A DNA stretch of 37,490 nucleotides from an uncultured virus (IMG/VR IMGVR_UViG_3300042993_000002) (Duplodnaviria > Heunggongvirae > Uroviricota > Caudoviricetes). Below, in pieces: positions 1 to 37,490 of this stretch (position 1 is the first letter of the stretch; each line of letters starts with the position of its first letter). The stretch lies in the IMG/VR virus record IMGVR_UViG_3300042993_000002; one strand, given 5' to 3'. A program made the position numbers and the translations under genes. The notes under the pieces were generated by a model that did not search any database, was not told where the DNA came from, and saw only the letters and a program-made list of their open reading frames with translations.

Positions 1-2
1 CT

Positions 3-380
3 GATGGATTTTATTCTAACACGTCCATTGCAGCTTACCCGCAACTGACAACCTTCCCACTTCAAGTGCGTATGTTCAAAGGTGACAAGCCTGAGCTTCG
101 GTTCGATCTTGGTGCTGAAGTCGTTGAAGCTAACATCGCTGAATACGATCCAATCACTTTCATCCTGAATTTCCAGTCTGCTGTGCTGCAAGGCTTCAGT
201 GTTCAGGACAAGGGAACGAACATCGATCCTGTGGGCCTTAAGCTCGCGTCTATGCGACGTTCTGTGCAAACCAAGGCCGTGGTATTGGATTTGGATGGAG
301 ACGCCCCAGAGAGTGCTACAGAGGCTCCAAAGCAAACCAAACAACCAGCTCGTAAACAATCCAAATCGAAGGAGGCATAA
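3..380 (+). CDS. hypothetical phage protein, 5'-truncated by the window edge
   Basis: Frame is open from position 3 (DGFYSNTSIAAYPQLTTFPLQVRMFK...) to TAA at 378-380; basic low-complexity C-tail. Confidence 0.75.
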   Translation, partial: DGFYSNTSIAAYPQLTTFPLQVRMFKGDKPELRFDLGAEVVEANIAEYDPITFILNFQSAVLQGFSVQDKGTNIDPVGLKLASMRRSVQTKAVVLDLDGDAPESATEAPKQTKQPARKQSKSKEA

Positions 381-383
381 AAC

Positions 384-740
384 ATGACCGAACAAGCCGT
401 AGTCAAACTAACCAAAGCCCAGAAGGAATTCTTCGGTGCATTTGCATTCAACGCTGTAACAGGTTTGCTGGTAGCAGTGCATGAAATGAATAACAGTGAT
501 ACTGCTGTCGAGGAATTGGTTGGTAAGGTGCAAGACACTGACCTGACCGCACTGACACAACTCATTGGGGAGAAATTCCTTGAGCGTGTTGACTTCGCCA
601 CTTTGAAGAAAGTTGATAAATTCCTCAAGTCTGAAGATGCTGTAAACGTTGTTGTTGCTTCTACCGAAGTGTCCAATAGCATCAACGATGTTCTGATTAA
701 AATCGTTTCCACTCTGATCCCATCTGGCGAAGCGGAGTAA
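384..740 (+). CDS. hypothetical protein
   Basis: AAGGAGG RBS upstream of ATG; phage-like codon usage. Confidence 0.8.
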   Translation: MTEQAVVKLTKAQKEFFGAFAFNAVTGLLVAVHEMNNSDTAVEELVGKVQDTDLTALTQLIGEKFLERVDFATLKKVDKFLKSEDAVNVVVASTEVSNSINDVLIKIVSTLIPSGEAE

Positions 741-748
741 AATCATCA

Positions 749-768
749 AGGGGCTACGGCCCCTATTT
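749..768 (+). terminator. hairpin AGGGGC-TACG-GCCCCT with short T tail (weak terminator or stabilising stem)
   Basis: 6-bp stem, cUACGg tetraloop, followed by ATTT. Confidence 0.45.
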
Positions 769-782
769 CATGGAGGTGTGCA

Positions 783-1544
783 TTGGCTAAAAGAAACCAA
801 CAACAAGTAAAGGCAGCCCGTCAATCCCAGAAGGAAGAACGTGGCCGTGTTGTGCAACCCAAGTTTGTAGATGCTCGTGCTGAAGGTCGTCAGGCACAGA
901 ACACAACGCCACTGAAGCCACGTAATGAGAAACAGGTAGCGTATATCCGGTCCATCATGGAAAACCCTCTGACAGTCGCTACAGGCTTCGCAGGGACAGC
1001 AAAGACATACATCCCTACAGTGATGGCGTGCGATGCTTACCTGAAAGGTGAGATTGATAAGATTGTGTTTACTCGCCCAAACATTTCCAATAGTAAATCA
1101 CTTGGTATGTTCAAAGGTAGTGCGATTGAGAAGATGGAAATGTGGCTGATGCCAGTAATCAACATTCTCCGTGATCGCCTGACAACTGGTGGACTTGAAA
1201 CTGCGATTGAAAATGGCAACATCATCTTTATGCCTCTGGAAGTTGTGAAGGGTTACAGTGCTGAGAAGTGCTTCTTCATTGTGGACGAAGGCGAAGACAT
1301 TACAATTGATGAAGCTCGTAAGATCGTTACCCGTCAAGGTCATGGCTGCAAGATGGTTATCAGCGGTGACGTGTCTCAGAGTGAGCTGAAGGAACGTTCT
1401 GGTTTGAAGTGGATCGCACACATGACTCAGAAATACAGCGGCTTGGCCGTAGGGTACGTAGACTTCAACCATGTCAATGATATTGAACGTGGCGAAGCTT
1501 GCAAACAGTGGATTATCGCAATCAATAAGGAGGACAATGAATGA
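783..1544 (+). CDS. phoH: PhoH-family ATPase
   Basis: LKPRNEKQ, Walker A-like GFAGTAKT, IVFTRP, IVDEGED, ISGDVSQ motifs; GGAGGT RBS before TTG. Confidence 0.93.
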   Translation: MAKRNQQQVKAARQSQKEERGRVVQPKFVDARAEGRQAQNTTPLKPRNEKQVAYIRSIMENPLTVATGFAGTAKTYIPTVMACDAYLKGEIDKIVFTRPNISNSKSLGMFKGSAIEKMEMWLMPVINILRDRLTTGGLETAIENGNIIFMPLEVVKGYSAEKCFFIVDEGEDITIDEARKIVTRQGHGCKMVISGDVSQSELKERSGLKWIAHMTQKYSGLAVGYVDFNHVNDIERGEACKQWIIAINKEDNE

Positions 1545-2161
1545 ACGAAGAAAAACCAAACCGTATCATGATGCGTGAGAATGTTAGTCGTGGCTACGTG
1601 ATCCGTATCTGCCGACCTATCACTGAAGTCGATGATTTCGATGACGAACTTCAAGTGCTGGCAGGTGCAGGACCAAATGATACTGTCAAGCTGATCCTGA
1701 ATACACCGGGTGGCAGCGTAGACACAGCCTTGATTCTGTGCAAAGCTCTGCGGGCTTGTGAGGCACGTACAAGCGCTTTCATCGGCTTCACGTGTGCATC
1801 GGCAGGGACAACCATTGCGTTGGCCTGTGACGAATGGGAGATTGATGAATACAGCAGCTTTATGGTTCACACTGGATCGTATGGGCTCGGTTATGACTCT
1901 GCTCCAAACGTCTTTGCATGTGCTCAGCATATGGAGAAGATGATCAACCGCTTCGTAGAAAACACCTATACAGGCTTCCTGACTCCGGCTGAAATGGAGG
2001 TTGTGAAGAACGGACGTGACGTTTATTTCGAAGGTGAAGAGCTTGCTCAACGTCTCGGAGATTTCGCTGACTACCGTTACGCTCTGGAAGAAGCAGCACA
2101 CGCCGAAATGATTGCAGAAATGGATCAAATGGCGCTTGACAATGAGCCACAGGACGACTAA
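1541..2161 (+). CDS. ClpP-like serine protease
   Basis: LNTPGGSV, catalytic CASAG (Ser) and FMVH (His) motifs; ATGA overlap with phoH. Confidence 0.88.
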   Translation: MNEEKPNRIMMRENVSRGYVIRICRPITEVDDFDDELQVLAGAGPNDTVKLILNTPGGSVDTALILCKALRACEARTSAFIGFTCASAGTTIALACDEWEIDEYSSFMVHTGSYGLGYDSAPNVFACAQHMEKMINRFVENTYTGFLTPAEMEVVKNGRDVYFEGEELAQRLGDFADYRYALEEAAHAEMIAEMDQMALDNEPQDD

Positions 2162-2174
2162 GCTTCATCCCATC

Positions 2175-2207
2175 AGGCGGTTACCACACAGGTAGCCGCC
2201 TATTTTT
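2175..2207 (+). terminator. rho-independent terminator
   Basis: AGGCGGTTACC-ACACA-GGTAGCCGCCT followed by ATTTTT. Confidence 0.8.
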
Positions 2208-2231
2208 ACGACTATACAAAAGGAGAGATAG

Positions 2232-3026
2232 ATGAACGCAGTTACTCAAAACACTCAGGTTTCGCAGAACACCATGACCTCGCTGGAAATCGTTGACATG
2301 ATCAACAAGGAACGTGAGGCTATCGCAGCCCTTACCGGTAAGGAACAGAAAATCTTGCAACACAAGGATTTCCTGAAGAAAACTCGGACAGTTCTTGGTG
2401 AAGAAGCATCAGCGAAATTTTCCGCTCATGTTCAAATCGATGTTGGTAACGGTGCGAAACGTGATACCCCTGTGTACGTCTTCCCAAAACGTGAAGCCAC
2501 CCTCATGGCGATGTCCTACTCTCCAGCAATCTCTGCTGCTGTATACGACAAGATGACTGCTCTGGAAGAGGTTGTTGCTTCGCAAGCTGTAGCAGCTCTG
2601 CCAAACTTCAGCAACCCAGCAGAAGCTGCACGTGCATGGGCTCTTGAGTACGAACGTAGCGAACAGCTCGCTCTGGTCGTAGAGCAGAAGGAAGCTCTGC
2701 TGATTGAACAAGCTCCAAAGGTTGACTACGTTGAAAAGTACATGGAGGTTGATGGCAGCCTTGGCATTCAAGCTGCTGCTCGTGTCCTCAAGTGCAACAT
2801 GCGTGAACTGGGTCATTGGTTGGTGGATCGCAAGCTGGCCTTCCGTTCCCAGCCAGCAAACACCCTGCTGCCTTACGCTACGTCGATCAATAAAGGTCTG
2901 ATGCTCGTGAAGGTTGGTGTTAAATCTGGTGGTGATAGCTCGTACCAGCAAATGAAGATCACCAATAAAGGTATGCAGTATTTGGCAGAGAACCTTCCAA
3001 CCTACGTCTACAAGACTCACAACTGA
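2232..3026 (+). CDS. Rha-type DNA-binding / antirepressor protein with C-terminal ANT (KilAC) domain
   Basis: N-terminal TMTSLEIVDMIN..LQHKDFLKK..FPKREATLMAMSYS; LPNFSNPAEAARAWA linker; QAPKVDY...KITNKGMQYL C-terminus. Confidence 0.85.
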   Translation: MNAVTQNTQVSQNTMTSLEIVDMINKEREAIAALTGKEQKILQHKDFLKKTRTVLGEEASAKFSAHVQIDVGNGAKRDTPVYVFPKREATLMAMSYSPAISAAVYDKMTALEEVVASQAVAALPNFSNPAEAARAWALEYERSEQLALVVEQKEALLIEQAPKVDYVEKYMEVDGSLGIQAAARVLKCNMRELGHWLVDRKLAFRSQPANTLLPYATSINKGLMLVKVGVKSGGDSSYQQMKITNKGMQYLAENLPTYVYKTHN

Positions 3027-3037
3027 TGCGAAGGGGC

Positions 3038-3066
3038 TTGACGGCCCCACAGCTTTCCCGTAAGAT
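3038..3066 (+). promoter_or_regulatory. sigma70-type promoter
   Basis: TTGACG-17bp-TAAGAT; -35 lies in the loop of GGGGC/GCCCC. Confidence 0.75.
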
Positions 3067-3091
3067 ATGTGTCCAGCCATAGGAGAACAAC

Positions 3092-3262
3092 ATGACCTCT
3101 AAAGAAGACCTGCAACACACCGTCAATCAAATCGCACTGTTCACAATCGAGAAAATGCTCACCAGCGAGAATATCGCAGACGATGAAGCTCGCTTGAGTT
3201 TGATCGGTTACGTTGTACGTGCAGCAAATCAGTCCAGCCCTGAACTAGAGTACAATGTATGA
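3092..3262 (+). CDS. small hypothetical protein (56 aa, not in the ORF track)
   Basis: AGGAG RBS; MTSKEDLQHTVNQ...; stop overlaps the next ATG (ATGA). Confidence 0.75.
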   Translation: MTSKEDLQHTVNQIALFTIEKMLTSENIADDEARLSLIGYVVRAANQSSPELEYNV

Positions 3263-3531
3263 GTAAACAGAAAATTACAGTAGTCAATTTCACTGAGTTT
3301 TCTTCTCTCACCTTCATTCCACCAGCCACATTTTTTATTCAGAATGCAATGGGTGATTACATTTTTATTCACACTGCAAAGCGACAAGTGGCTCAGGACT
3401 GGGTTGATGAGGAATACGGCAAAGGGCGTTACACTGTCAAGGCTTCCAAGCTACAAGCAACGAAATCCAAACTAGAATCTGGTGGCCTGTCCTGTACTGG
3501 CACCGCTACTCGCAAGGGGCAACGTAAATGA
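3259..3531 (+). CDS. hypothetical protein
   Basis: Coupled ORF in the operon. Confidence 0.75.
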   Translation: MSKQKITVVNFTEFSSLTFIPPATFFIQNAMGDYIFIHTAKRQVAQDWVDEEYGKGRYTVKASKLQATKSKLESGGLSCTGTATRKGQRK

Positions 3532-3734
3532 AAATCAACGATCTAGTAGCACAACTTATGGAACTTCAGATGCGGTATGGCAACCTGACTGTGATCCTTC
3601 AAGCCGATCAAGAGGGTAATGATTACGACACCATCCGTGGTGCTGAACGTACATTCTACGAAGACGGTAGTACATCTGACTGTCGTGAAGAAGCTGGATT
3701 GGACGCACAAGAAGTTATTGTGCTTTATCCATAA
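3528..3734 (+). CDS. hypothetical protein
   Basis: Coupled ORF; acidic, QADQEGNDY motif. Confidence 0.75.
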   Translation: MKINDLVAQLMELQMRYGNLTVILQADQEGNDYDTIRGAERTFYEDGSTSDCREEAGLDAQEVIVLYP

Positions 3735-3928
3735 TGTGGGTTGCTCAGCATCCTTGTGGCACTTGGTGTGCTTACAGGGAGAAGCCCAGAGAGAAGATGG
3801 GTGGATGGGACGGTGAGGTTTATGCCGTCCTTGACAAACAACAGTGGCTTATCAGTTGGCGACAGACGCTCGAAGAGCTGTCATTCAAAGATTATCAGGA
3901 TAAGTATAGACATAGGGAGGTGAAATGA
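3734..3928 (+). CDS. hypothetical protein (Trp-rich)
   Basis: TAATG coupling; WVAQHPCGTWCAY..WRQTL. Confidence 0.7.
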   Translation: MWVAQHPCGTWCAYREKPREKMGGWDGEVYAVLDKQQWLISWRQTLEELSFKDYQDKYRHREVK

Positions 3929-4356
3929 TTTACGATGACAAACACAGGCCATCCAGTAGCAAGTATGATCGAATGCATATGGCAACAGCGGAAGCTTACG
4001 CCGCTGAGTCTCACTGTCCTCGCACGAAGGTTGGGTGTGCTGTGGTACTGGAATCGGGTGTCGTCAGTCCGGGCTTCAACGGGCACGCTTCAGGTGGCCC
4101 GAACGATTGGGAATATTCCAATACGGGGAATCCAGAAGTCGTACATGCGGAACTCAATGCTCTCGGGAAGTGTCTCGAACAAGGACTATCAGCAAGAGGT
4201 GCTTCTGTTTTTGTCACGCTTTCCCCCTGCCTTGAGTGTGCCAAGCTGCTGGTTAGGGCAAAGGTGAGTCGCGTGGTATATAAAGATGCCTACAGAGACA
4301 CAGCAGGAATCGACTATCTAACCAAATACAATGTGGAGGTAACAAAGTATGAGTAA
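3925..4356 (+). CDS. dCMP deaminase
   Basis: HAELNA and SPCLECAK zinc motifs; SHCPRTKVGCAVV, GFNG. Confidence 0.92.
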   Translation: MIYDDKHRPSSSKYDRMHMATAEAYAAESHCPRTKVGCAVVLESGVVSPGFNGHASGGPNDWEYSNTGNPEVVHAELNALGKCLEQGLSARGASVFVTLSPCLECAKLLVRAKVSRVVYKDAYRDTAGIDYLTKYNVEVTKYE

Positions 4357-4702
4357 CACTGCCGCAAGTAACACCGCTCGTATCGTGCAAATGACCCTTA
4401 GTGAACGAATCGACAATATGACTGAAACTGAGCATGCCGCTCTGACAGCGCTGCATCGTTTGATGGATGAAGTTGTGAACAATCCACGCCTTGATAAATA
4501 CGAGGCAAACCAGTTTATCGAAGACATCGAACACACAATGCAAGGCTTGTGGGGCTTCACGCGTGATCGTGACTTCCATATTCACTGGATACGTCGTGCT
4601 GGCTGCACCTGTCCGAAGCTAGACAACAGTGATCTGATGGGTGCCCCGTATCGCATCATCAATGGCACATGCCCACATCACACGCAGGAGACTCCATTTT
4701 GA
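4349..4702 (+). CDS. hypothetical protein with putative Zn-binding CxCPxxDN...CPxH motif
   Basis: GGAGG RBS; GCTCPKLDN...CPHH. Confidence 0.75.
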   Translation: MSNTAASNTARIVQMTLSERIDNMTETEHAALTALHRLMDEVVNNPRLDKYEANQFIEDIEHTMQGLWGFTRDRDFHIHWIRRAGCTCPKLDNSDLMGAPYRIINGTCPHHTQETPF

Positions 4703-4920
4703 TCGTCGCTATCTCGGCTGTATCTGAATCCGGTGATCACTATCTATTCTGTGAGACAGGAACTGCGGCTGAAATTATCGAAGCTGTAGCTTATAGTGAG
4801 GACTTTGCTTATTTAGGGCAAGTACGTGTCATGCCACTTCAACCGAGTGAACACGACTCTGCTGAAGACTTGAGAAAGAAACTTGTTGAAGCCATTGACA
4901 AGGCTTACGAAGATCAGTAG
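4699..4920 (+). CDS. hypothetical protein (TTG start)
   Basis: AGGAG RBS before TTG 4699, overlapping the previous stop. Confidence 0.65.
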   Translation: MIVAISAVSESGDHYLFCETGTAAEIIEAVAYSEDFAYLGQVRVMPLQPSEHDSAEDLRKKLVEAIDKAYEDQ

Positions 4921-4954
4921 AATTCCCCCATCGAAACGCACAACGGAGACACGA

Positions 4955-6472
4955 ATGAAACTCGTACCAACTCAAGAACAAACTATCGCTTGCCAAGTTG
5001 TCAAAGACAATCAACGTGTTAAGCTTAATGCTTACGCAGGCTGCTCCAAGACCACTACGCTGTCGATGGTTGCTCACGACCTCTGTGCTCCTTCTCTGTA
5101 CCTCGCGTACAACAAGAGTATGGCTGTAGAGGCTCGTGAGAAGTTTCCTGAGTGGGTGCGTGTTAGCACTACGCATGCATTGGCCTATGCCATCTATGGT
5201 CGCCAGCTTGCAACCAAGCTCAAGCGCCCACAGGGAAGCTATCAGAACGTGTGTGGTACTGGTGGTGAGATTGCTCGCTACTTCAAGATCAAAGGCATCT
5301 TCCTCACTTGTGGTGAGTCCATCACTGCAAACGGGATTGGTCTTGCCATCCGTGAAACTGTCAACCGTTTTGAATACTCGGCGGATAAGAAAATCACCGC
5401 TGCTCACGTGTCTCCTGCTGGCATTAAGAAAGTGAAAGGTAAGCTTGATCAAATCGAGCAGATGGTTTACATTGATCTGGTGAAGAAGCATGCTGAAATG
5501 CTGTGGGCTCTCCGTTGCAATCTGAACAGCAACATTCTGGCAACTCACGACACCTACCTCAAGCAGTACCAACTGTCTGAGCCAGACCTGTCGAGCTATG
5601 ATGTCCTGTATCTCGATGAAGGACAAGACACCAACGAGTGTGTTCTGGATATCGTGATGCGTCAGACCAAGCCAAAGATCGTAGTTGTTGGTGATGAATT
5701 CCAACAGATTTACCAGTGGCGCGGCAGCGTCAACGCAATGGGCAAGCTTCCATTTGTGGAAAGCAAGCTGAGCCAGAGCTTCCGCTTTGGACAGGCGATT
5801 GCAGACATTGCCAACGTTGTTCTGTCTCAAGGCGATGTCAAGACAAACATCCGTGGCTGGGAACAATGCGATTCGAAAGTATCATATTACCATGACCGGA
5901 CCTCGATTGAAGGCTGCTACACCCTACTCTATCGCACTAACATGATGCTTGTGTTGGATGCTGTGGAACTGATCAGCAAAGGCAAGCGTGTCAACCTTGA
6001 GATTGATGTATCCGACTTCGTTAAGCTTCTGGAGTCTGGTGTTGAACTCAAGATGGGCAACATGAAAGGCGTAAAGCATGAGGAAATGCTGCCTTATGAG
6101 AACTGGAGCGACTTCGCTAAGGAGGTTCAAGGCACTGGTGGTGAACTGGGACGTGTGTATCAGATCATTGATGGTGGTCGTGTATACGAAGTGCTGGGCA
6201 TGTTGCGTATGCAACGGAATACAGATGCTCCAGAAATCATCCTTACTACTGCTCACAAATCGAAAGGCCGTGAGTGGGATGTTGTCTGGCTGGCGAGTGA
6301 CTTCCCGTCGAACTGGAACAACAAAGGTGAGTGGGTTGGTTTGCGTGATGAAGAGCGTAACCTGTTGTACGTGGCTGTGACTCGTGCCCGTAAGCACCTG
6401 ATCTATAACGATACAGTGCGGGAGTTGATCGAACGTACTGGCGAACACATGACAAAGGAGGATGCAGCATGA
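4955..6472 (+). CDS. superfamily 1 (UvrD/Rep-like) DNA helicase
   Basis: AYAGCSKTT Walker A, LDEGQD Walker B, VGDEFQQIYQWRG, LSQSFRFG, TAHKSKGREW, NLLYVAVTRA; GGAG RBS before ATG 4955. Confidence 0.93.
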   Translation: MKLVPTQEQTIACQVVKDNQRVKLNAYAGCSKTTTLSMVAHDLCAPSLYLAYNKSMAVEAREKFPEWVRVSTTHALAYAIYGRQLATKLKRPQGSYQNVCGTGGEIARYFKIKGIFLTCGESITANGIGLAIRETVNRFEYSADKKITAAHVSPAGIKKVKGKLDQIEQMVYIDLVKKHAEMLWALRCNLNSNILATHDTYLKQYQLSEPDLSSYDVLYLDEGQDTNECVLDIVMRQTKPKIVVVGDEFQQIYQWRGSVNAMGKLPFVESKLSQSFRFGQAIADIANVVLSQGDVKTNIRGWEQCDSKVSYYHDRTSIEGCYTLLYRTNMMLVLDAVELISKGKRVNLEIDVSDFVKLLESGVELKMGNMKGVKHEEMLPYENWSDFAKEVQGTGGELGRVYQIIDGGRVYEVLGMLRMQRNTDAPEIILTTAHKSKGREWDVVWLASDFPSNWNNKGEWVGLRDEERNLLYVAVTRARKHLIYNDTVRELIERTGEHMTKEDAA

Positions 6473-7662
6473 ACAAGACATTTTATGGTAAAGATAAAGG
6501 TGGAAAGTATAAGGTTTGGCAGATTGAAACTGCTGTGAGCATTGGTGGTAAAGGTATCATCACCATCCACCACGGACAGGAAGGTGGTAAGCAGACCCGT
6601 AAAGATGAAATCATCTACGAGGGTAAGCAAGGTCGGACTCCTGAAGAACAAGCTGTTAGTGAGGCTGAAGGCCGCATCAAGAAGCAAGTGGACAAAGGTT
6701 ATCGTGAGAACAAGGCTGACTTGGAAGAGCTTCCATTGCTCGCCATGCTCTCTGGTGACTACAACAAGATTGGCCATCGTATCGACTGGGAGAATGGTGT
6801 TCACGTTCCAGATAAGTTTGACGGTGTTCGTTGCCTTGTGAAGTGTGCAATGGGTGGTATCACTCTCGAATCTCGCACTGGACAGCCTTATGATGTTCCA
6901 CATATCGTTGCTGAGCTGGAAAAGATCATGCAACCGGGCGATGTGCTTGATGCTGAACTATACGTGCATGGCTACGTTCTGCAAGATATCACTTCGGCTG
7001 TAAAGCGGACTGATCCTCAGGCTGCTATTGACAAAGCCTTCCGAAAGATGTCCAAGGACAATAGTGTTGAAAACGCTGATGCTTACGACGAAGCTGTCAA
7101 GATTTTCTACCTCCGTGAGAAGCTGCAACTGCATGTGTTCGATATGCCGTCTGACAAGCCTTGGTATCAGCGTCTGGATGACCTATTCTTCTACGCTCAC
7201 GCTCGTTTCAACTACGAGTTTGTGATCATGGCGAACAACCCGATTGCCTTCTCTGAAGAAGAAATGAAGGTGCTGCACAAAGATGCTGTACGTCGTGGCT
7301 ACGAAGGTGTTATGCTACGCAACCGTATGGGGATGTATGAATCAGGAAAACGCTCTGCTGACCTCCAGAAGTATAAGGAGTTTGTTGATGAAGAGTTTGA
7401 AGTCCTTGATATCCTACCTGCGAAAGATGATGGATCGGTATATTTGTTGAAAAACAACTTGAATGATCTGACCTTCACATGTACAATGGGCGACATGGCA
7501 TACAGGGCTTTCATTCTGGATCACAAAGAGCTTGTTGTTCATAAGTTTTTGAACGTGAAGTTCCAGAGCCGATACAAAGGAACGTTACTCCCTCAGTTCC
7601 CAACTGGTGAGTATATCCGTGAAGGTAAAATGGTAAATGGCGAATTCGTCCCATCTGAATAA
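6469..7662 (+). CDS. ATP-dependent DNA ligase with N-terminal WGR-like domain
   Basis: KFDGVR adenylation motif, LDAELY, VFD, YEGVMLRN, KRSADLQKYK, LPQFP. Confidence 0.93.
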   Translation: MNKTFYGKDKGGKYKVWQIETAVSIGGKGIITIHHGQEGGKQTRKDEIIYEGKQGRTPEEQAVSEAEGRIKKQVDKGYRENKADLEELPLLAMLSGDYNKIGHRIDWENGVHVPDKFDGVRCLVKCAMGGITLESRTGQPYDVPHIVAELEKIMQPGDVLDAELYVHGYVLQDITSAVKRTDPQAAIDKAFRKMSKDNSVENADAYDEAVKIFYLREKLQLHVFDMPSDKPWYQRLDDLFFYAHARFNYEFVIMANNPIAFSEEEMKVLHKDAVRRGYEGVMLRNRMGMYESGKRSADLQKYKEFVDEEFEVLDILPAKDDGSVYLLKNNLNDLTFTCTMGDMAYRAFILDHKELVVHKFLNVKFQSRYKGTLLPQFPTGEYIREGKMVNGEFVPSE

Positions 7663-7672
7663 GGAGAAAGAA

Positions 7673-8110
7673 ATGACTGAAGCAATTCAAACTGAAACAA
7701 AACAAGATTTCCAAGCACTGGACACCACTATCGTACAGGTACGCTCCGTACTGAACTTCATGTACACTCTGGGTTATACTCTGGACGAAGAAGGTAAGAC
7801 TGGCCGATTCATCACCAAGGCTAAGTCTGCCCAAGGCAACCGCTACCTGAGCTTCGCTACAGCAGCCAAGCTGCACAACATGCCAGCTTCCCAATGGGCT
7901 ATCGACTCTCAGACTGGTCAAGTGTTTCCAGAGCCAATCCATCGAATCGGCTTCCAAGCAGGTTTCACCGCTATCGGTGTTCGTCTTGCCATCGCAAGTA
8001 AGCTGGTCGAAGAAGTGAAGTTGAGCGTAACTCGCACTGGACAAGTGGAGACGCAAGATGTTATGATCAAACCTCTGAACCGAGCTGTACTCCAGCTTGT
8101 AGAAGAGTGA
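7673..8110 (+). CDS. hypothetical protein
   Basis: AAGGAG RBS before ATG 7673. Confidence 0.8.
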   Translation: MTEAIQTETKQDFQALDTTIVQVRSVLNFMYTLGYTLDEEGKTGRFITKAKSAQGNRYLSFATAAKLHNMPASQWAIDSQTGQVFPEPIHRIGFQAGFTAIGVRLAIASKLVEEVKLSVTRTGQVETQDVMIKPLNRAVLQLVEE

Positions 8111-8115
8111 TCCAC

Positions 8116-8142
8116 TGCCCGCCCACAAGGCGGGCATTCTTT
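8116..8142 (+). terminator. rho-independent terminator
   Basis: TGCCCGCC-CACAA-GGCGGGCA followed by TTCTTT. Confidence 0.7.
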
Positions 8143-8165
8143 CGCCTAAAGAAAAGGAGCAACAC

Positions 8166-8636
8166 ATGATTGAACTTACCCCGGAAGTGATTCTGATTGC
8201 AAAAGCCAAACGTTTTGCTGATACTGCCCACGGACTTCAAATGTACGGCACGTTCCCGTATACATATCACTTGGGAGGCGTTGCAAGCCTCGTGGCAGCC
8301 CGTATGAAGGGTGACCCTATGCTCTCCACCTATGTGGCAGCAGCGTGGCTCCACGACGTGCTAGAGGACACCACAGCGACATATAAAGACCTTGTTGATG
8401 AGTTCGGGTTGTGCATTGCTGAAGTGGTGCAGTATCTGACCAAAGTGGAAGGCGAAGAGTACGAAGAATACATTCGAAAAGTTTTGAAATCAGCTATTGC
8501 ACGAGAAATCAAAATCTGCGATACTATGTTCAATCTGGAAAGCAGCTTCCGCGAGAACAATGCTAAGCGTGTTGCAAAGTATGCTCGACAATTAGATATT
8601 TTGGTACAAGGAGTATGGTATGAGTGTGACTACTAA
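8166..8636 (+). CDS. HD-domain hydrolase (RelA/SpoT hydrolase / Mesh1-like)
   Basis: AHGLQ..PYTYH..AAWLHDVLEDT..V..LTK..IKICDTMFN pattern of small alarmone hydrolases. Confidence 0.85.
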   Translation: MIELTPEVILIAKAKRFADTAHGLQMYGTFPYTYHLGGVASLVAARMKGDPMLSTYVAAAWLHDVLEDTTATYKDLVDEFGLCIAEVVQYLTKVEGEEYEEYIRKVLKSAIAREIKICDTMFNLESSFRENNAKRVAKYARQLDILVQGVWYECDY

Positions 8637-9207
8637 AAGCGAAACCCCACTGTTCTGTTCGGACTTCCACTTCGAACACAAGAACATTGTGAAATACTCT
8701 GGTCGGCCTTGGCTGCAAGAGAACAACACCGATGAGCTGATTGCTCGTTGGAATGACCGTGTTGGTCTGGTTGATGATGTCTATCATCTGGGCGACTTCG
8801 CGTTCATCTATCCGAAGCAACTGGATCGTTTGATCGAAATCATCAAGGAGTTGAATGGTAACATCCACTTCCTACGTGGCAACCACTGTGACAAACGTAC
8901 TTGGCAACTGCTGGAAGACTCTGGTACAATCCAAATGGCATTCGTCAAGGACTACCACGAAATCAAGGTGCAAGGTCAGCCTGTTGTAATGTGCCACTAT
9001 CCAATGGAAGTGTGGAATGGATCGCACCACGGCTCATGGATGCTGCACGGTCATTGTCACGGCTCGCTGGCCCCACGTGGTAAGCGTCTGGACGTTGGCA
9101 TTGATAACCACCCTGACTTCCAAGTCTGGACATGGCCTGAAATCTGCGAACATATGGCGAAACAACAAGTCGTCGTAATGGATCATCACAATGGAGATAG
9201 AGTATGA
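8620..9207 (+). CDS. calcineurin-like metallophosphoesterase
   Basis: SDFHFEH, HLGDF, RGNH, CHYP, LHGHCH, DVGID. Confidence 0.9.
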   Translation: MSVTTKSETPLFCSDFHFEHKNIVKYSGRPWLQENNTDELIARWNDRVGLVDDVYHLGDFAFIYPKQLDRLIEIIKELNGNIHFLRGNHCDKRTWQLLEDSGTIQMAFVKDYHEIKVQGQPVVMCHYPMEVWNGSHHGSWMLHGHCHGSLAPRGKRLDVGIDNHPDFQVWTWPEICEHMAKQQVVVMDHHNGDRV

Positions 9208-9437
9208 GTATTGTAATTAAAGAGAAAACTGTTAAAGCAGCGACCTTCGCACCAATGTCTTTGGTGAAGTCCACATCAGAGAATGGTAATATTTATCTGG
9301 TGATTGGCCCCGGTCGTGATGAAGAGCTGTTCGCTGGTGTCCGTATCGGCGGTAAAGGCGCCTTTGGTTATCAAGATGACATACTGAGACGCCTATGTGT
9401 TCCGTTTGAAGGTGAAGTGGTGATCAGCAATGAGTGA
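9204..9437 (+). CDS. hypothetical small beta protein (paralog family A)
   Basis: Coupled ORF with GGAG RBS; similar to 9618 and 9861. Confidence 0.75.
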   Translation: MSIVIKEKTVKAATFAPMSLVKSTSENGNIYLVIGPGRDEELFAGVRIGGKGAFGYQDDILRRLCVPFEGEVVISNE

Positions 9438-9621
9438 CTATGTACACGTTGTAACGAGTGTTGAAATGGGTTGGGATTGCGTCTGCGGTGTCTACACTGA
9501 CTACGACGATGCTGTTCGTAGCTGTATGCACGGTGAGGGCATCCCACTAGCGGAAATGGCGGAGAAAATTGAAGACGGTGATACGTCTTACGTTATCCAC
9601 ACAAAGAGGCTTAACGCATGA
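9430..9621 (+). CDS. hypothetical protein
   Basis: Coupled ORF. Confidence 0.7.
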   Translation: MSDYVHVVTSVEMGWDCVCGVYTDYDDAVRSCMHGEGIPLAEMAEKIEDGDTSYVIHTKRLNA

Positions 9622-9851
9622 CTAAACCATTTGTTTCAATCGATGCACGAAATAGCTTGACGCAAGTCATGGAAGTGGGTACTCTGATGATCCACAACGA
9701 GCAACCACCAATGATTGTAATGGTGACTGATCTTGGGGGTGAACAAGCTGGAGATTTTACTGGTGTTGTAATCGATACTGGTGTAAGCTTGAACTCTTGG
9801 ATCAGAAGCGAGTTCACATTCTTTGAAGGCTCTATCACACTTACTCAATAA
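9618..9851 (+). CDS. hypothetical small beta protein (paralog family A)
   Basis: GAGG RBS; ATGA coupling. Confidence 0.75.
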   Translation: MTKPFVSIDARNSLTQVMEVGTLMIHNEQPPMIVMVTDLGGEQAGDFTGVVIDTGVSLNSWIRSEFTFFEGSITLTQ

Positions 9852-9860
9852 GGAGGTTAT

Positions 9861-10115
9861 ATGACTGTAATCAAAGTTAAAACTGGCGTTCAGATAGATA
9901 CCACTATCTTCCAGAAAGACGATCTGGTATTCTTGAAAGACGGAAAGGAGCACATACCTTCGTATAAGAATCGCCCAGTGATCGTTACTAGCGATATGAA
10001 CCGTGGTGATCGCAACTTCAAAGGCTTCTGCCTCATAAGTAATGAGTTGGTGGACAACTTCGTAGCAGATTGTTTTGAGTTCTCTGCCACCAATACTGTA
10101 ACCATTTCGAACTAA
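9861..10115 (+). CDS. hypothetical small beta protein (paralog family A)
   Basis: AAGGAGG RBS. Confidence 0.78.
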   Translation: MTVIKVKTGVQIDTTIFQKDDLVFLKDGKEHIPSYKNRPVIVTSDMNRGDRNFKGFCLISNELVDNFVADCFEFSATNTVTISN

Positions 10116-10125
10116 GGAGAATCAA

Positions 10126-10554
10126 ATGCAAATTTCTAAATCTTCGTGGCACTACCGTTTCACTGACACCTTCATCAGCTCTTTCGCTGGTAAATGTAAG
10201 CGTGGGCAACACACCACTTGCTCTTACATTCGTGCTTTCATCTACGCTGTAATCTCTGCAATTACTTGCACAGCATTCTTCGGTGGCTTGGCAGCAGCGG
10301 CTCTGTTTATCGTAGCAAGCATGATCAGCGTTCCTGTGATGATCTTCTTCCTCCCTCTGGTTCATATTCCAGAAGTGATGTTAGTGATGGCAACAATGGC
10401 TTGGATTATGGTGGGTATTGGCTTGGGTGTTTACCTGATCAGCCTTCTGGCCAAGTACGGCTCTGAGTGGTCTGAGAAACGTCACACGCTGATGATTCAG
10501 GCAATGCAAGACAAGAAAGACGGCATCTGCACCATCGTTCGTATCGTTGACTAA
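10126..10554 (+). CDS. membrane protein
   Basis: AAGGAG RBS; two long hydrophobic segments. Confidence 0.8.
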   Translation: MQISKSSWHYRFTDTFISSFAGKCKRGQHTTCSYIRAFIYAVISAITCTAFFGGLAAAALFIVASMISVPVMIFFLPLVHIPEVMLVMATMAWIMVGIGLGVYLISLLAKYGSEWSEKRHTLMIQAMQDKKDGICTIVRIVD

Positions 10555-10564
10555 AGGAGGATAT

Positions 10565-10978
10565 ATGACTATCAAAATGCGTCTTGACACGGAGGGTCTT
10601 CGAGCCCTCATTGCTAACAACCCAGAATTGGAAATTGAGATTGGCCGTGAGGTTATGAACAACATCCAAACTGATTCGATTAAAGGTAAGATCGAAGGAC
10701 AGATTGCCTCCTGCCTAAAAGGTATGGTACAGTCTTCTGGCGGTTGGAACCCTGTCTACACTGCGAAATCCCCAGAGCTAGCCAAGGCTGTTGGTGCTGC
10801 TGTAGATGCCCAGATTAAGGATATCGTGAGAGAACGACTTGACGGAGTGATCAGTGACCGCGTAGGATCAGCTCTTCGAATTGAACGAGAGTTCTTGATG
10901 AAGGACGTAAAAGCTCTTCTGAAAGAATTTGTGACACCAGAAATGGCACGTGATATCATGCGTGAGAAACTTTTGTAA
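10565..10978 (+). CDS. hypothetical helical protein
   Basis: AAGGAGG RBS before ATG 10565. Confidence 0.8.
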   Translation: MTIKMRLDTEGLRALIANNPELEIEIGREVMNNIQTDSIKGKIEGQIASCLKGMVQSSGGWNPVYTAKSPELAKAVGAAVDAQIKDIVRERLDGVISDRVGSALRIEREFLMKDVKALLKEFVTPEMARDIMREKLL

Positions 10979-10992
10979 TTAAGGAGAACACA

Positions 10993-12027
10993 ATGTCCGG
11001 CTCACCAGCACCATACAAAGCAGCAATCAAACTGAGCGATTTCGATTCGTTGATCGAACAGAAGCTGGTTCGTGTGAAGAATTACCCAGAGCAGAACCTC
11101 TGTGTAATCAAATACCAAGGGAAAGTGTTTTACGACAATCTCTGGGGCCAAGATAAAATGCTGAATGAAGCTCGTGGCATTGTGTTCGACACCACCACTG
11201 GTGAGGTGGTCATCTGGCCCTTCACCAAGGTGTTCAACCATCACGAGAACGGTACAAAGCTTGACCCAGAAACGATGGTGATTGCTCCACGTAAGGTGAA
11301 CGGCTTCATGGCTTCGGTATCGTCCCACAACGGTGAAATGCTGATCGCTACAACTGGCACTCTGGATAGCGATTATGTTGGGTACGCACGAGAATATCTT
11401 GAGCATACTACTATCAAATCTATTGTTCAGAACCTGACAACCAACGTGAACACCTTGTTGTTTGAAATCTGTCACCCTTCTGATCCGCACATCGTGGATG
11501 AGGCTCACGGAGCCTACCTGATTGGTGGTCGTAACCATGAGACTGGCCTGATGTTCACTGAGCAACACCTTGACGCTATTGCGAAAGATACTGCAATGAA
11601 GCGGCCTGAGTGGTTTCGTATGAAGTTTGGCGACCTTGTGAAGCTGTCTCGTACAGTGGATCACGAAGGTTTCATGGTAAGGCTCCTTGACGGAACTACA
11701 GTCATGAAAATCAAGACGCCTCACTACCTCACGAAGAAATTCCTCATGCGTATGGGTGCGAAGAAAGTTGAACTGCTGTACAACGATGTACAATTCAAAC
11801 AAACAATCGATGAAGAATATTACGACCTTGTTGACCACATCAAAGAGAACTACTCGAAAGAGACGTTCCTTGGGATGTCTGACCAAGAGCGTAAAACTGG
11901 AATCGAAGCATTTTGGAGGGAACGTGATGCAAAAGCCTATGCTATATCTGGTCCGGGGATTACCGGGCAGCGGGAAGTCTACACTGGCTGCGACTCTGGC
12001 AACTGCCTTGCGTGCGCCACACTTTGA
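10993..12027 (+). CDS. RNA ligase 1 (T4 Rnl1-like)
   Basis: EARGIVF, PFTKVFN, motif I KVNG, TLLFEIC, HIV, EGFMV, MKIKTPHY. Confidence 0.88.
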   Translation: MSGSPAPYKAAIKLSDFDSLIEQKLVRVKNYPEQNLCVIKYQGKVFYDNLWGQDKMLNEARGIVFDTTTGEVVIWPFTKVFNHHENGTKLDPETMVIAPRKVNGFMASVSSHNGEMLIATTGTLDSDYVGYAREYLEHTTIKSIVQNLTTNVNTLLFEICHPSDPHIVDEAHGAYLIGGRNHETGLMFTEQHLDAIAKDTAMKRPEWFRMKFGDLVKLSRTVDHEGFMVRLLDGTTVMKIKTPHYLTKKFLMRMGAKKVELLYNDVQFKQTIDEEYYDLVDHIKENYSKETFLGMSDQERKTGIEAFWRERDAKAYAISGPGITGQREVYTGCDSGNCLACATL

Positions 12028-12328
12028 GCATGACAAGTATCTTTACACGCCTGAAGGTGAGTACCTTTGGACAGAATCTCGCATGGCTTATGCTTACCGT
12101 CAGTGCTTGCGGGATACAGAGTCGAAAATGGGCGTTACTCAGAGCATCGTTGTATCGAACGTATTTCCAACGAAGCGTTCGATGAAAAACTATGTAAAGC
12201 TTGCAGAAGAGTACGATTATGGTGTAACCTACGTCGTAGTTGAGAACCGCCGAGGCGGGATGAACATTCACAACGTTCCAGATGAAGCTCTCGCAGGAAT
12301 GCGAGCATCCTTTCAAGTGGAGTTGTGA
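11927..12328 (+). CDS. P-loop kinase (Pnk kinase / AAA_33-like)
   Basis: LVRGLPGSGKSTLA, VVSNVF, HNVP; GGAGG RBS before ATG 11927. Confidence 0.85.
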   Translation: MQKPMLYLVRGLPGSGKSTLAATLATALRAPHFEHDKYLYTPEGEYLWTESRMAYAYRQCLRDTESKMGVTQSIVVSNVFPTKRSMKNYVKLAEEYDYGVTYVVVENRRGGMNIHNVPDEALAGMRASFQVEL

Positions 12329-12329
12329 C

Positions 12330-12539
12330 ATGGCTCAATCGAAGACACAAACAATCAAGGAGGTGCTTTCGGGCACCTTTCTCGGAATGGCCGGGAGTTG
12401 GTTGATTACAATGGGCTGTCTCAGCGTATTCACGTCAGCAATAGCGATTGCGACCAGCACAACATTAGGCTGTACGGTTTGGAGCCTTGCACGAGGTTAC
12501 GCAATCCGTCGCTACTTTAACAGTAAGGAGGCAGAATGA
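12330..12539 (+). CDS. small two-TM membrane protein
   Basis: GGAG RBS; MAQSKTQTIKE...SLARGYAIRRYFN. Confidence 0.75.
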   Translation: MAQSKTQTIKEVLSGTFLGMAGSWLITMGCLSVFTSAIAIATSTTLGCTVWSLARGYAIRRYFNSKEAE

Positions 12540-13384
12540 TTACTTATACGAATGATGCACTAGGCTCGAACATCACTACTACCGTCCGTCAGTGGAATTT
12601 CCCCGGTGGTGAAGTTGGTGTTGACATCAACAATCTATCTCAGGTAGACGGTATGCACGCAGAACGTGTTTACGTCTATGCACAACTCCAGAACAGTGAC
12701 GATGTGATGGCACTTTTGATGGCAACTGATGCACTGCGTATGGAGTTCCCTTTGGCGAAGTTCATGCTCGACCTGCCGTATATCCCGTATGCACGTCAAG
12801 ATCGTGTGTGTAACGCTGGTGAAGCTCTGAGCATCAAGGTCTTTGGTCGTCTGATCAATAGCCTGAAATACGATATGGTTCAAGTGACGGACCCTCACAG
12901 TGCTGTCTCTCTGGCCTGCATTGATAACGTATCTGTACGTGACCAATACTCCGTCTTTGGTGACATCAAGCTATCGTTCAATGATGTGACAATCGTTGCA
13001 CCAGACCAAGGCGCCACAAAGAAGTGTGAAGAGTTTGCCAAGAAAGTAGGTGCTGCTGGTGTGATCACTTGCTCGAAGACTCGTAACCTTGCTGACGGCA
13101 AGATCATTGGCATGACTGTGGATGGCCCCGGCGATATGAGCCACTTGAACCTATTGGTTCTGGACGACATCTGCGATGGTGGACGCACGTTCATTGAACT
13201 GGCTCTGCTTCTGGAAACTCGTAACCCGAAGACTCTGGAATTGGCTGTCACTCACGGCATCTTCTCGAAAGGCGTTGATGTAGTGTCGAATCACTACGAC
13301 CACATCTACACCACGAATTCGTTCCGCAATGACTTGAAGTCGGAATTTAAAGACACACTCACCGTAATTGACTTGGGAGATTGA
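12536..13384 (+). CDS. ribose-phosphate pyrophosphokinase-like enzyme (probable NARP1 ADPR-PP synthase, Adps)
   Basis: FPGGE, PYIPYARQDR, DPHS, APDQGA, DDICDGGRTF, VTHGIFS. Confidence 0.9.
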   Translation: MITYTNDALGSNITTTVRQWNFPGGEVGVDINNLSQVDGMHAERVYVYAQLQNSDDVMALLMATDALRMEFPLAKFMLDLPYIPYARQDRVCNAGEALSIKVFGRLINSLKYDMVQVTDPHSAVSLACIDNVSVRDQYSVFGDIKLSFNDVTIVAPDQGATKKCEEFAKKVGAAGVITCSKTRNLADGKIIGMTVDGPGDMSHLNLLVLDDICDGGRTFIELALLLETRNPKTLELAVTHGIFSKGVDVVSNHYDHIYTTNSFRNDLKSEFKDTLTVIDLGD

Positions 13385-13386
13385 AG

Positions 13387-13806
13387 ATGGAAGGTATTAT
13401 TTTTGCAGTAGGTTTTCTTATCATTGTCTTTGCATGTTATTGCATCATGAAAGAAAGCGATGAGACACGTCGTCGTAAGGAATATGCTGCCGAACGTATC
13501 CGTCGAATGCAGGAAGAACGTGACCGTGTGGTTCAGGAAGAGTATATGCGTCAGGCAGCTCGTGTCTCGTATCCTTCCCGTACCGCTCCAGTGACCACGG
13601 GAAAGCCGACCAAGGCTTCTCCACGCTCAAGCGGCGGAAGCACTGAGTTGAAACGTCACGATAATTCTTTTGATAATGTTGTTGACAGCTACTCCACTCC
13701 AACGTATCATTCATCCCACAAGAGCAGCGGTTGCTCAAGCAGCTACAGTTCATCGAGTGATAGCAGCTCTTCAAGCAGTGATTCCGGTGGCGGTGGCTGC
13801 GACTAA
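13387..13806 (+). CDS. N-terminally anchored membrane protein with Ser/Gly-rich tail
   Basis: N-terminal TM; charged helix; tail SSSYSSSSDSSSSSSDSGGGGCD. Confidence 0.75.
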   Translation: MEGIIFAVGFLIIVFACYCIMKESDETRRRKEYAAERIRRMQEERDRVVQEEYMRQAARVSYPSRTAPVTTGKPTKASPRSSGGSTELKRHDNSFDNVVDSYSTPTYHSSHKSSGCSSSYSSSSDSSSSSSDSGGGGCD

Positions 13807-13826
13807 TCTAACAAAGGAGGATTCAA

Positions 13827-14429
13827 ATGTTCAAGAAAGTTATTGCGGGTGTACTGGCTGGTGCAATTCTGGTTATGGGTGTCGGCTTTGCTGAAGCCAA
13901 GAGCCGTGTAAGCTCTAAGCCTAGCTTCTCCAAGCCAAGCTACTCTGCTCCAAAGGTGTCTCGTCCCTCGGTTGTGTCTCGACCAGCAGTTGTAAGTCGT
14001 CCTGTTGTAACACGCACAGTGACCAAACAAACTCCTGTTTACCGTTCTGCTCCACGGAACACTACGGTGATTCAGAAGAACTATTACGGAGGCAACAGTG
14101 GTTATAATCGCGGTCATTCTGGCTACAATTCTGGTGGTGGCTACGGTGGCAGCATGGGCGGTGGTTCTGGTTTGGGTACTTCAATCGTAGGTGGTGCTGC
14201 TGGTGCAGTTGGTGGTATGCTTTTGATGGACGCACTGACTGAAGACGAAGGCGAGAAAGCTCTGAAGCTGCAACAAGAGCAGATCAAAATCGATGAAGCC
14301 AAGGCTCAGCAGGAACGTGACGACAAACAGGATCAGATTCTGGAGAATCAAGAGCAAGGTGAGGCTGTAATCGCTGAACCATCTGATTCGTTCTTCAAAG
14401 TGAATCCTGAGTTGATTCCAGCTCAATGA
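13827..14429 (+). CDS. exported/membrane protein with S/R/P-rich and Gly-rich regions
   Basis: AAGGAGG RBS; signal peptide ending AEA; glycine-zipper-like GGAAGAVGG. Confidence 0.8.
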   Translation: MFKKVIAGVLAGAILVMGVGFAEAKSRVSSKPSFSKPSYSAPKVSRPSVVSRPAVVSRPVVTRTVTKQTPVYRSAPRNTTVIQKNYYGGNSGYNRGHSGYNSGGGYGGSMGGGSGLGTSIVGGAAGAVGGMLLMDALTEDEGEKALKLQQEQIKIDEAKAQQERDDKQDQILENQEQGEAVIAEPSDSFFKVNPELIPAQ

Positions 14430-14968
14430 GTGGACTACACACTTGGCGCTCTATTGCAGGCTATGAAGGTCTTTACGATATAAACGAGTGCGGGGTGGTT
14501 AGAAGCTGCCCTCGCCGCGTATCCCGAGGCACGTATGAAGTCGACTGGACGGGTGGCTACATGTCTCCAAATGACCATACGAGCGGTTACTCGCAAGTCC
14601 ATCTTTCAAAGGATGGTGTGATTGAATATAAGTATATTCACAGATTGGTGGCGGAAACATTCCATGAGAACCCTGAAGGTAAGGCATATGTCAACCATAA
14701 AGACGGGAACAAGAAGAATAACCACGAACTAAATCTTGAATGGGCAACTCCCACAGAGAATTCAAATCATGCACTTGAAACTGGACTTAGGCCAAGAAAT
14801 CTATTGACAGTATTTGATAAAGCCGGTAACATCCTCTACACAGACAAGGCAGTATACGAGCTTGTCGAGTTAGGGTATCAGCAACCTGCGATTTCACGAT
14901 GCCTCAGTGGTAAGCTAAAGAGCCATAGAGGTTGCACATTCCAAATTCAGAAGGAGGATTTACAATGA
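14426..14968 (+). CDS. free-standing NUMOD4-HNH homing endonuclease
   Basis: WRSIAGYEGLYDI (NUMOD4); HRLVAETF..VNHKDGNKKNN..NLEW (HNH); C-terminal NUMOD1-like ISRCL. Confidence 0.92.
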   Translation: MSGLHTWRSIAGYEGLYDINECGVVRSCPRRVSRGTYEVDWTGGYMSPNDHTSGYSQVHLSKDGVIEYKYIHRLVAETFHENPEGKAYVNHKDGNKKNNHELNLEWATPTENSNHALETGLRPRNLLTVFDKAGNILYTDKAVYELVELGYQQPAISRCLSGKLKSHRGCTFQIQKEDLQ

Positions 14969-16506
14969 AAGTTTTCGCACCCCACGGAGTTGATGGCTAT
15001 AAGCTTGGACATGCAGACCAATATCCAGTTGGTACTGAAATGGTTTACTCGAACAACACTCCACGATCCAATCGTCTGTTCAAGGGCTCTTCGCTCTACG
15101 ATGGTAAGCTGGTAGCCTTTGGCCCACAAGGCGGCTTCCAAGAAATCGTTGAATACTGGAATGAATCGTTCTTCTCGCAACCGAAAGAGAAAGTGATTGC
15201 TCGCTTCACCCGTCGTGTTAATGCCTATTTGGGTGAAGGTGTCGTAAACACTGCTCGTATGGCTGCACTGCACGATCTGGGCTTCTTGCCTATCCGTGTG
15301 AAGACTATGCCTGAAGGCACTCGCATCAGCATGAAGATTCCACTCTTCACTGTTATGTCCACCTTCCCTGAGTTCTTCTGGGTGACCAATTACTTGGAAA
15401 CCATCATGTCGAACATGACTTGGAAGCAAGCGACCAACGCAACAATCGCTGGTGAATATCGTAAACTGGCAAACCATTATGCTGAAAAGACCGGCTTCGA
15501 TATGAACCTCGTTCAGTTCCAGTGCCATGACTTCTCGATGCGTGGTATGTCTGGACTGGAAGACGCGATTCGTGCTGCCTCTGGTCACAGCCTGTTCTTC
15601 TCGGGTACTGACACTTTCGCAGTGCTGGATTACCTCGAAGATTACTACGGTGTGAATACTGACGAAGAGTTGGTTGGCTGCTCTGTAGCTGCAACTGAAC
15701 ACGCTGTAAGCTCTAGCAACATCCTGTTCCGTATGGCTCGTATCAAGCAGAAGATGGCTCTGGCTAACATCCGTGAAGGGGATCTTGACGCTCGACTGGA
15801 AGCAGAAGTTGACTTCATGCACGACTACATCACCCGCATTGTCCCAACCGGCATTGCATCGTATGTAGCTGACACCTACGATTACTGGGGTGTTCTGACC
15901 AAAGTGTTGCCACGTCTGAAAGACATCATCATGGCTCGTGACGGCAAGCTGGTTATCCGTCCTGACTCGGGTGATCCACTGAAAGTAATTTGTGGTGATC
16001 CAGACGCTGAACCGGGCAGTCCAGAGTTCAAAGGTTCTCTGCAAATCTTGTGGGAAACCTTCGGTGGTACTATCACTGAGACTGGTCACAAACTACTGGA
16101 TTCGCACATTGGTCTGATCTACGGTGACAGCATCACCCTGCAACGTTTCGAAGCGATTCTGAAGCGAATGGAAGAACTGGGTTTCAGCTCTGGCTGTGCA
16201 GTGTTTGGTATTGGTTCTTACACCTACCAGATGAACACACGGGATACCTTCGGCTTCGCTGTGAAGGCAACTGCTTGCACTGTTAATGGTGAATTTGTAG
16301 AGATTTACAAAGACCCAGCAACTGGCGACGGTCTGAAGAAGTCTGCTAAAGGTTTGCTGCGTGTTGACTTGATTGATGGCGAGTACGTCCTCAAAGACCA
16401 ATGCACCTTCGAAGAAGAACGTGGTGGTGTGTTGAAGCTGCTGTTCGAGAATGGTCGCTTCTGGTTGGATGATCTGCAAACCATCAAAGGCCGTCTGGTT
16501 ATCTGA
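14965..16506 (+). CDS. nicotinamide phosphoribosyltransferase-like enzyme (probable NARP1 Namat)
   Basis: DGYKLGH..QYP, HDFSMRG, GTD, ATEH, VADTYD, IRPDSGDP, IYGDSIT, RDTFGFAVKAT, KKSAKG; AAGGAGG RBS. Confidence 0.92.
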   Translation: MKVFAPHGVDGYKLGHADQYPVGTEMVYSNNTPRSNRLFKGSSLYDGKLVAFGPQGGFQEIVEYWNESFFSQPKEKVIARFTRRVNAYLGEGVVNTARMAALHDLGFLPIRVKTMPEGTRISMKIPLFTVMSTFPEFFWVTNYLETIMSNMTWKQATNATIAGEYRKLANHYAEKTGFDMNLVQFQCHDFSMRGMSGLEDAIRAASGHSLFFSGTDTFAVLDYLEDYYGVNTDEELVGCSVAATEHAVSSSNILFRMARIKQKMALANIREGDLDARLEAEVDFMHDYITRIVPTGIASYVADTYDYWGVLTKVLPRLKDIIMARDGKLVIRPDSGDPLKVICGDPDAEPGSPEFKGSLQILWETFGGTITETGHKLLDSHIGLIYGDSITLQRFEAILKRMEELGFSSGCAVFGIGSYTYQMNTRDTFGFAVKATACTVNGEFVEIYKDPATGDGLKKSAKGLLRVDLIDGEYVLKDQCTFEEERGGVLKLLFENGRFWLDDLQTIKGRLVI

Positions 16507-16512
16507 TGTACC

Positions 16513-16547
16513 AGCCCCACTGACTATATGCGGTGGGGCTTTCTTTT
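16513..16547 (+). terminator. rho-independent terminator
   Basis: AGCCCCAC...GTGGGGCT followed by TTCTTTT. Confidence 0.8.
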
Positions 16548-16563
16548 CTAAGGAGGATTCAAA

Positions 16564-16782
16564 ATGAAAGACGCTCTGAGAGCATTGTTTGCACGTAAAT
16601 ACTTCATCACTTACGAGCTGAATCATTCCACCACTGGTCATAGGATCACTGGTTGGACCTTACGTCACCTGTGGCCGTGGCAGAACCTTGTACTTGAGGT
16701 CAAGACGCTGCGGGCCACAAAGCTGCATGAATTTGAAACTATGATTGACACTTTCGATGTCAAGACGGTGGGTCGCGTATGA
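16564..16782 (+). CDS. hypothetical protein
   Basis: AAGGAGG RBS. Confidence 0.75.
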   Translation: MKDALRALFARKYFITYELNHSTTGHRITGWTLRHLWPWQNLVLEVKTLRATKLHEFETMIDTFDVKTVGRV

Positions 16783-17237
16783 CTATCACTACCAAGAAAG
16801 GCTGTCTGATTGAAGGCTTCAAAGCTGGTGAAGTGGAAGCTATTGGGCATCAAGCCAACTGCCAGAACACAATGAACTCTGGCGTAGCCAAGGCTCTACG
16901 GGCTGAGTGGCCTCAAGTGTACGAAGCTGACTGTCAAACCCTCAAAGGTGATGTCAATAAGCTGGGCTCTCTGAGCTTCACGTTGTGTGAGCACGGCCCA
17001 ATCTTCAACCTGTACGGGCAACAGTTTTACGGGCGTGAGAAGGGTGTTGTATACACTTCGTTGGAAGCCCTTGACAAAGCCTTCGCAACTATGCGACTAT
17101 TCGTAGATGCTGGCGAACACAAAAGCGTAGGCTTCCCGAAACTAGGTGCTGGCTTGGGTGGAGCGAAATGGGCTGATGTTGAAGCTCTGATCGTGAAGCA
17201 CTTCGCTGGAATCGACGTGACGATCTACGTCAAATGA
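16779..17237 (+). CDS. macrodomain protein (ADP-ribose binding/hydrolase)
   Basis: HQANC..MNSGVAKAL, NLYGQ, FPKLGAGLGG..W. Confidence 0.9.
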   Translation: MTITTKKGCLIEGFKAGEVEAIGHQANCQNTMNSGVAKALRAEWPQVYEADCQTLKGDVNKLGSLSFTLCEHGPIFNLYGQQFYGREKGVVYTSLEALDKAFATMRLFVDAGEHKSVGFPKLGAGLGGAKWADVEALIVKHFAGIDVTIYVK

Positions 17238-17575
17238 GCCATCATAAAATGGTTGATCCGTGGAGTCGTAACGCATTCATGGCTTACGAACCAAAGGTGA
17301 TTGGTGTTGACTTTGATGAAACGATCAGCGACAATCCAGAAGGCTGGCTTCAAATCCTACTTCTAATGGAACGTATCGGATACCACGTCGTGATCGTCAC
17401 TTGGCGTAAGCCTACAGAGTGGCCCACTGATTTGGACTTTCTGGTTGACAAGGGTTTCAAAATCTACTACACTTCTCGCCAAGCAAAGAAGCAGTACATG
17501 GAACAACAAGGCATCAAGGTGTCTATCTGGGTGGACGACAATCCATTCGCAATTCTACATTCTCAAGGAGACTGA
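17234..17575 (+). CDS. small HAD-superfamily phosphatase
   Basis: GVDFDETI (DxD), IVTWR, K, WVDDNP. Confidence 0.8.
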   Translation: MSHHKMVDPWSRNAFMAYEPKVIGVDFDETISDNPEGWLQILLLMERIGYHVVIVTWRKPTEWPTDLDFLVDKGFKIYYTSRQAKKQYMEQQGIKVSIWVDDNPFAILHSQGD

Positions 17576-17576
17576 A

Positions 17577-17960
17577 ATGAACTTGAATCAAATTACTACC
17601 CGTATCGGTGAACTCTCGGCTGAGCTGTTGACCTTGCACAATGACCTTGCCTTCCTGACTGAAGGTGCCGTAGCTCGCCAACCAGAACATAGTGTCGCTG
17701 TTGATTGGCGTACCCTGAAAGAAGGTGACTTCATCCATGTGCAAACCGCATTCAAGGATCACGGCGGTGACTTAGTTGAGCCCGGTATTTACTCCATCGA
17801 TGACGTTGAAGAAGAAGATTATGATGGTGATCTACCATTCTCAATCTCTGGCAACGGGAAGGATGGTCATTGGGTTTACAACTCGGAGGAAGCCACTGAC
17901 TACAGCTCTCGTGGTAATCTGGGCACCAACGCCTACGGCTTGTTTCGGAAGGTGAATTGA
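17577..17960 (+). CDS. hypothetical protein (N-terminal coiled coil plus acidic beta domain)
   Basis: AAGGAG RBS before ATG 17577. Confidence 0.75.
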   Translation: MNLNQITTRIGELSAELLTLHNDLAFLTEGAVARQPEHSVAVDWRTLKEGDFIHVQTAFKDHGGDLVEPGIYSIDDVEEEDYDGDLPFSISGNGKDGHWVYNSEEATDYSSRGNLGTNAYGLFRKVN

Positions 17961-17961
17961 T

Positions 17962-18021
17962 ATGCTCACTGCATTCTTTCTGACCTTAATCATCTTCCTG
18001 CTACTGAGTCGCTACGCATGA
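17962..18021 (+). CDS. putative hydrophobic micropeptide MLTAFFLTLIIFLLLSRYA (19 aa)
   Basis: AAGGTG RBS; starts 1 nt after the previous stop; ATGA-coupled to the next ORF. Confidence 0.45.
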   Translation: MLTAFFLTLIIFLLLSRYA

Positions 18022-18110
18022 TCTGGGCTTTTCTGGGTGGTGTGATTGTTGGTGGCATTCTCGGTGTAGTAGGATTGGCTGGACTAATCGTCATTCACTG
18101 GCGTAGATAA
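18018..18110 (+). CDS. putative single-TM micropeptide (30 aa)
   Basis: MIWAFLGGVIVGGILGVVGLAGLIVIHWRR; ATGA coupling; basic C-terminus. Confidence 0.55.
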   Translation: MIWAFLGGVIVGGILGVVGLAGLIVIHWRR

Positions 18111-18113
18111 CGC

Positions 18114-18145
18114 TTGACTTATACCGCCTTCGGGCGGTATTCTTT
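18114..18145 (+). promoter_or_regulatory. overlapping terminator-like hairpin and sigma70-like promoter
   Basis: TTGACT-18bp-TATTCT with ATACCGCC-TTCG-GGCGGTAT-TCTTT embedded. Confidence 0.6.
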
Positions 18146-18168
18146 GGTCTTCAGAAAAGGAGAACACT

Positions 18169-18321
18169 ATGTACAGAGACGCAGTTGAATACAAACCGGG
18201 ACATTGGCTTGCACCGGGTAGTGAAGCTCTTGAGCTTTACAAGGCAAGGAAGTTCAAAGAGCTAGAAGAACTATTGAAGAAAACAGACGCTGCTTGGCGT
18301 AAGTTGGAGGGACGACCGTGA
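18169..18321 (+). CDS. small hypothetical protein (50 aa)
   Basis: AAGGAG RBS; GTGA coupling to the next gene. Confidence 0.7.
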   Translation: MYRDAVEYKPGHWLAPGSEALELYKARKFKELEELLKKTDAAWRKLEGRP

Positions 18322-18887
18322 GTAAGTGGTACACGGGCATAGGCTCGCGTGAGACGCCACAAGACATTCAGGCAGTCATGACAGACGCTGCTGCGGAGTT
18401 GGCTACCCTTGGATGGGGTCTACGCTCAGGTGGTGCTGTAGGAGCTGACCAAGCCTTTGAAGAGGGTTGGTGGGGCCATCGGCAGCAGAAGGGTATCGAC
18501 TACACAGCAAACGATTACGAGTGCTACGTGCCTTGGTGGGGATATGAAGGACATGAAATGTCCAGTCATGACGGGTGCAACATCAATCCTGAGTCTTGGC
18601 CCAACTATTTCACTGCCACAGTGATGGCTGCGTTGCTCCATCCGAACTGGGAGGCATGCAAACAAGGTGCTAAGAAGATGCACGCACGTAATTGCTACCA
18701 AGTATTGGGCAAAGACCTTGCAACTCCAAGCAAATTCGTGATAGGCTATGCCAAGACTGACAAGAAGGGTGTACCACAAGGTGGTACGGCAACAGCCTTC
18801 AAGTTGGCTAAAATTTCGGGGATCGAAGTATTTAACCTGTATATCCCAGAACATCTTGACAGATTGACGAAATTCATAGGAGAATAG
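18318..18887 (+). CDS. SLOG/DprA-like Rossmann-fold nucleotide-binding protein
   Basis: YTGIGSRETP, LRSGGAVGADQAFE, HARN..QVLG, GGTATA, FNL. Confidence 0.82.
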   Translation: MSKWYTGIGSRETPQDIQAVMTDAAAELATLGWGLRSGGAVGADQAFEEGWWGHRQQKGIDYTANDYECYVPWWGYEGHEMSSHDGCNINPESWPNYFTATVMAALLHPNWEACKQGAKKMHARNCYQVLGKDLATPSKFVIGYAKTDKKGVPQGGTATAFKLAKISGIEVFNLYIPEHLDRLTKFIGE

Positions 18888-18888
18888 A

Positions 18889-19110
18889 ATGCATATAAAC
18901 TTCCAAGACCTCGTTGAGAGTCGACATTTGACTGCCGATGAACTGAACAAAGAGAAGATCGAACTCTTGAAGGAGCTGATTGATGAAGACTTTGATCTTG
19001 CACTGGTGCAACGAATTCATCACCTGATTGATGATGCGGAGCGTAGCGGTTATCATGGCGGCTACAATGATGCCCACTGGTATGCTAAAGGCGTAGGAGA
19101 CGGAGCATGA
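18889..19110 (+). CDS. hypothetical protein
   Basis: AGGAG RBS. Confidence 0.72.
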   Translation: MHINFQDLVESRHLTADELNKEKIELLKELIDEDFDLALVQRIHHLIDDAERSGYHGGYNDAHWYAKGVGDGA

Positions 19111-19170
19111 GTCACGCAGGAATGACAAAGGAACAGGCACAAGCCTATAAAACAACACAGGAGAAACAAA

Positions 19171-19476
19171 ATGGCACTACGAGTAATGGTACATGTAACA
19201 GCTTGGATCGTGGCACACAATCCGTCCTACACGGCGATTGTGGAGAGTTACTGGGTCGATGCAACGGCGGCTGGAAGTGCTGGTATTCTGGCGGATGTCG
19301 CAGCGCTTAATGCAGCCTCGGCTAACCACTATGCTGTTTCGCAATGGCACGTGTGGTATCAGGATGGTGGTCACGGGAAGTATAATACCCGTGATTTCAA
19401 AGCTCTGGAAATGACTCTGGGTGCTGTTCATCCTGAGCTGGCTCCAGTTCCTTTGATTCCAACACCGGAGGCGTAA
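19171..19476 (+). CDS. hypothetical protein
   Basis: AGGAG RBS; TAATG coupling to the next gene. Confidence 0.7.
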   Translation: MALRVMVHVTAWIVAHNPSYTAIVESYWVDATAAGSAGILADVAALNAASANHYAVSQWHVWYQDGGHGKYNTRDFKALEMTLGAVHPELAPVPLIPTPEA

Positions 19477-19952
19477 TGCTAAACCCCGCTGAGCTGAAAG
19501 CCTTAGATTTTAGGATTGGAAGAAATGCTGATCGTTTGATTGCTAAGGCTCAGCGGACGGTGTACACTGCAAAAGTTGGGAAGTTAGGTAGACCCGAAGC
19601 TTCCTTCAGCAACTGCGTACTCCCCGAAATGGTGGACGTGCGAATGAGTGGTGAGGACTGGCCACTCTGGGTTGACGATGTGTTGGCTGGAATTACACGG
19701 CTTGACTGGTATGCACAAGATGAAGATCAGGTTCCTCTTTCGATGGGGAAACTGTTGAAAATCTTCTGTAGTCTTGATATCATCAGCACTTCGCATGTGA
19801 GCCAGTTGTTACAATTGGGAGAACGACAAGCGAGACGTTATTTCAAAGCTGCACAGTTGGCACATCCAAAACTGATCGACGGGTACTGTGACGACACTGT
19901 ACACTCGATCCGTTATCCAGAAACATTTATCTATTATGGGAGATTACAATGA
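19476..19952 (+). CDS. hypothetical protein with probable HTH
   Basis: ISTSHVSQLLQLGERQARRYF resembles a helix-turn-helix; GGAGG RBS. Confidence 0.7.
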   Translation: MLNPAELKALDFRIGRNADRLIAKAQRTVYTAKVGKLGRPEASFSNCVLPEMVDVRMSGEDWPLWVDDVLAGITRLDWYAQDEDQVPLSMGKLLKIFCSLDIISTSHVSQLLQLGERQARRYFKAAQLAHPKLIDGYCDDTVHSIRYPETFIYYGRLQ

Positions 19953-21052
19953 GCGTATTCAATCGAGCAGGCGTGGCTGAGAAACCTGTGATCGCTGCTG
20001 ACCGTATGGGTGTCCCTGTACGCAGTCCGTTTCAAGAGGTGGCCGTAGCCAAGCCTTCGAACATGATGCAGCTCAAGGTTATCTCCGATGCTGACATTGA
20101 CAAGATTGGTGAATCCGTCTCTCGTGAGATTGGGCAAACCACTCAGAAGATTATTGACAAGATGGCTGTCGGTAAGTTTGATGAGCTGGGTGCAATCCTG
20201 ACTCAGATCAGCAACGAAGCCAACAAGCTGGACCCTGCTTCTATTCAGAGGGATGGCCTTGTAGGTTGGTTCCAGAACAAGTTCACTGACGTTAAGGGCA
20301 GGCTCATGCTTCGGCTGAACACAGCCCAGCAAGTGTTCCAAGGTCTGGAAGAGAAGATCAGTGCTCACATTACCGTGCAAAGTGCTTGGGTTGTGGATTT
20401 GGATATGCTGTACAATGAAAACTTCGCTCACTATAAGAAGATTGTGACTGAAATCACGGAAGTGGAACGTCTGAAGGCGTATGCCGAGCAGCAGATCGCA
20501 TCGTGGCCTGAGATTGACCTTAATCACCCTGAAGCTGCCATGCAGTCTCAATTGCTACGTGACGCACAGACAAAGGTGAATCGTTTAGACATGAAGGCTG
20601 ATAACCTTCGTCGTTTGAAAGCGATGACTGAAATCAATAGTCCAAAGATTCGCTCGCAACAGGATGCAAGTCGTGCTACTATCTCGACTCTCAAGGATGT
20701 GATCACTCAGACGATCCCTATCATCAAGATGGAGTTCGCAATGTTCCTGCAAACACTGGACGTGCAAAAGAGTGTATCTCTGACCAGTGAGGTCAGGAAT
20801 TTGGCAACAAAGACCTTGACACAGGGTGCAGAAGGAGCGAAAATGGCTGCCATCGCAAGCGCTACAGCGATGAACACACCAGTGATCACCACACAGACTC
20901 TTCAGACTCTGCGTGCCAAGATGCTGGAAACCGTTACAGAAGTAAATCGTGTAGAAGCTGCTGGTCGTGACCAACGCTCTGCCGATGCAGTAGAACTAGT
21001 ACAAGGTCAGAAATCGCTGTTGACAGCACTGACCCAACAAGGTAAGATTTGA
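19949..21052 (+). CDS. TelA/KlaB-like toxic anion resistance protein
   Basis: Long coiled-coil; GLVGWF; LDMLYNEN; PKIRSQQ...TIPIIK pattern; ter gene context. Confidence 0.8.
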   Translation: MSVFNRAGVAEKPVIAADRMGVPVRSPFQEVAVAKPSNMMQLKVISDADIDKIGESVSREIGQTTQKIIDKMAVGKFDELGAILTQISNEANKLDPASIQRDGLVGWFQNKFTDVKGRLMLRLNTAQQVFQGLEEKISAHITVQSAWVVDLDMLYNENFAHYKKIVTEITEVERLKAYAEQQIASWPEIDLNHPEAAMQSQLLRDAQTKVNRLDMKADNLRRLKAMTEINSPKIRSQQDASRATISTLKDVITQTIPIIKMEFAMFLQTLDVQKSVSLTSEVRNLATKTLTQGAEGAKMAAIASATAMNTPVITTQTLQTLRAKMLETVTEVNRVEAAGRDQRSADAVELVQGQKSLLTALTQQGKI

Positions 21053-21086
21053 CTCTCAAATCACAAACTAATCTAAAGGAGGATAT

Positions 21087-21737
21087 ATGGGTATGGCAAT
21101 GTTAGACCTGACTAAATCGCTGGAACTGAATCTCGTTAAAGCGAACATCTTCACCCCAATCACTATGGCTGTGAAGCTGGCGGTTGACAAATCTGGTTCG
21201 ATGGACGATGAGTTCCGTTGTGGTTGGGTACAAGACACCCTCGACCTGTTCCTCGCTGCTGCAATGAAGTTTGATGATGACGGTAAGATGGAAATCGGCT
21301 TCTTCAACACCAGCTTCAAGCGTGAGCGTGATATGGTAGAAGCTGACGCTGGCACCTACATCCGTCGTGAAGGCATCACTGCTAACGGTGGCACCAACTT
21401 CGCAGATGCTATCAAAGGTTTGAAAGGTAGTGCAACCAAACGTGGGCTGTTCGGTTTTGGAGCTGCGAAGGCATCAACACCAACCTACATCGGCTTCATT
21501 ACTGATGGTCAGAACAACGATCAGCGTGAGTTCGAAGCTCAACTGGATTCGCTGGAGAACACCTTCGTACAGATCGTGGCAATCGGCACCGGTGTTGATA
21601 AGCGTTACCTCGACTTCATCGCTGACAAGTATGACACTGTTGAAGTGCTGTACATCCCGAATCCGAAGGCTGTAGATCAGAACCGCTTCTACGAACTGTT
21701 GCTGAACGAAGAGTTCAAGGCTTTCGCAACTAAATAA
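21087..21737 (+). CDS. vWA-domain protein (Ter-associated)
   Basis: MIDAS DKSGSM, GGTNFA, FITDG, FVQIVAIG. Confidence 0.87.
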   Translation: MGMAMLDLTKSLELNLVKANIFTPITMAVKLAVDKSGSMDDEFRCGWVQDTLDLFLAAAMKFDDDGKMEIGFFNTSFKRERDMVEADAGTYIRREGITANGGTNFADAIKGLKGSATKRGLFGFGAAKASTPTYIGFITDGQNNDQREFEAQLDSLENTFVQIVAIGTGVDKRYLDFIADKYDTVEVLYIPNPKAVDQNRFYELLLNEEFKAFATK

Positions 21738-21740
21738 TTG

Positions 21741-21769
21741 TTGACAACACAAGGGCCAGTCAGTAAGAT
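21741..21769 (+). promoter_or_regulatory. sigma70-type promoter for terC
   Basis: TTGACA-17bp-TAAGAT; GGGCCA/TGGCCC inverted repeat around the -10. Confidence 0.8.
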
Positions 21770-21798
21770 GGCCCCACACAAACACAAAGGAGAACACA

Positions 21799-22485
21799 AT
21801 GGAATTTTTCGCAATGTTAGACTGGGCTGCAATCTTCAAGATCGTGATGATTGACCTGCTTCTCGGCCTTGATAACGCCATCGTAATTGCTCTGGCATGT
21901 GCGACATTGGCAGTAAGTGTTCGAGGTAAGGCAATCCTTCTGGGTACTGCTGGTGCCATCGCACTCCGAGCCATCCTGCTGGTCTTTGCAACCTTCCTCT
22001 TGGGCGTTCCGTTCCTGAAGCTGGTAGCTGGTCTGTACCTTGTCTGGATTGGTTACTCTCTGCTGACTGGGCACGATGAACCACACGAAGTTGCACAGAA
22101 AGACACTATCTGGGGCGCTGTTTGGACCATCATCGTAGCTGACTTCATGCTCTCGCTGGATAACGTAATGGCTGTAGCTGGTGCTGCTTCTGGTACTGAG
22201 CACTCGACTCTCTACGCAATCGCTGGTATCGCTCTGAGCATTCCAGTTATCGTCTACGGTGCGAAGTACCTGTCTGGTCTGATGGACAAGTACAAAGTGA
22301 TCATCTGGATCGGTGCTGCAATGTTGGGTGTGGTTGGTGCTGAAATGCTGATCTCTGATCCATTCTTCGTACAACATGTTGGCGAAGTGAACCACTTGCT
22401 GGCTAAGGTTGTTGGTGGTCTGATCGTTGTAGGTGCTGCATTCGCCAATAAGCAAGTGAATCTTGCAGTCAAAGAAACTGCCTAA
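21799..22485 (+). CDS. terC: TerC/YjbE-family integral membrane protein
   Basis: IDLLLGLDNAIVIALA and ADFMLSLDNVMAVAGA repeats; multiple TMs. Confidence 0.92.
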   Translation: MEFFAMLDWAAIFKIVMIDLLLGLDNAIVIALACATLAVSVRGKAILLGTAGAIALRAILLVFATFLLGVPFLKLVAGLYLVWIGYSLLTGHDEPHEVAQKDTIWGAVWTIIVADFMLSLDNVMAVAGAASGTEHSTLYAIAGIALSIPVIVYGAKYLSGLMDKYKVIIWIGAAMLGVVGAEMLISDPFFVQHVGEVNHLLAKVVGGLIVVGAAFANKQVNLAVKETA

Positions 22486-22492
22486 CCCTGAA

Positions 22493-22512
22493 GAGGGGCC
22501 AGTGTGCCCCTC
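22493..22512 (+). other. intergenic hairpin
   Basis: GAGGGGC-CAGTGT-GCCCCTC; no T tail. Confidence 0.5.
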
Positions 22513-22539
22513 AAACTAAATTTAAAAGAGGACTTGATA

Positions 22540-23115
22540 ATGGAGCTTAACTTGAGCAAAACTACTATGATGTTGGACCTGACCAAAGCCGCACCTTCCC
22601 TGACCCGCCTGCAAGGTATTCTGAACTGGGATTGCCATCCAGTTCACGGGGCTTCCAAAGAGTACGGCTTCGATCTTGACGTGTTTGTCTTCTGCCTCGA
22701 TGTAAATGGTAAACTGGGTAGCACAAGCGATGTAGTGTTCTTCAACAACATGTCGGCTTACAACGGTGCAGTGGTTTACCCACGCGATAACCGTACTGGC
22801 GAAGGTGCTGATGACGAAGAGATTCTGACTGACATCAGTAAGATTCCAGCTCATATCCACAGCATTGAACACTTCGTCTTCTTGCACGAAGCTGGTGTAC
22901 GTAACCAAGACTTCAGCATGATCGCTGGTGGTGCTTTCACCCTCTTCGATCAAGACGGTAAGCTGATTCAAGAGTACAAGCTACAGCAGTTTGCCAATGG
23001 CACTGCACTTCACGTAGGTACTCTGAAGCGACAGCTTACTGGTGGTTGGGGCTTCCAGCCAATGGGCGAATCGGCAGTTGCCGGTCCAAATGATGTAATG
23101 AAAGCTTTCGTGTAA
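22540..23115 (+). CDS. terD: TerD/TerZ-family stress protein
   Basis: FDLDVFVF, VVFFNN, DNRTGEGADDEEI, W.FQPMG. Confidence 0.9.
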   Translation: MELNLSKTTMMLDLTKAAPSLTRLQGILNWDCHPVHGASKEYGFDLDVFVFCLDVNGKLGSTSDVVFFNNMSAYNGAVVYPRDNRTGEGADDEEILTDISKIPAHIHSIEHFVFLHEAGVRNQDFSMIAGGAFTLFDQDGKLIQEYKLQQFANGTALHVGTLKRQLTGGWGFQPMGESAVAGPNDVMKAFV

Positions 23116-23120
23116 TGTCT

Positions 23121-23144
23121 AGCCCCTCTTCGGAGGGGCTTTCT
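23121..23144 (+). terminator. rho-independent terminator
   Basis: AGCCCCTC-TTCG-GAGGGGCT-TTCT. Confidence 0.8.
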
Positions 23145-23213
23145 AGTAGCCGAAGGCCGTCAATAAAATTTCTCACCAGTGGTGAGTTAACGTAGTGAGT
23201 AACAGGAGGAAAT

Positions 23214-23438
23214 ATGGAACTGGCAATAGGTCTTTCGATGTGTCTAACCCTTTTCGGGCTGATCGTTATGTTATCTGGAATGGCTTGGGCCATGTTCGAC
23301 GGTAGACTGTGGAGCAATCCCGGTGAAACCGTAATGCACTGGGGTTTGGGTATTATCTTGCTTGGTTTGATGATTATGCTTGTCATCCTACTGGTTGCTG
23401 CGGTACAATGTACTCTGACAACTACCTGTCAACTATAG
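23214..23438 (+). CDS. two-TM membrane protein
   Basis: AGGAGG RBS; two hydrophobic helices. Confidence 0.75.
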   Translation: MELAIGLSMCLTLFGLIVMLSGMAWAMFDGRLWSNPGETVMHWGLGIILLGLMIMLVILLVAAVQCTLTTTCQL

Positions 23439-23448
23439 GAGCCACGCA

Positions 23449-23793
23449 ATGACCGATCTACTATTTGATGCACCGTACAACAAGGATGAGCGAGACACGT
23501 TTGTCCCACGCCTGAAGCACTTCTACTTCGTTATCCCAAGCTTCAACTCTGATGAGGAAACTGTTCTGGAAGAGATTACTCTCTTCAAACAGCTCCAAAC
23601 AGCAATGCCACAATGGGGCGTCATTCACATCATCACACGTGACGCGATGTTTGGTGCGAGCCAACCGGTGTATACAGAGGAATATGTGGTGAACTACTTT
23701 ACACTGGATGTTGATGGTAACCGCGTACCACTCGTTACAGGCTTCTCTGAGTTCTCCTTTGCCAGCGTTGCATACGCTGACGTGAGTGCCTAA
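23449..23793 (+). CDS. hypothetical protein
   Basis: AGGAG RBS. Confidence 0.75.
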   Translation: MTDLLFDAPYNKDERDTFVPRLKHFYFVIPSFNSDEETVLEEITLFKQLQTAMPQWGVIHIITRDAMFGASQPVYTEEYVVNYFTLDVDGNRVPLVTGFSEFSFASVAYADVSA

Positions 23794-24056
23794 TGGCTGT
23801 CTACGCATGCTGGGCATGGATTGAGACTAAATGGGGCACAGAAGAGTATGAGTGGGTGCAGGGGTTTGATGTGGGAAGCGCGACACTTCCCTACAAGGGA
23901 CATGTAACAGTGTTCCGTCCCTTGGACACTGCTCTGGAAGAGGGCTTCAGTTCTGGGTTCTACTGTGAAGACTGGCAGCTACACTATGGTGTTGACAAGC
24001 CGACGCACAAGGGAGTAGAATTCGAGTTCATTCACCAAGTGCTTAAAGTGCTATAA
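23793..24056 (+). CDS. hypothetical protein
   Basis: TAATG coupling. Confidence 0.7.
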   Translation: MAVYACWAWIETKWGTEEYEWVQGFDVGSATLPYKGHVTVFRPLDTALEEGFSSGFYCEDWQLHYGVDKPTHKGVEFEFIHQVLKVL

Positions 24057-24065
24057 GGAGGATAC

Positions 24066-24257
24066 ATGATCACAACGGATAAGGGGCAAGTGCCTCACAA
24101 TACTTCTGAGGAAGCTCTGATAGATTATTGCGTTAGCACCTTCAACCTTATCCGCGAGACAGTTAAGGTGGATTGGGATGATGAGGGTGAGTGCATGATT
24201 ACAGGCAGGGAGAACGGAACTATTGAATTTGTATCTGTAGCAGGGACACTCCGATGA
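24066..24257 (+). CDS. hypothetical protein
   Basis: AAGGAGG RBS. Confidence 0.72.
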   Translation: MITTDKGQVPHNTSEEALIDYCVSTFNLIRETVKVDWDDEGECMITGRENGTIEFVSVAGTLR

Positions 24258-24427
24258 CCTCTGAGAAGGCTAAAATCCTTTTGAAAGGTGCTTACGAACT
24301 ACATCACCCGCACCGTGGACACATCATGGTGATGGGTGACGGCTCTTACATGAGCCTCCCAAACTATAAGAAGTTCAGAATGCACTGGTTCATGGTGAGT
24401 TGGGGCTTGAGAAAGGAGGAAGAATGA
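24254..24427 (+). CDS. small hypothetical protein (57 aa)
   Basis: ATGA coupling at both ends. Confidence 0.65.
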   Translation: MTSEKAKILLKGAYELHHPHRGHIMVMGDGSYMSLPNYKKFRMHWFMVSWGLRKEEE

Positions 24428-24576
24428 AACCACAGAATGAGTATGAAGACTTCTATACCCGACTAGCGGAAGTGTTGAATACAGCTCCAGCAGGAGCCGC
24501 ACGCTGGGCATCTGATGTATTGGAAATGTTTGGTAATGAGCACGAAGAACAACTATACCCGGAGGACTTTGAATGA
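24424..24576 (+). CDS. small acidic protein (50 aa)
   Basis: AAGGAGG RBS; ATGA coupling. Confidence 0.7.
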   Translation: MKPQNEYEDFYTRLAEVLNTAPAGAARWASDVLEMFGNEHEEQLYPEDFE

Positions 24577-24869
24577 ACAAACAACACTACGTCCCTGATA
24601 TGATGGGTTGCTCTGATGGTGGCTGTATCTTCCACTACAAAGAGCCGGGCACTATGGTGACTAATGGTGGCTGCCGTTGTCAAGCGGAGCTGCAACGCAC
24701 TGAGGAAGGCTTCAAGGCTGTACGCACTATCAACTGGCTACGTCGTAACTGGCCTGTAGTGGAGCAAGGCTATTGCCGCATGGGTGATAACTGTGTTTGT
24801 GGCGGGGATGTGCCTGAAGGCTGTGTTCCAGCAGTGCGAGAGGGGTGTTTCGAATGGAAATCGATGTGA
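24573..24869 (+). CDS. Cys-rich hypothetical protein
   Basis: GGAGG RBS; GCSDGGC...GGCRC and CRMGDNCVC...C..C clusters. Confidence 0.72.
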   Translation: MNKQHYVPDMMGCSDGGCIFHYKEPGTMVTNGGCRCQAELQRTEEGFKAVRTINWLRRNWPVVEQGYCRMGDNCVCGGDVPEGCVPAVREGCFEWKSM

Positions 24870-25018
24870 CACGCAAGAATAATGAGAATCCTACAGGATG
24901 GACAGCTTATGTAGCAGCCTATAAAGCTGCTCACCCTGACGCCATCATTGATTACAAAGTGCTGATGCAACAATATATAAAGGGCGTTGCCCTTCCAACT
25001 ACAGGAGTGAATCCATGA
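24866..25018 (+). CDS. small hypothetical protein (50 aa, GTG start)
   Basis: GTGA/ATGA coupling exactly fills the gap. Confidence 0.55.
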   Translation: MTRKNNENPTGWTAYVAAYKAAHPDAIIDYKVLMQQYIKGVALPTTGVNP

Positions 25019-25209
25019 AATTACCAATGCCAACCGCACAAGAGATTTATAACCTTGCTGATCGTGCTGAAGCAGCCATCTACAACTCAGGAGCACGTAC
25101 TGCTGACAAACACATTATTGAGAACGCTATTCGTAACGCTCTTCAGATTGTGATTGACAGGATGGACATTCAGATAGCTCCCGTCAGTCTTGATCTGGGT
25201 AAGTCATAA
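25015..25209 (+). CDS. hypothetical protein
   Basis: AGGAG RBS. Confidence 0.7.
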   Translation: MKLPMPTAQEIYNLADRAEAAIYNSGARTADKHIIENAIRNALQIVIDRMDIQIAPVSLDLGKS

Positions 25210-25424
25210 TGTCTGAAGCAAAGAGTAGTATTGAAGCTCTGCTTGCCATGATGCGGGTAACCCTCACTCCTGAAGAAATGAAGATTAGACAGGAGAAAAC
25301 TCTTGCACTCCATAAACAAATGGATGAGGAAATGATTGAACGGCACCGTTGCGGAGACTGCGGAGTGGATACGATCAACTACAGCCACTCATTCAGATGT
25401 CCTCGACGTGGGGGTGGCTACTAA
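25209..25424 (+). CDS. small protein with C-terminal CxxC...HxxxC zinc motif
   Basis: HRCGDCG...HSFRCP; TAATG coupling. Confidence 0.68.
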   Translation: MSEAKSSIEALLAMMRVTLTPEEMKIRQEKTLALHKQMDEEMIERHRCGDCGVDTINYSHSFRCPRRGGGY

Positions 25425-25711
25425 TGGAGCATGAAGGAAGACTGTTTGGGAATATGGAAGAACTAGAAAAGGACGTTCTTCGATATCAATCTCGTATGAG
25501 CATTGCACAAAGCATTGTCTATATGAAGCCACGTATGATAATGGACTTCGGAACACATAAGGTGCAATGGGTGTTGATCGAGAGTCATCATGACTTTCAG
25601 AAGATCATGGGTCTTCAATTCTCCCAGATGATGTTTGATGTTTCATTCCCTCATGACTGTCTGAGTTACTGTTTGTCTAGACTCAGAGCACCATCGAGAC
25701 ATGCCAACTGA
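25424..25711 (+). CDS. hypothetical protein
   Basis: TAATG coupling at 25424; last + strand gene of the block. Confidence 0.68.
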   Translation: MEHEGRLFGNMEELEKDVLRYQSRMSIAQSIVYMKPRMIMDFGTHKVQWVLIESHHDFQKIMGLQFSQMMFDVSFPHDCLSYCLSRLRAPSRHAN

Positions 25712-25772
25712 ATTTCCCAATCCCGCGATTTTCAGATTGAGACTTTCTCTAGCACACAATCCAAACCCCGCC

Positions 25773-25805
25773 AAAAATAAAGCCTCCTTCATTGGGGGCT
25801 TTTTC
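25773..25805. terminator. probable bidirectional rho-independent terminator
   Basis: AAAAATAAAGCCTCC-TTCATT-GGGGGCTTTTT. Confidence 0.8.
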
Positions 25806-26005
25806 ATGCCTGTCTGAAAACCTCCGAACCCGCAGTGGTGCTTAGCACGAAGCAAGGGGCCACTATGCTCGCCCGAGCAATTTGAAAATAAGCTGGCATC
25901 AACTTTGCATAAAAGAATGTCTCTTTCACTCACACGCATGCACACTACATAGGGCACGCACACAGAATACATGTCGCATATCTGTATCATTTTGTCAGTG
26001 GGATA

Positions 26006-26021
26006 TGTTCCACGTGGAACG
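26006..26021. promoter_or_regulatory. parS-like centromere palindrome (Pseudomonas-type)
   Basis: TGTTCCACGTGGAACG; 15/16 match to TGTTCCACGTGGAACA. Confidence 0.8.
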
Positions 26022-26198
26022 AAAACACACTCGAATCTGTCTGTAACCCTTGTACTAGAGCGTTATATCTCACAGTGCATATGCATTTGGGGATATACGG
26101 TCGCATGATATATAGAGGAACGTGTGAGCAACACGCTACGGCATGTATCATGCTCTACTGTTGTAGCGACAGCTACGTTAGTATTACATTGATTATTG

Positions 26199-26226
26199 TT
26201 GACATGCACACACAGACATGCATCCT
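26199..26226 (+). promoter_or_regulatory. possible sigma70 promoter pointing into the hairpin array
   Basis: TTGACA-16bp-CATCCT with an AT-rich upstream region. Confidence 0.35.
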
Positions 26227-26357
26227 ACGCACACGATAGGGGTATTAGGAATGCTTCGCATATGAGAAAACGAGAGAGAAAATGTCGCTCGCTTAGTCCA
26301 CAAGTGGCCTGCTCACGTGGGAAAGGGGTTTATCATGTTTTGAGGGTATTTCAGCTT

Positions 26358-26689
26358 ATACCGTAGGTATGATGGGATATCATGCAAAGCCTTATTCTAT
26401 ACGGCCTGCAAGGCCATAGGAGGCGTTTTAGTCCGTAGGACTGAGTAGGGTAGCCGCTAGCCGTAAGGCTAGGTTAGAAGACCTTTTAAAGAGGTTTTAC
26501 AGGGGTTTTCATTAATGAAAAAACCCCTTTCTAAGAAAGTCTTTTGCTCTTTTCTTCTGTGCTAACTCTTAAACCGTAGGTTTGAATATTGAACTACTGA
26601 AAGCTTACGCTTTCCAGAATCTGACTAGAAAAGAGTCATGTGCTAGGCGTATGGAATACGCATTAAATCCAGCTAGACGCATTTCGTCT
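26358..26689 (+). repeat. array of about 10 short inverted repeats, several with GNA triloops
   Basis: ATACC-GTA-GGTAT, GGCCT-GCA-AGGCC, AGTCC-GTA-GGACT, CTAGCC-GTAA-GGCTAG, AAACC-GTA-GGTTT, GAAAGC-TTAC-GCTTTC, GCGTAT-GGA-ATACGC and others. Confidence 0.75.
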
Positions 26690-26732
26690 CTAAAGAGTGT
26701 TGCGGCTGTTTTGTTGGTGAAATGTTGTTCAT

Positions 26733-26990
26733 TCATGGGATGTCAGTCTCAGGAATGAATGGGCATGTAAAGTCATAGTCTGTAACGCGTTCAATGGGTT
26801 CTATGATGTTGTAGGGCTTGAGCCATTTGGTTAGCTCACGGTTGGCGTATTCATCGCCCCAAGCCACTGCAAAGCTATCAGAACGCTTTACAAGCATTGA
26901 GTGACAGTCAGCTTCTGATGGGCTGCTATCTATGATGTAATCATTACAATGTGCTGCATTGATGCACAGAGACAAGATTAGAGCAAACAT
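26733..26990 (-). CDS. small exported Cys-containing protein
   Basis: AAGGA RBS; MFALILSLCINAAHC...C. Confidence 0.72.
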   Translation of the reverse strand: MFALILSLCINAAHCNDYIIDSSPSEADCHSMLVKRSDSFAVAWGDEYANRELTKWLKPYNIIEPIERVTDYDFTCPFIPETDIP

Positions 26991-27085
26991 TATTTTATTC
27001 CTTTAGCGAGCTTGATAAGCATGGTGAGGATGAAATAGCCAAGTGCAATAGCGATGATGTCAAACATATCTACGACAAGCTCCAT
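26990..27085 (-). CDS. single-TM micropeptide (31 aa; alternative start 27067)
   Basis: MELVVDMFDIIAIALGYFILTMLIKLAKGIK; TAATG-coupled to the next gene. Confidence 0.55.
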   Translation of the reverse strand: MELVVDMFDIIAIALGYFILTMLIKLAKGIK

Positions 27086-27144
27086 AGAACACCTATTGCG
27101 ATAATGGCTGTGAGATAGATTGTGATGTACCTGAGTGGCATCAT
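27070..27144 (-). CDS. single-TM micropeptide (24 aa)
   Basis: AAGGAG RBS directly after a promoter; MMPLRYITIYLTAIIAIGVLWSLS. Confidence 0.6.
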   Translation of the reverse strand: MMPLRYITIYLTAIIAIGVLWSLS

Positions 27145-27172
27145 GTTGCAAGCTCCTTTAGTGTGTGACAGC

Positions 27173-27201
27173 ATCTTATCAACCATCACACACTAGAACA
27201 A
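27173..27201 (-). promoter_or_regulatory. early sigma70 promoter
   Basis: TTGTTC-17-TAAGAT; TAGTGTGTGA/TCACACACTA inverted repeat around the -10. Confidence 0.7.
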
Positions 27202-27208
27202 GCTTTAT

Positions 27209-27457
27209 TTACAATTCTTCACTGTAGGATGCCACTTTAGGCGTTGCCTGCAAGGTGAATTTGTAGACACCGCCAGCGGCCATAAGAGACTTAATCACAG
27301 CAGCTTTGCCTTCGGCTTGTGCTTTGTCGTCGCCCAATTGAATCAGGCAAAAGTGAGTGTAGGCTGGCTTTTCGCCTGTCCAATCCATGCCACTCTTGAC
27401 AGATACATTCAAGCTGAATGTGTGGCCGTAGACGCTTACAGTGTTTTCCAGTTTCAT
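27209..27457 (-). CDS. hypothetical early protein
   Basis: Own promoter; CATCATG start context. Confidence 0.75.
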   Translation of the reverse strand: MKLENTVSVYGHTFSLNVSVKSGMDWTGEKPAYTHFCLIQLGDDKAQAEGKAAVIKSLMAAGGVYKFTLQATPKVASYSEEL

Positions 27458-27511
27458 GATGTTACCCTATCTAGAGTGGGGCTGGCTTGATTGCCTTGCC
27501 CCTTGAAACAC

Positions 27512-27540
27512 ATTCTAGACCTATGGAAAAGGCATTGCAA
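27512..27540 (-). promoter_or_regulatory. early sigma70 promoter
   Basis: TTGCAA-17-TAGAAT. Confidence 0.72.
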
Positions 27541-27545
27541 GCGGA

Positions 27546-27788
27546 TTATGAAATTATTTTGCAGAGCATTCCTTTAGGCATGATGAACTGCAAAGCAAAC
27601 TGCTGTGCATCCTCAAGCTGTGCAAAGCTTTCAAACTTCCAACCAACATCAACCCCACCACTTGTGGTGCTCACCTCATAGGATGGCACGTGGATTGCTT
27701 CCATACCCGGCTGTGCCGTTGTTTGAAAGATGTTCGCCACTTTGACAGATTCAAGGTTGGCGTTGGTAAAGGTTTGAATCTTTTTCAT
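27546..27788 (-). CDS. hypothetical early protein
   Basis: GAGG RBS and CATCATG at 27788. Confidence 0.75.
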   Translation of the reverse strand: MKKIQTFTNANLESVKVANIFQTTAQPGMEAIHVPSYEVSTTSGGVDVGWKFESFAQLEDAQQFALQFIMPKGMLCKIIS

Positions 27789-27819
27789 GATGCTGTGCCT
27801 CATTGGTGGGTGTGAAGCC

Positions 27820-27848
27820 ATTGTATCGACCTCACAACCCCAGTGCAA
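27820..27848 (-). promoter_or_regulatory. early sigma70 promoter
   Basis: TTGCAC-17-TACAAT. Confidence 0.72.
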
Positions 27849-27853
27849 GCTAT

Positions 27854-28183
27854 TTAGAAACCTTTTTTCAGGCTTTCGATCAATTTATTTTGTTCGCTGA
27901 TTTCCCAAGCAATTTGGTCAATCTTCTTGACAACTTGCCCCGCTTCACCATTACCGTTAACGATGCGGCCAGCGAAGCGTTGAGCGTCTTCCCGATACCA
28001 GAAGATGGAAGCACGTTCAACCCTGCACCACTTGCCTTGCACTTCGTCCATCGGTAGGCGGATATTGTCACCGACCACTACAATATAGCCGTCTGTAGTG
28101 TCGATTGCTTCAAGCTCTGCAATACGGGCTTCAGCTTGTTTGATGGCGTCTGCAAAGTAGGCTTGAGCGGCTTCTTTGTTCAT
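27854..28183 (-). CDS. hypothetical early protein (coiled-coil ends)
   Basis: AAGG RBS; CATCATG. Confidence 0.78.
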   Translation of the reverse strand: MNKEAAQAYFADAIKQAEARIAELEAIDTTDGYIVVVGDNIRLPMDEVQGKWCRVERASIFWYREDAQRFAGRIVNGNGEAGQVVKKIDQIAWEISEQNKLIESLKKGF

Positions 28184-28235
28184 GATGTTCTACCTTTGGT
28201 TGGCTGGGAAGCTGTCTTGCTTCCCTATGTCTGCC

Positions 28236-28263
28236 ATTCTACAGAAGCCACAACACACGTCAA
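28236..28263 (-). promoter_or_regulatory. early sigma70 promoter
   Basis: TTGACG-16-TAGAAT. Confidence 0.72.
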
Positions 28264-28276
28264 CAACTATTTCGAT

Positions 28277-28342
28277 CTAATTAAAGAGGATATACAAACC
28301 CCAGAATATGGCGATCATGCCAATTATATTAAAGATGTCCAT
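28277..28342 (-). CDS. putative hydrophobic micropeptide (21 aa)
   Basis: MDIFNIIGMIAIFWGLYILFN; weak RBS. Confidence 0.4.
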   Translation of the reverse strand: MDIFNIIGMIAIFWGLYILFN

Positions 28343-28493
28343 CTTTCAGAGTCTCACATTTTTCATGGTTGTGTCAATAGGGGCTAGAAGCTCCTGTAGT
28401 GCGTTTTGAGCGGCTTTAGTGTCAATCTATACACTGGCCTAGCCTACCCTTACAAAACGTCGTGCTTAATTTGTCAATACCTTATCGATTGAA

Positions 28494-28787
28494 TTATTCT
28501 ATGCCTTTTGCCCTATTGGTTAAGATTGTGCGAACTGTAGCACGACGCAATGCAGCCTTGACAACCTCAGTCACTTCAGTTAAGCCCCAGTCTGCCCCAC
28601 CATACGCCACAAACTGCCCATTGCCTTTGTAGTCGATTCGCATGATGTTGTGGCCCTTGCGATTCTGGATATACACACGGTTATCATGCCCGCCAAGCAA
28701 ATGACCATTACCCAAGGCAGCACAGCGAAGGCCGTGACGAATCTTTGCGATCATTACAGGATGGGTCAGACTGGTAATGGTGATCAT
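28494..28787 (-). CDS. hypothetical early protein
   Basis: AGGA RBS; 97-aa ORF. Confidence 0.75.
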   Translation of the reverse strand: MITITSLTHPVMIAKIRHGLRCAALGNGHLLGGHDNRVYIQNRKGHNIMRIDYKGNGQFVAYGGADWGLTEVTEVVKAALRRATVRTILTNRAKGIE

Positions 28788-28813
28788 GGCGAGCGTCCTA
28801 GAGTGTTAGGTGG

Positions 28814-29038
28814 CTAGACTTTCTGGAACTGTGAGTTGTAAACAACCCCATTGATTTCTTTTGCTGCTACTGCTTTGGCAACTCCGTAGCTATTCCAACT
28901 GGTTTGCCAGATGCCACTTGAGAACACATGAAAATTCATACCACGCTTAGATGCGGCTTCTATGGCTTGCTTTCCGAGTGCGTTCATTTCGTTTTGCTCC
29001 GTTTGTGAACAGGCATCATATCGAAGGGCTCGACTCAT
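28814..29038 (-). CDS. hypothetical early protein
   Basis: AAGGG RBS; 74-aa ORF. Confidence 0.72.
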   Translation of the reverse strand: MSRALRYDACSQTEQNEMNALGKQAIEAASKRGMNFHVFSSGIWQTSWNSYGVAKAVAAKEINGVVYNSQFQKV

Positions 29039-29060
29039 TGCAAGCCCTTAAACTATGAAT

Positions 29061-29267
29061 CTATTCCACTTTTGCTATCTTGCCGTCAACCATCGTCACG
29101 TTAGCGAAAAACTCACGTTTGTAGCCTGTCAAGTGTGGGCGATTGCAGCCACACAGTTTACCGTCTGGCTTGTATTCAGCACCGAACATGGATGTTTCAG
29201 TGAATTTCAAAGGCTGGCCAATGCACTCTTTCATAGCCTTTTTGGTTTCATAATTGAAGATCAACAT
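29061..29267 (-). CDS. hypothetical early protein
   Basis: AAGGA RBS; Y.TKKAMKE.IG..L.F.ETSMFG.EY motif typical of a small phage family. Confidence 0.8.
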   Translation of the reverse strand: MLIFNYETKKAMKECIGQPLKFTETSMFGAEYKPDGKLCGCNRPHLTGYKREFFANVTMVDGKIAKVE

Positions 29268-29306
29268 AGCGGCATTTCCTTTGTGTTGTTGCGTTGGTGT
29301 GTAGGC

Positions 29307-29335
29307 ATCTTATCAATACCGCCAACCATTGGCAA
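29307..29335 (-). promoter_or_regulatory. early sigma70 promoter
   Basis: TTGCCA-17-TAAGAT. Confidence 0.72.
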
Positions 29336-29352
29336 GCGGTATTACTAAAAAT

Positions 29353-29589
29353 CTACAGATAAAAATCGCTGTTATCCAGCCATTCGATAACAGGCCGCAT
29401 TGCCCAACCATAAGAGACGTAATCACCTTGACAGCTTTGCAAAACATCGCCCTCAAACAAGCTAATGGCAAAGCTGACACTACCGTCTGGCGTGGTGATT
29501 TTGTAAATCTTGGCGGACTTGTCTGGCCCATACGATTCGTCGCCGTCTGTCAACCGAGTGAAAGTGGCCACGTGCTGATTTGTGTTCAT
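29353..29589 (-). CDS. hypothetical early protein
   Basis: GAGGTG RBS before ATG 29589. Confidence 0.72.
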   Translation of the reverse strand: MNTNQHVATFTRLTDGDESYGPDKSAKIYKITTPDGSVSFAISLFEGDVLQSCQGDYVSYGWAMRPVIEWLDNSDFYL

Positions 29590-29590
29590 G

Positions 29591-29806
29591 TCACACCTCA
29601 AAGTCAAACGTCAGGGTTGTGTAGTGACGGGTAAACTTGCCGTCATTGGTTGTCATTAGAGAACTGTAGCCTGTAGCTTCTGAAAAGCGTTTGCGATTGT
29701 CAGCGGCTGTACAACGGCGCCATACGTCACAAATGCGAATGAAGTGCGTTTGCTTTTCAGTCTTATTGTTAATGACTGTCATGATTTCAGACTGATACTT
29801 TGCCAT
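29591..29806 (-). CDS. hypothetical early protein
   Basis: AGGA RBS; CATCATG. Confidence 0.75.
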   Translation of the reverse strand: MAKYQSEIMTVINNKTEKQTHFIRICDVWRRCTAADNRKRFSEATGYSSLMTTNDGKFTRHYTTLTFDFEV

Positions 29807-29839
29807 GATGCTACGTCCTGTTTCGGTTTGTGTAGGGCC

Positions 29840-29867
29840 ATTCTACCAGAGTGAACAGCCCTTGCAA
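29840..29867 (-). promoter_or_regulatory. early sigma70 promoter
   Basis: TTGCAA-16-TAGAAT; 10-bp stem overlapping the -10. Confidence 0.7.
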
Positions 29868-29871
29868 GCTT

Positions 29872-30153
29872 TTATTTTGCAGGATAAACCCGGCGGTAAT
29901 CATCCTTTGCAAAATACACAGAATCCTTCAAGCCATGCTTAACAGCTCGTTTGCGGTACAGCTCCCACACTTCGACAGCTACGCCACCTTCACCGACATA
30001 CTCGCCATTGGCGTCATAGTTGGTTGTCACTTCAGCAGATCGGCAGCCGTAGTTTGCCATCGTATCACCGAAAAACCGCATGGACGAACGGTCAAAATAG
30101 TGGCCTTCGGTGTTGGCTTGCTGTACGTGATATTTCAGGTCTGAAGGTGTCAT
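29872..30153 (-). CDS. hypothetical early protein
   Basis: AAGGA RBS and CATCATG at 30153; GHYFDRSSMRFFG motif. Confidence 0.78.
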   Translation of the reverse strand: MTPSDLKYHVQQANTEGHYFDRSSMRFFGDTMANYGCRSAEVTTNYDANGEYVGEGGVAVEVWELYRKRAVKHGLKDSVYFAKDDYRRVYPAK

Positions 30154-30182
30154 GATGCGTATCCTTTGTTTGTGTGTGGCCC

Positions 30183-30210
30183 ATTCTACCGAATTGAATG
30201 GGCAATGCAA
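30183..30210 (-). promoter_or_regulatory. early sigma70 promoter
   Basis: TTGCAT-16-TAGAAT; perfect GCCCATTC/GAATGGGC stem. Confidence 0.7.
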
Positions 30211-30218
30211 GCCCTAGA

Positions 30219-30719
30219 TTAATAGTCCTGCAAGATTTCTTGCATGGCTTGACGTTCGGTGCCAGTGAAGAACGAACGCATTTTTGTCAAGGTTTCACAG
30301 CATGCATTGTAAATGCCTTGAGCCTTGATGCTGTCTTTATCGTAACCGAAATCGTCGCACCAGTCATGAAAATTCTGTTCGGCGGAACTGGAATCCAGAA
30401 GCAAGCTATGCAGCACGCTGGCCACGTGAGGCGCTACAGCTACCGAATGACGGGCCTTGATGCTTTCGAGGTAACGAGCGCTCGACTTGCCAGCACGACG
30501 CAACTCAAACTCGCCTGCTTTAGTCAACTGGCGGTGACCGGTGCCAGTGTAGAAGTCAGAAAACATTTCCTTACCTTCACGGGTAAACTTACACAACCAT
30601 GCGTCACACTCCCAGCCATCGCGATTGCTCGCTACGCCACCGACAGCCATAAACGTAACACCTTGAGCTTTCAGGTATTCAGTGATAGCAGTTTCGATTG
30701 GGTTGATTTGCTTAGTCAT
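30219..30719 (-). CDS. hypothetical early protein
   Basis: AAGGA RBS; CATCATG; NFHDWCDDFGYDKDSIKA motif. Confidence 0.8.
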   Translation of the reverse strand: MTKQINPIETAITEYLKAQGVTFMAVGGVASNRDGWECDAWLCKFTREGKEMFSDFYTGTGHRQLTKAGEFELRRAGKSSARYLESIKARHSVAVAPHVASVLHSLLLDSSSAEQNFHDWCDDFGYDKDSIKAQGIYNACCETLTKMRSFFTGTERQAMQEILQDY

Positions 30720-30769
30720 GATGCAATCCTTTTCAGTTGGTAGAAGCTTGTTCGCTTCTGATGTTGGTC

Positions 30770-30797
30770 ATTCTACAGGGTTGAACATCCCTGTAAA
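30770..30797 (-). promoter_or_regulatory. early sigma70 promoter
   Basis: TTTACA-16-TAGAAT; TACAGGG/CCCTGTA inverted repeat. Confidence 0.7.
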
Positions 30798-30806
30798 GCT
30801 TTATTT

Positions 30807-30902
30807 TCATCCTAGAGAAAGAAACAGACACGTGATCGATACGCACCACACAACGAATAGAAAGCTGAAGACGATTATTAACACCTTTTCAATGCTGGTC
30901 AT
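30807..30902 (-). CDS. single-TM micropeptide (31 aa)
   Basis: GAGGTG RBS; MTSIEKVLIIVFSFLFVVWCVSITCLFLSLG. Confidence 0.6.
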   Translation of the reverse strand: MTSIEKVLIIVFSFLFVVWCVSITCLFLSLG

Positions 30903-30937
30903 GCGTCACCTCTTCACCCTGGCCTAATGTGTGACAG

Positions 30938-30963
30938 AGAAAAGCCCCGCTGTTAGGCGGGGC
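30938..30963 (-). terminator. terminator downstream of the DGQHR gene
   Basis: GCCCCGC..GCGGGGC followed by TTTTCT on the - strand. Confidence 0.8.
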
Positions 30964-30976
30964 AAGGGGTTTGCTG

Positions 30977-32434
30977 TTAGGCCGCGTCTGGCTTTTCAGC
31001 GGTACGGCTTGGGAGTTTCAACATCCAGCGAATCATGTCACCAATGATCGGATAGATATCGTTATGACGAGTGCCGAATTTCATCCATTTGTTTTGCACA
31101 TCAAACACACCGACAGAGCGGTTAGTGTCGCCACCATCAGGCAGATAGTCACGCAAGCCGTTAAGCTTTTGCTTGATGCGTTCTTGCTCAGTCAGGTCAT
31201 AAAACCGCCATACAGGGTTAGTGTGGCTGAAGTTGACTTGTGACAAGCCTTGCAGAAGCCTTTCGAGGTCTTCACCGGCTGTAGCGTCACGACGACGACC
31301 AAACCCGAGGTCGTACACCAGTTTTGCTACAGCCTTGACGACTACAGGCTGTGCCAGCACCGTGTAAGCTTTAGCCCCCGGCTTACCAAATCCCGGAACG
31401 TTAGCGATAGCGCCCCATGCTCTGCAAGCTGTGGCATATTTTTCTTCTACATCGGCAGGTGTGGCACTGGCAATGCTCGTTTTGTTCAGGAACAGGATAG
31501 CGTTAGTCGCTGCAAGGTCGCGGAATGTCCAGCGGCCTGTATCCTTGTTCCAGTTGGATTGATCACCGTCTGTTACGTCGTCCCAGTCCAGAATGTGAGG
31601 CAGTAGTTCGTTCTGGATGAACTGGTTAACAGGGTTGGCGCTGTCAAACTTCAGAGCCAGCGAACGCTCCACCTTTTTAGCAAGGTTGTTCAGGTCGTGG
31701 AACAATTGCTGTTCTTCCCGAACGCCAAGCCCTAGGTGAATCTCTACAGCGATCTTGCTAAAGCCCCGTGCAACTTCGTCGCATTCGTCCCATGCCGCCA
31801 GCACTTCAGTAGGGATTGGTTCCTTGAAGTTGCCTTCGAACAGCTTTGGCTTGCGTGGATATTTCCGATTGAGCCTGATTTCAGTCAGGAATTCGAAAAC
31901 CAAATCCATTGCATAACGACGGTGCTGACCATCGATCACATACAGCATGTCACGCTGACCAAGGAACACTTTAAAGCACGCCGTCTCACCGTCGGCTTCC
32001 ATCCGCTTTCCTTCGATGCCAGCGCCACCGGGGGCAACGGTGCGAAGGTTGCAAACGATAGGCTGCAAACTCATGTAGGTTTGTGGCCCCATCACCCTTT
32101 GAAGCTCATGCAATGCCAGCGATTCTGGCTTATTGAAGTTGCGGCGGTATTCAATAGCCGCTGCAATCATGCCGCGAAGGATGTACTTTGCCAGACCGGT
32201 GGCGTGTGCCTCATTGAGTGGGCGTTGTGTGGCTGGCGAGCCATCAGGCTGGCGCTCGTTTGCCACCTTGCTCATGGCGTAGAAGTCTTTCATTGGGATC
32301 AGGGCGATAAAGGTGCGATGCCCCAGATTGTGACCAATGAACACCTTTTCAGGTCTGACTTGAGAATCAGCTTCTTTCAACAGAGAGTCAATCGAAGCAA
32401 GCGGAGTAGGAAGCGATTCATTATGCATAAACAT
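30977..32434 (-). CDS. DGQHR-domain / DndB-like protein (ParB/Srx superfamily), 485 aa
   Basis: QRPLNEAHA..LAKYI, YVIDGQHRRYA and QQLFHDLNNLAKKV are DndB/DGQHR signatures; AGGAG RBS and CATCATG at 32434. Confidence 0.88.
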   Translation of the reverse strand: MFMHNESLPTPLASIDSLLKEADSQVRPEKVFIGHNLGHRTFIALIPMKDFYAMSKVANERQPDGSPATQRPLNEAHATGLAKYILRGMIAAAIEYRRNFNKPESLALHELQRVMGPQTYMSLQPIVCNLRTVAPGGAGIEGKRMEADGETACFKVFLGQRDMLYVIDGQHRRYAMDLVFEFLTEIRLNRKYPRKPKLFEGNFKEPIPTEVLAAWDECDEVARGFSKIAVEIHLGLGVREEQQLFHDLNNLAKKVERSLALKFDSANPVNQFIQNELLPHILDWDDVTDGDQSNWNKDTGRWTFRDLAATNAILFLNKTSIASATPADVEEKYATACRAWGAIANVPGFGKPGAKAYTVLAQPVVVKAVAKLVYDLGFGRRRDATAGEDLERLLQGLSQVNFSHTNPVWRFYDLTEQERIKQKLNGLRDYLPDGGDTNRSVGVFDVQNKWMKFGTRHNDIYPIIGDMIRWMLKLPSRTAEKPDAA

Positions 32435-32460
32435 GATGATGTTTCTCCTAGAGGTTACGA

Positions 32461-32476
32461 CGTTCCACGTGGAACA
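32461..32476. promoter_or_regulatory. parS-like palindrome in the 5' leader of the DGQHR gene
   Basis: CGTTCCACGTGGAACA; inverted identical copy of 26006-26021. Confidence 0.8.
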
Positions 32477-32519
32477 TCTTTCAAGCTGGGGTGTTGTGTA
32501 TTCCCCTTGCTTGATTAGG

Positions 32520-32547
32520 AGATTAGCAGGCTGGTTCACCATGTCAA
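32520..32547 (-). promoter_or_regulatory. sigma70 promoter of the DGQHR gene
   Basis: TTGACA-16-TAATCT with TGn extension and AT-rich UP element. Confidence 0.72.
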
Positions 32548-32570
32548 GGAAATTTTCAATTTATTTTCAA

Positions 32571-32598
32571 GAAAAGAAAAAGCCCCCGAAGGGGCTTT
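32571..32598 (-). terminator. terminator upstream of the DGQHR promoter
   Basis: AAAGCCCC-TTCG-GGGGCTTTTTCTTTTC on the - strand. Confidence 0.88.
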
Positions 32599-32615
32599 AA
32601 CATCAAGGGGTTACG

Positions 32616-32909
32616 TCAAGCGTGAAAATCTATATCTACGTCATTACCTTGCGAAAGCTGAGACTGCAAGGACATTTGCAGCTCTTCTTTGTACTCTTCT
32701 TTGTTGCTTTGAAACAGAAGCGGCGACACTTGCTGCAATACCGCACCGGGAGCGAACCCCACGTTACAGATAATTGCATCCCCATAGGTGCTATCAAGAT
32801 GCTTGACAAACTCGGCATCTGATACTTCGACCATCCCTGATGTTACATTATAACTACGGAAAGCCTTTACATTCCCCAATGCAATCAATACCCGATTCAG
32901 ACTTCCCAT
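32616..32909 (-). CDS. hypothetical early protein
   Basis: AAGGA RBS; own promoter and terminator. Confidence 0.72.
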   Translation of the reverse strand: MGSLNRVLIALGNVKAFRSYNVTSGMVEVSDAEFVKHLDSTYGDAIICNVGFAPGAVLQQVSPLLFQSNKEEYKEELQMSLQSQLSQGNDVDIDFHA

Positions 32910-32976
32910 GATTTCCTTTTTTACTCCTATGTTAGCCGGTGGCTGCCTTTGTGGCTTATTCCATCCCGGTGCGTGG

Positions 32977-33004
32977 ATGATACAGCATCTAGGAAAGGCG
33001 TCAA
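32977..33004 (-). promoter_or_regulatory. early sigma70 promoter
   Basis: TTGACG-16-TATCAT. Confidence 0.68.
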
Positions 33005-33044
33005 CAGATTTTTTTCAATCAAATCAACGCCTCCTAGGACTACG

Positions 33045-33383
33045 TTAACCCTCTTTATCGTCTTCAAAAATATACTCGTCACCTCCTACCTTCACACGAG
33101 TCATTTTCGACAGTGTGACGTTTACCCAAGGGTAGGGATTACCCTTTGCGATCTTATCAGGATCAGCGGCGGTATAGTTGTCAGGGTTGTGTGCCGCTGG
33201 ATTAGCCTGTACCACAGTATTAGTGCCGCTGGCAAGGGCTTTATTCATCCATTGCTTTAGCACTCGGCTTGTGGTAGTGCCATCCTTTTTAACCCATGTC
33301 ACAGAAAACATCTGGCCTTTATTGGTGTCCAGAATTTCCCGCTTTTTGTCGATGCTGGCGCCTTTGATGATGATGGTAGCCAT
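33045..33383 (-). CDS. Sm/SH3-like beta-barrel protein (WYL_2/DUF2693-like)
   Basis: FSVTWVKKDGT motif; paralog of 35420-35719. Confidence 0.7.
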   Translation of the reverse strand: MATIIIKGASIDKKREILDTNKGQMFSVTWVKKDGTTTSRVLKQWMNKALASGTNTVVQANPAAHNPDNYTAADPDKIAKGNPYPWVNVTLSKMTRVKVGGDEYIFEDDKEG

Positions 33384-33428
33384 TTGCCTGTACTCACTGT
33401 AGGTTAACAATTGGGTTGTGACATGATG

Positions 33429-33457
33429 ATTCTAGGTCAATCAGTCACATTCGTCAA
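33429..33457 (-). promoter_or_regulatory. early sigma70 promoter
   Basis: TTGACG-17-TAGAAT; TGTGAC/GTCACA plus TGATT/AATCA stem. Confidence 0.75.
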
Positions 33458-33519
33458 GGGTAATGGTGACAGGAAAATCATAATCATCCTCTATACAATC
33501 CATCACACCTTGAGCGTCC

Positions 33520-33547
33520 ATTGTAGCAGGATAGAACACCTTGTCAA
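33520..33547 (-). promoter_or_regulatory. early sigma70 promoter
   Basis: TTGACA-16-TACAAT with TGn. Confidence 0.7.
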
Positions 33548-33597
33548 TAGGATTGTGTACTCCTTTTTTATATACTTTCCAGAACACTTTATTACCC

Positions 33598-33933
33598 TTA
33601 TTTATAGCAGGCAGCCCCGCCTTTAGTTTGAAATTGAGACGGGAACCATTTAACTCCCCACACTGTTAGCATTGCTTGTAATTGCCTTGTGAGGCCGTTA
33701 GAGCGCATATCGGGGCAAGTTTCTTTATAGTATATCTCGCCACACGGTTGGACTATCACGCCGCTACAGCCTACGCTGTGCGCTTCTGACTTAAAGGCTA
33801 CAATTCTATGCCATCCTTTATGATCCTTGAACAGCTTGATATGCTTGCCGTCTGGCGTTGTTGCATCCCTTACCAGTGTTTCAAGGCCGGTAGTGGTGCA
33901 ACGGTTAAGCGCATGCATAACCGTTTTATTCAT
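33598..33933 (-). CDS. hypothetical early protein
   Basis: 111-aa ORF 6 nt downstream of the upstream gene's stop. Confidence 0.68.
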   Translation of the reverse strand: MNKTVMHALNRCTTTGLETLVRDATTPDGKHIKLFKDHKGWHRIVAFKSEAHSVGCSGVIVQPCGEIYYKETCPDMRSNGLTRQLQAMLTVWGVKWFPSQFQTKGGAACYK

Positions 33934-33939
33934 ATTCTA

Positions 33940-34626
33940 TTAACCCCGTGCAATCAATTCGACAGTCTTTGCGGCTGTACCATGAACGCGAAAGCCAATA
34001 ATGTAATCTCGTTTTGCATCTTGACAAAGGCCACACTTAAGGCAATTAACCTTATCAGTGTTTTCAGCGGGGCAAATTATAACTTTGTTACCGTCTGGCG
34101 TAGTGCTAACTTTTGCAGCATCACGCGGCATAATTACAACAACGGGGCCAATATTTAAAGCTTTCAAACTGTCAGCATGATTAACATCATTGCCCGACAT
34201 ATTGACAGTAAAGCCTTTGTCGTTTGCGTTCTTAATGCTTTCGGAGTTGTTGCCGATAGTTGGATTATAATGTGTATAAGTAAAACCACGTTTACCCTTG
34301 TTAGCGGCAACTAGTTGTTCCAACTTGATGCGAGCAATTTGACCACTAACCAACAAATCAGGATTCAAATCACCGGCTTGATTGTGACGCCACAAGCTAC
34401 CACGAGTAATGGCTTTAACTTGCTGTACAAACTTAGGCCACTCTACAGCGTTCTTGCTTTCGCCATTATCCAGTTTACGCCAATGCATACCAACGGGGCC
34501 ATACTTTGCGTAGCAGCCTTTAGCCTTGATAGGGCAAGCATCGGGGCATGTCGAGCTATTCGAAGTGCTAACAGGCATTGGGCCGGTTTTAGTGTTACCG
34601 CTTACTGGATTAAGAACGAAAAACAT
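33940..34626 (-). CDS. Cys-rich gp88-like putative Fe-S protein (radical-SAM-like barrel)
   Basis: GNTKTG, TCPDACP....CYA, WRHNQAGD, FTYTH, CPAE....C..CGLC, IGFRVHG. Confidence 0.72.
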   Translation of the reverse strand: MFFVLNPVSGNTKTGPMPVSTSNSSTCPDACPIKAKGCYAKYGPVGMHWRKLDNGESKNAVEWPKFVQQVKAITRGSLWRHNQAGDLNPDLLVSGQIARIKLEQLVAANKGKRGFTYTHYNPTIGNNSESIKNANDKGFTVNMSGNDVNHADSLKALNIGPVVVIMPRDAAKVSTTPDGNKVIICPAENTDKVNCLKCGLCQDAKRDYIIGFRVHGTAAKTVELIARG

Positions 34627-34681
34627 TAACAGCGTATCCTTATCATGCTAGTTTGAAGCTTGTTTGCTTCTTGTGTGGCGT

Positions 34682-34709
34682 ATTCTACAGCGTTTGCTAG
34701 TAGTGTCAA
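34682..34709 (-). promoter_or_regulatory. early sigma70 promoter
   Basis: TTGACA-16-TAGAAT. Confidence 0.75.
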
Positions 34710-34717
34710 CCATGAAT

Positions 34718-35092
34718 TCAGCTATTTTTGCAGTAAAACCAAACCATTACAGCGACACAGAGACAACACTTGAAAGCTTTTTGAGGATCAATGTGAGTTA
34801 GGTATTGCTCCCACTGCGAGGGGAGACGTTCGTTAGAACGATCAATCAACTCTTTTTCAACTGTCTGGACAATGCCTAAAGCTTTATCCTTTTGAGCTTG
34901 AAGTTTTTCCCGCTGTACTTTGATATACAAACGGCTTTCAATTTCTTGCTCTTCTGGCACCTTGCCAGCTTTAACAGTTGCCTCTAATTCCTTTTCTAAC
35001 TTATCAAGGTTGTCTAGCTTTTCTTCTACTGGTGAAAGTCTGTATCGAAGCGGTTTAACAGGCTTTACAACTGTAACACGCAATCCAGCCAT
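34718..35092 (-). CDS. coiled-coil protein with hydrophobic C-terminal tail
   Basis: TAATG coupling at 35092; C-terminal CCLCVAVMVWFYC. Confidence 0.7.
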   Translation of the reverse strand: MAGLRVTVVKPVKPLRYRLSPVEEKLDNLDKLEKELEATVKAGKVPEEQEIESRLYIKVQREKLQAQKDKALGIVQTVEKELIDRSNERLPSQWEQYLTHIDPQKAFKCCLCVAVMVWFYCKNS

Positions 35093-35211
35093 TAAATAGC
35101 CACGTACCACACGCCACGTTCTTTAAACAGCTTACAATGCGTTCCACGTTCGGCATGCATTACAGCAACGGCACTTGCAAAGTTTACGTTTGGGAATCCG
35201 AAAACTTGCAT
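35092..35211 (-). CDS. small hypothetical protein (39 aa)
   Basis: GGAG RBS; TAATG coupling at both ends; MQVFGFPNVNFASAVAV... Confidence 0.6.
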   Translation of the reverse strand: MQVFGFPNVNFASAVAVMHAERGTHCKLFKERGVWYVAI

Positions 35212-35354
35212 TACTCATCACTCCCTTTCATGCTGTAAGAGCGGCGCCCGTTAGGACTGGAACGCTTGCCTTGTGCTGCTTTGCGTGCTTCTTTCTTTGC
35301 TTGCTCATATTCATAAGCAGTTGCGAATTCATTTGCTTTTACTGGACGGCTCAA
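35211..35354 (-). CDS. small basic protein (47 aa, TTG start)
   Basis: AGGAG RBS right after a promoter; MSRPVKANEF...GKRSSPNGRRSY. Confidence 0.6.
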   Translation of the reverse strand: MSRPVKANEFATAYEYEQAKKEARKAAQGKRSSPNGRRSYSMKGSDE

Positions 35355-35388
35355 GTTTGTTTCTCCTAATGATCTAAATTATGTGCCC

Positions 35389-35416
35389 ATTATAAAGGAA
35401 TGGACTAACCTGTAAA
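35389..35416 (-). promoter_or_regulatory. early sigma70 promoter
   Basis: TTTACA-16-TATAAT; GTCCATT/AATGGGC stem. Confidence 0.75.
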
Positions 35417-35419
35417 GCT

Positions 35420-35719
35420 TTATTTGAAACTAATTTCACGACCACCCATGCGGACACTTTGAATAGTTTCCATATTGACATTCCGAAACTGTTCTTTACC
35501 GTTCTTATCTTTCTGTGCTAGCACTACAGTTAGATACTTTTCAATATGCTTTGTAGTGTTACCGCCATCATGGCCTTCTACCTTGCGAATATGGCCAGTC
35601 AGCTTGCGTTCTGTGCCATCTTTCTTGATGAATGTAACACCGAACCATTTAGAGCCATTGGACTTGATCAAGGTGGCTACAGCCTTCGACACAGCATCAG
35701 TCTTTACTACTTGAAGCAT
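35420..35719 (-). CDS. Sm/SH3-like beta-barrel protein (WYL_2/DUF2693-like)
   Basis: FGVTFIKKDGTER...FRNVNMETI. Confidence 0.78.
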   Translation of the reverse strand: MLQVVKTDAVSKAVATLIKSNGSKWFGVTFIKKDGTERKLTGHIRKVEGHDGGNTTKHIEKYLTVVLAQKDKNGKEQFRNVNMETIQSVRMGGREISFK

Positions 35720-35747
35720 TTCTAATCCCCTTTGTTAGTGTGCCGCT

Positions 35748-35776
35748 ATTCTAAGGTTAGCGGCTTACCCTGTCAA
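35748..35776 (-). promoter_or_regulatory. early sigma70 promoter
   Basis: TTGACA-17-TAGAAT; perfect GCCGCTA/TAGCGGC stem. Confidence 0.82.
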
Positions 35777-35792
35777 CCCTTTTAAAACCCTT

Positions 35793-37058
35793 TTAAACGA
35801 TTCGTTTAACTTTGTGCGTTGTTGCCAAGTTGTAATCCAGCATTACCACACGGCTAGCCGCTTCTGCAATCTGTACTTGCAATGCTTTAACTTGAGCTTC
35901 CAAGTCAGCCTTGGCCTTAACAGTTTCCTCAATCCGTTGCAAGAACTCAGCAACAGATAGCGAATTAGTTTCTTCCATATCCATCGGTAACACTTCAATA
36001 TAACGTAAGTCAAGTGAAGTCTGATTACCTGTAGCCATCGATGTGAAGTATGGGTCTGATGATCTGTCGTCTCGTGTGAACTTCCACAGAGAGCCGTCCT
36101 TATATTGAACCACAGTAACGTCTACAATCAACCCAACCCGCTGTGCTGGCGTCATTTCTTTAGCCAAACTTTCATCCCACTTGTGTTCAATATGGTGAAT
36201 CAGTTCTTCAAGTTGTTGCAAGCGATTAGCACCATAGGTGCCTTTCCACTTATTATTAAATCGATTCCACGCACTTTCCGCTGCTTCTTTGCCAACCTCG
36301 TCAGGATGATTGACAGGGTAGTGATAGTTCCCGCTATAGCTTGGGACTTGGCGGATGATGTTATCTTTAATCAGCGCCATTGTATCACTGTTTACACCGT
36401 TCGGCGTACAGCGATGGATATTATCACAGATGCCATATCCAGTGTAAAACAGGTTGTCGTCTACAGTCATACCGTCATTAGCACGGCAAGCGATTGCACG
36501 TGTACGCATTGTATTGAATGTATCTAGTGCCGCTTGCTGGATTGGCGAGCGAATTGATGCAGCTATGACATGGATATCAACCTGAATCATACTCATAAGC
36601 TGGTTATTCGTTGGCACTACTGGAGCGGGCTGTTGTGCTGGTACAGCTTCCATTAGTTCAACATGATCTAGATCGACATAACGTTTCATCCCGTTGTCAA
36701 TACGTTCGAAGTATGGGACACGTGAATCATCATCTTTAACCAGACGAATCAAAACACCTTCACAGAAATTCTTAGTTTCACGTTCTTTCATACGGACAAC
36801 ATCGCCAACTTTAATGCCCATTCGACCGGCTGGCGTATCTGGGAATTGTGCCACTTCTACAGGCGTCTGGATAACTTCAAAGTTTTTAAGCCACTCACAC
36901 ATTGAATGTTCATCGCCTACAGTTCTGAAGTATGGGCAATTGCTGCCATCATCTGTGCTAAGAATCCAAGTAAAGCTTTTATAACGGGAAGAATCACCAA
37001 TGTAACGAAGTTGGGTAACGCCTTCAATGATGCCTTGATCTTGAGCGGGAGTAGTCAT
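35793..37058 (-). CDS. multi-domain early protein with three TPA..G..DDxSxxPYF repeats and a C-terminal coiled coil
   Basis: 421-aa ORF with own promoter and RBS; internal repeats visible. Confidence 0.82.
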   Translation of the reverse strand: MTTPAQDQGIIEGVTQLRYIGDSSRYKSFTWILSTDDGSNCPYFRTVGDEHSMCEWLKNFEVIQTPVEVAQFPDTPAGRMGIKVGDVVRMKERETKNFCEGVLIRLVKDDDSRVPYFERIDNGMKRYVDLDHVELMEAVPAQQPAPVVPTNNQLMSMIQVDIHVIAASIRSPIQQAALDTFNTMRTRAIACRANDGMTVDDNLFYTGYGICDNIHRCTPNGVNSDTMALIKDNIIRQVPSYSGNYHYPVNHPDEVGKEAAESAWNRFNNKWKGTYGANRLQQLEELIHHIEHKWDESLAKEMTPAQRVGLIVDVTVVQYKDGSLWKFTRDDRSSDPYFTSMATGNQTSLDLRYIEVLPMDMEETNSLSVAEFLQRIEETVKAKADLEAQVKALQVQIAEAASRVVMLDYNLATTHKVKRIV

Positions 37059-37106
37059 TACGTTTCTCTTTCCTTGCCGTTAGTGGCGTTCTGTTTGTGT
37101 GGCGCC

Positions 37107-37134
37107 ATCTTATCACTATCCGGTATTGCGTCAA
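37107..37134 (-). promoter_or_regulatory. early sigma70 promoter
   Basis: TTGACG-16-TAAGAT. Confidence 0.72.
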
Positions 37135-37216
37135 CACCTTTTTGATCTAATGACGAAAATACTTTGTGCTATTACAGAAGCCGAAAGGCTGTCTACTAGA
37201 TGAACCGGGCGTGTGC

Positions 37217-37244
37217 GTGATACAGGATAATTTATTTTTGTCAA
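37217..37244 (-). promoter_or_regulatory. sigma70 promoter (leftward member of a divergent pair)
   Basis: TTGACA-16-TATCAC. Confidence 0.5.
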
Positions 37245-37248
37245 GGGG

Positions 37249-37276
37249 TTGCATTCGTTGTTCAAAGGCGTAGAAT
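37249..37276 (+). promoter_or_regulatory. sigma70 promoter (rightward, divergent)
   Basis: TTGCAT-16-TAGAAT with AT-rich upstream. Confidence 0.65.
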
Positions 37277-37282
37277 CATACA

Positions 37283-37365
37283 CAGCGGGCAACGGAGCAC
37301 GGAGTGCGACCACCGGAGACAATCACCGGGAGAGCCTGAGATTTACCGTTCGTCGGGTTGCCAAC
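37283..37365 (+). ncRNA. candidate small structured RNA with four GGA motifs
   Basis: Downstream of the promoter with no clear ORF; GGCAAC/GTTGCC closing stem; GCAC-GGA-GTGC hairpin. Confidence 0.3.
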
Positions 37366-37372
37366 AAAGTGC

Positions 37373-37400
37373 TTGCATTGAATAATCAGGGTGGTAATCT
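37373..37400 (+). promoter_or_regulatory. second rightward sigma70 promoter
   Basis: TTGCAT-16-TAATCT. Confidence 0.55.
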
Positions 37401-37490
37401 GGCTTCACTTTAAAACCTTTGATCAGTCGTCAAGGGGATCACTTGCCCCAGCGCCAACTGAGCGAGGCTTGATTGTGCCTGTGTGGTTTG

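Follow-up and report, generated by a model that had tools for sequence, protein, structure and literature searches.

Host-type parS sites beside a stand-alone DndB/DGQHR-family gene in Pseudomonas phages: candidate loading sites for host ParB and a putative reader of CCWGG

Phage phi29 carries five parS sites, which it uses via the host protein Spo0J (PMC2731898). In Pseudomonas, ParB silences promoters near parS (PMC4368675; PMC7022226), and the DndB protein of Salmonella binds to palindromic sequences in the promoter of its own gene (PMC4507180). The locus considered here brings a chromosomal-type parS together with a gene of the DndB/DGQHR family, within a stretch of viral DNA of 37,490 bases that is referred to as a whole as the window. 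The preliminary description had read the locus as a minus-strand cassette in the order terminator, promoter, parS, ribosome-binding site, 485-aa gene, terminator. Sequence reading, together with ORF and terminator scans, bore out this layout from terminator to terminator, with every element recovered. The elements of the cassette, and the features elsewhere in the window to which the text refers, are as follows:

32598-32579, minus strand: intrinsic terminator upstream of the cassette, with an 8-pair stem and a T run
32520..32547, minus strand: early sigma-70-type promoter (TTGACA, 16-nt spacer, TGnTAATCT), with the -35 TTGACA at 32547-32542, the TG at 32528-32527 and the -10 TAATCT at 32525-32520
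32461..32476, minus strand: parS-1, TGTTCCACGTGGAACG, in the 5' UTR of the DGQHR gene between the promoter and the Shine-Dalgarno sequence
32449-32445, minus strand: Shine-Dalgarno AGGAG, with the start ATG at 32434
30977..32434, minus strand: 485-aa stand-alone DndB/DGQHR-family gene (P0001)
30963-30944, minus strand: intrinsic terminator after the DGQHR gene, from the terminator scan and kept in relatives
30918..30922: sole CCWGG of the 37,490-base window, beginning 55 bases past the DGQHR stop codon
26006..26021, plus strand: parS-2, the same 16-mer as parS-1 in the opposite orientation
25712..26732: non-coding gap of ~1 kb between convergent plus-strand and minus-strand gene blocks, containing parS-2

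The whole promoter block was kept in 13 of 13 relatives' leaders in the leader alignment; it went unlisted in a consensus scan because its -10 fits at just 3 of 6 positions. The palindrome in the leader had been taken for a Pseudomonas chromosomal-type parS, and this identification stands. parS-1 holds a perfect 14-bp palindrome (32462-32475), with 27 bases from this core to the ATG, and agrees with the chromosomal parS consensus at 15 of 16 bases, the core being perfect. The 14-nt core is identical to that of P. aeruginosa parS1-4 (PMC4368675, Table 1), and the exact 16-mer is one of just three such sites on the 6.1-Mb chromosome of a P. syringae-group genome (G002). What had been overlooked is the second perfect copy, parS-2, with its core at 26007-26020. 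These are the only two parS matches in the window, both perfect 14-mers, against an expectation of 0.14 even with 2 mismatches allowed; the density of 2 per 37 kb compares with 3 per ~6 Mb in G002 and G003, which are host genomes. Apart from parS, palindromes are avoided in the phage, where at least 12 six-base ones have zero copies. An IMG/VR scan for the 15-mer returned more than 119 stretches, and the full 16-bp palindrome was present in 38 of 80 among the matches listed.

Related ~100-kb Pseudomonas phages carry 0-6 host-type parS sites, nearly all between the DGQHR gene and the genome terminus. Counts over the whole genomes of 10 cultured relatives (UAVern 4, ventosus 5, Pyxpy02 1, Kremar 0, Ep020 5, VCM 0, Psxphi15 0, M5.1 3, KoPa-4 3, and SYP 6) came to 27 sites, compared with 0 in all ten for the reversed-pattern control. 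All but two (25/27) fall within a zone around the DGQHR gene that reaches 0.6 kb upstream of it and 7.4 kb downstream, and one of the SYP sites lies within the 351-bp terminal repeat. When 15 lineages were compared, a parS adjoined the DGQHR ORF in 10, either 21-27 bp 5' of the ATG or 1-50 bp 3' of the stop; 11 of the 30 sites were of this kind and 19 lay elsewhere in the zone. Upstream placement, the arrangement on which the preliminary description dwelt, was found in the leaders of six lineages, but in five lineages the site lies past the stop codon and in five no site adjoins the gene. The 5' and 3' states are interleaved on the DGQHR gene tree.

The sites are maintained and yet turn over. 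In the leader alignment the parS word is constant and the neighbouring bases have diverged, the outer T..A bases are mostly retained among relatives' sites, and parS-2 is retained in the nearest relatives (L088, L089, and L097). The parS variants GTTTCAC and GTGAAAC are half-site words also bound by ParB (PMC7022226). Presence or absence of parS changes even between close relatives, and in one of them (L090), whose protein is 98% identical, the leader parS is missing. In three whole genomes, those of Kremar, VCM, and Psxphi15, the gene is present but not a single parS, so parS is dispensable in these phages. Both the gene and parS are present in KoPa-4 and Amme-3, phages of P. putida KT2440. 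In addition, parS-like sites occur in phages without the DGQHR gene (three in phiPMW and one in PseuGesM_254), and all 21 phage records with the gene are those of Pseudomonas phages.

Genes for a partition system of the phage's own were not found. ParB_N (PF02195) was absent from five of five relatives' whole genomes, and ParA-type AAA_31 (PF13614) from all of five records (four whole genomes and the 63-kb partial record G001); neither was detected in the 40 of 77 called window ORFs scanned with Pfam. The earlier statement that the window has no ParA or dnd genes holds for these 40 ORFs. The earlier conclusion that the locus is not a partition cassette or a dnd operon also stands, as cognate parA/parB and dnd genes were not found in these scans. 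The UAVern and SYP records end at the place equivalent to the gap at 25712..26732. Nucleotide similarity between the gap region (25600-26800) and the SYP or UAVern ends was not found, so the equivalence of gap and terminus is positional only. Neither the composition of the gap nor its repeats pointed to an origin or pac site, Rfam gave 0 matches on 25000-33500, and a tRNA search of the window found none.

From these observations of sequence, conservation, distribution, and fold, we infer who binds what, and with what consequences. We give about an even chance to the reading that two separate things are adjacent here, namely parS for the loading of host ParB and a DGQHR protein that reads CCWGG. 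The palindrome in the leader and the second copy at 26006-26021 would be loading sites for host chromosomal ParB, a proposal made from sequence identity alone. These virulent ~100-kb Pseudomonas phages, a clade in which no parA or parB was found, maintain a variable set of host-type parS sites over the final ~8 kb of the early region, as far as the genome terminus. ParB-CTP clamps would load at these sites when phage DNA enters or replicates and would spread across the early genes, and such spreading may damp or insulate early transcription, that of the DGQHR gene included. It may in addition serve to tether the phage genome or to position it, as in phi29 with Spo0J.

A narrower role for the same protein is that host ParB, when bound to a parS flanking the DGQHR gene, regulates this gene specifically (as operator, roadblock, or silencer) and keeps it low or times it, much as one reading in the preliminary description had proposed. 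Host ParB acting at the leader is plausible, given that in P. aeruginosa the genes next to the intergenic sites parS3 and parS4 are repressed by ParB bound there (PMC7022226), that the window parS sits between promoter and Shine-Dalgarno, and that a site lies at most 50 bp from the ORF in 10 of 15 lineages. However, a site past the stop codon, as in five lineages, is unable to block the gene's own transcription, a further five lineages have no adjoining site, and 19 of 30 sites lie elsewhere in the zone. Since the parS set extends across about 8 kb, and since the site is placed 3' of the gene in five lineages and is missing from others, the leader site is not a dedicated operator, and we consider this explanation unlikely. 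Nevertheless, a pure zone model leaves the 11 of 30 adjoining sites unexplained, and some functional tie of parS to the DGQHR gene or its product may exist.

The DGQHR protein itself matches Pfam DndB (PF14072; E 2.9e-29, 102.7 bits vs a cut-off of 29.1) and TIGR03187 DGQHR (63.2 bits vs 58.85), as well as PADLOC DndB (E 4.9e-10), and its motif D168-G-Q-H-R172 is invariant in the alignment. The DndB equivalog model TIGR03233, on the other hand, gave 32.6 bits vs a 328-bit cut-off. PF02195 had no match in the protein at E<=1, the fold alone being common with ParB. Its structural model divides as follows:

about residues 36-256: N-domain, ParB/Srx fold by structure comparison of the model
residues 257-485: C-domain, helical with no clear match (model pLDDT 90.1)

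The modelled N-domain compares with SspE at Z 8.2 (rmsd 4.0, 154 aligned) and with the DndI entry 9jfl at Z 7.0. Together with the PF14072 and TIGR03187 scores above cut-off, this predicted fold fits the earlier assignment to the DGQHR/DndB family and the ParB/Srx superfamily. The best match of the C-domain is weak (Z 4.7, to the helical middle part of BrxU), and this domain may still contain an HTH; a ParB-type HTH was not found in the profile scan or in the C-domain model comparison (no match above Z 4.7). The protein had no Pfam match to a DUF1524/HNH nuclease domain, a PDB sequence search found nothing better than E 0.17, and Foldseek searches with the two models gave no hit at E<=0.001. 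A complex prediction with host ParB (Swiss-Prot PARB_PSEPK) gave no answer (score 0.00), which speaks neither for nor against binding. JSS1_004, an anti-Dnd phage protein, is described as a kinase/shutoff protein and is not DndB-like (PMC12345140).

At E<=1e-3 the protein has 1304 relatives, and the best 120 listed are 49-94% identical over 75-100% of the query length, with all but one of these covering at least 96% of it. Homologues were placed at 194 genome loci, and an alignment of 20 sequences has more than 100 columns in which phage and bacterial members do not differ. Bacterial relatives lie outside dnd operons, in defence islands and mobile elements, with Dcm-type methylases, Vsr, resolvases, and integrases as neighbours; dnd genes did not recur next to the 78 bacterial homologues compared, and no neighbour gene conserved across the bacterial loci was found. 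None of 80 bacterial homologue loci has a parS close to the gene.

The bacterial loci have a different upstream element. CCWGG occurs within 200 nt upstream at least once in 72 of 78 loci and at least twice in 69, at a density of 14-20 per kb vs about 2 per kb elsewhere. The boxes are spaced 21-23 bp apart in 136 of 195 cases, with arrays phased at 22 bp, and CCAGG is the most enriched upstream 5-mer and the sole G+C-rich one in the top 12. In the phages, observed over expected CCWGG counts were 1/54 for the window (about 54 expected), 4/177 for UAVern, 1/166 for Kremar, 1/162 for VCM, and 2/112 for SYP. A residual CCWGG follows the DGQHR gene in 7 of 18 loci only. CCWGG is also avoided by phages without the gene (phiK7A1 1/159, phiPMW 2/134); the avoidance is not specific to phages carrying it. 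We dropped the idea that the bacterial family drives CCWGG avoidance in Pseudomonas phages, because few Pseudomonas genomes carry the family (2 of 201 species genomes sampled); the P. syringae-group genome G002 has a homologue. Alternatively, some other factor could read the arrays, or they could mark control by Dcm-type methylation. A full-text search found no literature linking CCWGG with DndB or DGQHR proteins, and the phased arrays offer a first concrete candidate DNA target for a widespread, uncharacterised DndB-like family.

In the adjacency reading preferred here, the DGQHR gene would be a separately acquired, phage-borne member of this widespread, highly conserved stand-alone DndB/DGQHR family, with a ParB/Srx-fold NTPase domain and a helical domain. 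The helically phased CCWGG array before the gene is probably the family's own cis-element in bacteria, and the protein would read CCWGG-type sites rather than parS. In these phages it would be expressed early from a plain sigma-70 promoter. CCWGG being nearly absent from the phage genomes, its targets would be on DNA of the host or of other foreign origin.

A direct connection between protein and parS can be framed in two ways. ParB-family genes are commonly located beside their own sites, and the DGQHR protein might act on or with ParB-parS complexes (co-loading, unloading, or antagonising host ParB), with its gene placed beside parS for action in cis. The ParB/Srx-fold NTP-binding domains common to both proteins are consistent with such a partnership, as is adjacency that recurs at either end of the ORF, interleaved on the tree. 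Against this, three phages have the gene without any parS, 80 of 80 bacterial loci have no parS nearby, parS-like sites occur without the gene in phiPMW (3) and PseuGesM_254 (1), and the more than 100 columns invariant between phage and bacterial members argue for an unchanged activity. We regard this partnership as distinctly unlikely. That the DGQHR protein itself binds parS, mimicking ParB so as to control its own gene and compete with the host protein, was likewise raised in the preliminary description and is now quite improbable. The leader parS in six lineages, the resemblance of parS half-sites (TTCC/GGAA) to the flanks of some CCWGG boxes, and the binding of DndB to palindromes in its own promoter (PMC4507180) would agree with it. 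Yet the family's conserved upstream element is the CCWGG array and not parS, the 80 bacterial homologues have no parS nearby and three of the phages none anywhere, and the profile scan and model comparison found neither a PF02195 match (E<=1) nor a ParB-type HTH.

It is very improbable that the palindromes have no ParB-kind partner and are chance words, UTR RNA hairpins, or remnants of recombination with host DNA. Their presence or absence does vary among close relatives, and adjoining sites are transcribed as 5' or 3' UTR, but two perfect 14-mers stand against 0.14 expected, the 10 genomes hold 27 sites where the reversed word gives 0, the word is retained between diverged flanks, and copies also occur in the non-coding terminal gap. 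Finally, a DndB-like repressor that shuts off host dnd phosphorothioation and restriction genes, the remaining earlier suggestion, is scarcely credible, as only family membership (PF14072; PADLOC DndB E 4.9e-10) speaks for it, against 32.6 bits where the DndB equivalog cut-off is 328 and bacterial relatives that lie outside dnd operons, beside Dcm-type methylases, Vsr, resolvases, and integrases.

A more far-reaching version of the preferred reading, which we think rather unlikely, is that the DGQHR family is a CCWGG-reading, ParB/Srx-fold NTP switch that loads at phased boxes as ParB does at parS. Pseudomonas phages purged of CCWGG would express it early, and it would engage only host or rival DNA, while host ParB would be borrowed for the phage's own DNA via parS sites next to the DGQHR gene and at the terminus. 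If so, this would be self/non-self discrimination through motif avoidance, and two ParB-fold systems with two 'centromere' words would share out the cell's DNA.

Compared with described systems, the phage protein has PF14072, the DGQHR motif, and the ParB/Srx fold in common with DndB. Unlike DndB, it fails the TIGR03233 cut-off (32.6 vs 328 bits) and has no dndCDE neighbours, and the upstream element of its subfamily is the CCWGG array rather than TACG-N10-CGTA (PMC4507180). The predicted N-domain fold resembles that of the DUF262-type ParB/Srx NTPase sensors SspE, DndI, and GmrSD/BrxU (6jiv, 9jfl, and 7p9k), and in the models the C-domain weakly resembles the helical middle part of BrxU (Z 4.7). 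Unlike the type IV enzymes GmrSD, SspE, and BrxU, the protein has no DUF1524/HNH match, stands alone, and is phage-encoded.

Pseudomonas is a non-sporulating host. Its chromosomal ParABS system uses the same core word, GTTCCACGTGGAAC, at parS1-4 near oriC (PMC4368675; PMC7022226), and its sites are also intergenic and beside promoters, where ParB represses (PA0011, PA0013); the phage sites differ in that they belong to a genome without parA/parB and turn over in presence and absence between close relatives. The nearest precedent is phi29 (and Nf), a virulent phage with several host chromosomal parS sites and no partition genes of its own that exploits host ParB (PMC2731898), and to have called the present locus an undescribed module was therefore an overstatement. 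The sites of phi29 serve trapping in the forespore (PMC2731898), which is not the case here, and the experimental record of host-type parS on virulent phages is that of phi29 only, for spore entrapment. In the Pseudomonas phages, unlike phi29, the sites form a cluster in the terminal part of the early region, with one usually adjoining the DGQHR gene, as known here from the sequence. That phages of a Gram-negative host without spores maintain parS sets, subject to turnover, in their early or terminal region suggests that the use of host ParB by lytic phages may be more general than phi29 indicates, possibly for silencing, positioning, or persistence.

The DGQHR gene sits in a cassette on the minus strand of 30938-32598, where re-reading gave the same order of elements as the preliminary description: terminator, promoter, parS, ribosome binding site, ORF, and terminator. 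These features, together with a second parS copy, are as follows.

32598-32579, minus strand: upstream terminator, at the start of the cassette
32547-32520, minus strand: promoter as read from the sequence, with -35 TTGACA (32547-32542), a 16-nt spacer, and TGnTAATCT (32528-32520)
32476-32461, minus strand: parS-1, the 16-mer TGTTCCACGTGGAACG, in the leader of the DGQHR gene
32449-32445, minus strand: ribosome binding site AGGAG
32434-30977, minus strand: DGQHR ORF of 485 codons, with its ATG at 32434
30963-30944, minus strand: downstream terminator, 3' of the DGQHR ORF
26006-26021, plus strand: parS-2, the same 16-mer as parS-1 (core 26007-26020), from the core search

A consensus promoter scan did not call the DGQHR promoter because its -10 element matches the consensus at 3 of 6 positions only. 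The leader block, which runs from the terminator through an A/T-rich stretch to TTGAC-N17-TA(A/G)TCT-AATCAAGCAAGG, was kept in all 13 aligned leaders. Two other early genes on the minus strand (33045-33410 and 35420-35719) both belong to phrog_2267 and are thus paralogues inside the early block.

Assignment of the protein to the DGQHR/DndB family and the ParB/Srx superfamily, as initially proposed, is borne out by profile matches and by the fold of the N-domain in a predicted model. The Pfam DndB family matched with an E value of 2.9e-29 and the DGQHR domain model scored 63.2 bits against a cut-off of 58.85, with the DndB equivalog model far below its cut-off (32.6 versus 328 bits). In the AlphaFold model (pLDDT 76.8), residues ~36-256 are predicted to adopt a ParB/Srx fold, matching SspE (Z 8.2, rmsd 4.0, 154 aligned residues), PadC (Z 7.3, rmsd 2.9, 99 aligned residues), DndI entry 9jfl (Z 7.0), and KorB (Z 6.3). 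The C-domain, modelled alone (pLDDT 90.1), had no clear relative in a structure search with the predicted model, its best match being the helical middle part of BrxU (Z 4.7). Sequence family searches of the protein gave no match to PF02195, HNH, or HTH families. ATP and GTP binding has been reported for a DndB-like protein (PMC12704722).

The leader palindrome was correctly described at the outset as a host-type parS, but a second perfect copy at 26007-26020 had been overlooked. When up to 2 mismatches to the 14-bp core were allowed, a search of the window returned these 2 perfect copies, versus 0.14 expected. The same core is found in parS1-4 of P. aeruginosa (Table 1 of PMC4368675) and in the P. 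putida parS consensus (Table 1 of PMC7022226). Two P. syringae-group genomes (6.1 and 6.3 Mb) carry 3 such sites each, one of these chromosomal sites being the window's exact 16-mer. Six-base palindromes are otherwise shunned by the window, at least 12 of them having zero copies. The parS-2 site lies in an ORF-free gap of ~1 kb between the plus-strand block, which ends at ~25.7 kb, and the minus-strand early block. A short hairpin-like repeat, CTTAwACCGTAGGTwTGA, also occurs three times in this non-coding gap (26355-26372, 26428-26447, and 26568-26588), ~350-570 bp from parS-2.

Relatives of the DGQHR gene region, at ~80% DNA identity, were found in the ~100-kb Pseudomonas phages UAVern, ventosus, Pyxpy01, Pyxpy02, Kremar, and Ep020, and by protein comparison the gene is present in 21 phage records, all of them Pseudomonas phages of 96-107 kb. 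Since the UvrD-like helicase of the window (4883-6472, plus strand) is <60% identical to any phage record, the window phage is a separate lineage with this early region in common. Given the ~80% DNA identity of that region to Otagovirus-like phages, either the genome would be mosaic or the early block would have been exchanged between lineages. Close relatives of the window phage are also present in IMG/VR and in metagenome runs from the rhizosphere and from plants. Elsewhere on the plus strand, the window encodes a tellurite-resistance-type cluster (19949-23115: TelA, a vWA-TerF-like protein, TerC, and TerD) and, upstream of it (10993-17237), auxiliary genes for a T4-type RNA ligase, a PRPP-synthetase-like protein, NAPRTase, and a macro-domain protein.

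A search of the whole genomes of ten cultured relatives for the core, allowing up to 1 mismatch, gave 6 parS sites in SYP, 5 each in ventosus and Ep020, 4 in UAVern, 3 each in M5.1 and KoPa-4, 1 in Pyxpy02, and 0 in Kremar, VCM, and Psxphi15; a reversed-word control had no match in any of the ten genomes. All but two of the 27 sites fall on the stretch that leads from the DGQHR gene to the terminus or gap, at most 0.6 kb upstream or 7.4 kb downstream of the gene. In SYP, the 351-bp direct terminal repeat, found at both record ends, holds a perfect parS, placing a site at both genome ends. ParB_N had no match in five whole genomes of relatives, nor did ParA-type AAA_31 in five records (four whole genomes and a 63-kb partial record). 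Among related phages without the DGQHR gene, phiPMW has 3 parS-like words (one mismatch each) and PseuGesM_254 has 1, with none in Boevelstad, phiK7A1, or PAK_P5. More than 119 viral contigs in IMG/VR contain the parS 15-mer; among the 80 matches listed, 38 carry the full 16-bp palindrome, above the ~1 in 4 expected were the last base free.

Whether parS is tied to the DGQHR gene was assessed from site placement at 18 loci representing 15 lineages. Six lineages (the window group, UAVern, ventosus, Ep020, and the related phage loci L091 and L093) have a site 21-27 bp 5' of the ATG. Five lineages (Pyxpy02, L091, M5.1, KoPa-4, and SYP) have a site 1-50 bp 3' of the stop codon, and five (Kremar, VCM, Psxphi15, L090, and L092) have no ORF-abutting site. 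Abutting sites thus make up 11 of 30 parS sites, in 10 of 15 lineages, although kinship among the lineages keeps these counts from being independent; 5' and 3' placements are intermixed on the DGQHR gene tree. Such recurrent adjacency calls for explanation by selection or by opportunity, the latter being a candidate because the spacers that flank DGQHR are comparatively roomy. Several observations speak against a strict tie: the gene is present without any parS in three whole genomes, L090 encodes a 98% identical protein behind a different leader without parS, and contigs from two metagenome runs (X4 and X5) skip 32435-32543, suggesting that an alternative parS-less leader, as in L090 and L092, co-exists in natural populations. 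The recurrent adjacency nevertheless means that a functional link between parS and the gene may exist.

Outside phages, the family is associated with a different motif. It is large and unusually conserved (1304 matches; >100 invariant columns in a 20-sequence alignment), the best 120 of the 1304 relatives aligning to 75-100% of the query (at least 96% in all but one) at 49-94% identity. It is present at 194 genome loci in many phyla, and in Pseudomonas it is rare, being present in 2 of the 201 species genomes sampled. No neighbour gene was conserved among 78 loci analysed; the commonest were C5 cytosine methylase (16), resolvase (10), and Vsr (9), together with McrBC-like, Z1, and DUF4420 proteins and integrases, the kind of company usual in defence islands and mobile elements. 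No parS lay close to the gene at any of 80 homologue loci; one locus has a one-mismatch word 7.6 kb off. A palindrome search upstream of these bacterial genes instead turned up CCWGG boxes: within 200 nt before the start, one box or more is present in 72 of 78 loci, from many phyla, and two or more in 69, with a mode of 4 per locus. The two 100-nt bins that precede the start had densities of 14.4 and 19.7 per kb, compared with 1.8-2.9 per kb further upstream, and CCAGG was the top enriched upstream 5-mer (7.1-fold) and the sole G+C-rich one in the top twelve. Of 195 box spacings, 136 are 21-23 bp (22 bp in 101 cases), and harmonics appear at 31-33 and 42-44 bp; 22 bp is two helical turns, which would set the boxes on one face of the DNA. 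The viral contig L094, whose protein is 49% identical, likewise has five phased boxes. Salmonella DndB is reported to bind palindromes in its own promoter and to autoregulate (PMC4507180). Most simply, this DGQHR subfamily is inferred to read CCWGG boxes. A full-text literature search for CCWGG with DndB, DGQHR, ParB-like, or DUF262 found no paper linking them.

CCWGG is absent upstream of the DGQHR gene in the Pseudomonas phages, whose genomes are depleted of it 44- to 166-fold relative to Markov expectation (observed/expected: window 1/54, UAVern 4/177, Kremar 1/166, VCM 1/162, SYP 2/112); simulation of the window gave a mean of 53.3 (sd 7.4). The window's single copy (30918-30922) starts 55 bases past the DGQHR stop, just ahead of the next small ORF. 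Of 18 related loci, 7 have a surviving CCWGG that starts 46-56 bases after the stop; for Kremar and VCM this is the sole copy in the genome. The avoidance may be ordinary restriction avoidance from which the DGQHR gene merely profits, because the gene-less relatives phiK7A1 (1/159) and phiPMW (2/134) avoid CCWGG too; the gene-less Boevelstad (175/170), PseuGesM_254 (134/149), and PAK_P5 (618/523) do not. GGWCC is likewise depleted in some of the window, UAVern, Kremar, VCM, and SYP.

Taken together, the DGQHR gene would be a separately acquired, CCWGG-linked ParB/Srx-fold NTPase. The early suggestion that it silences Dnd found no support, and we do not take its product, from a CCWGG-linked family, for a ParB mimic that reads parS. 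Host ParB would instead load onto the parS sites, which sit in the terminal early region, much as phi29 makes use of its five Spo0J sites (PMC2731898). By analogy with P. aeruginosa (PMC4368675 and PMC7022226), ParB could plausibly damp early promoters from there; by analogy with phi29, it could plausibly position the phage genome or help it persist.
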